Positions 1 to 64,000 of a DNA stretch of 64,000 bases are shown here, one piece after another. Positions within the stretch are counted from its first letter, which is position 1. Each line of letters starts with the position of its first letter. The notes beneath the pieces are model-generated. The model was not told the origin of the DNA. It was given only the letters and a program-made list of their open reading frames with translations, and searched no databases. Location of the stretch: positions 124,001 through 188,000 of IMG/VR virus record IMGVR_UViG_3300046516_001816, one strand, 5' to 3'. A program made the translations under genes and the position numbers.

Positions 1-669
1 GGCTACTATTTGCAAGGCAATCAGTGGCATGTCTATCCGGCGTTGGACACCACGCGCTTTAACCAAAGCGAGACCACCCTTACGCTCATTAATCTCCCGC
101 AGAACAAGTTCTCAAATGTTGAGAGGACTTATCGCGTCTCAGGTGGAAACCTGGTGGTGATGGCGACTGGTAATGTGAAGTTCCGCGACCCGAGCAATCA
201 GCATCAGCTGAACGCCGGTAACGGGATTCGCTTTTCCGATGCCAGTAAGTTCATGGGCGGGTTTGTCGATGTGCTGAAAAATAAAGCACTCGCCTCACGG
301 GGTGGCAATAACAATGAGTTCGTGGGCTTTCAGCGACCCAATGGCAATAACAATGTGTCGCGCTCCACGAACCCTATTACGTCCAATTCCCTGGAAGAGT
401 ATTCCAAGGTTGCGCGGGCGATGGGCTCGGTGATTCAATTGGAGTGGCAGCATTCCAATCCCGATCTGATTACGCCCGGCTTGCCGACCGAGATTCTGTA
501 TATGGATCACGACACGATTCAGCAGCTCTCGGGTGTCGTGGTGGGCGTCCATCATTACACACATCTCATGGGGCAGGGCTTCTCGGCCATGCGGTATGGC
601 ACCGTCAGTACCATCGCTGTGTTTATCCAGCCTGCCGATCAATCCGGTTCTACCAATAGCACACCTTAA
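1..669 (+). CDS. 5'-truncated virion structural protein (phiKZ-like), hypothetical
   Basis: Frame 1 is open from base 1 (GYYLQGNQWHVYP...) to TAA 667-669; it precedes a run of structural-type genes. Family assignment is from context only. Confidence 0.6.
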   Translation, partial: GYYLQGNQWHVYPALDTTRFNQSETTLTLINLPQNKFSNVERTYRVSGGNLVVMATGNVKFRDPSNQHQLNAGNGIRFSDASKFMGGFVDVLKNKALASRGGNNNEFVGFQRPNGNNNVSRSTNPITSNSLEEYSKVARAMGSVIQLEWQHSNPDLITPGLPTEILYMDHDTIQQLSGVVVGVHHYTHLMGQGFSAMRYGTVSTIAVFIQPADQSGSTNSTP

Positions 670-680
670 GTGGAGTCAAT

Positions 681-1244
681 ATGTCTCTCGATTTGACCAA
701 GAGCGCAGCAGAGATTTTGCTGCAACAGATCAACGCTGATCTCGGCACCAGCTTCACGGCCGACCAAGTCACGTTCGGCCCCGTGATGAAGAATATGGAC
801 GCGGACTCCGGCACGTTCGAAGCCGCCGTGCAAATCACGGGTGTGCCGGGCGTGGGTCCGAATGGTACCGTCGTCTACAAGTACAACCGTATCGATCTGT
901 CGTCGATCTTCAACGGCGCCAACAGTTCCTACAGCGTGGACGGCGGCATCACCTACGCGCAGCTGCTCGCGAATATCAACGCTGCGATCGGCACGAACAT
1001 GTCGCTCTCGACGTTGCCGGATAACGACACGAACCAGCTTTACGTGCAAGGCGACGTTACGCCCACGCGCAAGATGCCGTTCCCGGCTCCGGGCAAGACG
1101 AGCGTGCAGTTCATTCTGACCGCCGATCCGAACTCGCTGATCTATAAGGGTGAAGCGATGCTCACCGCAGTGACCGCCAAGCAAAGCCTCGCGTCGTATT
1201 TCACAGCACCGTCGACGGGTCTGGCCTACACGGCGCCGGCCTAA
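681..1244 (+). CDS. Virion/baseplate-associated protein, phiKZ-like 'YxRIDL' family
   Basis: SD GGAG upstream. Motifs LLQQIN...TFGP...YKYNRIDL are shared with the ORFs at 1255, 2167 and 3130. Confidence 0.65.
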   Translation: MSLDLTKSAAEILLQQINADLGTSFTADQVTFGPVMKNMDADSGTFEAAVQITGVPGVGPNGTVVYKYNRIDLSSIFNGANSSYSVDGGITYAQLLANINAAIGTNMSLSTLPDNDTNQLYVQGDVTPTRKMPFPAPGKTSVQFILTADPNSLIYKGEAMLTAVTAKQSLASYFTAPSTGLAYTAPA

Positions 1245-1254
1245 GGAGTAAGCA

Positions 1255-1701
1255 ATGTCGCTCGCCCTAGACTTTACTCAGCCTGCGGCGAGCGTGCTGC
1301 TCGCCCAGATCAATTACGATAACGCCACGCAGATCACCCCGGACCAGTACCGGATTGATGAAGTCGCGGCGCTCTCGGATGGCTCGGGCTATAACACGAT
1401 TGTCTTTGTGTCCGGCACCCAGGGTGCGCAGTTCGAAGGCCAGGAGTACTTCAAGTACAACCGCATTGATATTGCGACGGTGCCGGGTGCGCGGACCAAG
1501 GTCTTCAATCGAGGTGCCGCGGTGCTGCTCTCGGACCTGTTGCCGCAGATTAATGCCGCGTGGTCCCTGAACCTCACCAAAGCGGACATCGTCAATGGCG
1601 TGTTGCCCGCCAGCCTCGATGGCAATCCCGTGGCGTTCTATATGCAGATGGCGCCCGGTGCAGTGTTGTGGAATAACCAAGTCGAAATCGGGATCCAGTA
1701 A
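1255..1701 (+). CDS. Virion/baseplate-associated protein, paralog of 681-1244
   Basis: SD AAGGAG; LLAQINYDN...YNTIVFV...YFKYNRIDI; LLPQINAAWSLNL. Confidence 0.65.
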   Translation: MSLALDFTQPAASVLLAQINYDNATQITPDQYRIDEVAALSDGSGYNTIVFVSGTQGAQFEGQEYFKYNRIDIATVPGARTKVFNRGAAVLLSDLLPQINAAWSLNLTKADIVNGVLPASLDGNPVAFYMQMAPGAVLWNNQVEIGIQ

Positions 1702-1838
1702 TGGAAGCAGAAGACGTTGAGGAGACAGCCCCACTTAAAAAGCATTGGACGGACGGATTGATCCGCTGCTGGTGGTGCATGCATTGGAAAGAAAAAGACG
1801 CGGTGTGTTGCGACCCTAGAGAGAAAGCGAACTTATAA
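1701..1838 (+). CDS. 45-aa Cys/Trp-rich small protein (not in ORF track)
   Basis: Hand translation MEAEDVEETAPLKKHWTDGLIRCWWCMHWKEKDAVCCDPREKANL*; TAATG overlaps at both ends (1699-1703, 1836-1840). Confidence 0.55.
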   Translation: MEAEDVEETAPLKKHWTDGLIRCWWCMHWKEKDAVCCDPREKANL

Positions 1839-2065
1839 TGAAAGCAAACGAAACCAGCATCAAGTTTAAATATGCCCTGTCCGCCGCCCTCGCCAATCCG
1901 GGTCATGACTATCCGGAAGACTTCGAACACGAGAACGGCATGTACATGAGCGTCTGTATTCGGACCGATTGTCGCCAGAAGTTTACCGGGGGCAAGTATC
2001 GCTTTATCTGTAATAAATGTAGTAGCAGCACCCCGAGTCAGCCGGTGAGTCAAGGGCTCCGGTAG
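1838..2065 (+). CDS. Small putative Zn-binding protein
   Basis: CIRTDC...CNKC Cys pairs; start coupled to the upstream stop via TAATG. Confidence 0.55.
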   Translation: MKANETSIKFKYALSAALANPGHDYPEDFEHENGMYMSVCIRTDCRQKFTGGKYRFICNKCSSSTPSQPVSQGLR

Positions 2066-2166
2066 CAAAAAAATACCCGAGCAGTATCCTATGAGAAGGA
2101 CTCAGCATTGGTCCCGCTGCCCTTTTCATTCCCCGAAAAAGACCCCCTCTTTCTTCAAGGCTTAAC

Positions 2167-3048
2167 ATGCAGATCAATGCTTCCCTGAGCGCCATCGGTA
2201 ATCTGTTGGCTCTCATTCAGGAATCGAACCCGAAGTTCGGCTCCGTCACGGAAGACCAGTTGTCTGTGGTCTCCGTTGCTGCACAAGCTGCCGACGCACA
2301 AGGCCGCAATGCAGTCGCAACGGTGTCGCTCGCCGGCTATCAAGACACGGCTGCTTTCCAGTACACGCGTCTGAGCCTCACGGACAACGTCGTGAACCCG
2401 TCGCTGTCGCTGTCGGTCGATCCGGCTACGATGAAGGCCGCTGACGTTCACGCTGCGGTGATCGGTGCACTCGCACTGCTCGACAGCGAAGTGAAAATCA
2501 GCTCCGACGCGTTCGCTGAAGACGGCTCGCTCGTCGCGCCGGCTGAAGGTCAATCGGCATCGGTCACGATCGCTGCCAACGCGAACTCGGTACTCTACGC
2601 CGACGGCGCAACCGTTGCCGTGTCGCTCGTGTTCCCGGCTCCGGCTGCACCGGTCGTTCCCTCGGTAGGCACGCTCGTGGACAACGCAGCACTGAACGGC
2701 TTCAACCCGGCGCAAGCTCCGGCTGAACAACCGGCTGCTCCGACGGACACCCCGGCAGCGCCCGCTGCTGACGGTCAAGCCCCGGCTGAGCAACCCGCCG
2801 ACCAACCGGCCGCTGACACGACCGTGACGTCGACGACCACCACGACGATTCCGGCTGACGGCACGCAACCGACGACCGAAACGGAAACGACGGTCGCCAC
2901 GGGTGACCAGCCGGCTCAGCCGGCAGCAGACGCTCCGGCAGCTGACACCCAACCGGCTTCGACGGAACCGGTTGCTGAAACGCCGGCTGCAACGGACGGC
3001 CAACCGGCTGCTCCGGCTGCTGACGAAACGCAAACGCCGGCTGCTTAA
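2167..3048 (+). CDS. Virion protein ('YxRxxL' family) with a long Pro/Ala/Thr/acidic disordered C-terminal tail
   Basis: N-terminal LIQESNP...FQYTRLSL; C-terminal PAEQPAA-type low complexity; strongly biased codons (GCT, CCG, GAA). Confidence 0.7.
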   Translation: MQINASLSAIGNLLALIQESNPKFGSVTEDQLSVVSVAAQAADAQGRNAVATVSLAGYQDTAAFQYTRLSLTDNVVNPSLSLSVDPATMKAADVHAAVIGALALLDSEVKISSDAFAEDGSLVAPAEGQSASVTIAANANSVLYADGATVAVSLVFPAPAAPVVPSVGTLVDNAALNGFNPAQAPAEQPAAPTDTPAAPAADGQAPAEQPADQPAADTTVTSTTTTTIPADGTQPTTETETTVATGDQPAQPAADAPAADTQPASTEPVAETPAATDGQPAAPAADETQTPAA

Positions 3049-3067
3049 GCAGGCTAAGCTGTAAACG

Positions 3068-3109
3068 AAGAGAGATCAGGGTGCAAACTCTGGTCTCTCT
3101 TTTATGCCG
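3068..3109 (+). terminator. Hairpin + TTTATGCCG element
   Basis: AAGAGAGATCAG / CTGGTCTCTCTT stem, then TATGCCG at 3103-3109. Confidence 0.75.
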
Positions 3110-3129
3110 TTCACTTTTCGAGAAAACTA

Positions 3130-3630
3130 ATGCATATCGATCCGACTTTGTCCGCTGCTGAAAATGTGATTGAACTGGTCACGAATCCGGCCCTAGGCTT
3201 GCCCGTTAACCCCGAGTATTTGGCAGTGGGCAAACCTATGCCGTATGATCCGGCCGCTACCGTTGCAATCAGTTCGGTCTATGGCAAAGGCTTGAATGTC
3301 GACGGCCTCAGCAGCAATACTGCCGTGGTGGTGTTTGAACGACCTTCGTTGGAAGACGTGACGGATGATGGCGTCAGCCAGTTAATCATTTATCGACGCG
3401 TGACACTGGCCCAAGCTATCTCACCCAAGGCCCCCAATGTCACCATGGCCCAGGATCTGAATGCTTCCGAGATTATGGCAGCCATTGCCAGTCAACTGGG
3501 TTTGATTTCCGAAGAGCTCTATTTCAATAGTCCCTCCCATGGGAATCCCGCCACTATCCAGATTGCCACCCTGGGCACGTCATTGGCGTACCTGATGAGC
3601 TTGCTCACGGTGAACGTTACGTACTCGTAA
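3130..3630 (+). CDS. Virion/baseplate-associated protein, 'YRRVTL' paralog
   Basis: VIELVTNP...VGKP...SNTAVVV...IIYRRVTL matches the family pattern of 681/1255/2167. Confidence 0.6.
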   Translation: MHIDPTLSAAENVIELVTNPALGLPVNPEYLAVGKPMPYDPAATVAISSVYGKGLNVDGLSSNTAVVVFERPSLEDVTDDGVSQLIIYRRVTLAQAISPKAPNVTMAQDLNASEIMAAIASQLGLISEELYFNSPSHGNPATIQIATLGTSLAYLMSLLTVNVTYS

Positions 3631-3638
3631 AAAACACG

Positions 3639-3673
3639 ATTCAAAGCGAAAATGGGCATATATCACGACTATG
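3639..3673 (+). promoter_or_regulatory. Bipartite phage promoter-like motif, copy 1 (probable early promoter)
   Basis: ATTCAAAGCGA-AAATGGGCAT-ATATCAC-GACTATG; same boxes and spacing as 5197-5231; the TATATCAC core resembles the phiKZ early promoter TATATTAC. Confidence 0.6.
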
Positions 3674-3725
3674 AGCATCCAGGTAAATTCACCTGTGCTT
3701 TTCTCATTAACGTAATGGAGTGATC

Positions 3726-3965
3726 ATGAGCGCTTTGAAAATTGCAGCAGGCGTCGCCGCTGGCGTCGTGGTAGGAGCAGGGGTGGTGGTCGCAGCCAAG
3801 AAGGGCCTCGAGTGGAACGAGCGTCGCAAGTTCGCCAAGCTCACGAGTGGCAATCCGCAAGCCGGCAACATCTTTTCGTTCATCGGCTCGAACGCGAAGA
3901 ACATGAACACCGCGCTCGGTCATGCACCGGTCGAGCAACCGCAGCAAAAGCAAGCCGCGCAGTAA
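3726..3965 (+). CDS. Small membrane-anchored hypothetical protein
   Basis: SD GGAG 5 nt before ATG 3726; hydrophobic IAAGVAAGVVVGAGVVVAA segment. Confidence 0.65.
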   Translation: MSALKIAAGVAAGVVVGAGVVVAAKKGLEWNERRKFAKLTSGNPQAGNIFSFIGSNAKNMNTALGHAPVEQPQQKQAAQ

Positions 3966-4032
3966 CCTCGTCGTCCCTCGTAGTCTAAACAACGCGTACA
4001 ACAAACTTAAACCAAGATAAGGAACCAACATC

Positions 4033-4755
4033 ATGTCGATCGTCAACCGTCTGCTGGGCCGTGCCAAGAAGTTCGAACGTAACTCGCTCAACGAGATCGT
4101 CGTCCTGGTGCACAAGGACGTACGTCATCACGCCCCCCATGGCTTTATCAACGTCACGCACCACGCTCAACGTATCAAGAACGCCCCGGTCGCGTTCGTG
4201 TTCCCGGATCTGCCGGCCGCGCCCGCGCTTACGCTGCGCCTGATGACGGATCTGTACGAAGCGCTGCACGCGCAGGGCTACATCCCGCATGAGCTCGTGT
4301 CCTATGGCACGATGCAGCCGATGTTCATCGCCGAGCACGCCTCCGATGACGCGTTCGTCATGGCTACGCCCGGTTTCGATCCCGTCGAATTCGCGCGTGC
4401 TCAGACGAATGCCGATCCTGCCGCGATTCCGCGTTCGCTGCTCAAGCAACATCCGGATCGTCGCCACGGCATGCATGTGGTCCAACCGGGTGAAGCCAGC
4501 TATGGCGAGCTGCTTGACGCGGTGCTCGTCAGCTTCAAGGCCCGCTGCGCGCGCTTCGATGAAGAAACGCGTGAAGTCGCAGCGATCCGTTTCGACCAGA
4601 TCATCAGTAACGGTGTGAACCGTAACGATAGCGTCGACGAAATCAAGGACCGCCTGGAAACGGCGCTGCAACAAATGCATGAAGACAACGCCGCGCGGCG
4701 TGAGCGTCAACAGCTCGCCGCTGGTCGCGTCGCAGGCGCCGTCACCAACGTCTAA
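4033..4755 (+). CDS. Hypothetical protein (240 aa)
   Basis: SD AAGGA, A-rich leader, phage-like codon usage; no recognised motif. Confidence 0.75.
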   Translation: MSIVNRLLGRAKKFERNSLNEIVVLVHKDVRHHAPHGFINVTHHAQRIKNAPVAFVFPDLPAAPALTLRLMTDLYEALHAQGYIPHELVSYGTMQPMFIAEHASDDAFVMATPGFDPVEFARAQTNADPAAIPRSLLKQHPDRRHGMHVVQPGEASYGELLDAVLVSFKARCARFDEETREVAAIRFDQIISNGVNRNDSVDEIKDRLETALQQMHEDNAARRERQQLAAGRVAGAVTNV

Positions 4756-4760
4756 GCTGA

Positions 4761-4797
4761 CGGCATAGGCGGGGAGCCTCAGTGCTCCCCTTTATTT
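4761..4797. terminator. Hairpin with + strand U-tract, preceded by an inverted TATGCCG (CGGCATA)
   Basis: GGGGAGC / GCTCCCC stem (4771-4790), then TTTATTT; CGGCATA at 4761-4767. Confidence 0.65.
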
Positions 4798-4825
4798 ATA
4801 ATTACATTAAACCAAGGAAACAATC

Positions 4826-5092
4826 ATGTTGCAAGAATTCGCAGATACGACCGTGCGTATTGGGGTCAACCCCATGATGGATCCCAAGCAATCACACGGC
4901 ATGGCCAACTATCGCCGCACCGATGGTAAGACGGGGACGGTGCATTTTCTCGTGGACCATCCCCGCCGTCTGAAGCATCCCACGGATGACGCCATCAACG
5001 ACGTCATCAAACAACTTCATCTGCTGGGCTACCCGGCAGTGTCGGTCACCGTCAAGACTGGGAAAATCAGCAAGGTGTTCCGTCCGCAGTAA
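4826..5092 (+). CDS. Hypothetical protein (88 aa)
   Basis: AAACCAAGGAAACAATC leader before ATG. Confidence 0.7.
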   Translation: MLQEFADTTVRIGVNPMMDPKQSHGMANYRRTDGKTGTVHFLVDHPRRLKHPTDDAINDVIKQLHLLGYPAVSVTVKTGKISKVFRPQ

Positions 5093-5131
5093 ACGCGTTC
5101 CTTAATCACTGACATGGGGTCGGTGATTTTT

Positions 5132-5169
5132 AAGAGGCCCACTTACCGATGGGTGAGCCTCTTTTTTTT
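5132..5169 (+). terminator. Intrinsic terminator
   Basis: AAGAGGC.CAC / GTG.GCCTCTT stem followed by a long T run. Confidence 0.7.
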
Positions 5170-5196
5170 GTTGGAAAGCATCGATACAAGGAAAAT

Positions 5197-5231
5197 ATTC
5201 AAAGCGAGAATAATCACATATCACTACAATG
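5197..5231 (+). promoter_or_regulatory. Bipartite phage promoter-like motif, copy 2
   Basis: ATTCAAAGCGA-GAATAATCAC-ATATCAC-TACAATG, immediately after a terminator. Confidence 0.6.
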
Positions 5232-5327
5232 TGAGTCTTGTGTTACTCAAATTTTAAGTCTCTTCTTTTGTTCTTTTTTACAGCGGCTTTTAATGCTGTG
5301 CATCCCCACTATCTTCAAGGAGCCACC

Positions 5328-5702
5328 ATGTCTGACGCAACGCACAACCCCGATGCTGCGCAGGCTGCTCAAGCTGCCATCCAACAACAACTCAAGCGTG
5401 ATGAACTGATGGCGAAGTTTGGCGTGCAAGCGCCGATCGCTTTCATGCGTCAGCTCGGCAACGCCCAGGTCCATACCGGTCAGCGTCCGTCGCCGCAAAC
5501 GCACATGCTGTCGTGGAAAGAAACCGGCAGCAACCACAAAGAAAAGAAGCTGTATGACGAACAGGTCGTGAGCGTGTTGCTCGACTATATCTTCATGCTC
5601 GAAGAACAACTCGCGATCGAGGCGGTGCAGTTCCGTCAGGATTCGATCTCGACGTTGATTGACAACCATCACCTGGACGGCTTTACGCCGGCACAACCGT
5701 GA
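5328..5702 (+). CDS. Hypothetical protein
   Basis: SD AAGGAG precedes ATG 5328 (MSDATHNP...), a better start than 5238. Confidence 0.7.
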   Translation: MSDATHNPDAAQAAQAAIQQQLKRDELMAKFGVQAPIAFMRQLGNAQVHTGQRPSPQTHMLSWKETGSNHKEKKLYDEQVVSVLLDYIFMLEEQLAIEAVQFRQDSISTLIDNHHLDGFTPAQP

Positions 5703-5881
5703 TTCATGCCCTGCACTTTGGTGGCTACTGGATCGGCATTGGCCTGATTAGTGCAGGCATGCTGGTGGTCAGCGGTGCCGAGATGTACCATTGGCGACGC
5801 CATCACAAGCGTCGTCGTCCCCTCTCCCTGGGTGAGCTCATCCAGACCAATGCGCTGAACGGTTTCGAGAAGCGTCAATAA
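5699..5881 (+). CDS. Small single-pass membrane protein
   Basis: GTGA overlap with the upstream stop; hydrophobic YWIGIGLISAGMLVVSG followed by a basic patch. Confidence 0.55.
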   Translation: MIHALHFGGYWIGIGLISAGMLVVSGAEMYHWRRHHKRRRPLSLGELIQTNALNGFEKRQ

Positions 5882-5905
5882 AACCTCTTTATAGAGAAAA
5901 CGAAC

Positions 5906-6850
5906 GTGAATAAAGATCACCCGAATTACATCAAGTACCCTTCGTTCATTCTTGGCGTCAATGCCGAAGTGATCAAGAAGATCCTCACGCCCAATGTGCT
6001 CGACGGGCAAAACACCTGGTATCTGAACGACGCCGGCGCGGACCATCTGTGGGAGCTCTCGGACGACAAGCCCAACAGCCCCCGCATCAACGGGCATCTC
6101 GTGATCCGTCGCCGCCAGGAACTGGAGAAGGATTCCTCGGTGCTGCAACTGCTGCCGTACACCATGATCGGCTGGGTGGACGAGCAAACCGGGGCGGTGA
6201 GCGTTTCGACGTATTACCGCAAGAAGGGCACGGGTGAAAACCGCATGGCGCAAGCCACGCACGGCAAGGACGCGGACGTGATGTCCTTCGGCTGGGGCGG
6301 GCATGTCGAGATGATCGACATCGCGTGGAAAGAAGACGGTGACCTCGATCTCGACCAGACGATCTTCAACAACATCGTTCGCGAGAAGGCCGAGGAATGT
6401 ATCTTCACCGATACGCGCACCAACAGCGAAGTCTCGATTCACGCGCTGCTCGATGATCACCCCCTGCGCCCGCAAGGCTATATCTACGACACGCGCAACG
6501 AAGTCGGCCAGCATCACTTGGCCATCGTCAACCTGCTCGTGTTGCCGGCGTATATCACCGTCACCAAGCGTGAAGCTGAACTCATGCAAGGCCCGGTGAT
6601 GACGCTCGAGGAACTGAACGCCAACATCGCGTCGTTCGAGCCGTGGTCGGAAATCATCGTGCGCTCGCATTACGTGAATGCCGCCGCGTTCCAGGAATCG
6701 GTGACAGCGCTCGCCGAGCAGCACAAGGAAGTCGACTACCACAAGCTCGCCCGTGCGGCGGGTCAAGCGGAGTCGCCGGCCGATACGCCGTCGAACGTCG
6801 TGCGCGAAGCGGTGCTGGATGCCGCCATCGTCAAAGAAACGGCCCAGTGA
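5906..6850 (+). CDS. Nudix/MutT-family phosphoesterase (COG4112, YmaB-like)
   Basis: LQLLPY, YYRKKGTGENRM, SFGWGGHVE, degenerate Nudix box REKAEE and NEVGQHHLAIV match the COG4112 pattern as I recall it. Confidence 0.7.
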   Translation: MNKDHPNYIKYPSFILGVNAEVIKKILTPNVLDGQNTWYLNDAGADHLWELSDDKPNSPRINGHLVIRRRQELEKDSSVLQLLPYTMIGWVDEQTGAVSVSTYYRKKGTGENRMAQATHGKDADVMSFGWGGHVEMIDIAWKEDGDLDLDQTIFNNIVREKAEECIFTDTRTNSEVSIHALLDDHPLRPQGYIYDTRNEVGQHHLAIVNLLVLPAYITVTKREAELMQGPVMTLEELNANIASFEPWSEIIVRSHYVNAAAFQESVTALAEQHKEVDYHKLARAAGQAESPADTPSNVVREAVLDAAIVKETAQ

Positions 6851-6887
6851 TCGGGTTCTGAAAACCACCTCCCTCGGTGGGACGGCA

Positions 6888-7301
6888 ATGCTATGTTTCA
6901 CCGAGGGCCTCCCCTTAGACCAGGGAGCGTATTGTTTAACCGGGGTTTGTATCGTGAGCGCGATACCGTTTTCAGAGCAAGACTGTTGCCGTAATTTCCA
7001 GCGTGCTTTATGGATGCTGAGAGAAAAAGAAAAGTTTCAACTGGTGTGTCGCTTCAAGCGTAGTCGAAGTGGTCACCTCATGCTCTACGTCTGGAAGTTT
7101 CCGGCGAGCATGAAACTCACTGCATCCATTGTTGAGGGTGTGGCGAAGCTGTTGAAGCCCGCTCGGATCTTTTCCGAGCTCGACGTGTTCGGTGTGGAAG
7201 AGGCCATCCACGAACCGGAAGACACGTTTGTGGAATGCGAAGTCCAGGACCTGATCCCCAATCATGTGTTCGATGCAGACGCATTTTACGAACGTATCTA
7301 G
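6888..7301 (+). CDS. Hypothetical protein
   Basis: ORF fills the gap between neighbours; ATG 6888 chosen. Confidence 0.55.
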   Translation: MLCFTEGLPLDQGAYCLTGVCIVSAIPFSEQDCCRNFQRALWMLREKEKFQLVCRFKRSRSGHLMLYVWKFPASMKLTASIVEGVAKLLKPARIFSELDVFGVEEAIHEPEDTFVECEVQDLIPNHVFDADAFYERI

Positions 7302-7321
7302 TCTACTACTAATAAACCGCC

Positions 7322-7768
7322 ATGTTCGTGCCAGGTCTAAAGAGTGTTGTTCAGTCCGCGATTGAGCAACGCAAATTTCTTACCAATGGACAAGCGCTGC
7401 CTGAGATTGATTTCAGCCAGCCGGTTCATCTCGAAATCACCGCCATTGATTCGGCCCACTTGGTCTCCATGATCCGGTGCACTGATGATACCGTCGTCGA
7501 CTTCGGAAAAGAGTACATGCGTGTCCTGTATTTGCAGATGACGCACGACTGCATCTTCCAGGACGCGGTGGTCGCGCTGTTGAGTGAAACCCCTGCATTG
7601 GCTGAGCTCCTGACGGGCATGAAGAAAGTCAGAGTCTCGATCACGGGCTACACGACGCGTGCCAAGCAAACCTTTCGCAAGCCAGTCCTTCGCAATCCCA
7701 ATGAGGGCAAACACATCCAGCATTGGAAAGTGAAGCTGGAAGACAGCGCCATTTTGGTAGCTGCCTAA
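7322..7768 (+). CDS. Hypothetical protein
   Basis: 148-aa ORF with an A-rich leader, ending just before a terminator. Confidence 0.65.
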   Translation: MFVPGLKSVVQSAIEQRKFLTNGQALPEIDFSQPVHLEITAIDSAHLVSMIRCTDDTVVDFGKEYMRVLYLQMTHDCIFQDAVVALLSETPALAELLTGMKKVRVSITGYTTRAKQTFRKPVLRNPNEGKHIQHWKVKLEDSAILVAA

Positions 7769-7787
7769 GAAGAACCATGGCCATACG

Positions 7788-7816
7788 AGCCCGGTCTCGA
7801 CCGGGCTTTTATGCCG
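7788..7816 (+). terminator. Hairpin + TTTATGCCG element
   Basis: AGCCCGGT-CTCG-ACCGGGCT, then TTTATGCCG. Confidence 0.75.
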
Positions 7817-7880
7817 TTTGTGTAGATTTTATTCCGCTGGTAAATCGGGTGAGTATCGTCTAATAAGGAGAAATGACCAA

Positions 7881-8546
7881 ATGAAGCAAGAGCACTACCC
7901 GGGCGCTTTTATCACCCTCGAAGGTCCGGATGGATCGGGGAAAACCAGTAATGTGGGTTACCTCGCAGAACAGTTTCGCGCGCTCGGTTATGACGTTGTG
8001 CTCACCCGTGAACCGGGCGGCTCCAAACTGGGCGAGGAACTTCGCGCATTGCTGTTGAGCAACTACATGCCGAAGATGGCCGAGTTGCTGTTGATGTATG
8101 CAGCGCGCGCGGATCATGTCGAACAACTGATTAAGCCCGCCCTGCGCGCCGGTAAGATTGTGATCAGTGATCGCTTTGCGGACTCGTCGTTTGCCTATCA
8201 GGGCATGGGGCGCGGGATGAAGGACGAAGTGCTGGCGATCGAAAAGCTGGTGCTGGGGGATTTTGAACCGAACTGGACGCTGTACTTTGACGTGACGCTG
8301 GACGAAAGCCTGAAGCGCCTGCAAGGCCGCACAGGTAAGTCTGATCGCTTCGATCAGGAAGAGTTCGCCTTCCGTGAAAAAGTCTGGCACGGCTATCGGG
8401 TGCGTTTTCTGAATCACATCGAGCGGATGGTGCAGATCGATGCGATGCAAGATCCGGAAGGCGTACGCAGTCAAGTGCGGGCCTGGGCCAACGGTTCATT
8501 CATGTACTGGCATACGGTCACCCGTCATGAGGCAGCGAATGTTTAA
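7881..8546 (+). CDS. tmk: Thymidylate kinase (dTMP kinase)
   Basis: P-loop FITLEGPDGSGKTS, TREPGG, DRFADSSFAYQG, DRFD; SD AAGGAG upstream. Confidence 0.95.
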   Translation: MKQEHYPGAFITLEGPDGSGKTSNVGYLAEQFRALGYDVVLTREPGGSKLGEELRALLLSNYMPKMAELLLMYAARADHVEQLIKPALRAGKIVISDRFADSSFAYQGMGRGMKDEVLAIEKLVLGDFEPNWTLYFDVTLDESLKRLQGRTGKSDRFDQEEFAFREKVWHGYRVRFLNHIERMVQIDAMQDPEGVRSQVRAWANGSFMYWHTVTRHEAANV

Positions 8547-9141
8547 CGGCACCTATGCAGTGAAGGTTAAACGGGGCCGTCGTCGGTACCAGCAGATTCA
8601 AGAGCACGTGCGGTACGTGGCGGGCAGTCGGCGTAAAGAAGCGCAGGAACGCCACGATAGACTGGTCGCCAACATCACGTGGCTCGCGCGCATTCGTAAA
8701 GAGCTCGGCAGTGCGGTGCCCGCAGACGAAACACCGTACGTCGACTATTCGATTTTCGAGCGCTATGCGAGTGAGCTCACGCCGGAGCAGCTGACGCGCG
8801 CACTCAAGTACTTGAAGGCGGATTTCGTCCCCGAGAAACTGTACAAGGTCACGTGGAATGGCTATCGCATGGTTCTGGAGTTCAGCGTTCTGGAATGGTT
8901 GCTCATTCGTTTGGCTATTATTGAGTCGGCTGAAAACAAAAAGAAGGAAGGCAGCATTCCGACGGCCTACTACGGTTTTCTTAGCAACGATGATTTCTTC
9001 TTTGACGAGACCCGGATTCGCAACCCTAACGGTGTGAATCACACGTCATGGGAGCTGGTGAAGCAAGCCAAAGAAGAAGTAAAGATTCCCGTACACCCAC
9101 AAGCCCCCGATTCGTGGTGGCGCAAGTATTTCACGCGATAA
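8539..9141 (+). CDS. Hypothetical protein
   Basis: ATG 8539 overlaps the tmk end; coding-like codon pattern. Confidence 0.65.
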   Translation: MFNGTYAVKVKRGRRRYQQIQEHVRYVAGSRRKEAQERHDRLVANITWLARIRKELGSAVPADETPYVDYSIFERYASELTPEQLTRALKYLKADFVPEKLYKVTWNGYRMVLEFSVLEWLLIRLAIIESAENKKKEGSIPTAYYGFLSNDDFFFDETRIRNPNGVNHTSWELVKQAKEEVKIPVHPQAPDSWWRKYFTR

Positions 9142-9149
9142 GGAGAAGT

Positions 9150-9629
9150 ATGGAACAGCAAGCGTACACGGGCAAGCTCACCCTGGGCAAAGACACGCAG
9201 ATCGCTCAGACTGTGACGTTCAATATGGCACGCCCCGAAACCCAGATGATGGTCATGTTTGGCATTGACCTCGCCAAGCCCCTCATCACCGTCTACCATG
9301 GTGATAACCAACCCATCGTCGAACTCTGGCGCGATGGCACGTGCAGTATCAAGAACATGGACTATCTGGACGAAGCCGCCCGGACGTTCTACAAGGCCGT
9401 GGCCTCGATTGTGAAGCAATACATGGACTATCCGGGCTGGGTCGTGCGCAAGGAAGGGGTGAGCGAATACCTTCAGATCGATGACGTCGGCATTAACGAA
9501 GTGCAGAAGGTTCATGAAGCGACGCATTTCGCACGCGAACGCGATGCAATGGCCGCGTGTCGGTCGGGCTATGAAGTCGTCCCCGCGGCCGAAGGCATGT
9601 TGTTCAGTCGCCTCGTGAGCCTGAGCTAG
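9150..9629 (+). CDS. Hypothetical protein
   Basis: SD AAGGAG before ATG 9150. Confidence 0.7.
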   Translation: MEQQAYTGKLTLGKDTQIAQTVTFNMARPETQMMVMFGIDLAKPLITVYHGDNQPIVELWRDGTCSIKNMDYLDEAARTFYKAVASIVKQYMDYPGWVVRKEGVSEYLQIDDVGINEVQKVHEATHFARERDAMAACRSGYEVVPAAEGMLFSRLVSLS

Positions 9630-9710
9630 TGCGTCAGGGGTGGAGACCTACTACCCGTGTCTCTCGCCACGGGTAGCTCACCATACGAAAGTTTGACCCA
9701 GAGGTGTGTG

Positions 9711-9962
9711 ATGAACACAGTTTCAAAAGTCATACCTAAAAGCCAGTTAAAACATGGTGCCTATTACGCGGGTACCTCGAACTCGGTAACGATTGCGCGC
9801 TGGAATGCGCATCAAGGCCTCTTCTTTGGTAAGCGCCAAAAAGGGGCCATCGTTGACTTTTTCACGCATCCTGAAGACAGTGTCGCAATGAGCGCATCCG
9901 ATACCTTTACCCCGGTTCAGGAAATCACCGCGCCCGCTATTCGTATCCCCATTTCTTACTAA
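9711..9962 (+). CDS. Small conserved-looking phage protein
   Basis: SD GAGG; LKHGAYYAG...IARWN...F...F.HPED...F.P pattern typical of small phage proteins. Confidence 0.65.
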   Translation: MNTVSKVIPKSQLKHGAYYAGTSNSVTIARWNAHQGLFFGKRQKGAIVDFFTHPEDSVAMSASDTFTPVQEITAPAIRIPISY

Positions 9963-9980
9963 TAAACCAAGGGAGTAGTT

Positions 9981-10442
9981 GTGGTACTGGATAAGAAAAA
10001 TGACGTCTATGTGGTCAAGCTGGGCACCATGGGCGAACAAGCCAATGCACAGATTATCTATAAGCCAACCTGGTTCTACGCGCACTTTCCAAGCCTGGAG
10101 CGCCGGATCCTGCATAACGACGTGATCAGCGAGCTCAACCCGATTCATCAGGGCCGCAATCTTGCCCTGCTTGAGCGCATTCGGGAAGACAACCAGTGCG
10201 CGATCATTCGCGCGGTGGGAACGCAGCTCGATACAGCGTCGGACCAGATTCATATCGTCGGTCACGTGGTGGCAACTGGCCCCCACTTTTCGACCGTCGA
10301 GCAGATGTTTGACATAGACCCCCAAGGGGAAAGTTGGGCGTTCCGTTTGCGGTGTTTGGTGCAGCCCCCCGACGAAGGCGCATCAAAGAAATTGGTTCCT
10401 GTGATTGAACGCCTGATCACCTGGGATTTACATACTCACTAA
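9981..10442 (+). CDS. Hypothetical protein
   Basis: SD AAGGGAG, GTG start. Confidence 0.65.
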   Translation: MVLDKKNDVYVVKLGTMGEQANAQIIYKPTWFYAHFPSLERRILHNDVISELNPIHQGRNLALLERIREDNQCAIIRAVGTQLDTASDQIHIVGHVVATGPHFSTVEQMFDIDPQGESWAFRLRCLVQPPDEGASKKLVPVIERLITWDLHTH

Positions 10443-10469
10443 CAAGAAACCAAACCAAGGAGTAGTACC

Positions 10470-10835
10470 ATGTATGATCGTAAAAAGCTGGAAGACATTT
10501 GTGAGCGACTGGCCGACCCGAAAGAGTACATGGGTGGTCGCGTGCCCCGAATTGCAGAAGACGCGATGAATCTGATTTTGCATATGGAGCGCAACGTCGA
10601 AGATCTCGTGCTCGTTGCCCCGACGTTCCCCGAGTTGATCGCCCGCACCAAGAAGCAGATCAACGACACCAAGCAGCCGGGTGAAGATCCGGTGGAAAGC
10701 TTTGAAGTGTCCGTGCCCAGCGGCATGGATGAAAAGCAGTTGGTGCCGCACGAGAAAGTTCCGGTGGGCTCCAAGCCCTATATGGAAGTGCTGCGCCTAC
10801 TCGCTGCGCGTCTGCGCCGAGAGAACCCATTCTAA
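10470..10835 (+). CDS. Hypothetical protein
   Basis: SD AAGGAG before ATG. Confidence 0.7.
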   Translation: MYDRKKLEDICERLADPKEYMGGRVPRIAEDAMNLILHMERNVEDLVLVAPTFPELIARTKKQINDTKQPGEDPVESFEVSVPSGMDEKQLVPHEKVPVGSKPYMEVLRLLAARLRRENPF

Positions 10836-10849
10836 TAAGGAAAACCCAA

Positions 10850-11215
10850 GTGAGCCACTTAAAACTGGTTAAGGCGGGGGAGCCCGCCCCGCAGTATCAC
10901 TGGCAGTTTCTCGGAGAAGGCTACATCATCCAGCCCACCACGGGCGAGCGTGCCAGTGGCGATCCAGTGGTGTTAGCTTTTAACTTGCCGTATGTTCAGG
11001 GTGAGCTGACGCGTTTCGCGCATAGCCGGGTCCGGGCGATTGCTATGACGCGCCTGAACTTAATCCTGCGCTATCGACTCGATGAGCTGAACAATCCGCC
11101 GCACTCGCCATTGTGGATTCCGGCCCTCGACCCGGACTGCACCATCGCATTGATGGAGTCGAGCGACGGCGAGATTTGGTACAGCACGACACCCCAGCCC
11201 CAGGTGGAATCGTGA
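10850..11215 (+). CDS. Hypothetical protein
   Basis: SD AAGGA, GTG start. Confidence 0.65.
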   Translation: MSHLKLVKAGEPAPQYHWQFLGEGYIIQPTTGERASGDPVVLAFNLPYVQGELTRFAHSRVRAIAMTRLNLILRYRLDELNNPPHSPLWIPALDPDCTIALMESSDGEIWYSTTPQPQVES

Positions 11216-11457
11216 TGCGCTCGGATGATATTGCCGCCATGGTGATCGGCTCCTGGGTGTTGTTCGCCGTGGTGTGCAGCCTCTTCTTTCTGGGTCTCCG
11301 CTACCGGCTCGGGCAAAAAAACCGTCTCGTAGGGTATCCGTATGCATACTACCAGCGGCGTAAGGCACGCTTGCGTCGTCGGTATGTCATCATCATGTTG
11401 ACCAGCATCTTGTTTGCCGTGACAGCGGACGCCGTGCTGGTCTTTACAAACAGTTAA
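11215..11457 (+). CDS. Two-TM membrane protein
   Basis: TGATG overlap; two hydrophobic helices flank an Arg-rich loop. Confidence 0.6.
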   Translation: MRSDDIAAMVIGSWVLFAVVCSLFFLGLRYRLGQKNRLVGYPYAYYQRRKARLRRRYVIIMLTSILFAVTADAVLVFTNS

Positions 11458-11475
11458 AACCAGGGTTAAAAACAA

Positions 11476-12549
11476 ATGTATCAGTTGCACAGTGTCGAAG
11501 AGCAATACATGGCCGCACTGAAGTCGATCCTCGTGACGGGCACCTGGCAGGAAAATCGCACGGGTATCGACTCCATCAAATCCCCGTTTCCGATTGTGAT
11601 CACGCATCGCATGGAAGAAGGCTATCCGGCCCTCACGGGTCGCAAGGCCCCGGTGAAGTCGGCGATCGCGGAGATGATCGGGTTCATGCGTGGTGTTACC
11701 TCGGCGGCAGACTTCCGAGCGCTCGGCTGCAAGTACTGGGATCAGAACGCCAACGAAAACACGCAGTGGCTCGCGAACCCGTTTCGTGAAGGCCCGGACG
11801 ATCTGGGCGATGTCTACGGTGCGCAGTGGCGCCGTTGGCCGGCGTATCAGTATTTCAAGAAGGGCGAGCTCAGCGACGCTGCGCGCGGCAAGCTTGATCG
11901 CGAAGGCTGGCAGGTAGTCGCCGATTCGTTCGACGTGACGGGCCAAGACGGCTGGGTGTATTTCAAAGAGATCGATCAGCTGGGTGACTGTGTGCGTACG
12001 ATCATCAACAACCCGAACGATCGTCGTATTCTGATGCATGCGTGGAACCCGGCCAAGCTCGGTCAGATCGCGCTGCCTGCGTGTCATCTGTTGTATCAGT
12101 TCGTGCCGACGGCGAAGACCAAAGAGCTCGCGCTCTCTGTGACGGTCCGCTCGAACGACATGCCGCTCGGCTGGCCCAGCAACATGATGGAGGCGGCGTT
12201 CTTGCTGCAAGTCGTCGCTCACCTCACCGGTTACACGCCGTCGTACGTGACGTTGATTTCCAACGACGCGCACATCTACGCGAACCAGCTCGACATGGTG
12301 GACGAGTATCTGTCGCGTGAAACACATCCGTTGCCCCGGCTGGTGATCAACGACCGGGTGCCAACGTTCGCGGACCACGTACTGACGGCCGAGCGAGCGA
12401 AGGAAGGTTTCCTCATGAACGAACTCACCGACGCGAAGCAACAAGCGGCGGAAGCGGTCGTGAAATGGCTGAACTGGATCGAGCCGAGCGATTTCACTCT
12501 GGACAACTATGTCCACGGCGAACCCATCAGCGCACCGATGGCGGTCTAA
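11476..12549 (+). CDS. thyA: Thymidylate synthase (dUMP-specific, Burkholderia-type long form)
   Basis: NRTG, YGAQW, WNP, catalytic LPACH, RSND, specificity Asn in PSN, DAHIY. Confidence 0.97.
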   Translation: MYQLHSVEEQYMAALKSILVTGTWQENRTGIDSIKSPFPIVITHRMEEGYPALTGRKAPVKSAIAEMIGFMRGVTSAADFRALGCKYWDQNANENTQWLANPFREGPDDLGDVYGAQWRRWPAYQYFKKGELSDAARGKLDREGWQVVADSFDVTGQDGWVYFKEIDQLGDCVRTIINNPNDRRILMHAWNPAKLGQIALPACHLLYQFVPTAKTKELALSVTVRSNDMPLGWPSNMMEAAFLLQVVAHLTGYTPSYVTLISNDAHIYANQLDMVDEYLSRETHPLPRLVINDRVPTFADHVLTAERAKEGFLMNELTDAKQQAAEAVVKWLNWIEPSDFTLDNYVHGEPISAPMAV

Positions 12550-12550
12550 G

Positions 12551-12934
12551 ATGGCACGTGACGGTACGGTAGGCGCACAGATTCTTGCCCTCTTTGAAGC
12601 GAAAGACGGCGAGCCGGCCAAACGGTTTACGCTCAATGAACTCTTTCGAGCACTGCCCGGGTCGCCGGAAAGCAGCATCAAGTCAGCCGTAAAGAGATTA
12701 CGGGGCGGGGACGGCTCGGAAAAGAAGTTGCGCGCAGTGGGCTATATGAGCCAGGCTACGGGCGCGGGGTTGCCCGAACCGATCCTTGAGCTGGGGAGCG
12801 AACCGGATGTGCCGCGTGAGGAGAAGTACGTGGTGCCGAACGATGAGCTCATTCGAAGACGAAAGGAGTTGCGACGCAAACAAGAAGAGCTAAGTCTCAA
12901 ACGCTCGTTGGAAGCGATCGACAACTACCTGTAA
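12551..12934 (+). CDS. Putative winged-helix DNA-binding protein (paralog 1)
   Basis: wHTH-like N-terminus, then LRAVGY...G.G.PEPILELGSEPDVP wing motif shared with 13349 and 13824. Confidence 0.5.
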   Translation: MARDGTVGAQILALFEAKDGEPAKRFTLNELFRALPGSPESSIKSAVKRLRGGDGSEKKLRAVGYMSQATGAGLPEPILELGSEPDVPREEKYVVPNDELIRRRKELRRKQEELSLKRSLEAIDNYL

Positions 12935-12937
12935 GTG

Positions 12938-12981
12938 GAGGGCTGTCCGGGCTTCGGCTCGGGCAGTCTTCTTTTATGCCG
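12938..12981 (+). terminator. Hairpin (cUUCGg) + TTTTATGCCG element
   Basis: GAGGGCTGTCCGGGC-TTCG-GCTCGGGCAGTCTTC, then TTTTATGCCG. Confidence 0.8.
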
Positions 12982-13013
12982 CTAAAACAACGACTTGGAT
13001 AAAGTTATTCACC

Positions 13014-13343
13014 ATGGTATCGTTTGACGGAGTAGGACAGAGTCGCATCGCGGACACATTGTCAGCGATTGCGAAGCTGTATGAGCAGGTTGAGCAGCAA
13101 ATTAATCAGGGCGTCTTATTGAGCCGTGACGAGATTGCTTTACTCAAAAACCTGGCTGGTACCCCTAAACACTTGCAGACACTCGAAATTGCCCGGCACC
13201 CTGAGATCAGTAACAATGATTTCGGCAAGCGCTGGGGCGTGAGTTATGCCCGCATCTCGCAGATCCGGCACGGCGACGTGGGTCGACGCAAGTACCAACT
13301 GACGGATCAATCGCCGCCGGCTTATCCGCTGAGGTTGTTTTAA
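13014..13343 (+). CDS. Putative HTH DNA-binding protein
   Basis: C-terminal ISNNDFGKRWGVSYARISQIRHG has HTH spacing (GVS...IS.I..G). Confidence 0.55.
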   Translation: MVSFDGVGQSRIADTLSAIAKLYEQVEQQINQGVLLSRDEIALLKNLAGTPKHLQTLEIARHPEISNNDFGKRWGVSYARISQIRHGDVGRRKYQLTDQSPPAYPLRLF

Positions 13344-13348
13344 TCCCA

Positions 13349-13921
13349 ATGAACTACAATCCAGGAGTCCTAAAGGGTCGCATCTATCAGGTGATCTTTG
13401 AACACGGCCCCATGACCTACGAGGCGTTACTGCGCTATATCCCGGACGCTTTAATTAAGAAGATCAAAGACTGTATTGTCAATGATCGATTCATGAATAA
13501 GTCCAATGGGAGAAAAGTGTTTCGGGTGGTAGCCTACGAAGCGCATCGGGGAACCGGTGGCTCCTTTCACCCGGTCATTGGGCTCGGTAACGAACCGGAC
13601 GAACCCCCACCTGTTGTGGAGAACGCGCACCTCGATGCTTCTCGTCGCTACGAAGCCACCAAAGGCAAAGTACAACGTGAGCGTCGCAAACGCGAACACC
13701 AGCAGGCCGAACAACGTGCAGCACTGGCCTTTGCGGGTTTGTTGGGCGCAGCGCCTCCGAAGCTGACCAATACCCTGCCAAGCCGTGTCCATCTAATACC
13801 AATAACAGCACCTAAACCTAAAAATGGCAATGGAAAGAAAGCTGCACAAAAGAATCTACAACCTGCTCAAGCGTCACGGCGCCCTGAGCAAGACCGCGTT
13901 GAAAGAGAAACTCTGTCCTGA
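13349..13921 (+). CDS. Putative winged-helix DNA-binding protein (paralog 2)
   Basis: RIYQVIFEHGPMT...FRVVAY...G.GGSFHPVIGLGNEPDEP. Confidence 0.55.
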   Translation: MNYNPGVLKGRIYQVIFEHGPMTYEALLRYIPDALIKKIKDCIVNDRFMNKSNGRKVFRVVAYEAHRGTGGSFHPVIGLGNEPDEPPPVVENAHLDASRRYEATKGKVQRERRKREHQQAEQRAALAFAGLLGAAPPKLTNTLPSRVHLIPITAPKPKNGNGKKAAQKNLQPAQASRRPEQDRVERETLS

Positions 13922-14384
13922 ATTCACGTACAAGTTTCTCACCGACACGTTGTTGCAAATGCGCGGTTTGGTGGATGGCATTCCTCGGGTCATCTATATC
14001 GAGGACTACGTGCGGCAAGTCGGCAAAGGCGGCAAAGCCTCGCCCGTCTATCGGATCGGTACGAAAGCCGATGAGCCGGAACCCACGCGCGATCGTGCGG
14101 AAGCGTTGCGTGAATACAACCGACGCTACCAAGCGAAACCAGAGGTCTACACCGAGCGGCTGGCGTATAATGCCGCCCGGCGTCGCAAGGTTACCCAGAA
14201 TAAACGTATCGAAAAGAACGCAGCGAAGAATGCATTTAGCCACTTGGTCTCACCGCCGACTCCCATCGTGCTCGAGGCCGTGTCGGTGCGGAAGGTCAAG
14301 ATTGACCACGACGAAGAATGGATTACCAACACTGAGAAGGCCATTCGACGTCGTAAGCATTCGTCGGCATGCGGTGCAGTGTAG
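13824..14384 (+). CDS. Putative winged-helix DNA-binding protein (paralog 3)
   Basis: RIYNLLKRHGALS...IYIEDY...GKGGKASPVYRIGTKADEP; overlaps the preceding gene by ~98 nt. Confidence 0.55.
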   Translation: MAMERKLHKRIYNLLKRHGALSKTALKEKLCPEFTYKFLTDTLLQMRGLVDGIPRVIYIEDYVRQVGKGGKASPVYRIGTKADEPEPTRDRAEALREYNRRYQAKPEVYTERLAYNAARRRKVTQNKRIEKNAAKNAFSHLVSPPTPIVLEAVSVRKVKIDHDEEWITNTEKAIRRRKHSSACGAV

Positions 14385-14387
14385 TAC

Positions 14388-14491
14388 CCTTTGTCCGTTC
14401 TACCTCTCAGGTCTCCTCGCGGACAAAGGAGGTTCCTCCCACCCCTGGCTACCACCTCCTCCAAGGGCGGGGGTGGGAGCTTTTTATGCCG
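14388..14491. ncRNA. Candidate structured RNA: two 10-bp hairpins with long pyrimidine-rich loops, ending in TTTTTATGCCG
   Basis: CCTTTGTCCG/CGGACAAAGG (14388-14429) and CTCCCACCCC/GGGGTGGGAG (14436-14479); loop 2 contains CACCTCCT. Confidence 0.4.
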
Positions 14492-14574
14492 TGAGTTTTC
14501 CATACTACGCAAAACAGTAAAGAAATACTGCCCATCGAATTAAGTGATGGTTAAATCAGACAAAAGGATGCGCA

Positions 14575-15816
14575 ATGAATAAACCGAATATGCAGGTACG
14601 GGGCAAGAAGAATCGCAACCAGGGACCACGCCCGGATGAAGAGCTGCAATCGCTTCTTCAGGGCAGCAATGCAGCAGTCGCTGAACGCGCCGGCGTGTCG
14701 GAAGCCGTCGCCGCAGAAGGTCGTGAAGAAGGCGCCGGTCACACGCAGGAAGAGATCGACCAGCTCTTCGATGCTGCGATTGACCACGCGGCTGACGTAC
14801 TGGGGGTGGAACCCGACCAGGTCGTCTTGACCCCGATCGGCGTCGATATGGGCAAGGAAGGCGCGGAACAATCGGTGGATTTGAACCAGCAGATCACCTT
14901 CTCGGCGAGCTTCGGTCAGGAGAGCCTCGCTGCGGCCTCTGAAGCCACCGCCAAGGCGTCCGTGAAGGATGCGGCTATGTCGGTAGAGGATGCGCTGGCA
15001 AGCCCGGAGAGCGCCGCTAATTTCCTCGGTGTGAATCTCTCCGATGTGGCGTTTTTCATGCCGGCATCGGAAGTTGAACGCATGCAAAAAGCACACGAGG
15101 CCGGCGTCATGGTCGCGATGTCCTGGGATGAGCTTCAGAAGTTCCGGATCGAAGTTGCGAATACGCAAGCATTCGATGTGTCGCCGGAAGCATTCGCTGC
15201 GCTCGGTGGCTATCCGATCGGTGGTAACAATCCGGGTGGCCTGGATCTGAATACACCGGAAGTCGACGAATACGCGGACAAGTACCTGGAGACGAATCTC
15301 AAGATCGTCATCACGCGCTTCCCGAAGGGCATGCCGGAAGCCGAGCAAGAAGAAATGCGCAAGCTCTTCACGGAAGATTTCCAGTCCGTGGTGGGTTTTC
15401 GCAGCGGCTTCGAGCTCCACGCGCCGGCGTCTGCTCCGAAGAACCTGATCAAGCTTACGCTCGAGCGCCCGAGCTCAGAGCCGGAATTCACCTGGCAGGA
15501 GCGCAAGAAGAAAGCCATCACGCGTTATTTCGATGCATGGGGTGTGCGCCTGGGGGGACAGGGCGTGACGGATGCCACCAGCTTCGACTTCTGGGCGCTG
15601 GAGATGGACGAAGGCGGCACCGAGTTGGTCGATGCCTGGAAGTGCACGAACATGTATCCGAAACGGCTGGGCGGTATCGATTCGCGAGCCATCGCCGATT
15701 GGCTTCCGAGCGACAGGAATACGTGGTTTATCTCGGCAACCTTGAGCGGGGAAGTCTCACGCTCGCAGTCGCTGTCGGCGGGTGCGCTCGAACACATCCA
15801 AGCGCAGGCGGTGTAA
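14575..15816 (+). CDS. Large acidic hypothetical protein (413 aa)
   Basis: Long ORF, SD AAGGA; disordered acidic N-terminal third; no motif recognised. Confidence 0.8.
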   Translation: MNKPNMQVRGKKNRNQGPRPDEELQSLLQGSNAAVAERAGVSEAVAAEGREEGAGHTQEEIDQLFDAAIDHAADVLGVEPDQVVLTPIGVDMGKEGAEQSVDLNQQITFSASFGQESLAAASEATAKASVKDAAMSVEDALASPESAANFLGVNLSDVAFFMPASEVERMQKAHEAGVMVAMSWDELQKFRIEVANTQAFDVSPEAFAALGGYPIGGNNPGGLDLNTPEVDEYADKYLETNLKIVITRFPKGMPEAEQEEMRKLFTEDFQSVVGFRSGFELHAPASAPKNLIKLTLERPSSEPEFTWQERKKKAITRYFDAWGVRLGGQGVTDATSFDFWALEMDEGGTELVDAWKCTNMYPKRLGGIDSRAIADWLPSDRNTWFISATLSGEVSRSQSLSAGALEHIQAQAV

Positions 15817-16170
15817 ATGCTGATCGACTTCCATTTGAGCTTCGGTGCAATGCTCTTTTGGTTGTTGGTCGGCCATGTCTACTTTGACTATGCAGGCCAG
15901 GGAGACTTCCTGGCCCTGATCAAAAACCATAACACAGAGCCAGGCAAGAACCTGTGGCACTGGGGCTTGCCGTCGCACGCACTTCTTCATGCCGGAAGTG
16001 TGGCGTTGTTTACAGGGTCCATCGGACTGGGCTTGACCGAAGCGGTCATCCACGCGCTGGTGGATAGATTGAAGTGTAACAACAAGATCTCGTACAACCT
16101 GGATCAAGTAGTGCATCTGCTGTGTAAGGTCGTATGGGCAGCAATCGCAGTCTTTCTGTGGAGGCAATAA
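15817..16170 (+). CDS. DUF3307-family membrane protein
   Basis: GHVYFDYAGQGDFLA..K, H...H, EAVIHALVDRLKC, DQVVHL signature. Confidence 0.8.
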   Translation: MLIDFHLSFGAMLFWLLVGHVYFDYAGQGDFLALIKNHNTEPGKNLWHWGLPSHALLHAGSVALFTGSIGLGLTEAVIHALVDRLKCNNKISYNLDQVVHLLCKVVWAAIAVFLWRQ

Positions 16171-16173
16171 GCT

Positions 16174-16503
16174 ATGGAAGTCATAGAAGGCGGCTCATCC
16201 TCAGACGAAGGGGTGATCAGTCGCATGCTGTTGTTGGGCGGGGATGAAGAGAGCGAGGATTTTCTGGCGGGCATGGATGCCGGGGTCATTCTCTTTCTTC
16301 TGAACGAGTGTAGAGTCAAGGGTGAGGATCCGGCCTCGCTCGACCCGTTACCGGCGTTTAAGTGTGCCAAGCCGGCCATTGAGAAGATTGCGAAGTATTG
16401 CGGTGTCTCGGTGACCTACATGGACATACTGGAGCCGGGCAATGAAGAGCGGGTGTTCTGTAAGTTCCAGAGCCTCCGGGGTCAGCTCTCACTCGTTTCA
16501 TAA
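16174..16503 (+). CDS. Hypothetical protein
   Basis: Fills the gap between neighbours in a tightly packed operon. Confidence 0.6.
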   Translation: MEVIEGGSSSDEGVISRMLLLGGDEESEDFLAGMDAGVILFLLNECRVKGEDPASLDPLPAFKCAKPAIEKIAKYCGVSVTYMDILEPGNEERVFCKFQSLRGQLSLVS

Positions 16504-16531
16504 CCGCAAGCTAGGACCGGAAACTTTAACA

Positions 16532-16996
16532 ATGACTAATAATCTCTTGGGCTGGCGTCAATATCGGGGCCGAATCATTCCACGCAGTACAGTCGAACAA
16601 GTCACCAAGAACTTTCGACCGTATGACACGCGCCTGAAACTGGGCGAGCACGTCAAGCTGCGTATCGATGATGCGGGTACGACCCAGTTCCTAGGTGCAG
16701 TTGTGGTAGACGTGGCACAGTCACACCGGAATGGTGCTACGTACGCACTCGCTTTCCCTGCTACCGTCGAGGGAGACTTCTACATTGTCGTCGATGGCTT
16801 CTCGGGCGCCGGGATGCAGTTGACTCACGACGAAAGTGCAGAAGCTTCAGGTATCTATACGGAAGCCGAGTACGCGCAGTACGAGTTGGAGAACGTGAAG
16901 TCGTCGCCGGCACCGCATCGTACCCTCAAGCTGGTGACGTCCGCGTTGGACGACACGAAGGTAGCGGCCGAGCAACTGGTTTCGAATCTACAATAA
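16532..16996 (+). CDS. Hypothetical protein
   Basis: ATG 16532 after AGGA; coding-like. Confidence 0.6.
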   Translation: MTNNLLGWRQYRGRIIPRSTVEQVTKNFRPYDTRLKLGEHVKLRIDDAGTTQFLGAVVVDVAQSHRNGATYALAFPATVEGDFYIVVDGFSGAGMQLTHDESAEASGIYTEAEYAQYELENVKSSPAPHRTLKLVTSALDDTKVAAEQLVSNLQ

Positions 16997-17013
16997 ACAA
17001 TAAAACCACGGCC

Positions 17014-17604
17014 ATGAGGCAGAAGAAAAAACACCCTGACTACGCCAGATGGCAGGCGATGCAGCAAAGGTGTTACCGTAAGAACTCACGCGACTATCCG
17101 CGATACGGTGGGCGCGGGATTGAAGTCTGTGAGGATTGGCGCCAGAGTAACAAAGAAGGCTTCTTTAACTTTGCGACCTGGCTTGAGCAGCAGCCCAACT
17201 ACGAGAAACTGCAAGGCGGTCACGTCTTCGCCCGCAAGGATGTGGATCAACACTACACACCCGGCAACTGTGAAATCGTGCCGTCGCGCATTGCAACACA
17301 ACGTAAGGGTACAACGCGCCTGAGCTTGGAGATCGTCGTTACAACTCGCAAGCTGCTCAAAGAGAAACCCGAGACTTCCCTCGATGACCTCATCACGGAG
17401 TATGGCTTCGGATCCAGAACGATTTGGTCCAACGCCTTACGAGGGAAGACTTGGCAAAACGCTGACTTGCTCGAAGCGCCGATTGGGGATCGATTGGCGT
17501 TTCGTGAAACACGTACGTTTAAGCATCGTCTTGAATCATTACCGCTACCTGAAGGAGTGCACGGTGAGTCTTACCCCGCCGAAGTCGAATGCAACGCCCT
17601 TTGA
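17014..17604 (+). CDS. HNH-related free-standing homing endonuclease family protein (possibly degenerate)
   Basis: RWQAMQQRCY...YPRYGGRGIEVCEDW...FFNF...RKDVDQHYTPGNC is the classic phage family pattern; C-terminal HTH-like segment. Confidence 0.75.
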   Translation: MRQKKKHPDYARWQAMQQRCYRKNSRDYPRYGGRGIEVCEDWRQSNKEGFFNFATWLEQQPNYEKLQGGHVFARKDVDQHYTPGNCEIVPSRIATQRKGTTRLSLEIVVTTRKLLKEKPETSLDDLITEYGFGSRTIWSNALRGKTWQNADLLEAPIGDRLAFRETRTFKHRLESLPLPEGVHGESYPAEVECNAL

Positions 17605-17620
17605 CCTACCGGCGATTGTG

Positions 17621-18061
17621 ATGAAGAAGGTCACGCGGGCCGAGTTCTTGCAGGAGCTCCGAGCGCGCATCAACAAGTGGTACATGCCCAGTGCAACGGG
17701 CGAAGTGCAGTACAACTCGAAGCCATCGTATCTGCGCCACCAGCATCCGTTTATCGAGGATGGTTGTTGGCCCAATGCATCGGCCTCGCATGATCAAAGC
17801 GGTTTTCTGGCTTTCGAGCGCTTCGGCACGACCCCCGAGGCACTGATCGTGGATGGTCAGTATGTGATCCCGCCCAAGGACATCTATTTGTGGCTGGATC
17901 TGTACCCGGTCTACATTCTGGTGAATCTCCAGAACGTGGATATCCGAGTCGCCGTATCGGAAGAGGGCTATCGTCTGAATTACCTGAAGTGGGACGACGA
18001 TGCGCAGGAGATCGCGCTCGATCGTTTCAAGCTGCAAAACGCGTTCGAATGTTACGTGTAA
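17621..18061 (+). CDS. Hypothetical protein
   Basis: ATG 17621 follows the HNH gene; ends before a hairpin. Confidence 0.6.
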   Translation: MKKVTRAEFLQELRARINKWYMPSATGEVQYNSKPSYLRHQHPFIEDGCWPNASASHDQSGFLAFERFGTTPEALIVDGQYVIPPKDIYLWLDLYPVYILVNLQNVDIRVAVSEEGYRLNYLKWDDDAQEIALDRFKLQNAFECYV

Positions 18062-18063
18062 GG

Positions 18064-18087
18064 GACGGGGGCTCCGGCTCCCGTTTG
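18064..18087 (+). terminator. Weak hairpin/terminator
   Basis: GACGGGGGC-TCCG-GCTCCCGTT, then a short T run. Confidence 0.45.
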
Positions 18088-18111
18088 TGCGACGAGACCA
18101 ACCCATAAATC

Positions 18112-18681
18112 ATGAACCACCTTGTAGTCGGCATCGGCTCAATTATCACGGCGGGCGTTACGGCGACCGCTGGCTGGACCTGGTATTACCTCAATCACTG
18201 CGTACGTCACCCGGACCTGGAGGGCGACGACAGCAGTGACGAAGAGATCGACGGTATTCCGATTAACGTGCCCGTCAGACGACGCGATCGTCTGCGTGCA
18301 TGGCTGCATCTGAGTCTGAAGGAAGACCGGGTGCCGGACATGAAGCTGTTGATTTATAGCGGTAACCAGCGCAACTGGAAACGGGTGCTGCATCCGCTGA
18401 AAGATTTGAAGGGACTACAAGAGAAGATCCTCGGGCCGGCGATTCGCCATCCCGATGGTCTGATCTATGGTGTTGGCTATGGGGGCCGACATCATCACTG
18501 TATCCGGTATATGCACAGCCTCGGCAAGGCTGGTATGGCGAACACCCACGATCAAGGTTTTGTGACGACCAGCGGCCGCTACGTGGACCGCATCGAAGGC
18601 CTGGCGATTGCGCAAGCAGGCCGGCAGATCGTGAAAAAGACGAACCCCGCCACGAAGTTGTTTTCAGAAGACCTGTGGTGA
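18112..18681 (+). CDS. N-terminal membrane anchor + conserved phage domain (QGFVTTSGRYVDR...LFSEDLW)
   Basis: Hydrophobic N-terminus; C-terminal AIR...RHHH...QGF.T..GRYVDR.E...IA...Q...LFSEDLW pattern, which I recall from many phage hypothetical proteins. Confidence 0.65.
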   Translation: MNHLVVGIGSIITAGVTATAGWTWYYLNHCVRHPDLEGDDSSDEEIDGIPINVPVRRRDRLRAWLHLSLKEDRVPDMKLLIYSGNQRNWKRVLHPLKDLKGLQEKILGPAIRHPDGLIYGVGYGGRHHHCIRYMHSLGKAGMANTHDQGFVTTSGRYVDRIEGLAIAQAGRQIVKKTNPATKLFSEDLW

Positions 18682-18739
18682 TATAAATCTACCGTGCTCC
18701 GCCATCATCTGGAAGAGTAAAACAATCGAGGTAAACGAA

Positions 18740-19825
18740 ATGAGTGAGCTTTACGAAGCCCTGAAAAACCGTCCGAGCGACACCAATCAGCAAGACATCG
18801 ACGCGATCGCCGCGGGGCTGCGCACCATGACGCAACACCTCGATAAGCTGCATCCGGAATTGAAAGGTATCTTCGGCAAGATCGTGCAATCCGTGGGGGT
18901 GCATCTGGATCGCCTACGTGACGCGCGCTTCAATGCGTACGAATCGTTTCTCGGCAAGGGTCCGATTGCCCGCAAGCTGCGCGAGCATATCGCGCTGCAA
19001 TCGTTCTTTGCGCCGCAAACCACCGCGCGCGGTCGGGATCTGGAGCGCTGGGTGGATGACGTCTTTAACAAGTATCCGACCAAGGACGAAGCGGAATTGA
19101 AGGAGCTGAAGGCATTCGTCGAGATGGCCGCGCCCCTCATGACGGGTCAGCAGCTGCCCGGACAGGAATTCACCGAGTTGCTAGCGGATGCAAAGATCAC
19201 GGATCAGAAGTCGGGCTTCTACGTCATCAAGGGAGCGGTGCTCGATCGCCACGTGATGGTGCTGACGGTGTCGACGCTCAGTGCGATGGATGGCATTAAG
19301 GCCTGCTACGTGTTGGAGCGCGGCCATGACGAGTATCTCCTGTTCTACCATCAGGAAGAGCAGGAGTGGTTCAAAGCCGATTACTCGTTTAGCTTCCAGC
19401 ATCTCACGAAGATGCTGCGTCGTGAGCTCGACGAAATCCTCAAGCCGTTGAATCTGTCGGCCCAGCCGGTGGACTTGCCGTTGGAACTGGCGAAGATTAC
19501 CGCGAAAGTGGATAGCATCTTCGATCAGCTCGGCGATCAGCGTGCACCGACGCCGCGCAGTATTGACAAGCTCATGCACGAGAAGGACCAAAGCGGGATC
19601 ACGTTGATCGTGAGTCCGAACTATCTGTGGAGCTTTACCGATACGCGCGGGGCTTACCCGAGCCGTGTCTACAAGTTCTATCAGAGCGTGGGCGGTGGGG
19701 TCCAGTCTGCGGAACCGACGGTGTTCAACGAGTTCAGCCGTCAGGTGATGGTGCGTTTTCTTAACACGGAACTCGATCGGATCGCGGACGCTCTGAAGGC
19801 GCCGGAACCCGTCACACAGGAGTAG
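18740..19825 (+). CDS. Hypothetical protein (361 aa)
   Basis: SD GAGG; long ORF, coding-like. Confidence 0.8.
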   Translation: MSELYEALKNRPSDTNQQDIDAIAAGLRTMTQHLDKLHPELKGIFGKIVQSVGVHLDRLRDARFNAYESFLGKGPIARKLREHIALQSFFAPQTTARGRDLERWVDDVFNKYPTKDEAELKELKAFVEMAAPLMTGQQLPGQEFTELLADAKITDQKSGFYVIKGAVLDRHVMVLTVSTLSAMDGIKACYVLERGHDEYLLFYHQEEQEWFKADYSFSFQHLTKMLRRELDEILKPLNLSAQPVDLPLELAKITAKVDSIFDQLGDQRAPTPRSIDKLMHEKDQSGITLIVSPNYLWSFTDTRGAYPSRVYKFYQSVGGGVQSAEPTVFNEFSRQVMVRFLNTELDRIADALKAPEPVTQE

Positions 19826-19830
19826 TTGCC

Positions 19831-20322
19831 ATGCAGCAGCACGGTAACGTTTTAGCGTACTATCGCGAAACCGATTTCATGAGCCACATGTATCGGTGCG
19901 AGTTTTACTATCGTGACATTCTGTTTAACCATGTCGAAAAATTTATCATGTACGGCAAAGCCATGGCCTTTCATGATTCCGACACGGCGCAGAAGATCAT
20001 TGACAACGACAGCCCCTACGAGTGTAAGACGCTCGGCAAGGCAGTCAAAGGTTTTGATCAAGGCATTTGGCAGTCGCAGTGGGCACCGCGGGTCGCCTAC
20101 GTGGGCAACCGCGAGAAGTATCGGCAGAACCCGAACCTCGCGGACTTGCTCAAGCAAACCGAGGCGCTGATTCTGGCCGAAGGCAGTTGGAACAAAGTGT
20201 GGGGCGCAGGCTTTGCGAAAGATGATCCCCGCATCGGTGAAGTCCATTTATGGCCAGGTGCAAACTTGGCCGGTAACACCTTGATGCGAGTCCGTAAAGA
20301 ACTCTTGACGGGTCTCTACTAA
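19831..20322 (+). CDS. NADAR (YbiA/DUF1768) family protein
   Basis: FMSHMY, VEKFIMYGKAMAF.D, KTLGKAVKGFD..IW, LKQT...LAEGS..KVWG.G, G.NLAG..LM.VR. Confidence 0.9.
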   Translation: MQQHGNVLAYYRETDFMSHMYRCEFYYRDILFNHVEKFIMYGKAMAFHDSDTAQKIIDNDSPYECKTLGKAVKGFDQGIWQSQWAPRVAYVGNREKYRQNPNLADLLKQTEALILAEGSWNKVWGAGFAKDDPRIGEVHLWPGANLAGNTLMRVRKELLTGLY

Positions 20323-20331
20323 ACCCCGAAA

Positions 20332-20361
20332 GGGGACGCCTAGGAAGCGTCCTCTTTTTTT
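20332..20361 (+). terminator. Intrinsic terminator
   Basis: GGGGACGC / GCGTCCTC stem followed by T7. Confidence 0.75.
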
Positions 20362-20382
20362 GCTTACAGCAGGCAGAACAAA

Positions 20383-21384
20383 ATGACAACTGATAACAAA
20401 AGCGCACTGGACATCGTTCACGGCCTGAGCGATGCTCACGAGGGTTCGATCATGCAGAACCGCCGGGCAGCTGAAAAGCGCATTCATGCGCACTACTACA
20501 CGGTCCACGATCGCTTCCATACGCTGCATGCGGAGAAGGCTAAGCGCGAACAAGAACAGACGAACGCCGCGAACGCCGGTTTCGTGCAACAAGTGGCCGT
20601 GTGGAAGGGTACGCTTGTCACGCCGTTCCAGCAGCCGGTTGCGAAGGTCGAGATGGGGTTCACCGCCCAGCGAATCGAGGAGGTCCTTCCGTGCCAGATC
20701 CAGGAAGAGACGGCGCCCCTCACGGGCTTCAAGAAGCGTTGGGCTGTGCTCATGCAGCTCGCGGGTCTGTTGAACGAATACACGGACCTGCTCAATGAAG
20801 AAGACGCCGAAGATCCGTCGGACCATGTGCAGGAAGGTCGCCGCGTCGCTCAGATGTTCGCCATCGCTGCGCTGGAAACCGCGCATGCCGCCGGCCTGGA
20901 TCTCGACATCGAACGTCGTCCGGTTGGTCACGCAATGGGGAGCTTCGTCTCAGCGATCATCATCGGTGAAACCAACAAGGTCTACCGCGCGCGGTTTGCC
21001 GCAGAAGCCGAAGCGAAGCACGCGCAGGCTGAACAAGAAGATCGAACGGCCATGGGTGAGCCGGACTGCACGTGTGCGAGCAATCCGCACGCCGAGAATT
21101 GCCCGGTGACTTACTTTGTGCGTGAACTCTTCGCGAACTCGGGCGAGTGTGCGCAAGCGCTCGTCGAGGAAGGCTCCAGCATTCCGTTCGGTGTGCTCGA
21201 TGAACTGCCGGCGGCGATCAACCCGTGTACGGAAACGCCGGCGATGTTGGCCAAGCGGATCGTGCTGGGCAAAGACGCTGAGCAGATCATCGTGCCGCAG
21301 GAGCCGTTTACGGAACCGGTGGCCATGGGTCATCCGTACCTGCCGTATCCGAGCAAAGAAGAAACGATGTACATCCCGGTGTAA
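20383..21384 (+). CDS. Hypothetical protein (333 aa)
   Basis: Long ORF, helical N-terminus; CTCASNPHAENC Cys/His cluster. Confidence 0.75.
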   Translation: MTTDNKSALDIVHGLSDAHEGSIMQNRRAAEKRIHAHYYTVHDRFHTLHAEKAKREQEQTNAANAGFVQQVAVWKGTLVTPFQQPVAKVEMGFTAQRIEEVLPCQIQEETAPLTGFKKRWAVLMQLAGLLNEYTDLLNEEDAEDPSDHVQEGRRVAQMFAIAALETAHAAGLDLDIERRPVGHAMGSFVSAIIIGETNKVYRARFAAEAEAKHAQAEQEDRTAMGEPDCTCASNPHAENCPVTYFVRELFANSGECAQALVEEGSSIPFGVLDELPAAINPCTETPAMLAKRIVLGKDAEQIIVPQEPFTEPVAMGHPYLPYPSKEETMYIPV

Positions 21385-21418
21385 GTGACCGGATCATACA
21401 GACCAAAAGGAAAGTAAA

Positions 21419-22540
21419 GTGAAGCGTCTTATTGCAGTGCTGGCTGTGCTGACCAGCTTCTCGGCCCACGCGAATCTCGTGGTGAAGATCGGGCACTCGG
21501 TGCCGCTGACTGGGGAGTCGGCGAATATGGGTAAGGACGACCAGAACGGGGGCGTGCTGGCCATCGAGGAGTTGAACAAGCAGGGCATTACCGTCAAGGG
21601 GCAAGCCGTGACGTTCGTGCTCGACTCGGAAGACAACGCCGCGGATCCGCGTACCGGCACGATGGTCGCACAAAAGCTCGTGGACTCCGGTGTGGTGGCG
21701 GTGATCGACGGTCAGCTCTCGTCGGTGGCGATTCCGGCCGCGTCGATTTACAAAGCCGCTGGCATTCCGCAGATTGCCAATGCTGCGTCCAACCCCGAGC
21801 TTACCAAGCTGGGGATTCAGTCGGTGTTCCGCATTGTGGGGACCGACGATCAGCAAGGACCCGCGTTGGCGCAGTACGCGATCAAGACGCTTCACTACAA
21901 GACCTTCGCCGTGCAGGACGATCAGACGGCGTATGGTCACGGACTAGCGGAGGCATTTGCCAGTGAGGTTACGAAACAAGGTGGCCGGGTGGTGTATCGC
22001 GGGGGCAATAGCAACAAGCAAGTCGACTTCAAGGCTATGCTTACCACGATCAAAGGCAAGAACCCCGACGCAATTTTCTACGCCGGGGAAGAAGCCACCA
22101 CGGCCCCCCTCTTTAAGCAAGCGATCGCGCTTGGACTCCAGTCCCAGTTTCTTACCGGTGACTCGGGTTGTGTGGACGAACTTGCCAAGCTCACAGGCAC
22201 TGCGGCTACGGATCGCCTTACCTGCGCAGAACCTGACACTGCTTTTTCTCTCATACCCCGGGGCACGGAGTTTGAGAAAGCGTACCGTACCCGTTTCCGT
22301 CAGTCCATTGTGGACTATGCGCCCTACACGTACGACGCGATCATGCTGATTGCGGATGCCATCAAGCGCGCGGACTCGACGACGCCCAGCGATATCACGC
22401 AGGCCTTGAAAGCGGCGAACTACGAAGGCATCACCGCCACAATGCAGTTCGATCCGTTCGGGGATCTGAAGCATCCGGTCGTCAGTATTTCGAAGTTTGT
22501 GAACGGGGTGAAGACACCGTTTCAGATTGTGAAGCCGTAA
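21419..22540 (+). CDS. Branched-chain amino-acid ABC transporter substrate-binding protein (LivK/LivJ/BraC-like), orphan
   Basis: Sec signal MKRLIAVLAVLTSFSAHA; VKIGH..PLTG..A..GKD..NG..LAIEELN, D.AADP, TDDQQGP, DDQTAYG.GLA, DF..MLT.IK..NPD, YAPYTYDA, FD..GDLK. Confidence 0.92.
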   Translation: MKRLIAVLAVLTSFSAHANLVVKIGHSVPLTGESANMGKDDQNGGVLAIEELNKQGITVKGQAVTFVLDSEDNAADPRTGTMVAQKLVDSGVVAVIDGQLSSVAIPAASIYKAAGIPQIANAASNPELTKLGIQSVFRIVGTDDQQGPALAQYAIKTLHYKTFAVQDDQTAYGHGLAEAFASEVTKQGGRVVYRGGNSNKQVDFKAMLTTIKGKNPDAIFYAGEEATTAPLFKQAIALGLQSQFLTGDSGCVDELAKLTGTAATDRLTCAEPDTAFSLIPRGTEFEKAYRTRFRQSIVDYAPYTYDAIMLIADAIKRADSTTPSDITQALKAANYEGITATMQFDPFGDLKHPVVSISKFVNGVKTPFQIVKP

Positions 22541-22547
22541 AGGAATC

Positions 22548-23129
22548 ATGAACAAGAAAAAGACTATCCTGTTTTTCACGGGGATCGGTCTCATGACCTG
22601 TGTCGGGCTGACGCTGATCATCAGCTCGTGCAGTCACGACGAGGCCGATATTCAACCGGTGCAGCAACAACCGGTGCAAGCGCAGTCAGCCTCGCAGACA
22701 CCAGCGCCTCAGATCATCGAGCGTGAGCGGATCGTGGAGCGCCACCACAGCGGGATCAATAGTTTCTTGCTGTGGCACTATCTATTTAGTCAGTCGAGCC
22801 CGACCCACACGGTGGAGTATCGTCCTGCGCCGCTGTATCATCCGCAGGCTCCGTCGACGGTCGTGCAGCAGAACGTCACTAACGTGACGGTGAACAAAAC
22901 GGTGAATGTCAATGCCAATGCTCCCTCTGCTTCTGCTGATTCTTCTAGTGGCAGTCCTGCGCGCCCGGTGGTATCGGCCCCGGCAAAGTCGTGGTGGGCC
23001 ACCCCCACGCAAGTCATGAAGGCGTCGACGGCTTACCCGAAGGCGCAAAATACCAATACGGGGAGCTACGCGGCGAAAACCGCCAGCTACTCCGGCTATA
23101 AACAAACTGTGAAGATAGGGAGAAGGTAA
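22548..23129 (+). CDS. Putative lipoprotein with low-complexity Ser/Pro/Ala tail
   Basis: Basic N-terminus, hydrophobic stretch, lipobox-like ISSC. Confidence 0.6.
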   Translation: MNKKKTILFFTGIGLMTCVGLTLIISSCSHDEADIQPVQQQPVQAQSASQTPAPQIIERERIVERHHSGINSFLLWHYLFSQSSPTHTVEYRPAPLYHPQAPSTVVQQNVTNVTVNKTVNVNANAPSASADSSSGSPARPVVSAPAKSWWATPTQVMKASTAYPKAQNTNTGSYAAKTASYSGYKQTVKIGRR

Positions 23130-24061
23130 TGGACAAGGTCCTGTGTGTCTATCACAAAGACTGCATTGACGGTTACGCGGCGGCCTGGGTGGTCGGGCAC
23201 GCGTGTGGCTTTGAGAACGTGGAGTTCGTCGCGGCGAACTACGGCGATGCGCTGCCAGTGTTGGAAGGCCGGGAAGTCTATATCGTCGATTTCAGCTACG
23301 ATCCGGCTGAGCTCTCCACCGATGACTTGAAGCAGATGGCGAAAGCCAAGCGCCTGGTCATGCTCGATCACCACGAGACGGCCTACGCGAACTGGAAAGA
23401 TGTCCCGTTGCTGGATCACTGGACTTTCCGTTACGAACCTGCGATGTCTGGGGTTGGGGTGGCATGGCGCTGGTTCTTTGGCGGCAACAAAGCGATGCCC
23501 ATGCCCTTGCAGTTGATTCAGGATCGCGACCTGTGGCAGTTCCAGCTGGAAGGCAGTCGCGAGTTTCATGCGGTGGCAGTGTCCTATGGACTCCTGCGAG
23601 AAGCGCCGACCGAGCACGGCTGGCTGGGTCAGCTGATCGAGGACACACCGTTCTGGTTGAATGGGCCGCCTTCGGATATTATCATGATCCAGGGCAAGGC
23701 GATCATTCGGGATCAGAAGAATCTGATTCAGACACTCTTGCAGCGCGCGCATCTGGTGAGCTGCCGGGGCTATGAAGTGCCGCTGTGTCAGGTGCCTTAC
23801 GACATGCGCTCGGACGCGGGCTTCTGGTTAAGCCTCAAGTATCCGTTCTCGATTACCTACGACGATGTCTGGTCCGATGGCGTGCGCAAGTATTCGTTTC
23901 GCTCGAACAAGAAGACCGGTATCGACGTGATGAAAGTCACGCAACCCTGGGGCGGCGGTGGTCACAAGCACGCCTCGGGCTTTACGGTACCGATTGATCT
24001 GCCGTTCCCTTTTCTTGCAGTGCAGGGACGTCAGTTGAAGCTGGATTTTGAAGACAAGTAA
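23129..24061 (+). CDS. DHH/DHHA1 phosphoesterase (NrnB/nanoRNase-like)
   Basis: YHKDCIDG, IVDFS, LDHHET, DRDLW, GGGGHKHASGF. Confidence 0.9.
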   Translation: MDKVLCVYHKDCIDGYAAAWVVGHACGFENVEFVAANYGDALPVLEGREVYIVDFSYDPAELSTDDLKQMAKAKRLVMLDHHETAYANWKDVPLLDHWTFRYEPAMSGVGVAWRWFFGGNKAMPMPLQLIQDRDLWQFQLEGSREFHAVAVSYGLLREAPTEHGWLGQLIEDTPFWLNGPPSDIIMIQGKAIIRDQKNLIQTLLQRAHLVSCRGYEVPLCQVPYDMRSDAGFWLSLKYPFSITYDDVWSDGVRKYSFRSNKKTGIDVMKVTQPWGGGGHKHASGFTVPIDLPFPFLAVQGRQLKLDFEDK

Positions 24062-24261
24062 TGATCAACGATCAAGAGGATGTAGCATCCGGTTGCATTG
24101 GAGTGTGCTCCACGCTGTTTGATCCCGTCTGCAAGGGCTGCGGACGGACCCAAGCCGACGTGGACAACTGGGTCTGGATGAGTCGCGACGAGAAACTCGC
24201 CGCGGTTCAGAAGGCCGAGCAAGCAGGCACCGCAATGCGCTTTCAGAAACCGCCTTTTTAG
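24061..24261 (+). CDS. DUF1289 family small Cys-cluster protein
   Basis: SGCIGVCS...CKGCGRT..DV.NW..MS.DEK. Confidence 0.85.
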   Translation: MINDQEDVASGCIGVCSTLFDPVCKGCGRTQADVDNWVWMSRDEKLAAVQKAEQAGTAMRFQKPPF

Positions 24262-24272
24262 GATTAGGTATC

Positions 24273-24554
24273 ATGTTCGTGTTGTGTAGCTATCGCCGCA
24301 GCCTCGGGAACAAGCCGGAGTACTATCAACCGTTAGCCGCCGACGGTTTGATCCCAGGAATAACCAAGAAACGCGTGGAAGCTAAGCAGTTCGAAAGTCG
24401 CGCTGAAGCAGCGCTAGCCATTCCGGGCTTTCAGTTGCTCAAGTGTGAACAAGCTAAACGCATTCGCGCGCGGTACCAAGCGTGCTTTGGTGAGAATCCC
24501 TTTCACCAGCCGGACCCGATCCTGGTCGAGCCGGTTCATCTTGCGTTAATGTAA
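24273..24554 (+). CDS. Hypothetical protein
   Basis: SD AGGA/AGGT; ends before a terminator. Confidence 0.6.
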   Translation: MFVLCSYRRSLGNKPEYYQPLAADGLIPGITKKRVEAKQFESRAEAALAIPGFQLLKCEQAKRIRARYQACFGENPFHQPDPILVEPVHLALM

Positions 24555-24557
24555 CTT

Positions 24558-24592
24558 AGAGCCCCGGGCCGCGCGCTCGGGGCTTTATGCCG
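24558..24592 (+). terminator. Hairpin + TTTATGCCG element
   Basis: AGAGCCCCGGGC / GCTCGGGGCTTT stem. Confidence 0.75.
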
Positions 24593-24598
24593 GAATTT

Positions 24599-24602
24599 TA
24601 TG
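24599..24602 (+). promoter_or_regulatory. Putative late promoter TATG
   Basis: Second TATG, 25 nt before ATG 24627; phiKZ late promoters have a TATG consensus. Confidence 0.45.
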
Positions 24603-24626
24603 GACCTTCTCTTTTAAGGATAGATC

Positions 24627-25886
24627 ATGTCGGACGGACTCGCCGCCCTCACCCAGAACTTACAAGCCGACATGCTGTCGGTGGCCGACTCAGCCTCTAA
24701 AGCGGAGACGAGTGCCAAGGACGCTGTGGCCAGCCAGGAGGCCGCGTACGCCGCTGCGCAAAGCGCCAGTACCAGTGCCGCCGGTGTCACCCAAGCGGCT
24801 GCTAGCAGCCTTACCAACGCGAACCAGGCCCAGTATTGGGCGGGCGTCGCTCAAGCCGTCAATGCGATCAAGGCCAGCTTCGATCCGGTGAGCCGCAGTG
24901 TGCTGATTGCCCTCTCTAATGCGAATCTCACAGCCCGATTTCCAGTGGGGCAAGCTGGCATTCTGGGCAATGTCGGACACGGTGCGGGACAGCATTATTT
25001 CGAAGTCACCTTTGTGTCGGGCAGCGCGAGCAGTAACTGTTCGATTGGGGTGGCGCCGAAAAAGCAAGACCTCAACAGTCAGATTGGCTACAACGACAAT
25101 AGCTCGGGCTCGATTGCAGCCTTCCAGAATTCCGGCAACATTTATAGCAGCGCCTCTAAGCTAGCGACCACGGATAGTTTCGGCACGGCCGGTGCGGTGG
25201 TGGGTGTCGCGGTGGATTCGGATAAGAACCTGGTCTGGATTCGCGTGAATAACGGACACTGGAATGGCAATCCGAGTGCGGATCCGGTCGAAGGGGTGGT
25301 GGGTTTGCCGATTCGCTTTACGGGCGCTGTGTACCCGGCGATGGCCACCGACGTGGTCTCGACGTATACCGCGAACTTCAACGGTCCGTTTGCCAACACC
25401 ATTCCTACGGGCTACAACGCCTGGGGGGCGGACGCGTTTCAGTATGTCGTACCGCTCGCGACCAAAGACACGCCGGGGGTGGCGTCCTTTGGTGAAGGCC
25501 TGGCGGTCGATGCGCAAGGTAATGTGACGGCCAGTGTCTATTACGATCTGGCCACCACGCAAGGCTGGGACACGATGACACTCGATCTCAGCACCCCGCA
25601 GCCGCTCTATCACCTGGTGCTGAATGCGACACAAGCGTCGTTGGCCTTTGCGAATCTGAATCTGCCCGCGGGTAAGGCGCTGCGCTTTACGCTCTACGTC
25701 GAACAGGGCACGGGGGCGAATACGATCACCCAGTGGGACAGCCGGATTCAGTGGTGCACGGGCTCGGGTCAGGCTCCGGTGCTGGCGTTTGCCAAGGGCG
25801 CACGCAATGTGTTTGAATTTGAAACCATCGACGGCGTAAGCTTCGCGGGCTACTACGTCGGTCAACTGAACGCGAGCGGTGCGTAA
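24627..25886 (+). CDS. Fibre protein: short Ala/Ser shaft + SPRY/B30.2-like domain + C-terminal fibre-tip domain
   Basis: GQHYFEV...CSIGVA...VVGVAVDSDKNLVWIRVNNG.W (SPRY); TLDLS...FTLYVEQGTGANTITQWDS.IQW (common phage tip domain). Confidence 0.75.
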   Translation: MSDGLAALTQNLQADMLSVADSASKAETSAKDAVASQEAAYAAAQSASTSAAGVTQAAASSLTNANQAQYWAGVAQAVNAIKASFDPVSRSVLIALSNANLTARFPVGQAGILGNVGHGAGQHYFEVTFVSGSASSNCSIGVAPKKQDLNSQIGYNDNSSGSIAAFQNSGNIYSSASKLATTDSFGTAGAVVGVAVDSDKNLVWIRVNNGHWNGNPSADPVEGVVGLPIRFTGAVYPAMATDVVSTYTANFNGPFANTIPTGYNAWGADAFQYVVPLATKDTPGVASFGEGLAVDAQGNVTASVYYDLATTQGWDTMTLDLSTPQPLYHLVLNATQASLAFANLNLPAGKALRFTLYVEQGTGANTITQWDSRIQWCTGSGQAPVLAFAKGARNVFEFETIDGVSFAGYYVGQLNASGA

Positions 25887-25895
25887 GGAGTCAGT

Positions 25896-28640
25896 ATGTT
25901 ATCGAGTCTTCGCGTAGGACATAGTAGCGAACAACAAAACGCGCTCTCGATCATCCACGGGTTTAATAACTTTCTCGAACGCAAGACCGGGGACGTGGAT
26001 GACAATGGCGACAACGTGGTAGGGGCATTTGTCATCAATAACGAAGGCATGCTCTGCAACAACTTGCACTTCGAAGGCGGTCCGCAAGACTATACGCCCA
26101 CGCAGTGCTCGACCACCGAAGGGCAGTCGCTGTTGATCCTGGGTTACTACTATCTGTGGAAGGGCACGGGCAATCCGGTGTGGCTGCAAAAAGCCGAGCA
26201 GTACTTTGACTGTTATGTGAGGTACTTCTATGGCACCGCGCCCGTTCCCAACCCGCCCGCGATCTATCGCGCCAACTGGATTATGAACGGCAAGAATCCG
26301 TTTATGGTCTATGGTCCGCCCAATCCGCTCAGCGCGCAAAGCCCCGGCTTCTATGGCGAGCCGATTCAGTTCACCAATGGCGTGGGGGTGATTCCGGCCG
26401 GTGGGACGACCTTTGGCGACAAGCTGGTGAAGGTGTATCAGATCTTTACTGGGAAGTTTGCCTACGACTCCGTGCGTGCCGGTCCGGCCCATGGGGGCAC
26501 GTCCTATACGTTCCAGTCGTTTATGGCGACCAACGGAGCGTGGGATAAGAAGTACAACAGCACGACGATGTCAGCGAACACGGCGGTTGGGACCATCATC
26601 CTGGATGACACGTCCTTCACCGGTACGCTGTCGGTGAGTTACGTCATCGAGTCCGCCAATATCATCGGGCGCAACCAGCCGTTTGACGTCTGGCCGACCT
26701 GGCGTACCCTCCAACCCGACGAGTTGGGTAACGCCATTGATGCCGAGCAGTGGTTCACCGAAGCCGCGTTGTTGCTGTATAAGGCAACGGGCAATCCGCT
26801 GTATAACCAGATCTATCAGTGCGGGCTGCTGACCTGTCTGGATGCGACGGTGGTGGATGACGTGACGTATTACTTCCAGAAAGAAGCGACGTCGGTGGAT
26901 CCGTGTGACTACGGTATCTCCTACTGGTGGAACTATACGCCGACCAATAGCATCGCAACCATCAGTCGGAATGCGGACGGCTATATCGTTGCCACCAAGA
27001 CAGCGGAGACGGGGGATCACCTCGGGACCTTTGCGCTGGAACAGATTGCGGTGTTCAACCAGATTGGCCCGAACACGTCCATCAACAATACGTTCTCGAT
27101 TGATAGCCCGACAGCCCGGATTGACTTCTACACGTATATCCAGTCGGCCGTCGATGCGCCCACTGGGGTGAAGTATCGCTACTCGTTGCCGCAAGGGAAC
27201 TGGAGCCAGATGCAGACGGTGAACGTACCCTTTAACAAGATGATTGCCACGACTAAAGCGGATGGGTCGGAGCTCATTATGTTGGATGGGGCGAACTTTG
27301 CGACCTGGGGCACGGCGACCGCTGTGAGTACCTACGAGACGTTTACGCTTAATGGTCAGGTCTACTCGGACTATGTCTGTACGGCCACGTGTCCGGATAA
27401 TAACTCGGGACTCGCCGCTGGGTTCTGGTTGTTGCAGACCACGACCCAGTCGATTGCCCCGCTCACCTACAAGTCCATCTCCGGCACGATGTATGTGGTG
27501 TTGAAAGACGCGCTGGGCGTGAACTACTGGTATGCGTTGCCGCACGCCGATGACTGGACTACGATCAATCTGACCTGGGATATGTTTACGCTGGTGCCCT
27601 ATCAGAGCGGTACGCCTTCGCCGACGCCGACCCCGCAAGCGGCGATGACGCAGATTGAGTTCGAGACCAATAACAGTGCGGCGACCATCCAGACGTATTG
27701 TTGGGGCGCTGTTCCCACGGTCTATCATCCGAATGGCGAGTGGTCCACGCAGTGGTTCTTGCATGCAAGCGACAGTTCAGCGTTCACTTGGTTGGTCGGG
27801 GATGTGGTGATTCAGAATCAGGCGAATCAACCGTTTAAGTATACGCCGGGCGTGGTGCCGTTTTCCAATCAGTATTCGCCGTCCTTGCGTCGTAATGAGT
27901 TCTGGCGCGGCACGCCCTATTCGGGGTATCAGTATCCGGTGAACTGGCTGTATGCGACGCTGCCCGACTATTACGAGAACGTGATTCAGTTCTACTGGGA
28001 CTGTCAGCAGGCGTATCGCAACGAGATCGGGGTGTTGGGTCCGTTCATGCCGGCTTACGTCTGGCCACGGTATGACAACCTAGGGGAAGGACCGATTGAA
28101 AGCTTTGCGTTTGGCTCCGATCAACCCCAACCCTGGGCGGGCTATGAGCCACGCGGTTTCTTCTCCGCGTGTCATTTGTGGGCCGAGCTGGTGCGCCAGC
28201 ATAAGCCCGTCAATCCGAAGCTCGTCCAAGTCTGTCAGAACTACGCCGGGTATCTGTTGCAATTCCAGAAGACACACAACGGGTTGACGCCGTCGGTGTT
28301 TCCCCGGACTGCACCGCCGTATAACGACGGTTGGGATGCCGACCCCGAGCAAAGCAATCCGGACCACGTCGGACATATGACAGGGCTCTGGTTGGCAGGC
28401 TGTGTGGAGATGTTGAATGCGGGGGACAAGAGCGGCATTCCGCAGAAGGTCATCAAGTACTTGCTGCAAGAGCTCGAGAATACCTACGTGATTCGCAGTG
28501 ACGCCGAGTCGGACATGAATGGCTCGTTTTCACCTTGGGCAGGCGGCCGGATGTTCTACGGCTTCTGGGCAGGGGAGATCTTCCGGGGGTTGGGACTGTA
28601 CCTCGAATGGCTGAACAAAGGCAACAGTATTAACGCTTAA
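25896..28640 (+). CDS. Virion-associated glycoside hydrolase, GH8-like (alpha/alpha)6 barrel with inserted beta domains
   Basis: STTEGQSLLILGY (cf. GH8 TSEGQSY) and GNAIDAEQWFTEAALLL (cf. N.ASDGD.W.A..LL). Confidence 0.6.
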   Translation: MLSSLRVGHSSEQQNALSIIHGFNNFLERKTGDVDDNGDNVVGAFVINNEGMLCNNLHFEGGPQDYTPTQCSTTEGQSLLILGYYYLWKGTGNPVWLQKAEQYFDCYVRYFYGTAPVPNPPAIYRANWIMNGKNPFMVYGPPNPLSAQSPGFYGEPIQFTNGVGVIPAGGTTFGDKLVKVYQIFTGKFAYDSVRAGPAHGGTSYTFQSFMATNGAWDKKYNSTTMSANTAVGTIILDDTSFTGTLSVSYVIESANIIGRNQPFDVWPTWRTLQPDELGNAIDAEQWFTEAALLLYKATGNPLYNQIYQCGLLTCLDATVVDDVTYYFQKEATSVDPCDYGISYWWNYTPTNSIATISRNADGYIVATKTAETGDHLGTFALEQIAVFNQIGPNTSINNTFSIDSPTARIDFYTYIQSAVDAPTGVKYRYSLPQGNWSQMQTVNVPFNKMIATTKADGSELIMLDGANFATWGTATAVSTYETFTLNGQVYSDYVCTATCPDNNSGLAAGFWLLQTTTQSIAPLTYKSISGTMYVVLKDALGVNYWYALPHADDWTTINLTWDMFTLVPYQSGTPSPTPTPQAAMTQIEFETNNSAATIQTYCWGAVPTVYHPNGEWSTQWFLHASDSSAFTWLVGDVVIQNQANQPFKYTPGVVPFSNQYSPSLRRNEFWRGTPYSGYQYPVNWLYATLPDYYENVIQFYWDCQQAYRNEIGVLGPFMPAYVWPRYDNLGEGPIESFAFGSDQPQPWAGYEPRGFFSACHLWAELVRQHKPVNPKLVQVCQNYAGYLLQFQKTHNGLTPSVFPRTAPPYNDGWDADPEQSNPDHVGHMTGLWLAGCVEMLNAGDKSGIPQKVIKYLLQELENTYVIRSDAESDMNGSFSPWAGGRMFYGFWAGEIFRGLGLYLEWLNKGNSINA

Positions 28641-28647
28641 ACATACG

Positions 28648-28676
28648 GGGCGGGCTTCGGCTCGCCCTATATGCCG
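28648..28676 (+). terminator. Hairpin (cUUCGg) + TATATGCCG element
   Basis: GGGCGGGC-TTCG-GCTCGCCC-TATATGCCG. Confidence 0.65.
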
Positions 28677-28697
28677 TCTAATATTTTTTGGCCATTT

Positions 28698-28701
28698 TAT
28701 G
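28698..28701 (+). promoter_or_regulatory. Putative late promoter TATG
   Basis: ATTTTATG, 31 nt before ATG 28732. Confidence 0.45.
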
Positions 28702-28731
28702 CATGTCTCAACCACCATAAAAGGGCTCACT

Positions 28732-30348
28732 ATGTCAGACGGTACTACTCCTGGCTCGGATGGGATCAGCGCAGCCGCCACCGCGTTGGCTCAAGAAATG
28801 TCGAATTCCTTGTCGGAGTTCATCGATGGCGTGGTAGCCAACGTCAATCAAGACACGATCGCCAATGCGCAAGCCAGTGCGGCCGCGGCCGCTGCGTCCG
28901 CGACGGCTGCTGCCTCATCCGCCTCTCAGGCTTCTCAAGCGTCGACGACGTCGGCGGCTAACTCCGGTTCCTCGGGTCAAAGCGCGACCTGGGCATCCCA
29001 ATCCGCGACGGCTGCGGCGGCTGCCGCGGCTGAATCCCTGGCTGCCCAACAAGCGGCCAATCAAAGCTACGCCAACACGCAAGCGGCACTCGCTGCCTTT
29101 CAAGCGACGGCCACCGCGTTGACGGGTTTCATGACCACGTACAAGACGTACTTCCTGGGGGCGGGCGCGGCTGACCCCACGCAAGACGGCAATGGCAACT
29201 CGCTGCGCGAAGGGGCCATGTACGAGAACACAACGAGCCACAAAATCCGGGTCTACTCGGGCACCCAGTGGAACGATATCGACTACACGATCCAGGCTCA
29301 ACTCGCTGCCGCTACGGCGTCCGCTACGGCGGCTGCGAGCTCCGCCACTGCCGCCGCGGGTTCCGCGACGGCCGCCGGTGCTTCGGCGACGTTGTCCCAG
29401 AACTGGGCCTCGCAAGCCTCGGGCGTAGTGAACGGTACGAGCTCGCTCTCGGCTAAGCAATACGCCGGTAATGCGGCGACCTCGGCGACCAACGCGGCAT
29501 CGTCCGCGACCGCAGCGGCTGCTTCCGCGACGGCCGCGGCAGGCTCGGCCACGCAAGCGCAAACGTCGGCTGCCACCGCGACCTCCCAAGCCACCTCGGC
29601 GTCGGGTTCGGCTACCGCTGCTTCGGGTTCCGCTACAGCGGCATCCACGTCGGCGGGTAACGCATCCACGTCGGCCACGGCGGCTAGTACTTCGGCAACC
29701 AACGCAGCCAATAGTGCCACGGCCGCCGCGGGTTCGGCGACGGCGGCTGCGACGTCGGCTACAAATGCGTCGAACAGTGCAGCGAGCATCGGCGCGTTCG
29801 GTGTGCTCTCAGGCATCGTGTCAGTGACCAACAACAAGAACCTGACGAGTGCGGACTACGGGAAGATGTACGAGATCCCGTCGGGCTCGGCAGGCGGCTA
29901 CTCGATTGCCGCGCCTGCGGTGGTCGCAGGCGACACCGGTAAATGCTTCGGGATCTGCAACCGCTCCACGGGTGCGGTCACAGTCACGACGGGGGCGAAG
30001 TTCTTCAGCTCCTACGGCTCGAACGTAGCAACGGTGACGATCCCGCCGAATTCGACGGTGATCTTCCAGCAAGACGGTACGAACTTCAACGGCATTGCAG
30101 GCTCGGGGGCCATCGGTAGCACCCTGGTGCCGACCAACGCAGCCCAACCGGGTCAATGGGAGGCGCTCGCGCCGACGGGTCCGGCAGGGGGTGCGACGTT
30201 TGTGTTGCCGGGGGACGCTACGCAACAATGGGCCTACTTCGTGGCCAATGGTTCGCAGCAAGCCGCAGGCGTGGGTGCGGGTGGTTCGGGCGTGTTGGGT
30301 CCGTTCACGTCCAGCAATCCGGTGGGGTTCTGCTGGCGCATCGGTTAA
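28732..30348 (+). CDS. Tail-fibre protein with Stf-like Ala/Ser/Thr coiled-coil shaft, one knob domain and a C-terminal tip
   Basis: SATAAAG heptads; FLGAGAADPTQD...GAMYENT knob; ATG 28732 after AAGGG. Confidence 0.85.
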   Translation: MSDGTTPGSDGISAAATALAQEMSNSLSEFIDGVVANVNQDTIANAQASAAAAAASATAAASSASQASQASTTSAANSGSSGQSATWASQSATAAAAAAAESLAAQQAANQSYANTQAALAAFQATATALTGFMTTYKTYFLGAGAADPTQDGNGNSLREGAMYENTTSHKIRVYSGTQWNDIDYTIQAQLAAATASATAAASSATAAAGSATAAGASATLSQNWASQASGVVNGTSSLSAKQYAGNAATSATNAASSATAAAASATAAAGSATQAQTSAATATSQATSASGSATAASGSATAASTSAGNASTSATAASTSATNAANSATAAAGSATAAATSATNASNSAASIGAFGVLSGIVSVTNNKNLTSADYGKMYEIPSGSAGGYSIAAPAVVAGDTGKCFGICNRSTGAVTVTTGAKFFSSYGSNVATVTIPPNSTVIFQQDGTNFNGIAGSGAIGSTLVPTNAAQPGQWEALAPTGPAGGATFVLPGDATQQWAYFVANGSQQAAGVGAGGSGVLGPFTSSNPVGFCWRIG

Positions 30349-30366
30349 AAACGCATGCTTTTCGTG

Positions 30367-30393
30367 GGGAGCCTTCGGGCTCCCTTTTATTTT
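30367..30393 (+). terminator. Intrinsic terminator (cUUCGg)
   Basis: GGGAGCC-TTCG-GGCTCCC-TTTTATTTT. Confidence 0.8.
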
Positions 30394-30411
30394 GTCTTCA
30401 GGGGTTAAGAC

Positions 30412-31431
30412 ATGGCGGACGGAACGAATCCCGATACCGTACTTACGACCGCGGATTTCTTAGCGGATGTGGCGGCGGTGGCACGACAGTCAGGCTGGGC
30501 AGACCAGTGTGCGACGTCAGCCGCAGCGTCGGCGGCGCAAGCTGAGCTGATTCTCGAACAGATTCTGGGATTGGTGGGCAGTGGTGAGAACTCGGGTCTT
30601 TTGGCCCAGATTCAAGAGGTGGCAAATTCGGCCAGTCAGGCGGCCGCGTCAGCGAGCGCTGCGGCAGCCAGTGCTGCGGCGGCGGCCGCCAGTGTAACCA
30701 GTGCAGCTGCTAAGGTGGGCGATGCCAGCACTCAGGCGAGTAATGCGTCGACGTCTGCAAATGCTGCCGCGGCTTCAGCAACAGCAGCAGCCAACAGTGC
30801 GACTCAAGCAGCAGCGTCCGCCACCGCGGCCAGTGCAGCTTCAGGGTCGGCTACCAGTGCGTCGAACTTTGCGACTGCTGCACAAGCGTCGGCTACAGCA
30901 GCGAACAATTCTGCGACCGCAGCGGCGTCGAGTGCTGCGCAAGCGCAAACCAGCGCCACAGCAGCCCAGACACAAGCTTCGGCTTCTCAGACCAGCGCCA
31001 CGGCCTCCGCAGGCTCCGCGTCGGCGGCCGCGGCTTCGGCGAGTCAGGCCTCGACGGCTGCGGCATCTATTGCGGGTGTCGGACTGAAGTATTTGATCAC
31101 GGCGACCTTGACGGGTACGCTGTCCGCCTCGGAAATCATTCCGTGTCCCGTGACAGTGGCGATTACCTTACCGACGAATCTGTCGGGCTCGCAATTCACG
31201 GCGATCAATAGTGCCACCGCAGCGGTGATTCTGACGCTCTTCCATAACTCGGGGGGCACGTCAACCCCGATTGGGACGGTGACGTTTGCTGCTGGGGCGA
31301 CCAACGGTACCGTGACCTTCACGAATCCCGTGGTCTTTGCCGCCGGCGACTTGCTGGTGATCACGACCCCGAGCACGGCCGATTCGACTTTGGCAAATAT
31401 TGCCATTGGGATTGTCGGCTCGGTGAACTAA
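30412..31431 (+). CDS. Fibre shaft protein with C-terminal adaptor domain (cassette A)
   Basis: Ala/Ser/Thr heptads; C-terminal ...IGTVTFAAGATNGTV...VFAAGDLLVI matches the end of 48296-54367. Confidence 0.85.
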   Translation: MADGTNPDTVLTTADFLADVAAVARQSGWADQCATSAAASAAQAELILEQILGLVGSGENSGLLAQIQEVANSASQAAASASAAAASAAAAAASVTSAAAKVGDASTQASNASTSANAAAASATAAANSATQAAASATAASAASGSATSASNFATAAQASATAANNSATAAASSAAQAQTSATAAQTQASASQTSATASAGSASAAAASASQASTAAASIAGVGLKYLITATLTGTLSASEIIPCPVTVAITLPTNLSGSQFTAINSATAAVILTLFHNSGGTSTPIGTVTFAAGATNGTVTFTNPVVFAAGDLLVITTPSTADSTLANIAIGIVGSVN

Positions 31432-31441
31432 GGAGATCAAG

Positions 31442-32542
31442 ATGGCTTTGTTGTTTTGTGACGGGTTTGATATTTACACCAAAGTCTCGGAGCTCACGGG
31501 TAAGGGCTGGCAGGGCGCGGCGGGCAGCCAGACACTCAATGCGAGTATTGCCCTGTCTGCTTCAGGCAGTCCCTACGGTGGACAATGCATTATCATCGGT
31601 CCCACCGCGAACGGGGTATCGATGTATAAACCCGGGGTGTTTACCTATGCCAATGGCTATACCTTGAACTGTGCGTATATGTACAAGCACACGGGTGGAT
31701 TCCCGAGTCAAAATGAGGGCTCGACGAACGTGGGGGGTTTGCTGCTGCTCGGCTACGATCAGCCCATCGCTGGGCAGTCCGATAGTCGCACGCTGCTCAG
31801 TGTGAATACCACAGGCAAGTTGACCTTTATGCCTTTCGGCGGCAATACGCTGAATGCGACCACGGGCAATATCAATCTTTGCGATGGCGTGTATCACTGG
31901 ATTGAAATGCAGGTGGTACTCACTACTGCGGCGACAGGTTCGGTTAAAGTGTATGTAGATGGGGTATTGGATTTAAACCTCACGAATCTTATCACCGTCA
32001 GCTCCGGCACACCGCAGGGTGAAGTAGGCTTTGGTAGCACGTCCAATAACGGAGCGTTTAGCGTCACGGATTATTACGATGATGTGGTGATGTGGGACAA
32101 TACCGGCACAACGTTCAATACCTTTCCCATTGGTCCGCAACGCATCTATACAGCCACACCCAATGCCGCTGGTGCGCTGTCGCAGTTTACCCCGAGCGCA
32201 GGGGCGAACTACGCGGTGGCTGCGCAGGCGTATTCGGGCGCGGCGTATTTGACAGCCACGGCTGCTGGGCAATCCGATCTGTATGCGACGACCGGACTCG
32301 GGGGCGCGACACCCTCGCAGATTAACGCGGTGGCGGTGAACACCTATGCCAATAATCCGGCAGCGGGATTTCGTAAGCTTCAGAATCTACTGCAATCGAA
32401 GGGCGTCACGGTCTCCGGTCCTTCTTATCAGCTCACTGCCAGCAGTGTGGGCTATCAGACGATTTTTCACACCGATAGCAGCGGCGCGGCGTGGACCACC
32501 ACCACGGTGGCGGGCATGCAGGTGGGCGTGGGAGCAGTGTAA
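31442..32542 (+). CDS. Lectin-like (LamG/ConA-like + jelly-roll) virion head protein (cassette A)
   Basis: N-terminal LFCDGFD; HWIEMQV...VKVYVDG...YYDDVVMWD; C-terminal GAAWT motif; paralog of 54380-62366. Confidence 0.7.
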   Translation: MALLFCDGFDIYTKVSELTGKGWQGAAGSQTLNASIALSASGSPYGGQCIIIGPTANGVSMYKPGVFTYANGYTLNCAYMYKHTGGFPSQNEGSTNVGGLLLLGYDQPIAGQSDSRTLLSVNTTGKLTFMPFGGNTLNATTGNINLCDGVYHWIEMQVVLTTAATGSVKVYVDGVLDLNLTNLITVSSGTPQGEVGFGSTSNNGAFSVTDYYDDVVMWDNTGTTFNTFPIGPQRIYTATPNAAGALSQFTPSAGANYAVAAQAYSGAAYLTATAAGQSDLYATTGLGGATPSQINAVAVNTYANNPAAGFRKLQNLLQSKGVTVSGPSYQLTASSVGYQTIFHTDSSGAAWTTTTVAGMQVGVGAV

Positions 32543-32778
32543 TGGCGACGGATTCCGTAGTCGTGGTGAAGAACTATGCGGAGCTTATTACCGGGGCCTC
32601 GTATAGCTACAGTGCCCATATTCTGAAGTCCTACGCGGATGTGGTTACCCAGCGTGCGCAGTTCCCTTATCAGGCTGCGGTGAGCAAACTCTATGTGGAA
32701 ATTGTCGCGAGTGTTGCACTCACCGTCGGTCCGCCTAAACGACGGATCGTCAAGACGCAGTTGATTCGTGCGCGGTAA
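32542..32778 (+). CDS. Small protein with 3 tandem beta-strand repeats (cassette A scaffold candidate)
   Basis: TAATG coupling; VVVKNYAELIT / HILKSYADVVT / AVSKLYVEIVA. Confidence 0.7.
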   Translation: MATDSVVVVKNYAELITGASYSYSAHILKSYADVVTQRAQFPYQAAVSKLYVEIVASVALTVGPPKRRIVKTQLIRAR

Positions 32779-32781
32779 AGG

Positions 32782-32812
32782 AGCCAGGGGGCAACCCCTG
32801 GCTTTTATGCCG
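32782..32812 (+). terminator. Hairpin (GNRA) + TTTATGCCG element
   Basis: AGCCAGGGG-GCAA-CCCCTGGCT-TTTATGCCG. Confidence 0.8.
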
Positions 32813-32818
32813 GCATTT

Positions 32819-32822
32819 TATG
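32819..32822 (+). promoter_or_regulatory. Putative late promoter TATG
   Basis: ATTTTATG directly after the terminator element. Confidence 0.4.
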
Positions 32823-32826
32823 ATCT

Positions 32827-32985
32827 ATGGTTCTTCTACTGGATGCCCACATGCGCCCTATAAAGTCTCTGGCAACTCTGATGAAACTCATTCGAGAACA
32901 ACAACAAAGACTCTATGGACAGCAGCCTCGCGTGCCGGAGCTGCTCAAGCCGCAAGCACCACCCGACAAGGATAAAGGGAAATGA
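32827..32985 (+). CDS. 52-aa hypothetical protein (not in ORF track)
   Basis: Hand translation MVLLLDAHMRPIKSLATLMKLIREQQQRLYGQQPRVPELLKPQAPPDKDKGK*; ATGA overlap with 32982. Confidence 0.55.
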   Translation: MVLLLDAHMRPIKSLATLMKLIREQQQRLYGQQPRVPELLKPQAPPDKDKGK

Positions 32986-33716
32986 GTGATACACCGGATG
33001 GCGCAAGCGCAGCGCAGCTGGCTGCGGGCAACGCCCAGTCTTACATGAACAATGCGCAGTCCTATGCCACGCAAGCAAGCAGTGCAGCAGCGACCGCCAG
33101 CAGTGCCGCTTTGGCCGCCACGCATACGGCCGATGCCCTCTCCCAGCAACTTGCGATTGTGATGGCCTTGCTCGCCGGTACCAGTCCTGAGCTCGGTGCG
33201 CTCGAAGACACCGACGCCGTGGGTATTGGGCGAGAAGGTCAGTTGTATAATGCCCCGTACAGTGTGCTACGAGATTTGATTCGGGCAGGACGGCTGGACG
33301 CGACCAATAACTTAAGTGACGTCGAAGATAGTGCAGCAGCGCTAGCGAACCTGGGTGGCGTGGCGAGTAGCTCGATCAAGTCCTCCATGGTCACTAATCA
33401 GACCACCAGCGAAACCGTCTCGTGTTCCTTTAGCTTTACACCGGGCACCGATGGGTTTCTGTCGATCATCGCGCAAGGTGGCTCAGCAGGGACGACCTCA
33501 CCGGCGGTGGAACTTGTCATCAGTGTCGCGAAGTCCGTGGGTGCGACGCTCTTGAACAGTGACTGCAATGGCAACGGCACGTATAACCTCGCAGTTTTCA
33601 CGGCGCAGTTCATGGTGAAAAAGGGTGTCCCGGTGACCTTGACCTTGACCCAGACCGCTCCGCCCGGCACGAACACGAACAATCTGTCGGCCTTCTTCAT
33701 CTACTTGCCGAACTAA
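32982..33716 (+). CDS. Short fibre protein (Ala/Ser shaft, LDATNNLSDV collar motif, C-terminal beta-sandwich)
   Basis: AQSYATQASSAAA shaft; LDATNNLSDV...AALANLG motif typical of tail fibres. Confidence 0.75.
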   Translation: MSDTPDGASAAQLAAGNAQSYMNNAQSYATQASSAAATASSAALAATHTADALSQQLAIVMALLAGTSPELGALEDTDAVGIGREGQLYNAPYSVLRDLIRAGRLDATNNLSDVEDSAAALANLGGVASSSIKSSMVTNQTTSETVSCSFSFTPGTDGFLSIIAQGGSAGTTSPAVELVISVAKSVGATLLNSDCNGNGTYNLAVFTAQFMVKKGVPVTLTLTQTAPPGTNTNNLSAFFIYLPN

Positions 33717-33718
33717 AT

Positions 33719-34471
33719 ATGACCGTCGATATTCAAGCACTCGCGCTCGCGCAGCGCACCACGTATTACTTCATGGCTGAGGGTGGCGTCGGGATCACCC
33801 CGGACGGCACCGTGCCCGAAGGCGCCGTGCCCTGTACCCAGGCGCAGTATCAGAATCCCAATCAGTACTTCATCGACTACTCCACTACGCCACCGTCGAT
33901 TAAGAGTGTTGACGTCGCGACCTCGTTGCAGCTCGCCCAATCCAAGCAGATCATGGCGCTCGCTGCGTCCTGTTCGAATGCAATCTATTCGGGCTATCGG
34001 TCCCTGGCGCTCGGCAGTGCCCATCTGTATCCGGCCAAGGCTACTGACCAGATGAACATGCTCTCGTCACTGGTGGCAGGGCTGGGCAGTGTGGTGTTCG
34101 ATGCCGATGACTGGGAACCCAATACGAACTATGTCGAAGGACAAGTCGTCTGGAAGAAAAAGCAACTTTACCAGGTGATGCGTAATGGGCGAAGCGGGGC
34201 ACAAGAGCCCCTGTGGCCACAGAGTCTCACTGCCCCCGCGGTCGATGGCACGGTGCTGTGGGCGTTGTGGTACACGCCCTTCTGGTGTGAAGATCTGTCA
34301 ACGAATCCGGGGAGTTGGGCATTTCGCCCGCACACGTTGCGCCAGATCTGGCAAGTCGGCAAGGATGCCAAAGAGGCTGTGCTGGAGGAGATGGGCATGA
34401 ACACCTTGCTTGTCGCTCAAGTCATGGCGGCGAAAACCGTTGAAGCTGTGGAGGCTGTGAAATGGCCCTGA
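33719..34471 (+). CDS. Tail-fibre assembly-type protein (DUF4376-like) with an inserted CBM5/12-like module
   Basis: AQSKQI..L...C..AI..G...SALG..H.Y.....DQ.N...FWC.D...W.FRPHT..QI..VG.D; insert WEPNT.Y..G..V...LY...G.SG..EP.W...DGTV.W. Confidence 0.7.
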   Translation: MTVDIQALALAQRTTYYFMAEGGVGITPDGTVPEGAVPCTQAQYQNPNQYFIDYSTTPPSIKSVDVATSLQLAQSKQIMALAASCSNAIYSGYRSLALGSAHLYPAKATDQMNMLSSLVAGLGSVVFDADDWEPNTNYVEGQVVWKKKQLYQVMRNGRSGAQEPLWPQSLTAPAVDGTVLWALWYTPFWCEDLSTNPGSWAFRPHTLRQIWQVGKDAKEAVLEEMGMNTLLVAQVMAAKTVEAVEAVKWP

Positions 34472-34905
34472 AGTTTGCTTTTAAGAAGAACCCGACCGCC
34501 CTTAAGGACAGGTTGATCTGCCTGTGGCGTCACGGGCATTACTACCATTCGGAAGTCATCCTCGCGGAGAATCCGGATGGGACGTACACGATTGCCTCGT
34601 CGGTCCCCGGCGTGGGGGTGCGCACCGCGTACAACCAAACGCTCTCGGCTGATGAGTGGGATATCCTGGACGGTCCGGGGGATCCGGTGCGTGCGGCGGC
34701 CTGGTTCACCGCGCACGACGGCGAAGCCTACGACTGGTTCGGACTGCTCGGTTTCTTTATGAGCCCGATCAAGGACGTGGCGAAGAAGAAGTGGTGGTGC
34801 ACCAATGCAGATATGGAAGCGGCGGGCATGACGCAAGAAAGCTGGCGTTATGATCCGAACCTGCTGGCTGCCACCCTGCGTAATCTCGCGCTCGTTCCGG
34901 CGTAA
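34462..34905 (+). CDS. Permuted papain-like (YaeF/YiiX, NlpC/P60-related) amidase-like protein
   Basis: His motif GHYYHSEV precedes YDWFGLLG and the Cys motif KWWCT (circularly permuted order). Confidence 0.7.
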   Translation: MALKFAFKKNPTALKDRLICLWRHGHYYHSEVILAENPDGTYTIASSVPGVGVRTAYNQTLSADEWDILDGPGDPVRAAAWFTAHDGEAYDWFGLLGFFMSPIKDVAKKKWWCTNADMEAAGMTQESWRYDPNLLAATLRNLALVPA

Positions 34906-34910
34906 TTAAG

Positions 34911-34939
34911 GGGTCGCCTTCGGGCGGCCCTTTATGCCG
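34911..34939 (+). terminator. Hairpin (cUUCGg) + TTTATGCCG element
   Basis: GGGTCGCC-TTCG-GGCGGCCC-TTTATGCCG. Confidence 0.8.
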
Positions 34940-34946
34940 CGAATTC

Positions 34947-34950
34947 TATG
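34947..34950 (+). promoter_or_regulatory. Putative late promoter TATG
   Basis: 23 nt before ATG 34973; the leader GACCTTCCTCT resembles the one at 24603. Confidence 0.45.
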
Positions 34951-34972
34951 ACCTTCCTCTCAGGAGAACAGA

Positions 34973-35512
34973 ATGAGCACGAAAACACAAGCGCAGGCAT
35001 TGAACGATGACGTTTCTGCGCTCGCCAATCAAATCTCCGGTATGGCCACGGGCTTGGGTGGCGTAGCGGCTGCTGACCTTGATGCCAAAGCGCAAGCCTC
35101 CGCAGCCGCTGCCAGTGCAAGCGCCGCTGCGGCGAGCGCGACCACAGCCAGTACCCAAGCCACCAATGCTTCCAACTCGGCCACCGCTGCCGCTGGCTCA
35201 GCTACCAGTGCCAGCTCCTCCGCTTCCAGTGCGACGCTGAGCGCCTCCGCGGCTTCCACGTCTGCCACCAACGCGGGTAATTCTGCCACCGCTGCTGCCG
35301 GTTCAGCGACCTCGGCTTCCGGCAGTGCCAGTACCGCTTCCACGCAAGCTGGCAATGCGGCGACGAGCGCTACAGCGGCGAGTAACTCCGCGAGTGCTGC
35401 CGCGGCTTCCGCCGCTGCTGCCTCGACTACGGCGAACTCCATTCCCCATATGACCATTTCGTCAGCGGCACCGTCCGGTGGCAACAGTGGTGATCTCTGG
35501 TATCAAATCTAA
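34973..35512 (+). CDS. Short fibre shaft ending in a tip-docking motif
   Basis: Heptad shaft; C-terminal ISSAAPSGGNSGDLWYQI. Confidence 0.8.
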   Translation: MSTKTQAQALNDDVSALANQISGMATGLGGVAAADLDAKAQASAAAASASAAAASATTASTQATNASNSATAAAGSATSASSSASSATLSASAASTSATNAGNSATAAAGSATSASGSASTASTQAGNAATSATAASNSASAAAASAAAASTTANSIPHMTISSAAPSGGNSGDLWYQI

Positions 35513-35514
35513 TC

Positions 35515-36195
35515 ATGGCCGCGTTCAGCAACCAAGGCGGGACCTGGAAAGAAGTCAAAGCGATCAGCGCGAACAACGGGGGAGTCTGGACGCCGGTGAA
35601 GAAAGCGTTTGTCAATAACGGCGGGACCTGGCAACAGTTTTATGGCAACCACACGTTCACGCTCTACTCACTGGGCTTGAATCAGAATCTGTTACCTGCC
35701 GGCAATCGCGGACTGTGGGTGGATGGCGCGCACACGTTCACCTCGTCGCGCTCGTACAGCCTGATCCAGTTTGATAAGTACGGCAATGTCTTGTCGAATG
35801 TCGTCTACGACGTTTTTTCCGATAGCGGTAACGCGAATACGGTCAATGGCGACGCGATGGCGGCGGCACTCAATGCAATGCCCTCGGGTCGACTCTTTGC
35901 GATTTGCACGTATGACGAACCTCAGACGAGTCGTCTGGAAAGTAATCTCTTGACCGCCATGCAGAATGTCGGGGCGACCAGTGCGCTGTATGGGTCAGGC
36001 AATAGTAACTTCGGGTATCGCTCAGCGTATCTCCTGCTCGGGCAAGTCGGGCGCGCGGCCTATGTGGAAAAGCAGCGCGGTGTTACGATCACCCAAGCAG
36101 ATAGCTCCCAAGGCGATTACAACGCAGCGTTAGAATTCACCTTCGGGATCACGGACAATGCCTTTGTGAACATTACAGAGGTGGTTGGTAATTAA
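35515..36195 (+). CDS. Fibre-tip adhesin with GGxW repeats and an ILEI/PANDER (GG) domain
   Basis: GGTWKEV...GGVWTPV...GGTWQQF; YDVF....AMAAALNAMP.G...ICTYDEP...LL.AM..VGA....YRSAYLLLG. Confidence 0.75.
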   Translation: MAAFSNQGGTWKEVKAISANNGGVWTPVKKAFVNNGGTWQQFYGNHTFTLYSLGLNQNLLPAGNRGLWVDGAHTFTSSRSYSLIQFDKYGNVLSNVVYDVFSDSGNANTVNGDAMAAALNAMPSGRLFAICTYDEPQTSRLESNLLTAMQNVGATSALYGSGNSNFGYRSAYLLLGQVGRAAYVEKQRGVTITQADSSQGDYNAALEFTFGITDNAFVNITEVVGN

Positions 36196-36206
36196 TAGGA
36201 CTCATC

Positions 36207-36971
36207 ATGTCAGCGGGATCTCCCCAACAACAACTGGCCACTAGCGTCACGACTCTGGCAAATGAGATCGCCAGCTTGGCGGGCGGCTTTTCGGCGATCG
36301 CGCTGGATGATCAGGATGCCACTGCCCAAGCCACGGCGGCGGCCGCGTCCGCAACCAGTGCGAGTACCAGTGCGACGACAGCGACGACTCAAGCAGGCAA
36401 TGCAGCCACCAGTGCGAGCAGCGCGAGTACTTATGCCTCGAATGCTGCCGGTTCGGCCACCGCTGCGGGCAACAGCGCAACCGCAGCCGCGAATTCAGCG
36501 ACTACGGCGTCTAACAGTGCGAGTGCTGCATCCACGTCAGCGTCAACCGCGTCGACTGCGGCCAGCAATGCGTCGACTGCCGCGACCAATGCGCAAGCTG
36601 CGTTAAACCGCATGAATGCCGCCGCGGTCGCCCCCGTGGTCGCCGCAGGTGCACACGGGTATTCGGTACCCTCGGGTGGCAACTACACGGTCAGTGCGTC
36701 CTTTACCGCACCGGCCAACGGCTGGGTAGTGGGCTACGGGCACGTCAACCTGTCCAGCCAGTCGACGTCGAGTCTGACGTTCAACCTGTATATCAACGGC
36801 AACAATATGTCGGGGGACGCAACCCTCCTGACCCAGCAGCATATGGGCGTGTTGTATGTGTCAGCTGGCACCGTCGTGACGATTCAGCTGACCTGCAATA
36901 ACACGGGTGGTGCAGCGGGTCCGGCGATGACACCGTATGTCGGTGGCTTCTTTGTACCGGCTTCGTTGTAA
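36207..36971 (+). CDS. Short fibre with C-terminal beta-sandwich (paralog pair with 36981)
   Basis: Heptad shaft; ASFTAPANGWV...LYINGNN..GD.T...QHMG.LYV.AGT.V.I. Confidence 0.8.
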   Translation: MSAGSPQQQLATSVTTLANEIASLAGGFSAIALDDQDATAQATAAAASATSASTSATTATTQAGNAATSASSASTYASNAAGSATAAGNSATAAANSATTASNSASAASTSASTASTAASNASTAATNAQAALNRMNAAAVAPVVAAGAHGYSVPSGGNYTVSASFTAPANGWVVGYGHVNLSSQSTSSLTFNLYINGNNMSGDATLLTQQHMGVLYVSAGTVVTIQLTCNNTGGAAGPAMTPYVGGFFVPASL

Positions 36972-36980
36972 GGAGGCCGT

Positions 36981-37715
36981 ATGAATGAACTCGATCGGAT
37001 GAATCAGGCATTGACCAATCTGGTCACCGCCTTTAACAGTAAGACCTCGGGCAGTCAAACACCGAACGCCGCCTTGGCAGCGGCCCGAGCGTCTGCGCAA
37101 GCCGCTTCAGCCAGTGCAGCGACCGCTTCCACCCAGGCGGGGAATGCGACCAACAGTGCGCAAGCCGCGTCGACCTCGAAGACCAACGCGAGTAATTCTG
37201 CTACGGCCGCCGCCACCTCCGCGACGAATGCCGCGAATAGTGCAACGGCCGCCGCTGGCAGTGTCACCGCCGCGGGCAACAGTGCGAGTGCCGCCGCGAC
37301 CAGTGCCACCAATGCAGGCAATTCGAACACGGCTGCTCAAGGCTATAACAACCGCGTGCAGACATTGCAGCAAGTGTCGCCAGTCGCCACGGGTGGACCG
37401 ACCACCACCGGTGCAGCGAGTACGACGTGGAACTGTAATGCCTCGTTCACCGCACCCTGCAATGGCTGGGTCTTTGCCATTGGTTCGTTTAACCTGTATC
37501 AGCCGCCTGCTTCCGGTTATCAATGTAACCTGTTTATCAACGGCAACAACGTGGGCAGTGACACGACGGCTCAGAGTCAGAAGCATATGGGTTCGATCTA
37601 TGTGGCAGCGGGTACGGCGGTATCGATTACGATGCAGGCCGTGTCTCAATCGACTGCACCTGGACAAGGCGGAACGTTGCATGTGCTTGCGTTCTTTATT
37701 CCGGCCACCGCTTAA
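36981..37715 (+). CDS. Short fibre with C-terminal beta-sandwich (paralog of 36207)
   Basis: SD AAGGAGG; ASFTAPCNGWV...LFINGNN.G.DT...KHMG.IYVAAGT.V.I. Confidence 0.8.
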   Translation: MNELDRMNQALTNLVTAFNSKTSGSQTPNAALAAARASAQAASASAATASTQAGNATNSAQAASTSKTNASNSATAAATSATNAANSATAAAGSVTAAGNSASAAATSATNAGNSNTAAQGYNNRVQTLQQVSPVATGGPTTTGAASTTWNCNASFTAPCNGWVFAIGSFNLYQPPASGYQCNLFINGNNVGSDTTAQSQKHMGSIYVAAGTAVSITMQAVSQSTAPGQGGTLHVLAFFIPATA

Positions 37716-37724
37716 GAGACTATT

Positions 37725-38891
37725 ATGGATGCAGCAAGTCAACTGAACAAAAATATCTCCGACCTGGCCAACGAGATCTCGAGCATGGCGCCGGGCCTGA
37801 GAAGCACCGCCTCGTCCGATCTCGCAGCCAGTGCTTCAGCCACCGCAGCGGCGACCAGTGAAACCAATGCTGCGGCGTCGGCCTCAGCTGCTGCGGCGTC
37901 CGCCACTAATGCGGGTAACAGCGCAACGAGTGCCAGTAACTATGCGGGCACCGCCACGACAGCAGCCACGCAAGCCCAGTCGTATGCGAGCGGCGCGTAT
38001 ACCTCCGAAACCAATGCCGGTAATTCGGCGACTGCGGCTGCCGGCTCGGCAACGGCCGCTGCCACCAGCGCAGGCAATGCCGCGACGAGTGCCAGCCAAG
38101 CCTTGACCAATGCCAGCAGTGCCGCAACGGCTGCGAGTACCGCCAGTCTGGCTGCCACCAATGCAGCGACCGCTGCCCAGACCGCAATCGCTGCGATGTC
38201 GACCTTGCGTCGGGGCTTTCGTTGGTTTCCGAATGGCAACGCGGGGAGTGGTCAGTCAGACGGTGTGCTGTATGCGACCGGTACATGTACGTATCACGGC
38301 ATTGCCACCGGCGGGACGGACTTCCAATCGAATAGTGAATACCATTCGTTTGTCTCCAACACCGGGACCTACAACACCGGAGGGATGCAATCCAATGAAC
38401 CGGCGGTGCGGATGGCTTCGGGGAATTTCGGCGGCTTTATCTACGAGTCGATCTTCAACTTCGCGTTTGTACCAGGCACGTGCGGACGCTTTGGCGTGAC
38501 CACTAATGGGACAGACGGCTACAGTAACTTCGGTGGCACCCGCACCGGCGTAGTCGTGGGTTGGAATGACGATGCGCTGGGGAGTTCACCCTTCCAACTG
38601 ATGTCAGCCGATGGCACCAATGACACGATTACTGCGGCGACCGTCGGTACGTTAGCTGATGCCGGTACCTATGCCTTGCGCATTGAATCGCGTTCGACCG
38701 GCTGTCTGGTGACGTTGAAGAATCTGGATACGGGCGTGGTGATCTTCAATAAGCAACCCGTGACGACCACGTTGCCTCCTAATACTGAAGCACTCTATGG
38801 TGCAGCCTTGGTCGGTACGTTGGCCACCACGGGCAACGTCTCGATGAATCTCTTTGCAATGTCGACCGTCCCTTTGCCGATTCTCTATTGA
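37725..38891 (+). CDS. Fibre with heptad shaft and C-terminal ConA/lectin-like beta domain
   Basis: N-terminal ISDLANEISSMA shared with 34973/36207; Gly/Thr/aromatic beta-rich C-terminal ~220 aa. Confidence 0.8.
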   Translation: MDAASQLNKNISDLANEISSMAPGLRSTASSDLAASASATAAATSETNAAASASAAAASATNAGNSATSASNYAGTATTAATQAQSYASGAYTSETNAGNSATAAAGSATAAATSAGNAATSASQALTNASSAATAASTASLAATNAATAAQTAIAAMSTLRRGFRWFPNGNAGSGQSDGVLYATGTCTYHGIATGGTDFQSNSEYHSFVSNTGTYNTGGMQSNEPAVRMASGNFGGFIYESIFNFAFVPGTCGRFGVTTNGTDGYSNFGGTRTGVVVGWNDDALGSSPFQLMSADGTNDTITAATVGTLADAGTYALRIESRSTGCLVTLKNLDTGVVIFNKQPVTTTLPPNTEALYGAALVGTLATTGNVSMNLFAMSTVPLPILY

Positions 38892-38899
38892 GTATAGAG

Positions 38900-38927
38900 G
38901 GAGAGCTTCGGCTCTCCTTTTATGCCG
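38900..38927 (+). terminator. Hairpin (cUUCGg) + TTTTATGCCG element
   Basis: GGAGAGC-TTCG-GCTCTCC-TTTTATGCCG. Confidence 0.8.
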
Positions 38928-38946
38928 TCGGTTTTTCTTGAAATGC

Positions 38947-38950
38947 TATG
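38947..38950 (+). promoter_or_regulatory. Putative late promoter TATG
   Basis: 36 nt before ATG 38986. Confidence 0.4.
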
Positions 38951-38985
38951 TATTCAGTCTCTAAGCAGTCTCTAAGGGTGTCGAT

Positions 38986-41900
38986 ATGAGCGACTTGTCA
39001 AAGAAGTTAGAGGACGAACTGAGCTTGCTGCTGGACTCGATTTCGGGTCTGACAGGCGCAATTGAAACGGTCAGTACCGGCACGACCGGCGAGACGCTTC
39101 AGCAACTCGTGGACACTGCGACCACGCAAGCCAATGACTCCGCCACCAGTGCTGCGCAAGCGGCGACGATTCAACTTGAAATCCAGAACAGTATTCTGGC
39201 CGCGCAAACGGCTGACCTGAATGCCGCGACGGGTGCAGCGAATGCAGCGATCGCCGCTAGTAACTCGTTGACCTATTCGCAAAACGCGGGTAACAGTGCG
39301 ACAGCCGCTGCTGGTAGTGCCACAGCGGCTGCCACGAGTGCCACCTCGGCGGCGTCGGCAGCGACGTCGGCCAACAACGCCGCGAACAATGCCATTGCGT
39401 TGGCTTCGTCGTGGGCGAGTGTCTGGTTGGGTCAACACACGGCCGATCCGACGCTGGATAACAGCGGTGGGGCCTTGATCAGTGGTGCGATGTACATGAA
39501 CACCACGACCACGCCTCCGCACCTGCGGATCTATTTGAATGGTGCGTGGCAAGATCAGGATGCTGATGCGATTGCTGCAACGCAGGCAGCCCAAGCTTCC
39601 GCAACGCAAGCCTCGATGAGTGCATCGACTGCTAGCACGCAAGCCACGAACGCAGCTGCCTCAGCCACGGCTGCGGCCAATAGCGCAACTGCTGCGGCTA
39701 CCAGCGAGACCAATGCGGCGGCTTCCGCAACGTCCGCTGCCAGCAGTGCGAGTAACATTGCAGGTCAGATTGCAGCAGCCACCACCCAAGCTGGTAACGC
39801 CAGCGGAAGTGCCACGAACGCAGCCACAAGCGCCAGTGCGGCTGCTGCCAGTGCGACGGCAGCGGCCGGTTCGGCCAGCGATGCAGCCACAAGCGCTACC
39901 GGTGCAGGCACGCAGGCCAGTGCAGCAGCGTCCTCAGCAACGGCTTCGAGTAATTCAGCGAATGCTGCGAATACATCGGCTTCGAGCGCAGCCGGGTCGG
40001 CTACTGATGCTGCAACATCTGCCACGAACGCCAGCAATAGCGCAACCGCCGCGGCTTCGTCGGCAAGTGATGCTTCGTCCAGTGCGGGAATTGCCACTAC
40101 GAAGGCAGGGGTAGCGACGACGCAAGCGGGCAACGCTTCGACTTCTGCTAGCAATGCTGCGACGTCTGCTTCTGCGGCAGCGGGTTCAGCCACGGCCGCA
40201 GGGACATCCGCTACCAACGCAGCTAATTCCGCGAGCGCAGCGGCCGCGAGTGCTTCGGATGCGGATACTCAAGCTGCGACGGCAGCGACCCAAGCAACCA
40301 ATGCCGGTACGTCCGCCACCGCGGCCGCAGGCAGCGCAACCGCTGCGGCTACGTCAGCGACGAATGCAGGTAACTCGGCGACAGCAGCGGCTGCTTCTCA
40401 GAGCGCTGCCCACACGAGTGAACTGAATGCAGCGACGTCGGCCACCACGGCAGGAACGCAAGCGACCAATGCTTCGGGAAGTGCTACCGCAGCAGCAGCG
40501 TCTGCTACGGCTGCTGCTACCAGCGAAACGAATGCGGGTAATAGCGCGAGCGCAGCAGCAGGTTCGGCGACAGCGGCCGCAGGGTCCGCCAGTGCAGCAA
40601 GTACGTCAGCTGGCAATGCGGCGGCGTCTGCCACCACAGCAACGAACGCAGCGAATGCAGCCACGGCGTTGTATCACTCATGGGGTCAGATGTGGTTGGG
40701 TGAATTCACGACCAACCCGACGCAGGACAATCAAGGCGGTGCACTGGTTAGTGGTGCGCAGTATTTGAATACGTCCACCACGCCTCCTCAGGTGATGATC
40801 TACCTGAATGGCGCATGGGGTCCGTTGGATGCGGATGCGCAAGCGGCTACGCAAGCGGCACAGACCTCGGCTTCACAAGCTGCTGCGAGTGCGACGACTG
40901 CAAGTAATCAGGCGAGCACCGCGACGACGCAAGCGGGTAATGCGAGCACATCTGCGACGAATGCAGCCAACTCCGCCACCGCCGCAGCGGGCAGTGCGTC
41001 AGCTGCGTCGACGTCGGCGGGCAATGCAAGTAGTAGTGCTACAGCCGCCGCGGGTAGTGCGACTGCGGCCAGCGGTTCGGCCACGACGGCTTCAACCCAA
41101 GCTACAAACGCCGGTAACTCGGCTACTGCTGCTGCGGGTTCTGCAACCGCCGCGAGTACGTCCGCCACCAATGCTAGCACCAGTGCGACTACCGCACAGA
41201 ACTGGGCCTCCCAGGGTAGTGGGACGGTGGATGGAACGAGTTATTCAGCGAAGTACTACGCTAACCAGGCGGGTATCAGCGCAACGAATGCAGCGAGCTC
41301 GGCCTCGGCCGCAGCCACCTCTGAAACTAATGCAGCGGCTTCGGCCACAACTGCCTCCAATCAAGCAACCACGGCAACCACTCAAGCCGGCAATGCCAGT
41401 AGTTCGGCCTCTGCTGCGAGTACGAGTGCGACCAATGCGGCAAGTTCCGCTACGGCCGCGTCCGGGTCTGCAACAACTGCGAGTACCCAAGCCACGAATG
41501 CGTCTAACAGCGCAACGCTGGCTCAGAATTGGGCTTCTCAACCGTCCGGTGTGGTCGGCGGCACGAGTAGTTATTCTGCGGTGTACTATGCCAATCAAGC
41601 CAGCGCTTCAGCCACGGCTGCATCGACCAGTGCGTCGAATGCTTCGGGCTCTGCTAGTGCGGCAGCGTCCTCAGCGACCGCGGCCAGCAATAGCGCAAGC
41701 GCGGCAGCAACCAACCAAACCAACTCAGCCAATAGCGCCACGAGTGCGTCAGGGAGTGCCGGCTCGGCTGCGACCAGTGCAACGAACGCGAGTAACTCCG
41801 CCACCGCTGCCTCGACGTCTGCGACGAACGCCAGTACCTCCGCGACCAATGCGGCGAACTCCGCCACGGCCGCCGCGACCTCGGCGACCAATGCTTCAAA

Positions 41901-44900
41901 CAGTGCCACGGCAGCCCAGACTGCGGCCACCACGGCGCAGAATGTCCAGATCGGTTTGAATACGATCACGACACTCAGCAAGACCGGTGGTACGTATTCA
42001 CTCACGACAGCCGAATACAACAACGGCATCATCATTGTCAATGGGACGCTCACCAGTCCCCTGATTCTGGTGGTCCCGGCGACCTCGCATCCGTTCATTC
42101 TGGACAATGCCACGACGGGTGCCTACTCGCTGACGGTGAAGATGACGGGTGGTTCGGCGCAAGTCACGGTCGCTCAGGGCAACTCGAACCAGTTGTTCTG
42201 TGATGGTAGCACGGGCGTGTATTCTGTCTCGTCCGTGTCCGGTCTGCAATTCAACGCAGTCAAGGCCATCAGCAGCGCAACCAATGCGCTGACGAACCTG
42301 TACCAGGGTGCGTACACGCCGATGAGCAACGGCGGTGGCACGACCTATGCTGTCACCTTGCCGCAAGGCTCGACGATGGGTGTAGGCGGGGCGGTGTTCC
42401 TCGATGCGATCTCGGGCAAATGGAGTGTGGCTCCGTACAGTGGCGACACGGCGGACTTCGGTGCTTCGTTTGCGATGGGTCCGGTCGACAAAGCCATGTT
42501 TACGTGGAATGGCTCGAGCTGGCGTACGACGTTGTATTCCAACCAGGCCTCCCCGGTATTCAGTCAGTCGCTGACGGTACCGGTTGCGTATATCACCGGT
42601 CGTGCGGTGATAGGTGGGGTGACGGACGACGGCACGACAGCAGTGCAAGCTACGTCGGGACGCTTTACGTCGAGCCTGACGGTCCCGACGATGACGGCTG
42701 GGGACAACAGCCTGAACGCTGCGAACACGGCCTATGTGGTCACGGCGATCAACAACCTGATTGGCGGAGCACCGTCGGCCCTGAACACGCTGAAGGAACT
42801 GGCGGACGCAATCAATGATGACGCGAGCTATGCCGCGAGTATCACAACGCAGCTGGGCACGAAAGCCTCCCTGTCGGGCGCAAACTTCACGGGTGCGGTG
42901 ACGGCTACGGCACTGACCTCGACCACAGGGGTGGTGAATGCTTACGGCTACAGCGGCAGCAATAGCAAGGGCGTGATCTATTTCACCCAGGACGGCACGC
43001 GTTACCTGTACTACGATGGTTCGCAATACAATCTGCCGGGGGCTTCGCTCCTGATCAACGGCAGTGCGGCATGGACGGCGGCGACGTTTAATCCGGCGAA
43101 CTATGCAGCGCTGGCAGGTGCAGCGGCCTTTGGCGGAGCAGTCACCGGCACAGCGGCGACCTATGCGCTCAGAGCCACCAACGGAGCAGGCACAGGCCAG
43201 ACCACCATCGGCCTGAATGCCGTGGGTGCCGCAACCGATGCGAAGAACTGGGAAGTGATCATGGGCTCGGACCAGTCCTTCGGGATTCGGACGATCAATG
43301 ATGCTTACTCGGCGTCTAACTACGCGTTGCAGGTGTATCGCTCAGGCTATGCGATTACCACCATGCGCATCATGGGCAGTGGCGGTCGGACGTTGATCGG
43401 CACGGGTACACAGGTGTCGGATGACGGCGCCACCAACGTACAGGTGGGTGCAGGTCTGCGGGTGCAGCGTACGAGCTCCAGCGGGCAGGCGATCAGTTTG
43501 ATGCCGGCCCCGTTGAATACGGTCTCGGGCAGCAATCTGTCGGATAACTATATCACGTCGTACTCGGCCACGGGTAATGCCAAGTCGCTGGTGTTGAATG
43601 CGACCACGGATACGGCGGACACTGCATCGACAGCGGGTAACGTGTCGCTGATGCTTCAGGTCATGAGCACCACGGCGCTGGCGGTAACAAGCACGCGCAA
43701 CGTGATCATTGGATCGAGCACGGACGACGGCAGTGGCAATATCTTGCAGGTGCGGGGTGGACTGGGCATCATTGGGAACGGTAAGGGCATCACGTTCCCG
43801 GACGGTACGGTGCAGAACACGGCTTATTGCGTGACGGCCCCGACGGTGATGTCGTATACGCCAGCTAACGGGGTAAGTACGTTTAGCTGTCAGCCGTACG
43901 GTGTTGGTTTGGTGCAGGTGTTCGAAAACGGTGCGCTCATTACCGAGTACACCGCTACCACGGGCAACAGCATTACTCTTAACACCGCCGCCAATGGTCG
44001 CACGCAGTACACGGTGGTGAGTGGGGTGTTGTTCCAGGCCTCCAACGTGTTGCAGCCAGCTGTGTCAGTCGTCAATCCGACGGTGGGTACGACCACGCTG
44101 ACCTTGCCGGTGAGCACCCCAGTGGGCTATCTCTGGATCTTCCAGGGTGGGGCATGGCTGGTGCCGGGTCAGGACTTTACGTTCAATGGTGGTACGTCGG
44201 TGACCTTGACCGCTGCCACGACTCAGTCGTCGGATTCGTTCACGCTGGTAATGTTGCAGCCGGTGTCGTTTGCCAATACGGCGACGCAGTCCAACGTGCA
44301 AGCCGCACAGCTCACCTTTGCGGCGGACACAGGGGTCGCGAACGCTTATGCGGTCGCCTACATTCCGGCGGTGAGTACGCCGACCAACGGCATGCAGTTG
44401 TCGTTCTTTGCGAATGTGGCTAACACGGGCGCCTCGACACTGACCTGTAATGGCGGGACGGCTTATCCGATCTACGGCAATGGTCATGCAGCCTTGACAG
44501 GTGGCGAAATTGTTGCCAACGGTTTCGTGGAAGTGACCTTCAGTTCGGTGCTGGGTGGCTGGATCTTGATGGAGTGTACAGGGGGCTCGCAGCAGATCGC
44601 GAAGAACCTCAACTTCGCCGGCACGGGTAATCGCATTACGGGGGATTTGAGTAATGCAACGGTCGCGAACCGCCTGCTGGTCCAGTCCTCGACGGTAAAC
44701 GGCAACAGTGTGTTGGGGATTGTGCCTAATGGGACCTCGACGACTTCCGCCATAAACGTCTACGGCGGCTCGGATCTGGTGAACTACTCGCTGGGTCAGA
44801 TGGCAAATTACGGTACCGACCTTCGTTTTCAAGCCGTACAGGCTGGTACAGGTAGCTACCTACCGCTGACGTTTTACACGAGCGGCGCGGAACGCATGCG

Positions 44901-45579
44901 CGTCACACCGGCGGGTCTCGTAGGCATCAATGCTACGGGTCCCAGTATCGCCGGCACCCGACTGATGGTGAAAGCCACTGCTGCCGAATGGCCAGCGGAA
45001 ATTGCCAACACCAACACCAACGGCGTAGCAGGCGGGCTGTTGCTGATGCAGGTGTTTCAGACGAACTCGCAGTATGTGCAGTTCTTCTACGGCGCGGGTA
45101 CCATCGTGGGTTCTATTACCACCAATGGTTCGTCGACGGCGTATGGTACAACGTCGGACTATCGCCTGAAGGAAAACGTCAAGCCGTTGCAAGGTGCGCT
45201 CCAACGCGTCATGCAAGCCAAGCCCATTCGGTATAACTTTAAGACTGATGAGACCAAGACGCAAGTCGATGGTTTCCTCGCTCACGAGTTGGCGGAAGTC
45301 ATTCCGGAAGCCGTAGTGGGTGAGAAGGACAAGGTGACGTACCGGCCGGTACTGCGTGAAGGCCATGATCCGAAGGACATTCATCCCCACGACGTGTTGG
45401 ATCTGGAAGAGCACGTCGAGGCTCAGATCGTAGATCATTCGAAGATGGTGCCGTTGTTGACCGCCGCCTTGCAAGAGGCGAATGTTGAGATCGAGCAGCT
45501 CAAGAAGGATCGGGACATTCTGCGCAAGCAGATGGATGAGATGATGCAGCAGATGAAACTGCTGATGCAAAAGCACTAA
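38986..45579 (+). CDS. Long tail fibre (2197 aa): coiled-coil shaft, 2 knob domains, collar motifs, C-terminal peptidase S74 intramolecular chaperone
   Basis: Heptads to ~aa 985; APSALNTLKELADAIN.D..YA collar; DTGVANAY module; TSDYRLKENV...GFLAHEL..VIPEAV (S74). Confidence 0.92.
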   Translation: MSDLSKKLEDELSLLLDSISGLTGAIETVSTGTTGETLQQLVDTATTQANDSATSAAQAATIQLEIQNSILAAQTADLNAATGAANAAIAASNSLTYSQNAGNSATAAAGSATAAATSATSAASAATSANNAANNAIALASSWASVWLGQHTADPTLDNSGGALISGAMYMNTTTTPPHLRIYLNGAWQDQDADAIAATQAAQASATQASMSASTASTQATNAAASATAAANSATAAATSETNAAASATSAASSASNIAGQIAAATTQAGNASGSATNAATSASAAAASATAAAGSASDAATSATGAGTQASAAASSATASSNSANAANTSASSAAGSATDAATSATNASNSATAAASSASDASSSAGIATTKAGVATTQAGNASTSASNAATSASAAAGSATAAGTSATNAANSASAAAASASDADTQAATAATQATNAGTSATAAAGSATAAATSATNAGNSATAAAASQSAAHTSELNAATSATTAGTQATNASGSATAAAASATAAATSETNAGNSASAAAGSATAAAGSASAASTSAGNAAASATTATNAANAATALYHSWGQMWLGEFTTNPTQDNQGGALVSGAQYLNTSTTPPQVMIYLNGAWGPLDADAQAATQAAQTSASQAAASATTASNQASTATTQAGNASTSATNAANSATAAAGSASAASTSAGNASSSATAAAGSATAASGSATTASTQATNAGNSATAAAGSATAASTSATNASTSATTAQNWASQGSGTVDGTSYSAKYYANQAGISATNAASSASAAATSETNAAASATTASNQATTATTQAGNASSSASAASTSATNAASSATAASGSATTASTQATNASNSATLAQNWASQPSGVVGGTSSYSAVYYANQASASATAASTSASNASGSASAAASSATAASNSASAAATNQTNSANSATSASGSAGSAATSATNASNSATAASTSATNASTSATNAANSATAAATSATNASNSATAAQTAATTAQNVQIGLNTITTLSKTGGTYSLTTAEYNNGIIIVNGTLTSPLILVVPATSHPFILDNATTGAYSLTVKMTGGSAQVTVAQGNSNQLFCDGSTGVYSVSSVSGLQFNAVKAISSATNALTNLYQGAYTPMSNGGGTTYAVTLPQGSTMGVGGAVFLDAISGKWSVAPYSGDTADFGASFAMGPVDKAMFTWNGSSWRTTLYSNQASPVFSQSLTVPVAYITGRAVIGGVTDDGTTAVQATSGRFTSSLTVPTMTAGDNSLNAANTAYVVTAINNLIGGAPSALNTLKELADAINDDASYAASITTQLGTKASLSGANFTGAVTATALTSTTGVVNAYGYSGSNSKGVIYFTQDGTRYLYYDGSQYNLPGASLLINGSAAWTAATFNPANYAALAGAAAFGGAVTGTAATYALRATNGAGTGQTTIGLNAVGAATDAKNWEVIMGSDQSFGIRTINDAYSASNYALQVYRSGYAITTMRIMGSGGRTLIGTGTQVSDDGATNVQVGAGLRVQRTSSSGQAISLMPAPLNTVSGSNLSDNYITSYSATGNAKSLVLNATTDTADTASTAGNVSLMLQVMSTTALAVTSTRNVIIGSSTDDGSGNILQVRGGLGIIGNGKGITFPDGTVQNTAYCVTAPTVMSYTPANGVSTFSCQPYGVGLVQVFENGALITEYTATTGNSITLNTAANGRTQYTVVSGVLFQASNVLQPAVSVVNPTVGTTTLTLPVSTPVGYLWIFQGGAWLVPGQDFTFNGGTSVTLTAATTQSSDSFTLVMLQPVSFANTATQSNVQAAQLTFAADTGVANAYAVAYIPAVSTPTNGMQLSFFANVANTGASTLTCNGGTAYPIYGNGHAALTGGEIVANGFVEVTFSSVLGGWILMECTGGSQQIAKNLNFAGTGNRITGDLSNATVANRLLVQSSTVNGNSVLGIVPNGTSTTSAINVYGGSDLVNYSLGQMANYGTDLRFQAVQAGTGSYLPLTFYTSGAERMRVTPAGLVGINATGPSIAGTRLMVKATAAEWPAEIANTNTNGVAGGLLLMQVFQTNSQYVQFFYGAGTIVGSITTNGSSTAYGTTSDYRLKENVKPLQGALQRVMQAKPIRYNFKTDETKTQVDGFLAHELAEVIPEAVVGEKDKVTYRPVLREGHDPKDIHPHDVLDLEEHVEAQIVDHSKMVPLLTAALQEANVEIEQLKKDRDILRKQMDEMMQQMKLLMQKH

Positions 45580-45585
45580 GCTTAC

Positions 45586-45613
45586 GGCCTCCCTGCGGGG
45601 AGGCCTTCTTTTT
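45586..45613 (+). terminator. Intrinsic terminator
   Basis: GGCCTCCC-TGCG-GGGAGGCC-TTCTTTTT. Confidence 0.75.
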
Positions 45614-45631
45614 CTGTATTAGGAGTCAATC

Positions 45632-47053
45632 ATGGTCATGAGTGTACGGGAAGCTCTGGCTCGCGTTGTGGATATTTTTGGTCCGCAGGCGTCTTGGGAC
45701 CCGACGAAGATGTACGGTAATGTGATGGTGTCCCCCAGCGGAAACCTCGTGATTCACAATACCGTGGATGACGGCAGTGGTGCTACCGTGCAGGTGACCG
45801 GTCAAGTCAAGACACAATCTTTGGCGATTGATTACGGGACCAACTACAGCACGTTGTATTTCAATAACACCAATAAAAATCGCTGGACCATCTACAAAGA
45901 AAATACCACGGAGTCAGGTAGCAATGCAGGGTCCAACTTTGGGTTAAACGCGGTGGCCGACGACGGCACGATCCAGACGCAGGTGATCGGGATTAACCGT
46001 GCTTCGTTTTTGACGACCTTTTACAAAAGTCTGTCGATTCTTGGCAACGTCTCAACAGCAGGCTATATCACACAGCAAGTCACGGCGGCCACTGACTGCA
46101 TTAACTTCATGAGCGCGCCGAACGCTCACTATAAAGGGATTTATTTTCAGACTTCAGGATCGGCGCGGTGGCTGATTATGTCGGACAATACGTCCGAGAG
46201 CGGGAGCAACGCAGGATCCAACTTTTATTTGGGTCGTTATAGCGACAGCGGGACCTGGATTGATAACGTCATTCAGATTACACGCTCCAATGCACTGACG
46301 ACCTTTACAGGGGCCTTGCAATCGACGAACATTGGCTCCGGCACCGGAGTCTATCGTGCCACCGGGGATAACGGTACCAGCTGGGGTAACTGGAACGGCT
46401 CCAGTACGACTTCCTTGCAAGTGGATTGCGCCAACCCGCAGTCAGCGTATATGGGTCTGCGCTGGACGCAGTGGGGTAGTCGTCACCTTGCGGCTATTTC
46501 TGGGTACGCGGGTGGCTCCACCAGCAGCACCTGTATGATCAACTTCGCTTTTGGTAGTAATGCGAACAGCCACATGTTCTACGATGGCGGCACGGCCACC
46601 TTTGCCGGTGCGCTCACGCAGAACTCGGACTATCGCATTAAGACCAATGTCGCTGCGATGGAACCGGCTGAAGTATTGGCGCGCGTGCTGAAGCTGCAAC
46701 CGAAGGAGTATGACCGCCACGATCATGAACATCACCTGCATGGTCGTCAAGCCGGCTTTATCGCGCATGAGGTTCAGGAACACTTTCCGCTGCTGGTGAA
46801 GGGCGAGAAAGACGCGATGAAAAAGGTGAAGCGCCAGATCGGCGACACGACCGTCTATGAACCCGGGAAGGAACCGGAAGACTATGAGCCCCCGGTCGAA
46901 GTCGAAGAGATGGTACCTGATCTTCAGTCGGTGAACTACATTGCGCTGGGTCCCTATCTCGTATCGGCGATCCAGGCGTTGAATGACAAGATCGATGCGC
47001 AGGCGAATGAGATCGTTGCATTGAAAGCCGCTCTTAAGGCGAAGGAGGCATAA
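45632..47053 (+). CDS. Tail-fibre tip/spike protein with peptidase S74 chaperone
   Basis: SD AGGAG; two RW.....T.ESGSNAGSNF repeats; NSDYRIKTNV...GFIAHEVQEHFP. Confidence 0.88.
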   Translation: MVMSVREALARVVDIFGPQASWDPTKMYGNVMVSPSGNLVIHNTVDDGSGATVQVTGQVKTQSLAIDYGTNYSTLYFNNTNKNRWTIYKENTTESGSNAGSNFGLNAVADDGTIQTQVIGINRASFLTTFYKSLSILGNVSTAGYITQQVTAATDCINFMSAPNAHYKGIYFQTSGSARWLIMSDNTSESGSNAGSNFYLGRYSDSGTWIDNVIQITRSNALTTFTGALQSTNIGSGTGVYRATGDNGTSWGNWNGSSTTSLQVDCANPQSAYMGLRWTQWGSRHLAAISGYAGGSTSSTCMINFAFGSNANSHMFYDGGTATFAGALTQNSDYRIKTNVAAMEPAEVLARVLKLQPKEYDRHDHEHHLHGRQAGFIAHEVQEHFPLLVKGEKDAMKKVKRQIGDTTVYEPGKEPEDYEPPVEVEEMVPDLQSVNYIALGPYLVSAIQALNDKIDAQANEIVALKAALKAKEA

Positions 47054-48207
47054 TGGCCACAGTTGCACAGATGTTAGCTCGTGTCATTGACCTCTTTGGT
47101 CCTGCGGGTACAGCAGACCCCACGAAGCTCTATGGCCGTTTGATGGTCAGCCCCAACGGGAATGTCTTGGTTGGTAAGACGACCGATGACGCTACCCATG
47201 ACTTCCAGGTTCAGGGCAATAGTCAATTTACCGGTACCCTGGGGGTCAGTGGCAATGTCACCCTGAGTGCTACTGCTCAGCGAATCACGGGCGACTACAG
47301 TAATGGCACCCTGGCTAGTCGCGTGCTGTTTCAAACATCCGCGGCCAATAGCAATACGTCCGTGGGTGCAGTGCCCAGCGGCTCAGGCACCGGGGGGAAC
47401 TTCACCATTTTCTCTACGCCTGATCCGACTAATTCGTCGTATTGTCAGATCGGGGTGACCGCAGGGGGATGGGCTTCACTGGTGGCCGGTGCGGCGGGCA
47501 CCGGTACACTTTTGCCGCTTTCGTTTAATACCGGCGGCGCATTACGCTGGCAGATCACCACGTCGGGTCAGTTTATGTACACCACCACCGCGGCGGGTTT
47601 GGGTGGGTATGTCAACGCCCTCTGGCAGATCAATACTACCAATAACACGGTGCGTGGCTGCGTGCAAGGTCACGCCAACGGTCAGGGCTACGGCATTGTG
47701 TTTGTGAATGGTAATGAGCAAGCCACGACCACCCAGGCCTGTGTGTTTGTTAATACCAGTGGCTCGGCGGTGGGTTCTATCACTGCCAGTACCTCCGCCA
47801 CGGCGTTTAACACGACTTCAGACTACCGCCTCAAAGACAATGTGGTGAAGTTGGATCGCGCGCTGGATACGGTGATGAAGCTGCGACCCGTGCGCTACAC
47901 GTTTAACCATGTGCCGAAGGAAGATCGTCATCTCGTGCATGAGGGTTTTATCGCGCACGAGTTGCAGGAATATGTCCCTCACGCCGTGCACGGCAAGAAG
48001 GACGAAGTCTGGCATAACCTCAAGCTGCGGAAAGGCCACGATCCGAAGAACATCAAGCATGAGGATGTGCTCGACGTCGAAGAGGAAATGGTCATCCAGC
48101 AAGTGGACTATTCCAAGGTGGTGCCACTACTGACCGCAGCGTTGCAAGAAGCGATCACGGAAATTCAATCACTGAAGGAACGTGTCGCTGAGTTGGAAGC
48201 GAAGTAA
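47053..48207 (+). CDS. Tail-fibre tip/spike protein with peptidase S74 chaperone
   Basis: SD AAGGAGG, TAATG coupling; N-terminus like 45632; TSDYRLKDNV...GFIAHELQE.VP. Confidence 0.88.
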   Translation: MATVAQMLARVIDLFGPAGTADPTKLYGRLMVSPNGNVLVGKTTDDATHDFQVQGNSQFTGTLGVSGNVTLSATAQRITGDYSNGTLASRVLFQTSAANSNTSVGAVPSGSGTGGNFTIFSTPDPTNSSYCQIGVTAGGWASLVAGAAGTGTLLPLSFNTGGALRWQITTSGQFMYTTTAAGLGGYVNALWQINTTNNTVRGCVQGHANGQGYGIVFVNGNEQATTTQACVFVNTSGSAVGSITASTSATAFNTTSDYRLKDNVVKLDRALDTVMKLRPVRYTFNHVPKEDRHLVHEGFIAHELQEYVPHAVHGKKDEVWHNLKLRKGHDPKNIKHEDVLDVEEEMVIQQVDYSKVVPLLTAALQEAITEIQSLKERVAELEAK

Positions 48208-48212
48208 CTAAG

Positions 48213-48241
48213 GCCCGGGCTTCGGCTCGGGCTTTATGCCC
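48213..48241 (+). terminator. Hairpin (cUUCGg) + TTTATGCCC element
   Basis: GCCCGGGC-TTCG-GCTCGGGC-TTTATGCCC. Confidence 0.75.
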
Positions 48242-48267
48242 TTTAGGCAATTTTGGCTGGCGAATCG

Positions 48268-48271
48268 TATG
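48268..48271 (+). promoter_or_regulatory. Putative late promoter TATG
   Basis: 25 nt before ATG 48296. Confidence 0.4.
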
Positions 48272-48295
48272 TGACTTTCTAATCTGGGATAAATC

Positions 48296-51200
48296 ATGAC
48301 CGGCAATGTAGATCATCTTACTCACCTCAAGGGTGAAGTGGAACAGCTGGTAGATACGGTGGATGGTCTGGGGGTTGCGTTTAACTTGGCCACGGGTGGA
48401 GACATTGCTGTCTATGCCCAGCAAGCACTCGCAAATGCCGGTCAGGCTCAGACGGCATCAGCAGCCGCGTCCCAGTCCGCTACTACAGCTACTGCCGCTG
48501 CCACACAAACGGCACAAGACGTGATCAACGCCAATGCGGCGGCGACACAGGCCGCGGCTTCCGCAGGCAATGCCGCACAGTCGGCATCGACCGCGGTATC
48601 AGCACAACTCTCGGCGAGCTCCAGCGCAAGCGCAGCATCCAACTCGGCCATTGCCGCGGCGAACTCGGCTTCGACCATGGCCGCATCAGTAACCGCCGCA
48701 GGCAACAGCGCAGCGGCTGCTCACACCAGCGAAACCAATGCCGCGACTTCGGCTAGCGCTGCGCAGTCATCCGCAGCTCAGGTTACGGCGCTGTATAACG
48801 CCTGGGGTCAAGTCTTCCTGGGTGAATTCCCGTCAGATCCCACGCTGGATAATCAAGGCAATGCGCTCATCGATGGCGCGATGTATTTGAACACCACCGA
48901 AGTCCCGCCTGCGATCCGAATCTATACGGCGGGTAAGTGGCAGGACATGGATGAACAGGGCGTGCTGGCATCACAAGCCGCGCAGACTTCGGCTCAGCAA
49001 GCCGCCACGTCGTCCAGTGCAGCCCAGACCTTTGCCGGTACCGCAGCCACCAACGCGGCGGCTGCTAGCACGTCAGCTAATGCAGCAGCGACTTCGGCTA
49101 CGACAGCGTCTGATCTTGCCGGACAAGCAGCGACGTCCGCGACCAATGCGTCTGATTCGGAAATCGCGGCCGCGTCCAGCGCTACGGAAGCAGATGCAGC
49201 GGCAGCGTTGGCGCAAGACTGGGCTTCTAAGTCAGACGGTACGGTGGGTGGGACGGAATTCTTTTCGGCTGCTCACTATGCGCAGGAGGCGGATGCAGCG
49301 AACACCGCGGTGCAAAGCTCGATCTCCAATGCAGCTGCTTTGGGTGGAGCAGCTGCTACGTCGGCCACGCAAGCTGCATCCAGTGCAACTGCGGCTGCTA
49401 CGTCGGCTTCGCAGGCTTCGGGTTCGGCGACAGCCGCCGGTGTCAGTGCAGGTAATGCTGCTAACAGCGCTGCGGCGGCGCAGGCTTCTCAATCGGCAGC
49501 CGCGACCAGTGAAACCAATGCAGCGACGAGTGCGACGCATGCGGCTACCTCCGAAACGAATGCTGCGGCCAGTGCAACGTCGGCCAGTGCAGCGGACACG
49601 GATGCCAAAGCGCAAGCGACCAGTGCCACGACGGCTGCGCAATTGGCAGAAGACTGGGCGACGAAGACGAGTGCCACAGTAGACGGGGTGGAGTATTCGG
49701 CCAAGTACTACGCGAACCAAGCTGTAGCAGCAGACACGGATGCTCAGGCAAAGGCTGCTACGGCTGCAACGTCAGCGACCACCGCTACGACACAAGCCAC
49801 CAATGCTACCAGCAGCGCCACCTTGGCTCAGCAATGGGCAACGAGTGCAACGCTGGTGGCATCGACTGATTATTCGGCGAAGTATTACGCCAATGCAGCA
49901 GGTTCGTCGGCGACTGCCGCTGCAAACAGTGCGTCCTCGATTGCCGCGACGGCCACGGCTGTTGCAGCGAATGCCGCGCTGGCCGCCGCGTGGGCGTCGC
50001 AAGAATCGGGTACGGTGAATGGGACCACGTATTACTCGGCACTGTACTACGCGCTTCAAGCAGCGAATGCCGATACGGATGCTCAAACGCAGGCCACCAA
50101 TGCAGCGACGAGTGCTACGGCAGCTGCCTCCAGCGCTACAAATGCCGCAACATCGGCAAGCAGTCTTCAAAGTGCACTGGCTTCGTTTAGTGCATTGTTC
50201 CTGGGCCCTCATTCCACTCCGCCGACCGTAGACAACCAAGGCAACCCGTTGATCACCGGTGCGCAGTACATGGATTCGTCACAGAGTCCGCCGGTACTGA
50301 ATGAATGGACGGGCTCGGCTTGGGTGGCTGTCTCCAACGATGCTTCGGGCAACGCTCAACTTGCGGCGACTCAAGCGCAGGCGGCAGCGACTTCGGCATC
50401 AGGGAGTGCATCGGCGGCTTCGACGAGCGAATCGAATGCAAGTACTTCCGCCACTAATGCAGCAAATTCTGCAACTGCTGCTGCATCTTCCGCTTCTGCC
50501 AGTGCTGGTAGTGCTACTGCTGCTCAAACGGCTGCTAGCGCCGCACAAGCCGCTGACACGGATGCGACAACGCAAGCAACTAATGCGGGAGCATCTGCAA
50601 CAAGCGCAGCAGGCAGTGCAAGTGCAGCAGGAACTTCAGCAGGTCAGGCAACTGATGCAGCAGCACTTGCTCAAGCTTGGGCAAGCCAGGCAAGCGGAAA
50701 TGTAAACGGTACCGCGTTTGCGTCGGCATTGCAGTATGCGCAACAGGCTTCTAGCTCGGCCACCAGTGCGAGCACGGCAGTAACGCAGTCGCAAGCCAAT
50801 GCAACCCTGGCTCAATCGTGGGCCTCGCAGACCTCGGGTAAGGTCAATAGCAGCAACTATTACTCGGCGTATTACTACGCGACGCAGGCCGCGACGAGTG
50901 CTACTGCCGCTGGCACGAGTGCGACCACAGCTAGCACCGCAGCCACCTCCGCTACAGCGAGTCAAACCGCTGCGGCGACGTCCGCCACCAACGCCGCAGG
51001 CAGCGCGACGACGGCACAAACCGCCGCCACGACGGCGACGAATCAAGCAGCAGCAGCGAGTGCTTCGGCAAGTGCAGCAGCTGCTAGTGATACGGATGCG
51101 ACCACTCAGGCGAGTAATGCAGCAGCCTCGGCAACCACGGCCAGTAATGCCGCGACAACCGCCAGCGCTGCGGCGACCACCGCTACCACACAGGCGACTG

Positions 51201-54200
51201 CTGCGGCACAATCGGCAACGCAAGCAGCAGCATCGGCTACGGCCGCAGCGAGCTCAGCTACCAGTGCAGCATCGAGTGCCACCGCGGCAGCTGCGTCGGC
51301 GACAACGGCTAGCACTCAGGCAGGGAATGCCTCGACCTCGGCAACGAACGCAGCGAATTCTGCTGCTTCTATTCTGGGGCAGACGGGCACGAACCTCGCA
51401 CAAGTGCAAGCCATTCAGGCGCAGTTGAATGCAGCACTGGCGAGTTTTGGTTCCGTGTGGCTGGGTCAGCAAACCAGCGATCCGACGGTGGACTTGAACC
51501 ATCAGCCGATTGCCAATGGAGCGATGTACCAAAATACGTCGACCACGCCACCGGTGATTCGGATCTATGAAGGGGGAGTGTGGCAGGATTGGGATTTGCA
51601 AGGCGAGCAGGCGATGGCCAATGCAACCCTGGCGGCTTCCCAAGCTGCGCAGTCGGCGACCGCTTCGGCCACCAGTGCCCAGACATCGGCCACGGCTGCC
51701 AACACGGCCCTGACGGCGATGAATGCGGCACAGGCAGCCCAGACGGCTGCGCAAAGTGCAGACAGCGACGCAACGACTCAGGCCACCGCAGCAGCCGGGT
51801 CTGCCACCGCAGCAGATGGTTCGGCGCAGCAGGCAGAGTACTTCATGAACCAGGCGATTGCTTGGGCGACCTCGGATAGTGCCAACATTAACTTTTCGAA
51901 TCGGGGTTCGGCGTATTACTACGCGAGCGTAGCGTATAACTACTACGTCGCGATTCAGAACCTGAATTCGAGTGCAGGGACGAGTGCGACCAACGCGGCG
52001 AATAGTGCTAGCGCCGCAGCCGCTTCGTTGTCGTCGATTAACACGCAGTTGTCGCAGTCGGCAGCGAGTGCAACGGCCGCCGCCGCGTCGGCAGCGGATG
52101 CTGCGTCGAGTGCAGGTAACGCCAGCGCATCGGCTTCTGCTTCGGCCAATAGTGCAGCTACGTCGGCTACGCAGTCGTCTAATGCGTCCACGGCAGCGGC
52201 GAATGCCAACAACTCTGCGAATCAAGCGGCCACGAGTGCAACAGCGTCTGCACAATCAGCCACCGATGCGTCGACCTCTGCGTCTCAGGCAGCGGCTTAC
52301 CTGAACGACGTGACGAACCACACGGGTGATGCGTCTCAGTATTCGGCGCTGGCTCAGTCGTGGGCGTCGCAAGGCAGCGGCACGGTAGACGGGACCAGTT
52401 ACTCGGCCTACTACTATGCCAATCAAGCGGGCGTGTCGGCGACGAACGCAGGCAATAGTGCAGCAGGGGCCAGTAGCAGTGCGACTGCGGCAGCGGGCTC
52501 GGAAACGAACTCGGCAGCGTCAGCTGCGTTGGCACAGGCTTGGGCTAGCCAAGGTTCGGGCGTGGTCAATGGGACGAGTAGTTATTCGGCCTTCTACTAC
52601 GCTCAAGCGGCGGCGACGTCAGCGACCAGTGCAGCGAACGCTGTCACCACGGGTAGTCAGTATGTGACGTTGGCAGCTTCATGGGCTTCGCAAGCGACGG
52701 GTAATGTGGATGGTTCGCAATACAAGTCCGCCTTCCAGTACGCTACGCTGGCAGCCGCTTCGCAGCAGACGGCGAGCACCGCAGCGACGAATGCAGCCGG
52801 TAGCGCCACAGCTGCCGCTAGCAGTGCCACCGCAGCGGCCGGTTCGGCGAGTTCAGCAGCGACGTCGCTGGCCAGTCTCCAGGCAGCGTATGCGTCCTTT
52901 ACCAGCACTTGGTTGGGACCGTACAGCACGCCGCCTACCCAGACACCGACGGGTGGGGTGTTGACGATTGGTGCGCAGTACGAAGACACCAGTCAGACTC
53001 CGCCGGTAGTGATGACGTGGGATGGGTCGGTATGGAATCCGCCGAGTGCTGCGGATGCGAGTGCCTCGGCGAACGTCACGTTGGCCGCGGCTCAAGCGCA
53101 GTCTGCCGCAGGTACAGCCGCGACGTCCGCTTCGAATGCGTCGAGCTCAGAAACCAATGCCGCAGCTTCGGCGTCGGCCGCAGCTGCGTCGGCTTCGGCA
53201 GCTGATGCATCCAACACGGCGACCACTGCCAATGCCGCGTTGGCCCAAGCGTGGGCGAGCCAAACGTCTGGGAAAGTGAATGGTACGCAGTCGTATTCCG
53301 CGTACTACTACATGCTTCAGGCGCAGTCAGCTCTGAATAGTGTCCAGGCCTCGCAGACGGACGTGGATGCCAAACAAACGCAGGCAGACGCGAGTGCGTC
53401 CCTTGCCATGGCGTGGGCGTCGCAAAGCACGGGCGTGGTGAACAATACGCAGTACTATTCGGCGTATTACTACGCACAGCAGGCGCTGTCGGCTAACACC
53501 TCGGCTCAGTCAGCGCTGACGACGATTCAAGCAGCAGTGGCGCAGGCTCAAACTGCGGCCACCCAAGCGACCAATCTCGTGTCAGGCCCGAGCGGGTCGG
53601 CTAACTACTACTCGACGCAAGCGGCGAACTCCGCCACGACCGCGAGTACGGCAGCTACCAATGCACAAACCAGTGCATCGGCTGCGGCGACGTCTGCCGC
53701 GAATGCAGCTGCCGCAGCACAACAGGTGTTGACTAATTCGAATGCAGCCAGTACCAGTGCAACGAATGCGTCGAACAGTGCAACTGCTGCGGCAGGTAGT
53801 GCCACAGCTGCGCAGGGGAGCGCCACGGCAGCGAATACGTCAAAGACTAATGCAGCTACGTCAGCGACCGCTGCCGCAGGCAGTGCCAGTGCTGCTGCGG
53901 GGTCCGCCACGCAAGCGGCCAATAGTGCCACGTCCGCTACCAGTAGTGCGACCGCTGCCAGTAGTTCGGCCACGGCAGCGGCCGCCAGTGCCGCTAAGGC
54001 GCTGGTCAACGCGCGGATCTCGTGCTCCGTCACGGGTAATCCGAACGTGTTTCAAGAAGTGAAGTATCCGTTTGCGGGCGACACCTGTACGTTTGATACG
54101 AACTTTGGGCCTTCCGCAGCCATCTGTACGTTTATGGAAGGCACGAGTGCGACGGTGAATGTGTTGGCGTATAACGCGGCTCACCCGACTGGGGTGGTCG

Positions 54201-54367
54201 TGGGCACGCTCACGTTCACGCAAACGACAGGCAATAGCGGCACGGGTGTGTTTAGTTCAGTCTCGAGTACGACGACGGTGTTTAATCCGGGTGACACGAT
54301 TTCGTTGTTGCCGGTGAGCACCAATCTCGCCTCGATGGCTGTGACGTTTAAGGGTAGCTACAGTTAA
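48296..54367 (+). CDS. Very long fibre shaft (2023 aa) with 4 knob domains, 12 WAS..YSA.YYA knuckles and a C-terminal adaptor domain (cassette B)
   Basis: Ala/Ser/Thr heptads throughout; C-terminal VGTLTFTQ...VFNPGDTISL matches the end of 30412. Confidence 0.9.
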   Translation: MTGNVDHLTHLKGEVEQLVDTVDGLGVAFNLATGGDIAVYAQQALANAGQAQTASAAASQSATTATAAATQTAQDVINANAAATQAAASAGNAAQSASTAVSAQLSASSSASAASNSAIAAANSASTMAASVTAAGNSAAAAHTSETNAATSASAAQSSAAQVTALYNAWGQVFLGEFPSDPTLDNQGNALIDGAMYLNTTEVPPAIRIYTAGKWQDMDEQGVLASQAAQTSAQQAATSSSAAQTFAGTAATNAAAASTSANAAATSATTASDLAGQAATSATNASDSEIAAASSATEADAAAALAQDWASKSDGTVGGTEFFSAAHYAQEADAANTAVQSSISNAAALGGAAATSATQAASSATAAATSASQASGSATAAGVSAGNAANSAAAAQASQSAAATSETNAATSATHAATSETNAAASATSASAADTDAKAQATSATTAAQLAEDWATKTSATVDGVEYSAKYYANQAVAADTDAQAKAATAATSATTATTQATNATSSATLAQQWATSATLVASTDYSAKYYANAAGSSATAAANSASSIAATATAVAANAALAAAWASQESGTVNGTTYYSALYYALQAANADTDAQTQATNAATSATAAASSATNAATSASSLQSALASFSALFLGPHSTPPTVDNQGNPLITGAQYMDSSQSPPVLNEWTGSAWVAVSNDASGNAQLAATQAQAAATSASGSASAASTSESNASTSATNAANSATAAASSASASAGSATAAQTAASAAQAADTDATTQATNAGASATSAAGSASAAGTSAGQATDAAALAQAWASQASGNVNGTAFASALQYAQQASSSATSASTAVTQSQANATLAQSWASQTSGKVNSSNYYSAYYYATQAATSATAAGTSATTASTAATSATASQTAAATSATNAAGSATTAQTAATTATNQAAAASASASAAAASDTDATTQASNAAASATTASNAATTASAAATTATTQATAAAQSATQAAASATAAASSATSAASSATAAAASATTASTQAGNASTSATNAANSAASILGQTGTNLAQVQAIQAQLNAALASFGSVWLGQQTSDPTVDLNHQPIANGAMYQNTSTTPPVIRIYEGGVWQDWDLQGEQAMANATLAASQAAQSATASATSAQTSATAANTALTAMNAAQAAQTAAQSADSDATTQATAAAGSATAADGSAQQAEYFMNQAIAWATSDSANINFSNRGSAYYYASVAYNYYVAIQNLNSSAGTSATNAANSASAAAASLSSINTQLSQSAASATAAAASAADAASSAGNASASASASANSAATSATQSSNASTAAANANNSANQAATSATASAQSATDASTSASQAAAYLNDVTNHTGDASQYSALAQSWASQGSGTVDGTSYSAYYYANQAGVSATNAGNSAAGASSSATAAAGSETNSAASAALAQAWASQGSGVVNGTSSYSAFYYAQAAATSATSAANAVTTGSQYVTLAASWASQATGNVDGSQYKSAFQYATLAAASQQTASTAATNAAGSATAAASSATAAAGSASSAATSLASLQAAYASFTSTWLGPYSTPPTQTPTGGVLTIGAQYEDTSQTPPVVMTWDGSVWNPPSAADASASANVTLAAAQAQSAAGTAATSASNASSSETNAAASASAAAASASAADASNTATTANAALAQAWASQTSGKVNGTQSYSAYYYMLQAQSALNSVQASQTDVDAKQTQADASASLAMAWASQSTGVVNNTQYYSAYYYAQQALSANTSAQSALTTIQAAVAQAQTAATQATNLVSGPSGSANYYSTQAANSATTASTAATNAQTSASAAATSAANAAAAAQQVLTNSNAASTSATNASNSATAAAGSATAAQGSATAANTSKTNAATSATAAAGSASAAAGSATQAANSATSATSSATAASSSATAAAASAAKALVNARISCSVTGNPNVFQEVKYPFAGDTCTFDTNFGPSAAICTFMEGTSATVNVLAYNAAHPTGVVVGTLTFTQTTGNSGTGVFSSVSSTTTVFNPGDTISLLPVSTNLASMAVTFKGSYS

Positions 54368-54379
54368 AGGAAATGAGCG

Positions 54380-55501
54380 ATGAGCGCCACTCCGCAGTTT
54401 ATCGTCGGTGCTGAAGGTCTGGATCTCTATGCAGCCGGCGTCCTGGGGAATAAGTTCCCTTGGTTCCAGACCAATGCGACCTACCAAGGTCAAGTAGTAG
54501 CAGGCGCGGGCGTGTTCGGCGGCAATGGCCTCTCGTTCGCTGTAGCGGCAGCCAATCAGTCGGGCATGGAGTACCAGTTCCCCTCCACCATGCAGGTGAT
54601 GAAAAATCAGGTGGCAGCAGGGGGCAAAGGTGCATTTGGAGTGTGTGGGTGGGTTAAAATCGGCACCCCGGTGGCAACAGGGACCGATATTCTGTTAGCA
54701 CTGGGGTCGTCGGCTAATCCGGCGGCAGCCTTGCCTTTGCTGGGGCTGAACAACGCCACCGCGAGTGGGTTGAGTTTGGTGCTGCCGTCGACCACGGCCA
54801 ATCTGGTGTCGGCACCGCACTTGCTTGCCATTAACCCGAATAGCGCGTTGTGGGTCGGGGTGTATTTTTCGTACACGCCGAACGCGAATGGGACACTGAC
54901 CGGCACACTGTGTCTGTCGGGCTCAGGCATCTACCAGGATGTGCCGATTACCTTTAGTACCGATATCTTTACCGCGGGGCAGTTGTGTAACCGTCTGCGC
55001 TTTTACTCCGGGGTGGTGGCACCCTGGACGCTGGATGACATGATCATTCATGCGGTCTCGAATGCAGACACGCTCTGGCCCGCGCCGACGACGCTGAACC
55101 CGGAAGTGATTCCGCAGTATCTGCCGCGTCAAATCTCGCTGGCCACTGCCACGGGTCCGGGCAGTAAGGCGGACATGACGCCCTCGGGCAGCGAACCAAA
55201 CTGGCAATCGGCGACCGATCAAACGGGCGCGAATTCCGTGATTGCCACCGCCATTAACCAGACGGACACGTATAAGTGGAGTACGACGGCCACGGATATC
55301 AAAGCCGTGGTCTACCGAGGTCAGAGTGAGAAGTACAGTCAGTTGAGCGCTGTGCAGTTGGTGGGCGCGACCCAGAGCACGATGGGCTTGACCGAAGCGG
55401 GGCCGAATGATTTCATTGGCATTTCCGAAAACGACGGCGCGGCGCAGTGGACGGCGACCTCAGTGGCAGCGGCTGAGTTCGGTCAGACCTCGCATAACTA
55501 A
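54380..55501 (+). CDS. Lectin-like virion head protein, short type (paralog of 31442)
   Basis: SD AAGGA; GAEGLDLY N-terminus; WTLDDMII; C-terminal GAAQWTATSV. Confidence 0.7.
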   Translation: MSATPQFIVGAEGLDLYAAGVLGNKFPWFQTNATYQGQVVAGAGVFGGNGLSFAVAAANQSGMEYQFPSTMQVMKNQVAAGGKGAFGVCGWVKIGTPVATGTDILLALGSSANPAAALPLLGLNNATASGLSLVLPSTTANLVSAPHLLAINPNSALWVGVYFSYTPNANGTLTGTLCLSGSGIYQDVPITFSTDIFTAGQLCNRLRFYSGVVAPWTLDDMIIHAVSNADTLWPAPTTLNPEVIPQYLPRQISLATATGPGSKADMTPSGSEPNWQSATDQTGANSVIATAINQTDTYKWSTTATDIKAVVYRGQSEKYSQLSAVQLVGATQSTMGLTEAGPNDFIGISENDGAAQWTATSVAAAEFGQTSHN

Positions 55502-55509
55502 GGATTATC

Positions 55510-57795
55510 ATGACCGCTTTATTGATGGAAGGGTTTGAGAGCGTCATTGACACGCCGGACCTGACGAACCGCGGATGGAAGATGTCCAGCATGGCGTCGT
55601 CGAATGGCGCCAATACCATGACCTTGCCTTCGCGCACGGGCATGCCGGGTAGAGGATTGTTTTTGCGGGGCCCGTACAACTCTAATACGACCAACCTGCC
55701 GTTTGCCAATGCGGTGGATTTCGGGATGCTCGATACCGGTGCGTCCATTTATAGTCTCTGGCAGTCAGGCGGATTTTGTTTGGGCGTGAATGCCGTGTTT
55801 AACAAGGCGAACATGGTCCAGATCGCGAACTACATGACGCGTCAGATCGTGTACGATGGAGCGCAGTACTACTGGGCCCTGGGTCAGGACAATAGCAATG
55901 TGTGGCGGGTGTACTACTCCACGGACTTGCAGAACTGGACACAGACAACCATCACGCCCGGCAGCGCTGCCTTGGGTTCATCGATTACGGTGATCGGCAG
56001 CGGACCGAGCGCCACCGTGATTGTCGGAGGGTTTCTCATCAGCACCACGGCTGCGTTTTACTACTCGACCAATATGGGACTGGCCTGGACGGCGAGTAAC
56101 GCCACCGGGATCTCGGGCTCCAAGACAGTGATCGCCACGGGCAACGTCAACACTCCCATTATGTTCGGGGCCCAGCCCAGTAGTGGCGCGAACGGCGTTT
56201 TCTATCTGAGCAGTGTGTCAGGCGCGCCGGTGCAGGTGGCAGGCTTGGCGCTCACGGCCTCGAGCACGTATAACTCGGGTAACTCCAAGTTGGTGAATGG
56301 GATAGCGTGCTTTATCGCCTCCTCGGGTACAACGTCCCCGGCCGCCTTGACGACTAATGCGTCTATCGTGGCATGCTGTCCGGTGTCCAAAGACATGACG
56401 ATAGCGGCCAACTATACGTTGACGCCTTCGCTGGCGCATCAGTTGGCCGATATCACGTTCCTCAATAACACGTGGATCGCTGTAGGGCATGGCGGGATTT
56501 ATACGTCCCCCAATAGTGGTACGGTGGGTGCGCCGGCGGGCCCGACTGCTGCGTGGTCGACGGCACTGGCGGTGACACAAAACGGCGGCGTGTATTCGAT
56601 CGATACGAACGGTACGGTGGCCGTGGCCGTGGGTAATGATAACGTGAGCTCGGTAATTCCGGCCATCTATACGTCGACCGATGGCGTGAGTTGGGCGAAA
56701 CAGAATCGTCTTACCTTCACCACCGCCAACAACGTCGCGAACACGCAGCCGTTTACCAACGTCTTCTGGGACGGTCATCAGTTTGTGCTGACGGGTGGTG
56801 TGAGTAATAGCGTGGTGGCGACTTCACCGGATGGTTTTCAGTGGACGCCGCAGTACGTGCCCGACTACACGGAGTCGTCGGGGGGGTCCGTGGCCTCGAT
56901 GCTGGGTGTGTATTCCGGTGTGATGAACGCCGGCGCGTGGGTCGGTGCAAGTCAGGCCGCGGGCGGTTTTGCTCCGTGGACGACGGGGGCGGCCGCCCAA
57001 TGTGGGGTGGGACTGTTAGCCGGTCCAGTCAGTAATGGCGCCCGCAACGTGAGTGCCTGGTTGGTACCTGGCGGGACGACGACGAGCGCGATCGTAGCCA
57101 TTTCCTCGATGAGTGCCGCGGTACCGACCAACCCGTTGTCGCACTACTACGAGCTGATTGCCACGGCCACCGCGAGTGTGAACACCTTTACGTTCCAGCT
57201 CGCCATTGATGGCGTCGTGCAACCGGCACTCAGTCCGCCCGTTCAGTTTGCGGCCACGGGCGACACCACCGGTGCGTCGCATCTGATTTTCAACCTTCCG
57301 CGCTCAGGCAACTGGGTGATGGTGGATGACCTTTATTTGACGAACTTCTCAGGCTCAAATAACGTGGGTCAACTGGGTGTCACCAGTGTGTTGCCGTGGG
57401 TGCCCTCCAGTGATGTACAGGCGCAGTATAACCGAACGGCGGGATCGTCTAACGCCTCGCAAGTCGTGGGTCCGCTCTCCAATGCTCAGACGAGCGTTAA
57501 TGCTCAAGCGGTGGGGGCGAAGGATATCTACGGCATGACCACTAGCGTGCCAGTCGGCTATCGCGTGCGCGCCATGCAGGCAGAAGCCTACTTTTCGAAG
57601 TTTGGTGCCACGGGGGCAGCCGCAACGGTCGGCATTGTCAGTAACGGCGCGGAAAGCGATTCGGCGCAAGCGAACGCGGCGACTAGCACGCCCGTGTATG
57701 CCTCGGTCCTGTGCGACACCGATCCGAAGACGGGTGCTGCCTGGACGGTAGCGGCTGCACAGGCGGCGGAGATTGCGATCGTCAAAGCAACTTAA
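55510..57795 (+). CDS. Lectin-like virion head protein with inserted beta-propeller (long type 1)
   Basis: MEGFE N-terminus; YSTDL..WT, STNMG..W, STDG..W, SPDG..W (BNR/Asp-box-like) repeats; DPKTGAAWT C-terminus. Confidence 0.8.
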   Translation: MTALLMEGFESVIDTPDLTNRGWKMSSMASSNGANTMTLPSRTGMPGRGLFLRGPYNSNTTNLPFANAVDFGMLDTGASIYSLWQSGGFCLGVNAVFNKANMVQIANYMTRQIVYDGAQYYWALGQDNSNVWRVYYSTDLQNWTQTTITPGSAALGSSITVIGSGPSATVIVGGFLISTTAAFYYSTNMGLAWTASNATGISGSKTVIATGNVNTPIMFGAQPSSGANGVFYLSSVSGAPVQVAGLALTASSTYNSGNSKLVNGIACFIASSGTTSPAALTTNASIVACCPVSKDMTIAANYTLTPSLAHQLADITFLNNTWIAVGHGGIYTSPNSGTVGAPAGPTAAWSTALAVTQNGGVYSIDTNGTVAVAVGNDNVSSVIPAIYTSTDGVSWAKQNRLTFTTANNVANTQPFTNVFWDGHQFVLTGGVSNSVVATSPDGFQWTPQYVPDYTESSGGSVASMLGVYSGVMNAGAWVGASQAAGGFAPWTTGAAAQCGVGLLAGPVSNGARNVSAWLVPGGTTTSAIVAISSMSAAVPTNPLSHYYELIATATASVNTFTFQLAIDGVVQPALSPPVQFAATGDTTGASHLIFNLPRSGNWVMVDDLYLTNFSGSNNVGQLGVTSVLPWVPSSDVQAQYNRTAGSSNASQVVGPLSNAQTSVNAQAVGAKDIYGMTTSVPVGYRVRAMQAEAYFSKFGATGAAATVGIVSNGAESDSAQANAATSTPVYASVLCDTDPKTGAAWTVAAAQAAEIAIVKAT

Positions 57796-57809
57796 GTGAG
57801 TAAAAGATC

Positions 57810-60071
57810 ATGACCTGTGTGTTAACAGAAGGATTTGAGTCCGTCCTCGATGATACGGATGTGGTGCGTCGCGGCTGGGTGCGCCCGAGCGCTGTCACCT
57901 TGAGTGGAGCTGGGACACTGGGGATGCCTGCACGGACGGGACAACCAGGTCGTGGTCTACTCTTGCGCGGACCGTATTATAGTGCCGGTGGCTTACCTAA
58001 TGCCACTAGCGCGATAGCGGACTTCGGGATGCTCAATACGGGCAAGAGTATCTACAGCCTCTGGCAGGCCGGTGGGTTTGTAGCGGGTTTTAGTGCAGCA
58101 TTCAATAGCTATCCGCACACGACTCAGCTGCAAGTAGCCGCACCCGATACCCAGCAGATCGTCTATGACGGCGCCCAGTATTACTGGGCCATTGGGCAGA
58201 TCTATTCGAGTTCGACCAACGTCGTGATGTATTCGACCGATCTGGTGAACTGGACCCCGTGTGGGGCCCAGCCGACCCTGCTTCAGAACGCAGTGATCCA
58301 AGTGATCGGTAGCGGACCCAACGCCACGATCATTCTCGGTAATAAGAGCGGCGTGTCGCCGATGGTGCCTTCCTACAGCACCAATATGGGATCGAGTTGG
58401 AGCACGATGGCTATCGGTGCCTCGGATAATATCAAGAAGATTCTGCCGGCTGCCGGCCCGTCTTCCGCGCCGTATATTGCCGTTGGCTACTATCCGGGTA
58501 ACGGATTTCGATTGTGGAGTTATGCGTCGCTTTCGGCTACCCCGACTTTGATCACAGGAGCGAACGTGACGGGGACCGTGACGTATGGTACCGCATGGGC
58601 ACGGGTGAGTAATGGCTTCTATGTGGTCTGCGGGATGTCGATGGCAGCGTCCGGCACTGCGCCAGCGGCGGGGTCCTCGTTCGTGTGGTATTGCCCGACC
58701 AGTGTGGACCCAACGGTCGGCAGTAACTGGGTAGCGCTGACAAGCGCCAGCACGAACTATTTCAATGACGGTATCTACTTCAACAATCGTTTTGTGATGG
58801 TGGGGTATAACGGCATCTATTGGAATGGGGCGGCGAGCAATAACACCTGGATCAATGCGCTCACAACAGGTACTGCTTCGGTGTACTCGATTGCCTCCAA
58901 TGGTTCCATGCTGGTCGCAGTCGGCCAGGATCCGGTGAACACCACGTTGCCGGCGATTTGGACCTCCCCAGACGGGATGACCTGGACCAAGCAGAACAAG
59001 CTGATTCTGTCCAACGCCGGAGGCAATGGCAACAATACGATGTTTTCGAATATCTATTGGGATGGGGCGCGCTGGGTGTTGACCGGCGGCGTGAATTGCA
59101 ATGTGATCGCCACCTCGACGGACGCCGTTACCTGGACGCCGCTCTATTACCCGGATTATCCGGAAACGGGCGTTACGGCGGGCTCCATGCTGGGTGTGTT
59201 TTCAGGAACCCTCAACGCCGCTAACAATATATTTACGCCGTGGTCAGCGACCACAGGAGTGGTGGGGCTCGGGGTAAACGCGACCCCGGTCTCCAGTCTG
59301 AATCGGGCGCTCAATGGTGCGACCGTGACCGGGGCAAACACGATTAGCAATATTGCGCCGGCGACGACGGTCTTTACGACCAATGTGGTCGGCCCGCAAC
59401 CCGTGGGTCAGCTCACGCACTACTACGAGCTCATTGCGACGGCGACGGCTTCTCAGAATACTTTCACCGTTCAGTGGGCGCTTGATGGGGTGATCCAACC
59501 GGGCGTGATTGGGACGATTCTCTTTGCCGGCGCAGCCGACACCGGCTCAGCGCAGCTCTGTCTGAATCTGCCGCGCAGCGGGGCGTTTGTCATGATTGAT
59601 GACATTTATGTCAACACCATGAATGGCTCGAGCAATGTCGGGCAGCTCGGACCGGTCAGTGTGTTCCCTTGGACGCCAACGTCGGACACGCAGGCGCAGA
59701 TGACCGCGTCGCTTGCGGGCTCCCACGCTGCACAAATTGCAGGTCCGCTGTCCACCAACACGGGTTCGCTCTCGACGTATGTGCAAGGCACGAAAGACAT
59801 CTATGCCACGAGAGAGTCCATCCCAGCGGGCTTTACGATTAAGGCTGTTTCAGCAGAGGCGATCTTCACCAAGAACGGCACGATTGGGGGCGCGGGTAAC
59901 GTCGGGATCACCAGCAACGGGCACGAAGTCGATTCGACCGCGGTGTCCGCGCCGGTGGCCAATACGTATTACTTCGCCTCGGTGCTCTTGGAGACGGATC
60001 CCAACACGGGCCTGGCGTGGACCAAGACAGCGCTGGATCTCGCGGGTATTACCGTGAGCAAAACGAATTAA
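57810..60071 (+). CDS. Lectin-like virion head protein with inserted beta-propeller (long type 2)
   Basis: TEGFE; same motif order as 55510; DPNTGLAWT. Confidence 0.8.
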   Translation: MTCVLTEGFESVLDDTDVVRRGWVRPSAVTLSGAGTLGMPARTGQPGRGLLLRGPYYSAGGLPNATSAIADFGMLNTGKSIYSLWQAGGFVAGFSAAFNSYPHTTQLQVAAPDTQQIVYDGAQYYWAIGQIYSSSTNVVMYSTDLVNWTPCGAQPTLLQNAVIQVIGSGPNATIILGNKSGVSPMVPSYSTNMGSSWSTMAIGASDNIKKILPAAGPSSAPYIAVGYYPGNGFRLWSYASLSATPTLITGANVTGTVTYGTAWARVSNGFYVVCGMSMAASGTAPAAGSSFVWYCPTSVDPTVGSNWVALTSASTNYFNDGIYFNNRFVMVGYNGIYWNGAASNNTWINALTTGTASVYSIASNGSMLVAVGQDPVNTTLPAIWTSPDGMTWTKQNKLILSNAGGNGNNTMFSNIYWDGARWVLTGGVNCNVIATSTDAVTWTPLYYPDYPETGVTAGSMLGVFSGTLNAANNIFTPWSATTGVVGLGVNATPVSSLNRALNGATVTGANTISNIAPATTVFTTNVVGPQPVGQLTHYYELIATATASQNTFTVQWALDGVIQPGVIGTILFAGAADTGSAQLCLNLPRSGAFVMIDDIYVNTMNGSSNVGQLGPVSVFPWTPTSDTQAQMTASLAGSHAAQIAGPLSTNTGSLSTYVQGTKDIYATRESIPAGFTIKAVSAEAIFTKNGTIGGAGNVGITSNGHEVDSTAVSAPVANTYYFASVLLETDPNTGLAWTKTALDLAGITVSKTN

Positions 60072-60080
60072 GGAAGCGTC

Positions 60081-62366
60081 ATGACTTTACAGTACATGGA
60101 AGGGTTTGAGACGGTCGTCGATTATTCCGACTGGACCAAGCGAGGCTGGTTCAATAGTGTTAACCCCAGCATTGCGGGTAACTCCGTGGCGGGGCTGCCT
60201 TCGCGTACCGGCACCGTAGGGCGGGGTCTGATGCTCAAGGGTCCGTATGCGGGCAACGCCAGCTTGCCGCTCGCGGTGGCGAGTACGTCTGACTTTGGCA
60301 TGTATCCGCTGGGTAAGAGTATCAATAGCCTCTGGCAAGCCGGGGGTTTTGTGCTCGGGGTCAATGCGACCTTTAACAAAGTCAACAAACAGGAAATCGC
60401 GGCGTGGTGTCCGAATCAGATCTGTTACGACGGCGCCCAGTATTATTGGGCGGTTTGTGTCAATAACGCGGGCGCGGTTCAGGTCTGTTACTCGACGGAC
60501 CTGATGACCTGGACGCCTACCGTTACACAGCCAGCGGGACTGGGGCTCCTTTCGACGATTGCCGTCTCGGGCAGCGGCGCCACCGCCACCGTGGTGGTGG
60601 GTCACTACCAGTCGCAGCAGAATTCTTTTCCGGTCTTTACCACCAATATGGGATTGAACTGGAGCAACGGTACCACGCTGGCCGGCGCCACGATTCTGCG
60701 CATTTTCCCGTCAGGCAATCCGACCACTCCGTGGGCTTACGTCGCTCAGGTTGGCACCGCGGTAGAATGCGGGGTGTTCTCGGGCGGGTTAACAGGTACC
60801 GCTAACACGTTGTCGACGACAACCTTTAGCAATTACGGCCAGGCAGGCTATCCGTATGCGATTGGTAACGGTAAGCTCGTCAATGGCGTGGTGTGTATGC
60901 TGGGGACCCTGACGGGCAATGCCGTGCCTAGCACGCTGGGTTCAACGGGTCAATATTTCTGGACGTGTAACAACACGCTCGATATGACCGTGGCGGCTAA
61001 CTGGAAACAGAGCGCCAATACGATATTAGGATACTTTCAGGACATTACGTTCTTTAACAACAGGTGGTATGCCGTGGCCGGCGGGGGTATTCTGAGCGCG
61101 CCTCAAACTGGCACGGCGCAAGTACCTCAAGGGCCGACGGCTGCCTGGGCGGCGGTTGTCAACTTTGGCAATAACGGGTATTGGCTTAACTCCATCGACA
61201 CGAACGGTTCGATCATGGTGGCGGTGGGGTCCGATAACGTTAATGTCAACTACGGCGCGATCTGGACTTCCACAGACGGCGTGAGCTGGACCAAGGCAAA
61301 TCGTTTCCCGGGTGGGGTGGGCGGTATTCAGGCTGGCGGCGTGGGCGGGTTCACGAATGTTTTCTGGGATGGTCGACAGTTTGTATTAACCGGGGGTCCG
61401 AATCAGAATCTGATCGCCGTGTCGCCGGACGGTCTGAACTGGAATCCGCTTTACTATCCGGATTACGCCGAAAGTGTCGTCCCTACTTGTGCGTCCATCT
61501 TTGGACTGTATTCCGGTACGGTCAATGGTTCGGGCTTGTATGTACCCTGGTCCGTCGCCAGTGGTACGTTTTGCGCCGTCGGCATAAACGCATCGGCGCA
61601 ATCCAACGGCACGCGCACGGTCACCAACTACCTGGTGACGGCCTATAGTACACCAACTGCCACGGCGACAGCGTCGGCCGCGGTCTCTACAGCGCAGCTC
61701 TCGCACTACTACGAGCTGATTGCCACCGCAGGCGCCACGGCGAATTCGTTTACGTTCCAGCTGGCGATTGACGGCGTGATTGTCCCCAACACGAGTGCAG
61801 CGTGGTCATTCGCTCCGTCGGCCGACACCGGTACGCAGATGGCGTATTTGAACTTGCCACGCAATGGTAACTTCGTGATGCTGGACGACATTTACCTCAC
61901 GGACTTTGTGGCGGATCCGTTGGGTAACACTGGTCAACTGGGGATTGTCAATATCATCGGCGGGCAACCGAGCTCGGATGCAGCCGTGCAGTTCACTCAG
62001 CAGGGCACGGCGGCGTCTCATGCTGCCCAGCTGGCGGGGGCGTTGTCCAATTCGGAAGGCGGGGCGTACACCTACACGGTGGGCGCGAAAGATACCTACA
62101 ACGCCACGATACCGATCCCGGCGAACTACAAGATCCAAGCAGTCCAGGTCGAGGCGTATTTCACGCGCTACGGCAACTCGGGTGCCAATGCATCGGTGGG
62201 GATTCTGAGCGGTACGCACGAAGTGGATTCGCCGGCTGTATCGGCGATGAGTGCGACGGTCCCGTCGTATGCGAGCTTGATGCAAAACGTGGATCCGAAT
62301 ACCGGCGCCCAGTGGACGATTGCGGGCCTTCAGGCAGCGAAGCTGACGATCAATAAGCTGACCTAA
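60081..62366 (+). CDS. Lectin-like virion head protein with inserted beta-propeller (long type 3)
   Basis: MEGFE; same motif order; DPNTGAQWT. Confidence 0.8.
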   Translation: MTLQYMEGFETVVDYSDWTKRGWFNSVNPSIAGNSVAGLPSRTGTVGRGLMLKGPYAGNASLPLAVASTSDFGMYPLGKSINSLWQAGGFVLGVNATFNKVNKQEIAAWCPNQICYDGAQYYWAVCVNNAGAVQVCYSTDLMTWTPTVTQPAGLGLLSTIAVSGSGATATVVVGHYQSQQNSFPVFTTNMGLNWSNGTTLAGATILRIFPSGNPTTPWAYVAQVGTAVECGVFSGGLTGTANTLSTTTFSNYGQAGYPYAIGNGKLVNGVVCMLGTLTGNAVPSTLGSTGQYFWTCNNTLDMTVAANWKQSANTILGYFQDITFFNNRWYAVAGGGILSAPQTGTAQVPQGPTAAWAAVVNFGNNGYWLNSIDTNGSIMVAVGSDNVNVNYGAIWTSTDGVSWTKANRFPGGVGGIQAGGVGGFTNVFWDGRQFVLTGGPNQNLIAVSPDGLNWNPLYYPDYAESVVPTCASIFGLYSGTVNGSGLYVPWSVASGTFCAVGINASAQSNGTRTVTNYLVTAYSTPTATATASAAVSTAQLSHYYELIATAGATANSFTFQLAIDGVIVPNTSAAWSFAPSADTGTQMAYLNLPRNGNFVMLDDIYLTDFVADPLGNTGQLGIVNIIGGQPSSDAAVQFTQQGTAASHAAQLAGALSNSEGGAYTYTVGAKDTYNATIPIPANYKIQAVQVEAYFTRYGNSGANASVGILSGTHEVDSPAVSAMSATVPSYASLMQNVDPNTGAQWTIAGLQAAKLTINKLT

Positions 62367-62376
62367 GGAGGCGGGT

Positions 62377-62991
62377 ATGACCACAGGTGTATACGCCCAA
62401 GGGGTCAATGGCCAGTATCTTGCCCAGCAGATCACCTCCGTGCGCATTGGCGGGGTGAATGGACAAGTGCTGGCGCAGTTTTCCCCGAAGTCGGTAAAGA
62501 CGCGTGCGACTAACGGTCAGATGTTGGTGTCAGCCCCCAGTGCCATTAATGTCCAGGCAGTCAATGGTCAGGTACTGGCGTATCGGTCAGGCGTGAAAGC
62601 ATCAGGCGCCGGCATACAGGTGATGACCAAAGCCAAAGGTGCGGTGATTTCACAAGGCGTCGGCGTCCAGGTACTGCTGAAGCAGCCGGGGGGTGTGGAA
62701 GTCATTCGTGCTAACATGCAGGTGTTGGTGCGTTCACGCTCTGCAATGCAAGCCCAGGCTGTGGGCGGGCAGATGCTGGTGAGTAAGCTGCTGGATGTGC
62801 GTACGACCCAAGTCATGATGGAAGTGATTGGGGAAGTGCCGCCATACTTACCGGTCACTGGGGTGAACCTGGAAGTCATCGGGGCAGGGTTCCCGGCGGC
62901 TCCCCTGAAGCAAGTGACGCTCGAAGTGATTGGCGCCACGACCCTTCCGTACCAGAGCCCTGGACAGACGGTCACGTGGTGGAGCAGCTAA
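62377..62991 (+). CDS. Protein of 11 tandem ~17-aa beta-strand repeats (cassette B scaffold candidate)
   Basis: SD AAGGAGG; repeats such as GVNGQYLA, GVNGQVLA, AVNGQVLA, GVGVQVLL, QVMMEVIG, GVNLEVIG, QVTLEVIG. Confidence 0.8.
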   Translation: MTTGVYAQGVNGQYLAQQITSVRIGGVNGQVLAQFSPKSVKTRATNGQMLVSAPSAINVQAVNGQVLAYRSGVKASGAGIQVMTKAKGAVISQGVGVQVLLKQPGGVEVIRANMQVLVRSRSAMQAQAVGGQMLVSKLLDVRTTQVMMEVIGEVPPYLPVTGVNLEVIGAGFPAAPLKQVTLEVIGATTLPYQSPGQTVTWWSS

Positions 62992-63099
62992 GCAAAATTT
63001 ACTGTCCACCGGTATCCTCTGGAGAAGGGATCGGGGAAGTTTGAGCCCTCGAGCATCGCTGGTTGCTTCTCTGTTTCTTTCATGAGAAACGTCATTAGA

Positions 63100-63131
63100 C
63101 CCACGCCCTTTGCCGGGTGTGGGCCTTTTTT
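63100..63131 (+). terminator. Intrinsic terminator
   Basis: CCCACGCCC / GGGTGTGGG stem, then CCTTTTTT. Confidence 0.65.
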
Positions 63132-63160
63132 CCCTCAATTGCCTTTTCAGGACTATTTTG

Positions 63161-63550
63161 ATGAGTTATCATCCCGGCGCGATTTTGATGGACCTGCATC
63201 CCGCGATTCGTAAACTGCAAGACCGGGTGCTCATTGAAATGGAAGTTGCGTGTTCAGACGACGGTGCGGCGTATTTTACCGACCAGTTAATCGAAGACGT
63301 AGTGTCCTGTATCGATCAAGAAAATATGGCGATGAGTTGTTTGTATGACTACGCCGATCGCCAGAAGCAATCCCTGCTCGATTGTGGTCGAGACGCAGAA
63401 GCCCAGCGCATGGCCAGCGAGATTGTGGACTTTGGTCGTGACCTGATTAATAACTTCAAGGAGCATCGCGTCTACGAGAACGGACAGCTGAACTACGTCT
63501 TCTCGGGACGCTGTGCGAGTAAGACCTTGATCTTATCGCGGTACTGTTAA
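63161..63550 (+). CDS. Hypothetical protein (jumbo-phage type)
   Basis: AGGA before ATG 63161; acidic helical protein. Confidence 0.65.
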   Translation: MSYHPGAILMDLHPAIRKLQDRVLIEMEVACSDDGAAYFTDQLIEDVVSCIDQENMAMSCLYDYADRQKQSLLDCGRDAEAQRMASEIVDFGRDLINNFKEHRVYENGQLNYVFSGRCASKTLILSRYC

Positions 63551-63564
63551 ATTAAGAAAAACCA

Positions 63565-64000
63565 ATGCGAAAAAACTACATAGAACGAATGATCGCTGCC
63601 TCGGGACCGAACGGGCAGCATCCGCTGGTATTGTTCTCAGGCGGCATGGATTCCACCATGCTCTTGCAAGAGCTCCTGCAATCGATGCACGTGTACACCT
63701 TTTACGTAGAAGCCAATCAGCACCCGCACAAGGTGACGCGCGAACGGGAAGCGCGAGACAATCTGCGTCGCATGTTTTACGATCGTTACGATTACGGCAT
63801 TCAGGACGACTTTGAATTCGAGCTGAACGAGGTGTTTGTCCAGACCAACAACTATGCGATGGTGCAACCGATCAGCTGGTTGACCGCAGCCCTGATTAAG
63901 TTTGATCCGTCGCGGCACTCGGGCGTGGCGATTGGCTATTTGCTGGGCGATCAAGCCCCAGCGTTTCGTCGGGAGATGGAAGACTTCTGGCGTTCAGGCT
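63565..64000 (+). CDS. queC: 3'-truncated QueC-like PP-loop ATPase (7-cyano-7-deazaguanine synthase family)
   Basis: Hand translation MRKNYIERMIAASGPNGQHPLVLFSGGMDSTMLL...; PP-loop SGGMDS; frame open to the window end. Confidence 0.7.
   Translation, partial: MRKNYIERMIAASGPNGQHPLVLFSGGMDSTMLLQELLQSMHVYTFYVEANQHPHKVTREREARDNLRRMFYDRYDYGIQDDFEFELNEVFVQTNNYAMVQPISWLTAALIKFDPSRHSGVAIGYLLGDQAPAFRREMEDFWRSG

What the first reader, a model, noticed from the sequence alone, without database searches (positions are those of the whole stretch)
30412..32778. The same three-part cassette occurs twice, and scaffold repeat number scales with head number
Seen: cassette A = shaft 30412-31431, one head 31442-32542 and a 3-repeat ORF 32542-32778 (VVVKNYAELIT, HILKSYADVVT, AVSKLYVEIVA). 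Cassette B = shaft 48296-54367, four heads and an 11-repeat ORF. Both shafts end in a homologous ~115-aa domain found on no other shaft here (A: IGTVTFAAGATNGTV..VFAAGDLLVI; B: VGTLTFTQTTGNSGTGV..VFNPGDTISL). Each cassette is bounded by terminators. Three repeats for one head type suggests a trimer. Four heads would predict 12 repeats but I count 11, so the rule is approximate. Inference: a modular, expandable system (shaft adaptor + heads + strand scaffold) for building multivalent branched fibre tips; I do not recognise it as described.
Basis: partly seen in the sequence, partly recalled or inferred. Interest (0 to 1): 0.8.

Follow-up and report, generated by a model that had tools for sequence, protein, structure and literature searches.

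The report
Modular phage fibre-tip head cassettes
Two operons in this jumbo-phage tail region each encode a fibre shaft, one or more lectin-like "head" proteins and a small protein made of tandem beta-strand repeats. The same undescribed three-part kit recurs in many unrelated phages, and there the number of repeats rises with the number of head genes.

Summary
Cassette A holds a shaft, one head and a 78-aa 3-repeat ORF. Cassette B holds a shaft, a 373-aa head paralogue, three 750-760-aa heads and a 204-aa 11-repeat ORF. Both lie between terminator-like hairpins. Both shafts end in a homologous ~115-aa domain (hhalign 96%, E 2.5e-9) that no other ORF in the window has.

The same order, shaft C-domain then head(s) then repeat ORF, recurs in about 25 loci. 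These include Burkholderia jumbo phages (BcepSaruman/Sauron, BCSR5), GTA-like siphophage prophages, a Mesorhizobium phage, a megaphage and a Firmicute prophage.

Heads are ConA-like lectin/lyase jelly rolls plus a beta-sandwich (AF2 pLDDT 92). The small ORF belongs to an uncharacterised family with at least 132 clusters. It is not confidently folded alone. Elsewhere it is fused to lectin domains or to baseplate hub/Dit proteins.

Repeat number rises with head number: rho 0.89 per phage, and about 3 'QVL' repeats per large head per ORF. It is not a strict 3n rule; single-head loci have 2-4 repeats.

Best reading: the repeat protein is a structural connector. Its C-terminal strand goes with the shaft domain and its repeats go with the heads. 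Binding is inferred, not shown. I found no description of it in Pfam, NCBIfam, PHROGs, PDB sequences or the paper library.

The parts
30366..30385 (+). Terminator-like hairpin (8-bp GC-rich stem, TTCG loop, T-run) upstream of cassette A
30412..31431 (+). Shaft A, 339 aa: Ala/Ser-rich fibre repeats, then the ~115-aa C-terminal 'docking' domain (nt 31069-31428)
   Evidence: ORF. phrog_7049 'tail fiber protein' hits the C-terminal domain. shaftC_S HMM E 7e-41. Alignment A7.
31442..32542 (+). Small head, 366 aa, starts MALLFCDGFD. N-terminal ConA-like lectin/lyase jelly roll plus C-terminal beta-sandwich; no N-terminal anchor or coiled coil.
   Evidence: phrog_2448 E 2e-26. AF2 pLDDT 91.6, pTM 0.90. 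Foldseek against PDB and BFVD. Only 36 clusters in 5.8e9 proteins.
32542..32778 (+). Small repeat protein, 78 aa. Three beta-strand repeats of KxYAEϕϕT type at nt 32560-32592, 32617-32649 and 32677-32709. Basic C-terminal strand (KRRIVKTQLIR) at nt 32737-32769. Start overlaps the head stop (TAATG).
   Evidence: AF2 alone gives low confidence.
32784..32801 (+). Hairpin CCAGGGG-GCAA-CCCCTGG followed by CTTTTAT; terminator-like end of cassette A
   Evidence: Read from the sequence. The scan lists overlapping weaker sites.
48213..48232 (+). Hairpin GCCCGGGC-TTCG-GCTCGGGC followed by TTTATGCCCTTT, upstream of cassette B
   Evidence: Read from the sequence; not called by the consensus scan.
48296..54367 (+). 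Shaft B, 2023 aa Ala/Ser-rich fibre ending in the large-type version of the same C-terminal domain (nt 54005-54364)
   Evidence: shaftC_B HMM E 1.6e-54. hhalign A7 vs A8 96%, E 2.5e-9. No Pfam domain.
54380..55501 (+). 373-aa head paralogue ('373-type'), single copy in every large-type cassette seen
   Evidence: (small-head HMM E 2.7e-9 over the full length)
55510..57795 (+). Large head 1, 761 aa: small-head fold with a ~450-aa insertion that carries Asp-box-like motifs (e.g. YSTDLxNWT; seen by eye, fold not tested)
   Evidence: phrog_30887 E 4e-76 and phrog_2448 on residues 513-755. Small-head HMM hits residues 1-62 and 543-755.
57810..60071 (+). Large head 2, 753 aa (44-46% identical to head 1)
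60081..62366 (+). Large head 3, 761 aa (45-46% identical to head 1)
62377..62991 (+). Large-type repeat protein, 204 aa: 8 'GQVL' repeats + 3 'LEVIG' repeats with a 17-aa period, then C-terminal VTWWSS
   Evidence: z=12.7. Weak phrog_13560 hit. ESM Atlas model pTM 0.59 resembles beta-solenoids.
63100..63123 (+). Strong terminator-like hairpin (9-bp stem, T-run) after cassette B

Best explanation
Each cassette is one transcription unit that builds the receptor-binding tip of one tail fibre from three kinds of part.

1. A fibrous shaft (presumably trimeric) whose last ~115 residues form a conserved docking domain.
2. One or more globular heads. Each is a ConA-like lectin or polysaccharide-lyase-type jelly roll plus a beta-sandwich, and the large heads carry an added insertion. 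The heads begin directly with the first strand of the jelly roll and have no attachment domain of their own.
3. A small protein made of tandem ~17-21-residue beta-strand repeats that acts as the connector. Its C-terminal hydrophobic strand anchors it to the shaft's docking domain, and its repeats are the sites that hold the heads.

Adding head genes goes with adding repeats, about three 'QVL' repeats per large head. In this way one fibre can carry several different lectin or depolymerase heads.

Shown: the parts, their folds or families, their conserved order, the co-variation and the fusions.

Inferred: that the small protein is in the virion, that its repeats contact the heads, that its C-strand contacts the shaft domain, and any stoichiometry.
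For: Conserved synteny. Shaft C-domain, then head(s), then repeat ORF, across jumbo phages, GTA-like siphophage prophages of Burkholderiaceae, Mesorhizobium phage Cp1R7A-A1 and a Pelotomaculum prophage. The ORF is translationally coupled to the head gene (TAATG).

Heads. Confident two-domain lectin-like model. The extreme N-terminus is conserved (M1, A2, D10), with no anchor domain.

The small protein looks structural, not only a chaperone.
- In the same gene slot it can carry its own N-terminal F5/8-C, LamG or SPRY-like domain (P0041, P0148, P0126 etc.).
- Similar repeats (seen by eye; below the repeat-profile threshold) lie N-terminal to a baseplate hub in Tetraselmis viridis virus S20 (LamG + 4 repeats + PF09931/PF09356).
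- A profile hit, P0104, carries repeats N-terminal to a DUF2460 Dit-like domain.

Separation of roles.
- TvV-S20 has a head gene, and its repeats sit on the hub. Its whole genome lacks the shaft C-domain, and the repeat stretch has no free C-terminal strand.
- L026 keeps heads and repeats, has no shaft C-domain nearby, and its repeat ORF has a different C-terminus.
- In L011, a shaft with the small-type C-domain is followed by unrelated 676-924-aa heads (starting MTIWYLDPEGGNDSN) and by small ORFs. These have different repeats (WGFDGEP) but the same kind of C-terminal strand.

Co-variation of numbers. Large type: rho 0.89 per phage (n=9), slope 3.1. Per ORF, QVL repeats per large head are 3,3,3,3,2,3,4,3,4,2.7,3.5 (rho 0.85, permutation p 0.002).

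Folding. AF2 gives only low confidence for the small ORF alone (pLDDT 66, pTM 0.38), as expected for a protein ordered only in a complex.
Against: - No direct evidence of any contact: no multimer model, no proteomics and no structure.
- Repeat counts are not a fixed multiple of heads. One head goes with 2, 3 or 4 repeats; two heads with 3, 4, 5 and 5.
- L046 has 18 repeats for 3 heads.
- L008 has 8 QVL repeats for 2 large heads, against 8 for 3 in the window.
- In L022 a large head is not followed by a repeat ORF.
- The loci are few and phylogenetically related, so the correlations overstate independence.
- The ESM Atlas models the 204-aa ORF as an autonomous beta-solenoid, which would not need partners to fold.
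- No natural head-repeat or shaft-repeat fusion was found.
Confidence: 0.5

Rival explanations
1. The repeat protein is a self-contained fibrous element that extends or caps the fibre tip. It would be either a monomeric beta-solenoid with one rung per 17-21-aa repeat, or a trimeric beta-spiral like adenovirus or reovirus shafts. Heads attach to it or to the shaft in some other way. Repeat number sets length, not a number of docking sites, and co-varies with head number only because a bigger cluster needs a longer platform.
For: Regular 17-aa period with Gly/Pro at the turns. The ESM Atlas model of the 204-aa ORF (pTM 0.59) matches beta-solenoid families (DUF4097, DUF3060, BigA_N and a viral collagen+DUF7666 cluster) at TM 0.7-0.87. 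Repeat counts are not exact multiples of heads. In the fusions the repeats sit like a stalk between a lectin domain and an anchor.
Against: Three- or two-repeat versions (54-78 aa) are too short for a stable solenoid. AF2 with a 43-sequence alignment does not fold the 78-aa ORF (pLDDT 66; ESM pLDDT 0.46). The solenoid look-alikes come from a moderate-confidence single-chain model, and no solenoid Pfam family is hit by sequence. This reading does not explain why about 3 QVL repeats per large head recur in 8 single-head ORFs.
Confidence: 0.25
2. The small ORF is a non-structural assembly chaperone. Like lambda Tfa, T4 gp38/gp57A or Mu U, it is encoded just downstream of the receptor-binding genes. 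Its repeats transiently template folding or oligomerisation of the heads, and it is absent from the virion.
For: It is a small gene immediately downstream of the head genes and translationally coupled to them. It is not confidently folded alone. Three repeats would suit templating a trimer.
Against: Homologous modules are fused to lectin-like domains and to baseplate hub and Dit proteins, which are virion parts. The C-terminal strand co-varies with the shaft's C-terminal domain. There is no similarity to any Tfa or chaperone family in Pfam, NCBIfam or PHROGs. Another fibre in the same window uses the classical self-cleaving Peptidase_S74 chaperone instead.
Confidence: 0.12
3. The gene order is conserved only because the whole tail-fibre block is inherited together. 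The small ORFs have an unrelated role (for example host-surface binding of their own), or some are not genes at all.
For: Several of the small ORFs are unannotated or uncalled in public records (BcepSaruman; Pelotomaculum). High-GC genomes carry many spurious ORFs.
Against: The trio recurs in phages that share nothing else: jumbo myovirus-like phages, GTA-like siphophages, a low-GC megaphage and a Firmicute prophage. The small ORF is conserved as protein, with 132 clusters at E<1e-3 and best E 1e-25. In a decaying Trinickia prophage the head and the small ORF are both disrupted.
Confidence: 0.03

Closest known systems
Branched multi-RBP tail-spike systems (CBA120 TSP1-4, G7C gp63.1/gp66, SP6/K1-5 adaptors, Klebsiella phiK64-1) - from my own knowledge
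   Same: One phage carries several receptor-binding modules, encoded side by side and joined through dedicated attachment elements. Gene number expands and contracts between relatives.
   Different: In those systems each spike is a trimer with its own N-terminal adaptor domain, and branching is by domain-domain docking. Here the heads have no adaptor domain. The candidate connector is a separate small protein of tandem beta-strand repeats, plus a C-terminal domain on the shaft.
[quoted passage not shown]
   Same: In the siphophage versions the cassette follows DUF2460, hub, NlpC/P60, Phage-tail_3+Rcc01698_C genes. That is the place where RDJL-phi-1 has its Rcc00171 homologue (PMC5026251). The Mesorhizobium phage shaft carries DUF2793. 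The RcGTA baseplate is three-fold symmetric (PMC7296036).
   Different: The RcGTA fibre ends in its own lectin-like 'foot' domain. Here the fibre ends in a ~115-aa domain, and separate head and repeat genes follow. The window's shafts give no DUF2793 hit.
Tail fibre assembly proteins (lambda Tfa, Mu U, T4 gp38)
   Same: A small gene directly downstream of the receptor-binding gene. Some of them stay on the fibre tip.
   Different: No sequence relation. The protein here has a tandem-repeat architecture, a variable repeat number, and fusions to baseplate proteins.
Beta-solenoid / triple beta-spiral repeat shafts (DUF4097-like proteins; adenovirus fibre and reovirus sigma1 repeats)
   Same: Short (15-20 aa) repeats of alternating hydrophobic residues with Gly/Pro turns. 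The ESM model of the 204-aa ORF superposes on solenoid clusters.
   Different: The resemblance rests only on one moderate-confidence model. There is no sequence-family match, and the short members are not predicted to fold.
ConA-like lectin / polysaccharide lyase (PL7/14/20/36-type) jelly rolls; Vibrio cholerae sialidase lectin domain
   Same: The N-terminal domain of the head has this fold (Foldseek E 4e-8 to 1e-5, probability 1.0). One homologue carries PF14099.
   Different: TM-scores normalised to the targets are only 0.45-0.6. No catalytic residues were examined. The full two-domain arrangement matches only uncharacterised phage proteins in BFVD (TM 0.7-0.8).
Donor-strand complementation in chaperone-usher pili (analogy only)
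   Same: The idea that a short beta-strand supplied in trans completes or extends the sheet of a globular subunit and so strings subunits together.
   Different: Purely an analogy for how the repeats might hold heads. No homology, and not tested here.

Membership tests
PHROG phrog_2448 / phrog_30887 (phage proteins of unknown function) - heads | Significant full-length match to the family HMM | tested here: met
   Small head against phrog_2448: E 2e-26, residues 2-363. Large heads against phrog_30887: E 3e-56 to 3e-82, full length.
Concanavalin A-like lectin/glucanase fold - head N-terminal domain | Jelly-roll sandwich superposable on solved ConA-like domains | tested here: met
   AF2 model pLDDT 91.6. 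Foldseek PDB hits to TtX122, the sialidase lectin domain, PL lyases, calreticulin and legume lectins at probability 1.0, E down to 4e-8.
Pfam Laminin_G_3 / other named lectin or lyase families - heads | Sequence match above the Pfam gathering threshold | tested here: not met
   No Pfam family for any of the five heads and no NCBIfam match. Only one distant homologue carries PF14099.
Polysaccharide lyase / depolymerase activity of heads | Conserved catalytic residues in the cleft; activity on host polysaccharide | not tested
   Only fold resemblance was obtained. Active sites were not compared.
Shaft C-terminal docking domain (this work; partly phrog_7049 'tail fiber protein') | ~115-aa C-terminal domain with the ...IGT(V/I)xF...AAGD...(T)N/ADxTLxxIxxxLxG motifs, at the end of a fibre protein and followed by head genes | tested here: met
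   Both window shafts meet it: HMM E 7e-41 and 1.6e-54, and no other window ORF. The two classes are homologous (hhalign 96%). It is present upstream of heads in 10 other loci.
DUF2793 / Rcc00171-type tail fibre - shafts | Pfam PF10983 match | tested here: not met
   Window shafts A and B and fibre 28699-30348 have no PF10983 hit. The homologous-position shaft of Mesorhizobium phage Cp1R7A-A1 does (E 7e-18).
Small beta-strand-repeat protein family (this work; phrog_13560, unknown function) | 2-22 tandem repeats of ~17-21 aa with a core ϕ-x-ϕ-(E/Q)-ϕ-ϕ, usually a terminal hydrophobic strand, encoded next to head genes | tested here: met
   The 78-aa ORF is one of the nine sequences the profile was built from (E 7e-24, self-inclusive). 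Independent members score down to E 1e-21, and there are 132 clusters in all. The 204-aa ORF gives a weak phrog_13560 hit (E 1e-3) and shares its architecture with the large-type ORFs of 9 phages.
Tail fibre assembly chaperones (Tfa/gp38-type) | Sequence membership in a Tfa family; absence from, or tip-binding on, the mature fibre | tested here: not met
   No Pfam, NCBIfam or PHROG chaperone family is hit by either repeat ORF or by 8 relatives. Virion presence is not testable here.
Beta-solenoid proteins (DUF4097/DUF2807-like) | Sequence match to the family, or a confident stacked-coil model | tested here: inconclusive
   No Pfam hit. The ESM Atlas model of the 204-aa ORF (pTM 0.59) resembles them at TM 0.66-0.87. 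The 78-aa ORF is not folded by AF2.
Branched tailspike systems with T4 gp10-like adaptor domains (CBA120-type) | N-terminal adaptor (XD/gp10-like) domains on trimeric spikes | tested here: inconclusive
   The heads start directly with the jelly roll, and no Pfam or PHROG hit suggests adaptor domains. No specific model of those domains was searched.

The most novel reading that the evidence does not exclude
A single small polypeptide of tandem beta-strand repeats is a 'valency ruler' for phage adhesins. Each group of about three repeats captures one lectin head (a trimer, or three monomers) by beta-strand augmentation. A terminal strand plugs the string into a dedicated domain at the end of the fibre, or the string is fused directly to the baseplate hub or Dit. 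Duplicating a head gene together with a few repeats would then add a new specificity to the same fibre. This would be a previously undescribed assembly principle, shared by jumbo phages, GTA-like siphophages and prophages of Proteobacteria and Firmicutes.
Probability: 0.25. Interest if true: 0.8.

Novelty: new variant of a known kind. Interest (0 to 1): 0.62.

Why it matters
Receptor-binding tips decide phage host range, and modular tips are the main handle for retargeting phages and for predicting hosts from sequence.

This cassette would be a compact, widely transferred kit with three parts: a docking domain, anchor-less lectin or depolymerase heads, and a repeat connector. It seems to let one fibre carry from one to seven different heads.

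All three parts are 'hypothetical proteins' in current annotation, and the small ORF is often not called at all. Such tips are therefore invisible to present RBP-prediction tools.

If the repeat-to-head relation holds, it gives a rule, readable from sequence, for how many heads a fibre carries. It would also be a new example of how a symmetry or stoichiometry problem is solved by an internally repeated chain.

If instead the repeat protein is only a spacer or chaperone, the finding is still a useful annotation of a recurrent, uncharacterised tail-fibre module.

Tried and rejected
- Megablast of the cassette against 50,697 phage records found nothing. Relatives are detectable only at protein level.
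- Pfam and NCBIfam on all parts gave nothing usable.
- PDB sequence search with head profiles gave only chance hits.
- The first genome-contig scan failed because the pattern was too narrow. The second found only 3 loci. The metagenome scan found 6, mostly short, contigs. The families are therefore rare in these collections and the data set stays small.
- I looked for a 'Rosetta stone' fusion of the repeat module to a head or to the shaft domain, which would have allowed a single-chain AF2 test of the contact. None was found among 132 hits. The fusions are to other lectin-like domains and to baseplate proteins.
- AF2 of the small ORF alone was uninformative (pLDDT 66). No multimer prediction is available here.
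- Regex counting of repeats mis-registers in several ORFs, so the counts in the report are manual and guided by the 17-21-aa period.
- Hypotheses rejected by the data: 'the 3 LEVIG repeats belong to the single 373-type head' (L011 and L046 have LEVIG triplets after heads without a 373-type gene, and L010 has one LEVIG repeat); '2n+1 repeats' for the small type (fails for 1:2, 1:4, 2:3 and 2:4); '6 repeats per large head' (fails for the window and L010).
- A Trinickia locus that looked like a head-repeat fusion is a decayed prophage with a truncated head and a frameshifted small ORF.
- Literature searches (BcepSaruman, BCSR5, DUF2793, Rcc00171, CbK cryo-EM, strand complementation) found no description of the cassette. 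The library does not cover most subscription journals.
Full report
WHERE THE WINDOW COMES FROM

The window is bases 124,001-188,000 of IMG/VR contig IMGVR_UViG_3300046516_001816, a 284,983-bp jumbo phage. This stretch is a long tail and tail-fibre module:
- a phrog_2871 tail protein at 25896-28640;
- many Ala/Ser-rich 'tail fiber' ORFs;
- one fibre (38986-45579) with a classical Peptidase_S74 self-cleaving chaperone.

Its closest cultured relatives are the Burkholderia jumbo phages BcepSaruman, BcepSauron and BCSR5, at 30-42% amino-acid identity for the heads. A 74-kb contig of Caballeronia arationis LMG 29324 is syntenic with window positions ~30.4-37 kb, with 61% identity for the head. This points to a Burkholderiaceae host.

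Gene spacing is tight: 8-14 nt between genes, and the small ORF of cassette A overlaps the head stop as TAATG. Each cassette lies between terminator-like hairpins: 30366-30385, 32784-32801, 48213-32 and 63100-63123. Each therefore looks like one transcription unit.

The 204-aa ORF has an unmistakable 17-residue period (z=12.7). It holds eight 'GQVL' units followed by three 'LEVIG' units and a C-terminal VTWWSS. The three units of the 78-aa ORF are only marginal by self-comparison (z=1.9), but the family confirms them.

The two shafts' last ~115 residues are not significantly similar pairwise. As profiles they are homologous (hhalign 96%, E 2.5e-9). No other ORF in the window has the domain.

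The 373-aa protein is a diverged head paralogue. The 750-760-aa heads are the small-head fold with a ~450-residue insertion between its N-terminal strands and its C-terminal half. By eye the insertion carries Asp-box-like motifs; its fold was not tested.

THE SAME KIT ELSEWHERE

Small type (shaft with C-domain, ~340-370-aa head(s), small ORF):
- BcepSaruman and BcepSauron. In Saruman the 72-aa ORF is unannotated (L001 9041-9259).
- BCSR5, with two heads.
- Three IMG/VR prophage-like contigs, a B. pseudomallei prophage and two metagenome contigs. In these the trio follows a GTA-like tail tip (DUF2460, hub PF09931+PF09356, NlpC/P60, Phage-tail_3+Rcc01698_C) and precedes the lysis genes.
- Caballeronia, and a 'Vulcanococcus' MAG contig.
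- Mesorhizobium phage Cp1R7A-A1, with a DUF2793 shaft and two heads.
- A 595-kb megaphage, with two heads and a divergently transcribed 80-aa 4-repeat ORF.
- Brevundimonas phage Domovoi, where three repeats sit at the end of a Gly-rich protein just upstream of the head.
- A Pelotomaculum (Firmicute) prophage whose 80-aa 4-repeat ORF was not called.

An HMM scan shows the order shaft C-domain, head, repeat ORF in every locus with enough flanking DNA.

Large type (shaft, 373-type head, 670-1000-aa heads, long repeat ORF) occurs in nine phages: the window, L008, L010, L011, L012, L013, L046, Sauron/Saruman and BCSR5. Fragments occur in L018, L020 and L022.

WHAT THE PARTS ARE

Head.
- AF2 with a 35-sequence alignment gives pLDDT 91.6 and pTM 0.90.
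- The N-terminal domain is a ConA-like jelly roll. The nearest solved structures are lectin domains and polysaccharide lyases.
- The whole two-domain fold matches only uncharacterised phage virion proteins (TM 0.7-0.8), including Achromobacter, Serratia, Vibrio, Sphingomonas and Chi-like phages.
- The sequence family is rare: 36 clusters in 5.8 billion proteins.
- Heads begin with the invariant M-A-x-ϕ-ϕ-x-(D/E)-G-(F/W)-(D/E) strand and have no anchoring domain.

Small ORF.
- A profile search of 1.84 billion representatives finds 132 clusters (best E 1e-25).
- Most are 50-110-aa proteins with 2-6 repeats of (R/K)-ϕ-(S/T)-(Q/K)-x-(Y/F/A)-x-E-ϕ-ϕ and a terminal strand such as RPVICxCT.
- The only library family is phrog_13560, function unknown.
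- Alone it is not confidently folded (AF2 pLDDT 66; ESM 0.46).
- The ESM Atlas model of the 204-aa ORF (pTM 0.59) looks like a beta-solenoid.

Informative fusions.
- (i) F5/8-C, LamG or SPRY-like domain + three repeats + terminal strand. These sit exactly in the small-ORF slot after a normal head (P0041 in L031, P0148 in L032).
- (ii) LamG + four similar repeats (seen by eye; below the repeat-profile threshold) + baseplate hub in Tetraselmis viridis virus S20, with the head gene just upstream.
- (iii) Repeats + DUF2460 (Dit-like) in P0104.
- No fusion to a head or to the shaft domain was found.

WHICH PART GOES WITH WHICH

Three natural 'swaps' separate the roles.
- The TvV-S20 genome has a head, and repeats on the hub, but no shaft C-domain anywhere and no free C-terminal strand.
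- L026 has two heads and three repeats, but no shaft C-domain nearby. Its repeat ORF ends in a long unrelated tail instead of the strand.
- In L011, a shaft with the small-type C-domain is followed by unrelated 676-924-aa heads and by 66-68-aa ORFs. Their repeats are different (WGFDGEP) but they end in the same kind of strand (IQILM, PIVMICM).

The large-type shafts (…SYQF…TN…) go with …VTWF/WWSS ends. The small-type shafts (…AAGDϕLxϕTN…ADATL…) go with PVIxxCT or basic-strand ends.

So the repeats track the heads, and the terminal strand tracks the shaft domain. This is comparative inference, not a demonstrated contact.

Large type, per phage, as total heads : total repeats:
- 2:6 (Saruman/Sauron, BCSR5, L012, L013)
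- 3:11 (L011, two ORFs)
- 3:12 (L008)
- 3:18 (L046, two ORFs)
- 4:11 (window)
- 7:22 (L010)

Spearman is 0.89 and the slope 3.1 repeats per head.

Per ORF, I counted only QVL-type repeats against the large heads encoded since the previous repeat ORF. The ratios are 3,3,3,3,2,3,4,3,4,2.7,3.5 (rho 0.85, permutation p 0.002). The LEVIG-type repeats are a separate, roughly constant block: mode 3, range 1-6.

Small type: one head goes with 3 repeats in 10 loci, 2 in one and 4 in three. Two heads go with 3, 4, 5 and 5 (rho 0.55).

Repeat number therefore scales with head number, and 'about three per head' is the central tendency. It is not a strict stoichiometric code. The loci are few and related, so the p-values are optimistic.

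MECHANISM

Best-supported reading (confidence about 0.5):
- The small protein is a structural connector of the fibre tip.
- Its terminal strand is anchored on the shaft's C-terminal domain, or is replaced by covalent fusion to a baseplate protein.
- Its repeats hold the anchor-less lectin or lyase heads.
- Cassette A would then make a simple tip with one head type. Cassette B would make a composite tip with four head types on a very long (2023-aa) shaft.

A count of about three repeats per head fits either one trimeric head or three monomeric heads per head gene. The compact, high-confidence monomer model does not decide between these.

Rivals:
- an autonomous beta-solenoid or beta-spiral stalk (0.25);
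- a non-structural chaperone (0.12);
- no functional link (0.03).

COMPARISON WITH WHAT IS KNOWN, AND NOVELTY

Functionally this belongs with modular and branched receptor-binding systems (CBA120, G7C, SP6/K1-5; my own knowledge). In siphophages it occupies the position of the RcGTA/RDJL-phi-1 tail fibre (PMC5026251, PMC7296036). It differs in three ways:
- the heads have no adaptor domain;
- the shaft ends in a dedicated small domain;
- a tandem-strand-repeat protein, whose repeat number varies with head number, is the third constant partner.

None of the three parts has a Pfam or NCBIfam family or a solved homologue detectable by sequence. I found no paper describing the arrangement, but the library is incomplete.

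I rate it a new variant of a known kind (a phage receptor-binding tip with accessory connector). There is a 0.25 chance that it embodies a new assembly principle.

LIMITS

- No multimer modelling, proteomics or structure was available.
- Repeat counts are manual.
- Head counts assume that all heads of a cassette are encoded contiguously.
- Several contigs are truncated (L018, L020, L022).
- The sample is dominated by Burkholderiaceae phages.

Noticed in passing
L001 9041-9259 (BcepSaruman MK552140, between BcepSaruman_270 and _269): An unannotated 72-aa ORF with three KxYxEVVT repeats and a PVICICT end fills a 230-nt 'intergenic' gap. The homologous ORF is present in BcepSauron (L007 10654-10872). 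Similar small ORFs were also uncalled in the Pelotomaculum prophage (L027 6970-7212).
   Followed up: yes
L017 (Caballeronia arationis LMG 29324, NZ_FCOG02000034.1, 74 kb), whole locus vs window 30400-37000: This bacterial assembly contig carries a block syntenic with the window: shaft, head (61% identity), 3-repeat ORF, then homologues of window 32982-33716, 33719-34471, 34462-34905 and 34973-35512. It is either a related (pro)phage or phage DNA in the assembly. It hints at a Burkholderiaceae host.
   Followed up: partly
L011 13434-22087: A third kind of cassette. A shaft with the small-type C-domain is followed by three unrelated heads of 676, 691 and 924 aa (two start MTIWYxDPEGGNDSN). Two 66-68-aa ORFs are interspersed, with different repeats (WGFDGEP x2 in the 68-aa ORF) but the same type of C-terminal strand. 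A similar 'MAVFYIDPEFGNDANNG' protein sits next to a head in the T7-like Variovorax phage VPv81 (L028).
   Followed up: partly
L029 4745-6508 (Tetraselmis viridis virus S20, TVGG_00031): The annotated start at 5009 looks 5'-truncated. The frame is open from just after the head's stop, and the longer product has a full Laminin_G_3 domain before the repeats and the hub domains. The 'algal virus' has an ordinary GTA-like phage tail module (DUF2460, hub, Phage-tail_3).
   Followed up: partly
L015 8335-10126 (Trinickia sp. MAG): A decaying copy of cassette A. The head lacks its N-terminal part and is fused in frame to unrelated sequence. The small ORF is split by a frameshift: two repeats lie in one frame, and the third repeat plus the RRVICACT end lie in another.
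   Followed up: partly
window 38986-45579: A 2197-aa fibre in the same window ends in a Peptidase_S74 intramolecular chaperone domain (E 4.5e-10). The phage therefore uses at least two different solutions for finishing its fibres.
   Followed up: no
window 55510-62366 (large heads), e.g. motifs YSTDLxNWT, TSTDGVSWxK, SPDGFQWTP: The ~450-aa insertion in the large heads carries repeated Asp-box-like (S-x-D-x-G-x-x-W) motifs, suggestive of a sialidase/BNR-type beta-propeller. There are only weak sub-threshold Pfam hits (GH43, KIB1-4 propeller). Propeller-only matches occur in long proteins of other viral contigs (L047, L050).
   Followed up: partly
window 63110-63550; L008 15390-15773; L010 16370-16756; L018 6925-7311: A conserved ~130-146-aa protein (ending ...YVFSGRC...) follows the long repeat ORF in the window and its closest relatives. 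In the Saruman/BCSR5/L011/L012/L022 group a different conserved ~92-103-aa protein takes that place. Function unknown.
   Followed up: no
window 28699-30348, 32982-33716, 34973-35512, 37725-38891, 45632-47053, 47053-48207: At least six further fibre-like genes. Four are Ala/Ser-rich (28699-30348, 32982-33716, 34973-35512, 37725-38891), and five of the six hit 'tail fiber' PHROGs (32982-33716 does not). None carries the cassette's shaft C-terminal domain. The phage appears to carry many distinct fibres.
   Followed up: partly
P0019's contig (ENA ERZ1759910, 279,983 bp; no DNA available): The gene-size pattern suggests four cassettes in a row: 380/725/121 aa; 391/333/119 aa; 350/56 aa; 354/91 aa. 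It would be a good extra data point for the counting test.
   Followed up: no

What the first reader, a model, noticed from the sequence alone, without database searches (positions are those of the whole stretch)
55510..62366. Three tandem head paralogs carry a ~390-aa propeller inserted into the short-head framework
Seen: 55510, 57810 and 60081 (753-761 aa) share ordered motifs (RTGxxGRGLxLxGPY, DFGM, SLWQxGGF, YDGAQYYWA, YSTDLxxWT, TNMGxxW, WDGxxxVLTGG, YxPDYxE, HYYELIATA, NLPRxGxxVMxDDxY) but differ widely between them. The short heads (31442, 54380; 366-373 aa) keep the N-terminal [DE]G[FL][DE] motif, the LamG-like 'DD' strand and the C-terminal GxxWT motif but lack the S/T-x-D-G-x-x-W repeat block. 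Inference: a BNR/Asp-box-like propeller was inserted, then triplicated and diversified to recognise different surface glycans. This would be host-range expansion by parallel display rather than switching.
Basis: partly seen in the sequence, partly recalled or inferred. Interest (0 to 1): 0.6.

Follow-up and report, generated by a model that had tools for sequence, protein, structure and literature searches.

The report
Tandem lectin–propeller tail-fibre heads
A jumbo phage carries three diverged side-by-side genes for a lectin-like protein with a seven-bladed propeller spliced into one of its loops, lying just after a giant tail-fibre gene; they are most likely interchangeable host-binding tips, but nobody has yet tested what they bind.

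Summary
ORFs 55510, 57810 and 60081 (761, 753 and 761 aa) are full-length paralogs at about 46% identity. With residues 100-451 removed, their family aligns end to end with the 366-aa short-head family (hhalign 99.9%, E 5e-31). AlphaFold (pLDDT 88.9) makes residues 100-451 a seven-bladed beta-propeller, nested in a loop of a ConA-like lectin jelly roll.

The propeller has Asp-box-like hairpins in 4 of 7 blades and is nearest to DUF6242/Ycf48-type propellers. It passes no Pfam threshold and is not a sialidase.

Divergence is polarised. B-C and D-A loops (one face) keep 5-9% identity among the paralogs, against 38-63% for A-B and C-D loops.

The "triplication" is not private to this phage. An AU test rejects monophyly of the trio (p 0.012), and relatives carry 1, 2, 3 or 6 copies.

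The array always follows a fibre ending in a conserved ~117-aa domain (8 of 8 phages). It is co-oriented, tightly packed, ends at a terminator, and shows no switching repeats.

Virion attachment, ligand binding and glycan specificity remain inference. This is a new variant of a known kind (phage adhesin modules), of moderate interest.

The parts
48296..54367 (+). Giant tail-fibre protein (2023 aa) with an Ala/Ser/Thr-rich shaft of 21-nt periodicity. It has no Peptidase_S74 chaperone, unlike the three fibre genes upstream.
   Evidence: PHROG tail-fibre families, e.g. phrog_38058 at E 1.5e-56. No S74 in Pfam. Repeat families spaced in multiples of 21 nt.
54005..54364 (+). Conserved C-terminal ~117-aa domain of the fibre (residues 1904-2023). 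It is the proposed docking platform for the heads (inference).
   Evidence: The profile of this domain hits the last ~117 residues of the fibre gene directly upstream of the head array in 8 of 8 phages. Those fibres range from 409 to 2023 aa.
54380..55501 (+). Short head of the 54380 type (373 aa): a divergent ConA-like jelly roll plus C-terminal beta-sandwich, without a propeller.
   Evidence: hhalign to the 31442-type family gives 99.1%, E 9e-19. Orthologues sit at the same position in L006, L007, L008, L009, BcepSaruman gp279 and BCSR5 QRE00314.
55510..57795 (+). Long head 1 (761 aa).
55510..55806 (+). Long head 1, N-terminal part of the split jelly roll (aa 1-99).
   Evidence: hhalign of long 1-61 to short 1-60 gives 95%, E 4e-8. 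The global alignment agrees.
55807..56862 (+). Long head 1, nested seven-bladed beta-propeller (aa 100-451). Asp-box-like hairpins sit in blades 1, 2, 6 and 7.
   Evidence: VIA-align Z 21-23, rmsd 3.2-3.4 A over 270-290 residues, to seven-bladed propellers. DSSP strands.
56863..57375 (+). Long head 1, C-terminal part of the split jelly roll (aa 452-622). Residues 452-543 are variable; 544-622 are conserved and include the DD strand.
57376..57792 (+). Long head 1, C-terminal beta-sandwich domain (aa 623-761), shared with the short heads.
   Evidence: hhalign of long 536-758 to short 142-364 gives 98.9%, E 1e-17. The equivalent short-head domain has TM 0.92 to clusters of viral proteins.
57810..60071 (+). 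Long head 2 (753 aa). Propeller at 58119-59153.
60081..62366 (+). Long head 3 (761 aa). Propeller at 60384-61460.
62377..62991 (+). 204-aa ORF that closes the array. It is conserved after the heads in L006, L007 and L008. No family match; possibly an assembly factor (guess).
63100..63133 (+). Intrinsic-terminator-like hairpin (9 pairs, 7 of them G-C) followed by a T-run. It lies in the only long intergenic gap (118 nt) after the array.
31442..32542 (+). Short head of the 31442 type (366 aa, phrog_2448). This is the framework nearest to the long heads: ConA-like jelly roll at 1-236 and beta-sandwich at 237-366.
   Evidence: phrog_2448 E 2e-26. AF2 pLDDT 92.6. VIA Z 17.2 to TtX122A and 16.1 to PL20 lyase.

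Best explanation
The three genes encode separately made receptor-binding 'heads' (adhesin subunits) of the giant tail fibre encoded just upstream.

Each head has three modules:
- a ConA-like lectin jelly roll;
- a seven-bladed DUF6242/Ycf48-like (Asp-box-type) beta-propeller spliced into one hairpin loop of the jelly roll, at about residue 88-92 of the short form;
- a C-terminal beta-sandwich.

Shown here: the domain architecture; a single shared insertion site across the whole family; strict synteny with a fibre ending in a conserved ~117-aa terminal domain; co-orientation and tight packing up to a terminator; and concentration of sequence divergence on the propeller face formed by the B-C and D-A loops, plus blades 3-4 and jelly-roll segment 452-543.

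Inferred: the heads dock on the fibre's terminal domain. The variable propeller face, perhaps with the adjacent variable jelly-roll loops, binds host surface structures, probably carbohydrates. Several diverged copies expressed from one operon give the virion or the virion population several specificities.

The array evolves by gene birth and death (1 to 6 copies in relatives). It moves together with the fibre tip between unrelated jumbo phages that share a host.
For: Architecture:
- AF2 model of 55510: pLDDT 88.9, pTM 0.90.
- Residues 100-451 match seven-bladed propellers at Z 21-23.
- The short-head model (pLDDT 92.6) is a ConA-like lectin/glucanase fold at residues 1-236. It gives Z 17.2 to TtX122A, and also Z 13.1 to the mycobacteriophage Douge baseplate, 11.9 to the TM4 gp23 receptor-binding domain and 11.2 to the phage J-1 Dit CBM2.
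- The long family minus its propeller aligns end to end with the short family at 99.9%, E 5e-31.
- All full-length relatives checked, from a 1.84-billion-protein search and from the loci, share the same architecture and junction.

Tail context:
- Flanking genes are PHROG tail-fibre families.
- The fibre terminal domain lies directly upstream of the heads in 8 of 8 phages.
- Intergenic gaps are 8-14 nt, with a terminator after the array.

Specificity signature:
- Identity among the three paralogs is 0.63 for A-B loops and 0.38 for C-D loops, against 0.09 for B-C and 0.05 for D-A loops (Fisher p 4e-10).
- In ten independent close orthologue pairs, B-C/D-A loops changed 21.0% of sites against 13.3% for A-B/C-D (p 2e-5).
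- Apart from D377 in the blade-6 B-C loop, no invariant residue lies in the variable-face loops.

Host-linked transfer:
- phiRSL1 ORF183 and ORF184 are 79% and 72% identical to RsoM2USA 419 and 421.
- Those two phages show no genome-wide similarity (PMC8504454).

Precedent:
- Propeller domains occur in phage receptor-binding or peripheral tail proteins: phi11 gp45, PRD1 P2 and phiKZ gp131C (PMC6115969).
- One distant propeller relative carries an Mtd_N tail-fibre N-terminus.
Against: - There is no direct evidence that the proteins are in virions or bind anything. No proteomic or functional paper on this family was found.
- The docking model rests on synteny only. The complex prediction could not be run.
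- The face assignment comes from DSSP strand order, not from coordinates, and the strand assignment in blades 3-4 is uncertain.
- Conserved A-B and C-D loops could reflect only the structural Asp-box role or packing against the jelly roll.
- The recent-substitution enrichment on the variable face is modest (odds ratio 1.7).
- The best structural matches of the jelly roll include polysaccharide lyases, so an enzymatic role is not excluded.
Confidence: 0.6

Rival explanations
1. The heads are enzymes: polysaccharide lyases or hydrolases that degrade capsule, EPS or LPS. The jelly roll or the propeller would be the catalytic domain, rather than a pure binding module.
For: - The top fold matches of the short-head jelly roll include PL20 glucuronan lyase (Z 16.1), PL14, PL7 and PL36 alginate lyases, and GH16 and GH131 enzymes.
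- Whole-model Foldseek hits are led by GH43 xylosidases, which pair a propeller with a jelly roll.
- One distant short-family member carries PF14099.
- There is a weak GH43 Pfam hit at residues 106-147 (E 0.004, below threshold).
Against: - No catalytic family reaches a Pfam threshold.
- GH43 propellers have five blades and this one has seven.
- Invariant propeller residues are nearly all blade-core and Asp-box positions. The loops of the putative active face are the least conserved part.
- The same fold list is equally full of non-catalytic lectins and CBMs.
Confidence: 0.12
2. The copies are alternative heads, not simultaneous ones. They compete for the same docking site, so each fibre or virion carries one or a random subset. 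The population hedges its bets rather than each particle displaying all heads in parallel.
For: - The paralogs keep the same conserved N-terminal jelly-roll part (identity 0.46) and the 544-622 segment (0.48), which could form one common docking surface.
- Only one fibre terminal domain of this type exists in the genome.
- Fibre length does not track copy number. Fibres of 409 aa and 1116 aa each have 2 heads, and the 2023-aa fibre has 3.
Against: Nothing here speaks directly against it. If the fibre is trimeric, as tail fibres usually are (own knowledge, not tested), its tip could offer three sites. The 54380-type short head may add further sites. Stoichiometry is unknown.
Confidence: 0.25
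3. The proteins are not specificity determinants. They would be structural or assembly accessories of the fibre (chaperone-like caps, stabilisers) or virion decorations with generic adhesion.
For: - The position just downstream of a fibre gene is where tail-fibre assembly proteins are usually encoded (own knowledge).
- This fibre lacks the S74 self-chaperone that the neighbouring fibres have.
Against: - At about 750 aa, with three globular binding-type folds, the proteins are unlike the small known assembly chaperones. The 204-aa ORF at 62377 is a better chaperone candidate.
- Tandem multiplication to as many as 6 copies and divergence polarised to one face are not expected of an assembly factor.
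- Cassette exchange between unrelated phages of one host points to host interaction.
Confidence: 0.1
4. The evolutionary direction is the reverse. The short heads arose from a long ancestor by loss of the propeller, rather than the propeller being inserted.
For: No rooted framework tree was made. A clean domain deletion from a hairpin loop is structurally as easy as an insertion.
Against: - The short framework is widespread in unrelated phages: siphoviruses, podoviruses and jumbo phages of many hosts.
- The long form is confined to one set of jumbo phages, all with an identical junction.
- Two deeply diverged short lineages exist, so deletion would have had to occur early or more than once.
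Confidence: 0.1

Closest known systems
phrog_30887: phiRSL1 ORF183/ORF184, RsoM2USA 419/421, BcepSaruman gp278, BCSR5 QRE00315. All are annotated as hypothetical proteins.
   Same: Same family over the full length (E 3e-56 to 3e-82 to the PHROG). Same four-part architecture and same position after a fibre with the conserved terminal domain.
   Different: The cultured phages have one or two copies and the window has three. Identity to them is only 26-33%. None has a described function.
phrog_2448 short heads (window 31442, BcepSaruman gp270, BCSR5 QRE00318/319), plus structurally similar ~320-370-aa proteins of many siphoviruses and podoviruses (e.g. Achromobacter phage AchV4 'virion structural protein').
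   Same: Same jelly roll plus C-terminal sandwich framework. hhalign 99.9% once the propeller is removed. BFVD matches with TM 0.5-0.6 by target.
   Different: They have no propeller. They sit in other tail-gene contexts. Their function is also unknown.
Beta-propeller domains of phage receptor-binding or peripheral tail proteins: phiKZ gp131C (seven blades), phi11 gp45 (five blades, putative GlcNAc pocket), PRD1 P2 (six blades).
   Same: A propeller used as a peripheral or host-recognition module of a phage. phiKZ is also a jumbo phage, and its propeller also has seven blades (PMC6115969).
   Different: No sequence relationship was shown here, and these structures were not among the top 50 fold matches. 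Their propellers are not nested inside a lectin domain and are not in tandem gene arrays.
DUF6242 (PF19755/PF25852), Ycf48/PSII_BNR, Sortilin-Vps10 and BNR Asp-box propellers.
   Same: - Asp-box-type hairpin between the third and fourth strands of a blade.
- Seven blades, as in the Atlas structure matches to PSII_BNR/DUF6242_C clusters (TM 0.65-0.75).
- The propeller profile hits thousands of multi-blade proteins, and those sampled pass the DUF6242 threshold.
   Different: - The window proteins reach no Pfam threshold themselves. Best results are DUF6242 E 0.0024 and BNR E 0.061.
- Three of the four motifs are one residue shorter than the canonical S-x-D-x-G-x-T-W.
- Blades 3-5 have no clear motif.
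ConA-like lectin-fold heads and CBMs of siphophage baseplates: TM4 gp23 receptor-binding domain (9n6a), mycobacteriophage Douge baseplate protein (8zdo), Lactobacillus phage J-1 Dit CBM2 (5ly8).
   Same: Same jelly-roll fold, used on phage tails for carbohydrate or host recognition. Z 11.2-13.1 over about 180 residues.
   Different: Fold-level similarity only (8-9% identity). Those domains are fused to baseplate proteins, not separately encoded after a fibre, and carry no inserted propeller.
Separately encoded fibre-tip adhesins (T2/S16-type gp38) and branched multi-receptor-binding-protein systems (CBA120, G7C, Rak2-like phages). This comparison rests on own knowledge.
   Same: The logic is the same. 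Specificity modules are encoded as separate genes next to the fibre gene, and several receptor-binding proteins are carried together.
   Different: The folds are unrelated. Attachment is demonstrated in those systems and only inferred here.
GH43 beta-xylosidases (e.g. 5jox, 2exh).
   Same: Top Foldseek hits of the whole model. They pair a propeller with a jelly-roll sandwich.
   Different: Five blades. The domains are in series, not nested. They are catalytic. TM is only 0.18-0.28.

Membership tests
phrog_30887 (long heads) | Full-length match to the family profile | tested here: met
   E 3.7e-76, 3.1e-56 and 2.5e-82, covering profile positions 18-770 of 771.
phrog_2448 (short heads) | Full-length match to the family profile | tested here: met
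   31442 gives E 2.1e-26 over profile 1-331 of 335. The long heads match only profile positions ~91-329 with their residues ~513-755. 54380 has no direct PHROG hit, but hhalign to the family gives 99.1%.
BNR/Asp-box repeat (PF02012) and sialidase-type propellers | Asp-box motif S-x-D-x-G-x-T-W in the hairpin between strands 3 and 4 of the blades | tested here: inconclusive
   Motif-like hairpins sit at the right topological place in blades 1, 2, 6 and 7. Blade 2 has canonical spacing (with N for D). The other three are one residue shorter. Blades 3-5 are degenerate.
BNR/Asp-box repeat (PF02012) and sialidase-type propellers | Score above the Pfam gathering threshold | tested here: not met
   BNR matched 7 of 18 family propellers, with a best E of only 0.061. 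BNR_2 matched 1 of 18 at E 0.052. The full-length scan found nothing.
BNR/Asp-box repeat (PF02012) and sialidase-type propellers | Six-bladed sialidase fold with a conserved catalytic Arg triad and nucleophile pair | tested here: not met
   Fold matches are seven-bladed. No invariant Arg lies within residues 100-451 in 51 sequences.
DUF6242 (PF19755/PF25852) and Ycf48-like propellers | Score above the Pfam gathering threshold (29 bits) | tested here: inconclusive
   Not met directly: 5 of 18 members match, best E 0.0024. Met transitively: the propeller profile hits multi-blade proteins at E 1e-38 to 1e-94, and 7 of the 10 scanned pass PF19755 with 33-63 bits. The best PDB sequence hit is a DUF6242 protein, 9his_H, at E 0.027.
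DUF6242 (PF19755/PF25852) and Ycf48-like propellers | Seven-bladed propeller fold | tested here: met
   Z 21-23 to seven-bladed propellers. Atlas structure matches to PSII_BNR/DUF6242_C clusters at TM 0.65-0.75.
ConA-like lectin/glucanase (LamG-like) jelly roll | Fold match covering the whole domain | tested here: met
   Short head residues 1-236 give Z 17.2 (rmsd 3.0, 205 aligned) to 8q28, and 12-14 to legume, ERGIC-53 and sialidase lectin domains. The long heads are linked by profile homology.
ConA-like lectin/glucanase (LamG-like) jelly roll | Pfam Laminin_G or lectin family score; defined sugar or Ca2+ site | tested here: not met
   No Pfam family for any of the five proteins at E up to 1. 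A ligand site cannot be assessed without coordinates or experiments.
Phage receptor-binding protein or tail-fibre adhesin (functional class) | Encoded in the tail-fibre module and linked to a fibre gene | tested here: met
   Flanking PHROG tail-fibre genes. The conserved fibre terminal domain lies upstream in 8 of 8 phages.
Phage receptor-binding protein or tail-fibre adhesin (functional class) | Present in virions and binds a host receptor | not testable with these tools
   No proteomic or binding data were found in the literature searches.
Polysaccharide lyase (PL20, PL14, PL7) or glycoside hydrolase | Family-level sequence match and conserved catalytic residues | tested here: inconclusive
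   Fold similarity only. No Pfam match for the window proteins. Catalytic residues were not mapped because no coordinates were available.
Switching systems (DGR variable repeats, invertible fibre segments) | Template/variable repeat pair, or inverted repeats flanking oppositely oriented genes | tested here: not met
   The longest inter-paralog DNA repeats are 26-101 nt at 62-88% identity. There is one weak 27-nt inverted pair, and it lies inside the fibre gene. All genes are on the + strand.

The most novel reading that the evidence does not exclude
The long heads are a so far undescribed plug-in adhesin system of jumbo phages. Separately encoded lectin-propeller subunits would dock on a conserved ~117-aa terminal domain of coiled-coil fibres of any length (409-2023 aa). 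They would multiply in tandem (1 to 6 copies) to add specificities. They would travel together with the fibre tip as a cassette between unrelated jumbo phages that share a host. Host range would then be tuned by gene copy number and head repertoire, rather than by mutating or switching a single tip.
Probability: 0.3. Interest if true: 0.65.

Novelty: new variant of a known kind. Interest (0 to 1): 0.45.

Why it matters
If the heads are specificity modules, this cassette is a compact, portable determinant of host range in jumbo phages of Burkholderia and Ralstonia, which are under study for biocontrol and therapy. Predicting the host range of such phages would then mean reading the head repertoire.

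The family is also a clean natural example of domain nesting. A whole propeller sits in a lectin hairpin, apparently acquired once and then kept in all relatives examined.

It gives the large DUF6242-type propeller class a concrete, testable context on phage tails. The tandem arrays (1, 2, 3 and 6 copies) offer a natural series for studying gene birth and death in receptor-binding genes.

Tried and rejected
- Megablast of the region against 50,697 phage records found no match.
- Pairwise BLASTP of long against short heads gave only marginal N-terminal hits (E 0.005). Profile methods were needed.
- Pfam on the full-length proteins found nothing above threshold.
- A word-index search with the propeller alone returned one weak hit, P0092. 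It gives no close stand-alone donor for the insertion. The exhaustive profile search found only distant multi-blade relatives.
No support and no verdict either way.
- The 'atlas' fold library was not installed.
The face mapping therefore used DSSP strand order instead of 3-D positions.
- Searches of the held (open-access and preprint) library for phiRSL1, RsoM2USA or Sarumanvirus virion proteomics covering these genes found nothing usable.
- DGR or invertase-type switching was rejected, because there are no suitable repeats.
- A recent private triplication was rejected by the AU test and the trees.
- A literal 'capsid head' reading was rejected on gene context.

Full report
**Source and context.** The window is bases 124001-188000 of a 284,983-bp IMG/VR virus record rated 100% complete, with 57.8% G+C. 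It is a jumbo phage. The proteins of the finding have cultured relatives only in Ralstonia phages phiRSL1 and RsoM2USA and in Burkholderia phages BCSR5, BcepSaruman and BcepSauron.

The surrounding genes form a tail-fibre module:
- a 2197-aa fibre (38986) and two shorter fibres (45632, 47053), which all end in a Peptidase_S74 self-chaperone;
- a 2023-aa fibre (48296) that lacks the S74 domain.

**Observation.** The five ORFs exist as described. Their mutual E-values are 1e-164 to 1e-175. The whole genome holds exactly three propeller-bearing copies and two short heads.

**Is a propeller nested in the short-head framework?** Yes. Four lines of evidence agree.
- PHROG profiles place the long proteins in phrog_30887. 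They place only their last ~240 residues in phrog_2448, the family that 31442 matches end to end.
- Profile-profile comparison aligns long residues 536-758 with short 142-364 (98.9%, E 1e-17). It aligns long 1-61 with short 1-60 (95%, E 4e-8).
- When the columns for residues 100-451 are removed, the long family aligns end to end with the short family. The result is 99.9%, E 5e-31 in global mode and 99.5%, E 7e-23 in local mode. A reversed-sequence control gives 16 columns at 34%.
- The junction falls in a hairpin loop of the short form, near residues 88-92, where the model's pLDDT dips.

54380 is a more distant branch. It links to the 31442-type family at 99.1% (E 9e-19), but not directly to the long family.

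**Structures.**
- AlphaFold2 with a 51-sequence alignment gives pLDDT 88.9 and pTM 0.90 for 55510.
- Residues 100-451 match seven-bladed propellers (Utp4, virginiamycin B lyase, Cdc20, G-beta, YVTN). Scores are Z 21-23, rmsd 3.2-3.4 A, over 270-290 residues. All are tied, so no specific family emerges from fold alone.
- The short head (pLDDT 92.6) has a ConA-like lectin/glucanase jelly roll at residues 1-236. It gives Z 17.2 to TtX122A, 16.1 to a PL20 lyase and 12-14 to many lectins. Among phage parts it gives 13.1 to a Douge baseplate protein, 11.9 to the TM4 gp23 receptor-binding domain and 11.2 to the J-1 Dit CBM2.
- The C-terminal ~135 residues form a beta-sandwich. It recurs in many viral proteins (TM 0.92) and resembles CBM_4_9-type modules at TM ~0.6.

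**What kind of propeller?** From the DSSP strands I assign blades at 113-145, 157-195, 217-253, 254-304, 312-354, 360-398 and 415-449. The hairpin between the third and fourth strands carries Asp-box-like motifs in blades 1, 2, 6 and 7.

At sequence level every match is below threshold:
- Pfam BNR in 7 of 18 family propellers (best E 0.061), DUF6242 in 5 of 18 (best 0.0024) and Sortilin-Vps10 in 3 of 18;
- the best PDB sequence hit is a DUF6242 protein at E 0.027, followed by sortilins and sialidases at E 0.3-0.9.

The ESM Atlas places the domain among DUF6242_C, PSII_BNR and Sortilin clusters, many of them viral.

An exhaustive profile search of 1.84 billion representatives found 12,337 hits at E up to 0.001. 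Two kinds stand out among the top 150.
- Full-length long heads, all with the same N-frame, propeller, jelly-roll and C-domain order. Three are shortened at one or both ends.
- Large multi-blade proteins that match only the blade 6-7 region repeatedly. Seven of the ten scanned pass the DUF6242 threshold, and one begins with an Mtd_N tail-fibre domain.

So 'Asp-box-like' is fair, and the nearest named class is DUF6242/Ycf48-like. Membership is not established, and sialidase membership is excluded: the fold has seven blades, and no Arg is invariant across the 51 aligned family members within residues 100-451.

**Divergence map.** Identity among the three paralogs, by region:

| Region | Identity |
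|---|---|
| N-terminal jelly-roll part (1-99) | 0.46 |
| Propeller (100-451) | 0.25 |
| Jelly-roll segment 452-543 | 0.18 |
| Jelly-roll segment 544-622 | 0.48 |
| C-terminal domain (623-761) | 0.29 |

Within the propeller:

| Element | Identity |
|---|---|
| A-B loops | 0.63 |
| C-D loops | 0.38 |
| Strands | 0.27 |
| B-C loops | 0.09 |
| D-A loops | 0.05 |

- The difference between B-C/D-A and A-B/C-D loops gives Fisher p 4e-10.
- Blades 3-4 share almost nothing.
- In an antiparallel four-strand blade, the B-C and D-A loops necessarily lie at one end and the A-B and C-D loops at the other. This is general propeller geometry, not measured on coordinates. The variable positions therefore cluster on one face.
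- Ten independent close orthologue pairs (77-97% identity) show the same bias more weakly. Sites changed are 21.0% against 13.3% (p 2e-5). Segment 452-543 is also high at 21.5%.

**Duplication history.**
- In a 55-sequence tree, each window copy has closer relatives on other contigs: 55510 with P0006, 57810 with P0026 (support 99), and 60081 inside a 14-row clade (support 97).
- In an 18-sequence careful tree, 55510 pairs with the first copy of locus L006 (92/96). Locus L007 shows recent internal pairs at 100/100.
- The AU test rejects a clade of the three window copies (delta lnL 24.4, p 0.012).
- Copy numbers:

| Copies | Genomes |
|---|---|
| 1 | BcepSaruman, BCSR5, L009 |
| 2 | phiRSL1, RsoM2USA, L006, L008 |
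| 3 | the window |
| 6 | L007 |

- Co-occurrence of several search hits on single large contigs suggests that some other contigs also carry multiple copies.
- The array therefore evolves by birth and death. The insertion itself looks like a single old event, because the junction is the same in every relative.

**Conserved cassette.** The gene directly upstream of the heads always ends in the same ~117-aa domain. This holds in all 8 phages where the upstream sequence is held, although the fibre proteins range from 409 to 2023 aa. L007 is cut off before its fibre gene.
- A 54380-type short head lies between the fibre and the long heads in six of these, and at the start of L007. It is absent in phiRSL1 and RsoM2USA.
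- The window genes are separated by 8-14 nt, each preceded by a purine-rich stretch.
- The only long gap, after the 204-aa ORF at 62377, holds a strong terminator-like hairpin at 63100.
- No long DNA repeats or inverted repeats exist that could drive DGR or invertase switching.
- phiRSL1 ORF183 and ORF184 are 79% and 72% identical to RsoM2USA 419 and 421. Their upstream fibres share about 51-55% identity over large parts.
- The RsoM2USA paper reports no genome-wide similarity between those two phages and places RsoM2USA with XacN1 (PMC8504454). This is the pattern expected of a host-linked module exchanged as a cassette.

**Mechanism.**
- Shown: the architecture, the synteny, the operon-like layout, the polarised divergence and the cassette exchange.
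- Inferred: the heads dock on the fibre's terminal domain. The variable propeller face, perhaps with the variable jelly-roll loops, binds host surface carbohydrate. Several heads broaden recognition.
- Precedents for propellers in phage recognition or peripheral tail proteins are phi11 gp45, PRD1 P2 and phiKZ gp131C (PMC6115969). Propeller lectins also occur on contractile-injection-system fibres (PMC12923769).
- No paper characterising this family was found.

**Rivals.**
- An enzymatic role. Lyase and hydrolase folds are among the best jelly-roll matches, and GH43 leads the whole-model Foldseek list. However, no catalytic family is matched, and the putative active face is the least conserved part.
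- Alternative rather than simultaneous loading of heads. This cannot be separated from parallel display with these tools.
- A purely structural or assembly role. Size, copy-number variation and polarised divergence make it unlikely.
- Loss of the propeller in the short forms. This is less parsimonious given how widespread the short framework is.

**Verdict.** The 'triplication in this phage' and the functional claims are respectively corrected and left open. The family is uncharacterised (phrog_30887, 'unknown function'), but it belongs to a known kind of system, modular phage adhesins. I rate it a new variant of a known kind, with interest 0.45.

Noticed in passing
window 38986-48207: Three co-oriented fibre genes (2197, 473 and 384 aa) each end in a Peptidase_S74 intramolecular chaperone. 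The N-terminal ~65-75 residues of the two short ones match the N-termini of the same short fibre proteins in locus L006. This suggests interchangeable distal fibres with a common adaptor.
   Followed up: partly
window 28699-32542: A second head locus: a 549-aa fibre-like protein, then a 339-aa protein, then the 31442 short head. None of them has the ~117-aa terminal domain that precedes the long-head array, so this head probably attaches differently.
   Followed up: partly
window 48296-54004: The 2023-aa fibre shaft is built of Ala/Ser/Thr-rich units with spacings in multiples of 21 nt (heptad-like). It is punctuated by 8 copies of a 57-nt element (family D6).
   Followed up: no
L007:719-14641 (IMGVR_UViG_3300043754_000129): Six long heads in tandem after a 54380-type short head. 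Two pairs (copies 1+2 and 3+4) are recent duplicates with 100/100 support. This is the largest array seen.
   Followed up: partly
L001:7971-17196 and L002:5416-14199: phiRSL1 and RsoM2USA are reported as unrelated genome-wide. Yet they share the fibre tip plus both long heads at 72-79% amino-acid identity, and also a small ORF (ORF185 and 420, 53% identity).
   Followed up: partly
window 63565-63999: The partial ORF at the window end has a weak QueC-like N-terminus (Pfam E 0.0054, below threshold). This may hint at 7-deazaguanine metabolism.
   Followed up: no
window 63110-63550: The listed TTG start of this 146-aa ORF overlaps the terminator hairpin at 63100-63123, and a promoter-like site lies at 63144-63172. 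The real start is probably further downstream. Homologues of 127-128 aa follow the array in L006 and L007.
   Followed up: no
protein P0097 (1837 aa, metagenomic): A distant propeller relative that starts with an Mtd_N (major tropism determinant) domain and has 13 blade-type matches. It is a different way of putting DUF6242-type propellers on a phage fibre.
   Followed up: no
window 32135-32539 (aa 232-366 of 31442): The C-terminal sandwich has a near-identical predicted fold (TM 0.91) in a bacterial cluster whose members carry an N_methyl pilin-type signal (Zixiibacteriota). The domain may therefore also serve on pilus-like adhesins.
   Followed up: no
proteins P0058 and P0077: Short-head homologues are recorded in bacterial assemblies: Caballeronia arationis at 61% identity and Burkholderia pseudomallei at 36%. 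They are presumably prophage-borne and point to a Burkholderiales host for the window phage.
   Followed up: no
window 60081-60098: The public gene call for the third long head (P0020, 756 aa) appears to start at the second Met.
   Followed up: partly

What the first reader, a model, noticed from the sequence alone, without database searches (positions are those of the whole stretch)
62377..62991. Candidate donor-strand scaffold: a protein built only of tandem beta-strands that could string lectin heads together
Seen: this 204-aa ORF is 11 repeats of ~17 aa with pattern x-Phi-xxxx-Phi-xx-[QE]-Phi-Phi (GVYAQGVNGQYLAQ, SVRIGGVNGQVLAQ, SVKTRATNGQMLVS, AINVQAVNGQVLAY, GVKASGAGIQVMTK, AVISQGVGVQVLLK, GVEVIRANMQVLVR, AMQAQAVGGQMLVS, DVRTTQVMMEVIGE, YLPVTGVNLEVIGA, AAPLKQVTLEVIGA), joined by short linkers, several with Pro/Gly. 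It sits right after four paralogous head genes that all stop a few residues after a 'G(A)xWT...aliphatic strand' motif (DPxTGxxWT in the three long ones). From memory (unverified), single-chain homologs of that jelly-roll continue with one more strand like 'VRVTQVYVEV', which is what the last three repeats resemble. Inference: each head lacks its last beta-strand and receives it in trans from the repeat protein, as in chaperone-usher pili. One scaffold could then display up to 11 receptor-binding domains, like a viral scaffoldin. Eight Q-type and three E-type repeats may select long versus short heads.
Basis: partly seen in the sequence, partly recalled or inferred. Interest (0 to 1): 0.88.

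Follow-up and report, generated by a model that had tools for sequence, protein, structure and literature searches.

The report
Strand-repeat partner of phage fibre heads
A small jumbo-phage protein made only of 17-residue beta-strand repeats always sits in the same gene cassette as the phage's receptor-binding "head" genes and is longer in genomes with more head genes, so it probably holds or assembles them, though not by the strand-donation trick first proposed.

Summary
ORF 62377-62991 is a real gene. Its 204-aa product is 11 tandem units of 17 residues: eight "Q-type", three "E-type" and a conserved ...TWWSS tail.

It belongs to a family that I found in no Pfam, PHROG, NCBIfam or PDB search. 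I found relatives only by synteny, in 15 or more phage loci, including phiRSL1 ORF185, BcepSauron gp278, BCSR5, RsoM2USA gp420 and Motura. The gene always lies inside or at the end of an array of head genes. The heads are predicted as a beta-propeller plus beta-sandwiches.

Unit number (3 to 23) rises with the number of head genes (Spearman 0.92, n = 11, lineages not independent). E-type units occur only where a short head gene is present.

The proposed mechanism, heads lacking a last strand that the repeats donate, is not supported:
- The AlphaFold2 head model (pLDDT 85) ends in its own confident terminal strand.
- No aligned homologue extends further at the C-terminus.
- 87% of unit spacings are exactly 17 residues, which suits a self-stacking fold.
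- The low-confidence model of the repeat protein resembles beta-solenoids only.

Best reading (about 0.4): a repeat-built adaptor or scaffold for the heads. The main rival is a non-virion assembly chaperone (0.25).

The parts
62365..62371 (+). Ribosome-binding site AAGGAGG, 5 nt before the ATG. It overlaps the stop codon of head gene 3.
   Evidence: Read directly from the sequence.
62377..62991 (+). Gene for the 204-aa repeat protein (stop codon included).
   Evidence: ORF list. Homologues sit in the same position in at least 15 loci.
62383..62790 (+). Eight Q-type units (aa 3-138). Consensus: [TPS]-G-phi-x-[AV]-Q-[AG]-V-x-G-Q-V-L-phi-x-[AQ]-P. The first four units and the eighth are the 'NGQ/GGQ' subtype. 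Units 5-7 are the 'xQV[LM]..[KR]' subtype.
   Evidence: Unit table and position counts over 79 Q-type units from the family. The AlphaFold2 model is all-beta here, with mean pLDDT of about 52-68 per 10-residue block.
62791..62943 (+). Three E-type units (aa 139-189). Consensus: P-V-x-x-V-x-[ML]-E-V-I-G-[AE]-G.
   Evidence: 21 E-type units in the family. AlphaFold2 pLDDT is below 50 from residue 146. There is a weak hit to phrog_13560 (E 0.0012).
62944..62988 (+). C-terminal tail ending in ...PGQTVTWWSS. An aromatic end occurs in every complete member (TWWTS, TWFTPS, WWFS, VTWFNT, VIWFTNMR, VVWF, NTWSG); locus L023 is cut short at the contig end.
63100..63133 (+). Intrinsic-terminator-like hairpin (9-bp stem with 7 G-C pairs, then a T run). 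It closes the fibre/head operon.
   Evidence: It is the strongest site in 47500-64000.
60081..62366 (+). Long head 3 (761 aa, 'H3 type'). In the window's clade this type is always the last head gene, next to the repeat gene.
   Evidence: phrog_30887 E 2.5e-82. AlphaFold2 model, Foldseek searches and head tree.
57810..60071 (+). Long head 2 (753 aa, 'H2 type').
55510..57795 (+). Long head 1 (761 aa, 'H1 type').
54380..55501 (+). Short head (373 aa). It is conserved in most related cassettes. Its C-terminal ~85 aa weakly resemble the last domain of the long heads.
48296..54367 (+). 2023-aa Ala/Ser/Thr-rich tail fibre without an intramolecular chaperone domain. It is the first gene of the conserved fibre-heads-repeat module.
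   Evidence: phrog_38058 'tail fiber protein' E 1.5e-56. It has no Peptidase_S74 domain. Synteny with phiRSL1 ORF182.

Best explanation
The ORF encodes a member of an undescribed family of tail-fibre-module proteins built from strictly 17-residue beta repeats with a conserved aromatic C-terminal tail. It is co-transcribed with the head genes. The heads are propeller-plus-sandwich proteins resembling carbohydrate-binding proteins or glycosidases.

My preferred reading is that it is the non-catalytic adaptor or scaffold that holds these heads on the fibre. In this reading:
- the repeats stack into one regular beta structure (a solenoid-like rod, or a fibrous oligomer);
- that structure exposes a conserved Gln/Leu stripe;
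- its length is set by the number of units;
- the C-terminal ...TWW[ST]S tail and the E-type units form the invariant anchoring end.

Shown: the gene, the repeats, the family, the synteny and the co-variation with head number.
Inferred: the fold, presence in the virion and direct binding to the heads.
For: 1. Strict genetic linkage. In every locus examined that carries full-length, propeller-containing heads and is not cut short, the repeat gene lies 1-14 nt from a head gene. Motura also fits, but its second long head is assigned by size and position only. In the window the gene is followed by the operon terminator.

2. The cassette travels as a unit. The heads of phiRSL1 and RsoM2USA are near-identical (branch lengths 0.1-0.19), although the RsoM2USA paper places that phage with Xanthomonas phage XacN1 (PMC8504454). 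Both carry the repeat gene.

3. Co-expansion. Total head genes versus units: 2 heads with 6 units (three loci), 3 with 7, 4 with 8, 3 with 12, 4 with 11 (four loci), 6 with 21, 7 with 23, 2 with 4 and 2 with 3. Spearman 0.92.
- In the window's clade, the minimal set is H3 head + short head with 3 Qb + 3 E units.
- Extra H1/H2 heads go with extra N-terminal NGQ units: 0 extra heads with 0 units, 2 with 4, 4 with 16, 5 with 18.
- In the Sauron clade, 1, 2 and 3 long heads go with 6, 7 and 8 units.

4. Regularity. 85 of 98 unit-to-unit steps are exactly 17 aa. Conserved ladder positions are V(-3), G(-1), Q(0), V(+1) and L(+2).

5. The AlphaFold2 model is all-beta. Its only Foldseek neighbours, though not significant, are beta-solenoids (RTX roll, pectate lyase, pentapeptide repeat, tailspikes).

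6. The heads have no N-terminal trimerisation or anchor domain. Their conserved N-terminus (MEGFE...) lies in the region that matches the mini-heads. They would therefore need a partner to be mounted.
Against: - There is no direct evidence that the protein is in virions or binds the heads.
- The solenoid fold rests on a poor model (pLDDT 53.7, 8-sequence alignment) and non-significant Foldseek matches (best E 0.36).
- There is no constant number of units per head (1.5-4). L004 (3 heads) has more units than the window (4 heads).
- A solenoid of 11 coils would be only about 5 nm long (my estimate from the usual 4.8 A rise per coil), which is short for docking four 80-kDa heads.
- In Achromobacter phage AchV4, the positionally analogous repeat protein gp28 is not in the published virion mass-spectrometry list, while neighbouring mini-heads gp25 and gp26 are (PMC7996906). 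That analogue is not demonstrably homologous.
- The correlation rests on a few related lineages.
Confidence: 0.4

Rival explanations
1. Non-virion assembly chaperone. The repeats transiently bind nascent heads, or the fibre that lacks its own chaperone domain, and are released, as tail-fibre assembly proteins encoded downstream of receptor-binding genes are.
For: - The gene lies directly downstream of receptor-binding-type genes. From my own knowledge, that is the usual place for fibre chaperones.
- The three other fibres in the window carry their own Peptidase_S74 chaperone domain. The 2023-aa fibre and the heads do not.
- The AlphaFold2 monomer is poorly defined, especially the E-type end (pLDDT below 50). 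That fits a protein that folds only on a client.
- The AchV4 analogue gp28 is absent from the virion mass-spectrometry list.
Against: - There is no match to any known chaperone family in Pfam, PHROGs or NCBIfam.
- A catalytic chaperone has no obvious need to lengthen with the number of clients, or to keep an exact 17-residue period.
- AchV4 mini-head gp27 is also missing from that list, so the negative result is weak.
Confidence: 0.25
2. Each head lacks its last beta-strand and receives it in trans from one repeat (donor-strand complementation), so that one chain displays up to 11 heads.
For: - Genetic linkage and co-expansion, as above.
- E-type units occur only where a short head is present: about a dozen loci with both, against 2 with neither.
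- The first half of each unit alternates hydrophobic and polar residues as a beta-strand would.
- The E-type region is not predicted to fold alone.
Against: - The head model is confident. Its last domain has about ten strands and ends in its own strand after the DPNTGxxWT motif and a helix.
- No aligned homologue extends beyond that strand at the C-terminus. This covers the 36 full-length jumbo-phage heads and the last-domain alignment of 26, plus the inspected termini of the mini-heads of AchV4, JS26 and Chi. The heads match phrog_2448 up to profile position 325-329 of 335.
- Lu11 has a mini-head with no repeat partner nearby.
- The exact 17-residue spacing argues against free linkers.
- The second half of each unit (Q-V-L-phi) is hydrophobic on both faces, unlike an edge donor strand.
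- Units per head vary from 1.5 to 4.
- In L031 all three E-type units changed E to A or S with no matching charge change in the short head.
Confidence: 0.1
3. An independent thin fibre segment or distal adhesin, functionally like the small joint or tip proteins of T4-type long fibres. It would be a trimeric beta-repeat shaft that extends the 2023-aa fibre and does not bind the heads.
For: - A 17-residue unit with a Gly at the turn and a Pro/Gly-rich linker recalls, from my own knowledge, the 15-17-residue triple beta-spiral shaft repeats.
- Both faces of the second strand are hydrophobic, as expected at an oligomer interface.
- The gene lies in a cluster of four fibre genes.
Against: - It does not explain why the gene follows the heads rather than the fibre. 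In RsoM2USA, L026, L027 and L032 it sits between head genes.
- It does not explain why length tracks head number while the fibre length does not (L004 and L014: 1116 and 1102 aa).
- Trimerisation is untested.
Confidence: 0.15

Closest known systems
Hypothetical proteins phiRSL1 ORF185 (BAG41634.1), BcepSauron gp278 (QBQ74658.1), BCSR5 QRE00316.1, RsoM2USA gp420 (AVH85348.1) and Motura QDH83704.1
   Same: They share the unit motif, the 17-residue period and the aromatic C-terminal tail. They hold the same position next to homologous head genes.
   Different: They have 3-7 units instead of 11. The phiRSL1 and RsoM2USA proteins have no E-type units, and those phages have no short head. All are annotated only as hypothetical.
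Casjensviridae modules: Chi gp32-35 + gp36, AchV4 gp25-27 + gp28, JS26 (four mini-heads + a 707-aa protein)
   Same: Each has an array of paralogous two-sandwich 'mini-heads' with the same N-terminal M..[MD]GF[DE] and C-terminal ...W..FG.x. signatures. The AchV4 and JS26 mini-heads match the window head in Foldseek at E 1e-10 to 1e-11. The array is followed by one protein made of short tandem strand-like repeats, some with a V-x-Q-V-L core, and then by lysis genes.
   Different: The mini-heads lack the propeller. The repeat proteins are 578-709 aa, with 17-25-residue units of several kinds. A profile of the window's Q unit does not score AchV4 gp28 or JS26 above shuffled controls. This is therefore analogy in architecture, not shown homology.
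Chaperone-usher pilus donor-strand complementation
   Same: The idea of a beta-strand supplied in trans. The first half of each unit alternates hydrophobic residues.
   Different: The heads are predicted complete with their own terminal strand. There is no chaperone or usher. Many strands sit in one chain at a fixed 17-residue period.
Beta-solenoid repeat proteins (RTX beta-roll, curli-type and bactofilin-type coils; from my own knowledge)
   Same: Constant short coil length, Gly at turns, stacked Gln and hydrophobic ladders. These are the only kind of fold that Foldseek returned for the model.
   Different: No significant structural or sequence match (best E 0.36). No calcium-binding motif. 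The model confidence is low.
Branched multi-receptor-binding-protein fibres of phages such as phiKp24 and CBA120 (PMC9700779; CBA120 from my own knowledge), and the cellulosome scaffoldin as a concept
   Same: Several different receptor-binding modules are carried by one virion. A scaffold whose repeat number matches the number of modules would work like a scaffoldin.
   Different: From my own knowledge, known branched fibres attach through N-terminal adaptor domains of trimeric tailspikes, not through a separate short-repeat protein. Cohesin modules are roughly 150-residue domains, not 17-residue units.

Membership tests
Donor-strand complementation (chaperone-usher type) | The acceptor domain is an incomplete beta-sandwich that lacks its last strand and has an open hydrophobic groove. 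| tested here: not met
   In the AlphaFold2 head model the last domain has about ten strands. It ends with helix 742-747 and strand 749-754 (model numbering) in blocks with mean pLDDT 91-94. No aligned homologue has an extra C-terminal strand. I could not inspect the surface for a groove because no coordinates were available.
Donor-strand complementation (chaperone-usher type) | The donor strand has strictly alternating hydrophobic residues and sits on a flexible extension. | tested here: inconclusive
   Positions -8, -6 and -4 alternate. The core Q-V-L-phi is hydrophobic on both faces. The linkers are fixed in length: 85 of 98 steps are 17 aa.
Donor-strand complementation (chaperone-usher type) | A physical strand insertion is seen in a complex. 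| not testable with these tools
   No multimer prediction was available, and fused or read-through sequences are not accepted.
Beta-solenoid repeat proteins | Constant coil length with conserved stacking (ladder) positions. | tested here: met
   The period is 17 in 87% of steps (range 16-19). Among 79 Q-type units: V/I at -3 in 61, G at -1 in 43, Q at 0 in 73, V/I at +1 in 64, L/M at +2 in 69.
Beta-solenoid repeat proteins | A confident solenoid structure, or a significant structural match. | tested here: inconclusive
   pLDDT 53.7, pTM 0.46. The listed Foldseek PDB neighbours are overwhelmingly beta-solenoids, but all have E of 0.36 or higher.
Triple beta-spiral or other trimeric fibre shaft | A homotrimer with 15-20-residue repeats and Gly/Pro at the turn. 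| not testable with these tools
   The repeat length and the Gly/Pro positions are compatible. The oligomeric state is unknown.
Known phage tail-fibre assembly chaperones (Pfam, PHROG and NCBIfam models) | A sequence match to a chaperone family. | tested here: not met
   No family passed in Pfam, PHROGs or NCBIfam for the window protein or seven relatives.
Known phage tail-fibre assembly chaperones (Pfam, PHROG and NCBIfam models) | Encoded immediately downstream of the receptor-binding gene it serves. | tested here: met
   The gap to a head gene is 1-14 nt in all loci.
phrog_30887 / phrog_2448 (the head proteins) | A full-length profile match. | tested here: met
   The three long heads match phrog_30887 at E 3e-56 to 2.5e-82 over the whole length. 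Their C-terminal ~230-240 aa match phrog_2448 at E about 1e-12 to 1e-13. Both families are of unknown function.
Glycoside hydrolase family 43 / sialidase-type propeller enzymes (the head proteins) | A Pfam match above threshold, and catalytic residues. | tested here: not met
   Pfam GH43 scores 17 bits against a cutoff of 32.2. Foldseek E is 1e-8 but TM is only 0.2-0.3 overall. I did not examine catalytic residues. This is fold resemblance only.

The most novel reading that the evidence does not exclude
The protein is a phage 'scaffoldin'. It would be a single chain, or a trimer of chains, whose short beta units are docking sites for the globular heads by beta-sheet augmentation or lateral binding. 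The number and subtype of units (NGQ-type, LLRQP-type, EVIG-type) would then encode how many heads, and which ones, a virion displays. Host-range breadth would evolve by joint duplication of a head gene and a few 17-residue units.
Probability: 0.15. Interest if true: 0.85.

Novelty: new variant of a known kind. Interest (0 to 1): 0.6.

Why it matters
Jumbo phages of the phiRSL1 and Sarumanvirus kind, and many soil metagenome relatives, carry up to seven paralogous receptor-binding-type heads. How such globular proteins, which have no anchor domain, are mounted on a fibre is unknown.

A small repeat protein whose length tracks the number of heads is the obvious candidate for the missing organiser. 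It also gives a simple handle for experiments: delete it, truncate it, or count its units.

The family was absent from every family and structure database that I searched, and it is invisible to ordinary sequence searches. It is therefore likely to be routinely left as 'hypothetical'. A similar arrangement in Chi-like siphophages suggests that the principle may be widespread.

Tried and rejected
1. Sequence searches with the repeat protein found almost nothing. This covers the word-indexed search, alone and as an 8-sequence profile, and exhaustive phmmer (only a 57-aa fragment). The family had to be collected by synteny.

2. Near-identity DNA search against the phage collection: no match.

3. 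Fixed stoichiometry (three units per trimeric head): rejected. Ratios range from 1.5 to 4, and L004 versus the window contradicts it.

4. Heads docking on the repeated GAxYxNT..PP..GxW motif of the long fibre. There are four copies in the window and four heads. Rejected, because L004 and L014 both have two copies with three and two heads, and the motif also occurs in another fibre.

5. Charge co-variation. L031 has lost the Glu in all three E-type units, but its short head shows no compensating loss of a conserved Lys or Arg.

6. Homology between the window's Q unit and the Casjensviridae repeat proteins: not detectable above shuffled controls. The QVL-type motif is enriched in Chi gp36, with 16 matches against a mean of 1.9 and a maximum of 11 in shuffles.

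7. A profile of the heads' last domain against PDB sequences: no relative.

8. The literature held here says nothing on these genes in phiRSL1, RsoM2USA, Matilda or Chi.

Full report
**What is there**

The window belongs to a 285-kb viral contig, IMGVR_UViG_3300046516_001816. It has no close DNA relative among sequenced phages.

ORF 62377-62991 (+) encodes 204 aa. An AAGGAGG ribosome-binding site precedes it and overlaps the stop codon of the previous gene. About 110 nt downstream lies the strongest terminator-like hairpin of the region (63100-63133). The ORF is therefore the last gene of an operon.

The protein is 11 tandem units. Their cores [QE][VMYIL][LMI] lie at residues 13, 30, 48, 65, 81, 98, 115, 132, 149, 166 and 183. 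The motif occurs 13 times, against a mean of 1.3 and a maximum of 7 in 5000 shuffles. There is no repeat at the DNA level.

**Surroundings**

Upstream lies a large tail-fibre cluster.
- Three fibre genes have C-terminal Peptidase_S74 intramolecular chaperone domains: 38986-45579, 45632-47053 and 47053-48207.
- Next comes a 2023-aa Ala/Ser/Thr-rich fibre without such a domain (48296-54367).
- Then a 373-aa 'short head'.
- Then three paralogous 753-761-aa 'long heads'.

The long heads belong to phrog_30887, of unknown function. Their C-terminal ~230-240 aa match phrog_2448 up to position 325-329 of the 335-position profile.

**The heads**

I built an AlphaFold2 model of head 3 from a 36-sequence alignment. 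It is good: pLDDT 85, pTM 0.87. In the secondary-structure string it shows:
- an N-terminal beta region;
- a long run of short strands, consistent with a propeller;
- two further strand-rich blocks, at about residues 490-603 and 620-756.

Foldseek against the PDB finds GH43 xylosidases and arabinofuranosidases, sortilin and a bacterial sialidase. E reaches 1e-8, but overall TM-scores are low, as expected for a multi-domain query.

Against predicted viral structures it finds the BCSR5 head at E 5e-36. It also finds many 320-360-aa phage proteins at E 1e-9 to 1e-13, including a virion structural protein of Achromobacter phage AchV4. These correspond to the two sandwich domains without the propeller.

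The last domain has about ten strands. It ends with a helix and then its own strand (KLTINK, ORF residues 754-759), in blocks with mean pLDDT 91-94. No aligned homologue continues beyond it. The short head is not a BLAST-level paralogue. Only its last ~85 residues align weakly, in register.

**The family of the repeat protein**

Ordinary searches fail, and no Pfam, PHROG or NCBIfam family fits. Synteny recovers a clear family.

A tblastn hit to BcepSauron and BcepSaruman led to gp278. That gene lies directly after the head homologue gp279. phiRSL1 ORF185 follows the heads ORF183 and ORF184.

I then fetched the contigs that encode head homologues and the annotated phages RsoM2USA, BCSR5 and Motura. 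In every locus not cut short, these showed a small gene with the same units 1-14 nt from a head gene. It is usually the last gene of the array. In RsoM2USA, L026, L027 and L032 it lies between head genes.

Every complete member ends in an aromatic tail (TWWSS, TWWTS, TWFTPS, WWFS, VTWFNT, VVWF, NTWSG). Across 98 unit-to-unit steps, the spacing is exactly 17 residues in 85 and 16-19 in the rest.

The Q-type consensus is [TPS]-G-phi-x-[AV]-Q-[AG]-V-x-G-Q-V-L-phi-x-[AQ]-P. The E-type consensus is P-V-x-x-V-x-[ML]-E-V-I-G.

**Co-variation with the heads**

| Locus | Long heads | Short head | Units |
|---|---|---|---|
| BcepSauron, BCSR5, L014 | 1 | 1 | 6 (3 Q + 3 E) |
| L026 | 2 | 1 | 7 |
| L032 | 3 | 1 | 8 |
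| L004 | 2 | 1 | 12 |
| window, L012, L031, L034 | 3 | 1 | 11 |
| L005, L013, L015 | 5 | 1 | 21 |
| L007 | 6 | 1 | 23 |
| phiRSL1 | 2 | 0 | 4 |
| RsoM2USA | 2 | 0 | 3 |

Sources. The L007 gene starts at the GTG at 14656.

The Spearman correlation between total heads and units is 0.92 for 11 loci. The lineages are not independent.

A head tree gives the structure behind this. In the window's clade there are three head types.
- The H3 type is always the last head, next to the repeat gene.
- L014 has only H3 plus the short head, and only three LLRQP-type Q units plus three E units.
- Genomes with extra H1 or H2 heads have extra N-terminal NGQ-type units: 2 extra heads with 4 units, 4 with 16, 5 with 18.

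In the Sauron clade, each further long head goes with one further unit.

E-type units occur in all loci with a short head and in neither of the two without one. Those two are phiRSL1 and RsoM2USA. Their cassettes are near-identical (branch lengths 0.1-0.19), so they count as one event. The same near-identity shows that the heads and the repeat gene moved together between two different jumbo-phage lineages that infect Ralstonia (PMC8504454 places RsoM2USA with Xanthomonas phage XacN1).

**Structure of the repeat protein**

The AlphaFold2 model, built from an 8-sequence alignment, is poor: pLDDT 53.7, pTM 0.46. It is all-beta. The Q region scores about 52-68 per 10-residue block, and the region from residue 146 (the E-type units and the tail) scores below 50. 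Foldseek finds nothing significant. The listed neighbours (E 0.36 to about 8) are overwhelmingly beta-solenoids: RTX roll, pectate lyases, pentapeptide-repeat proteins, tailspikes and LpxD.

The exact period, the conserved ladder positions and a core that is hydrophobic on both faces suggest a regular self-stacking or oligomeric beta structure. They do not suggest independent strands on free linkers.

**Verdict on the mechanism**

The specific donor-strand mechanism loses support, for these reasons:
- the heads appear complete;
- the remembered longer homologues were not found;
- there is no constant number of units per head;
- Lu11 has a related mini-head with no repeat partner nearby;
- the concerted Glu-to-Ala/Ser change in L031 has no counterpart in its short head.

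I could not run a complex prediction or inspect the model surface, so strand augmentation is not excluded.

I rank the explanations as follows: adaptor or scaffold of regular beta structure, 0.4; non-virion assembly chaperone, 0.25; independent fibre segment or adhesin, 0.15; donor-strand model, 0.1.

The chaperone rival is supported by the gene's position. It also has weak support from AchV4: the positionally analogous repeat protein gp28 is not among the virion proteins found by mass spectrometry, while mini-heads gp25 and gp26 are (PMC7996906). However, mini-head gp27 is missing from that list too, and gp28 is not demonstrably homologous.

**Wider pattern**

Chi-like siphophages carry the same architecture. 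AchV4 has gp25-27 followed by gp28, JS26 has four mini-heads followed by a 707-aa protein, and Chi has gp32-35 followed by gp36. In each case an array of paralogous mini-heads is followed by one long protein made of short tandem units, then by lysis genes. The last six units of Chi gp36 have a V-x-Q-V-L-[EQ] core, much like the window's. The papers held here do not discuss these genes.

**Novelty and score**

The gene family is uncatalogued and its role is untested. The kind of thing it most likely is, a tail-fibre accessory protein, is known. I rate it a new variant of a known kind, with interest 0.6. If the 'phage scaffoldin' reading proved true (about 0.15), it would deserve about 0.85.

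Noticed in passing
window 38986-48207 (+): Three further tail-fibre genes (2197, 473 and 384 aa) each end in a Peptidase_S74 intramolecular chaperone domain. With the 2023-aa fibre, the phage therefore encodes at least four different fibres in a row.
   Followed up: partly
window 48296-54367 (+), protein residues 194, 655, 1075, 1559: The 2023-aa fibre has four copies of a GAxYxNTxxxPP...GxW motif. The 2197-aa fibre has two. The copy number does not follow head number in relatives.
   Followed up: yes
L002 (phiRSL1) 7691-12455 and L009 (RsoM2USA) 4003-8666: The two heads and the repeat gene are near-identical between phiRSL1 and RsoM2USA (tree branch lengths 0.1-0.19), although the phages belong to different lineages. 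This looks like recent transfer of a host-range cassette. The gene order differs: the repeat gene is last in phiRSL1 and lies between the heads in RsoM2USA.
   Followed up: partly
L037 (phage Chi) 4635-11031; L035 (AchV4) 16050-20991; L036 (JS26) 949-7477: Chi-like siphophages carry arrays of three or four 'mini-head' paralogues followed by a 578-709-aa protein made of several kinds of short tandem repeats, then lysis genes. In the records examined, nearly all of these genes are annotated only as hypothetical or virion structural proteins.
   Followed up: partly
L031:16950-17567: In this close relative, all three E-type units carry Ala or Ser in place of the otherwise invariant Glu (LAVIG, LSVIG, MAVIG). 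This is a concerted change across the units of one protein.
   Followed up: partly
L038 (Pseudomonas phage Lu11) 6587-7684: The jumbo phage Lu11 has a single mini-head homologue (365 aa, tblastn E 2e-25 to AchV4 gp26) with a Pro-rich C-terminal extension. There is no obvious strand-repeat protein within 7 kb.
   Followed up: no
window about 63565-64000 (+), running off the end: The ORF that begins MRKNYIERMI... carries an SGGMDS motif. From my own knowledge, that motif is typical of PP-loop ATPases such as QueC. The related locus L012 has a gene with a faint QueC Pfam hit a few genes further downstream. Together these hint at a deazaguanine DNA-modification pathway.
   Followed up: no
L001:12361-12648, L010:9033-9323, L011:12588-12842, L026:14847-15137, L032:17017-17283: In the Sauron, BCSR5 and Motura type cassettes, a second small conserved gene (84-96 aa, ending in ...LLPV/LAPIV...) closes the head array. 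It follows either the repeat gene or the last head. The window has no counterpart.
   Followed up: no
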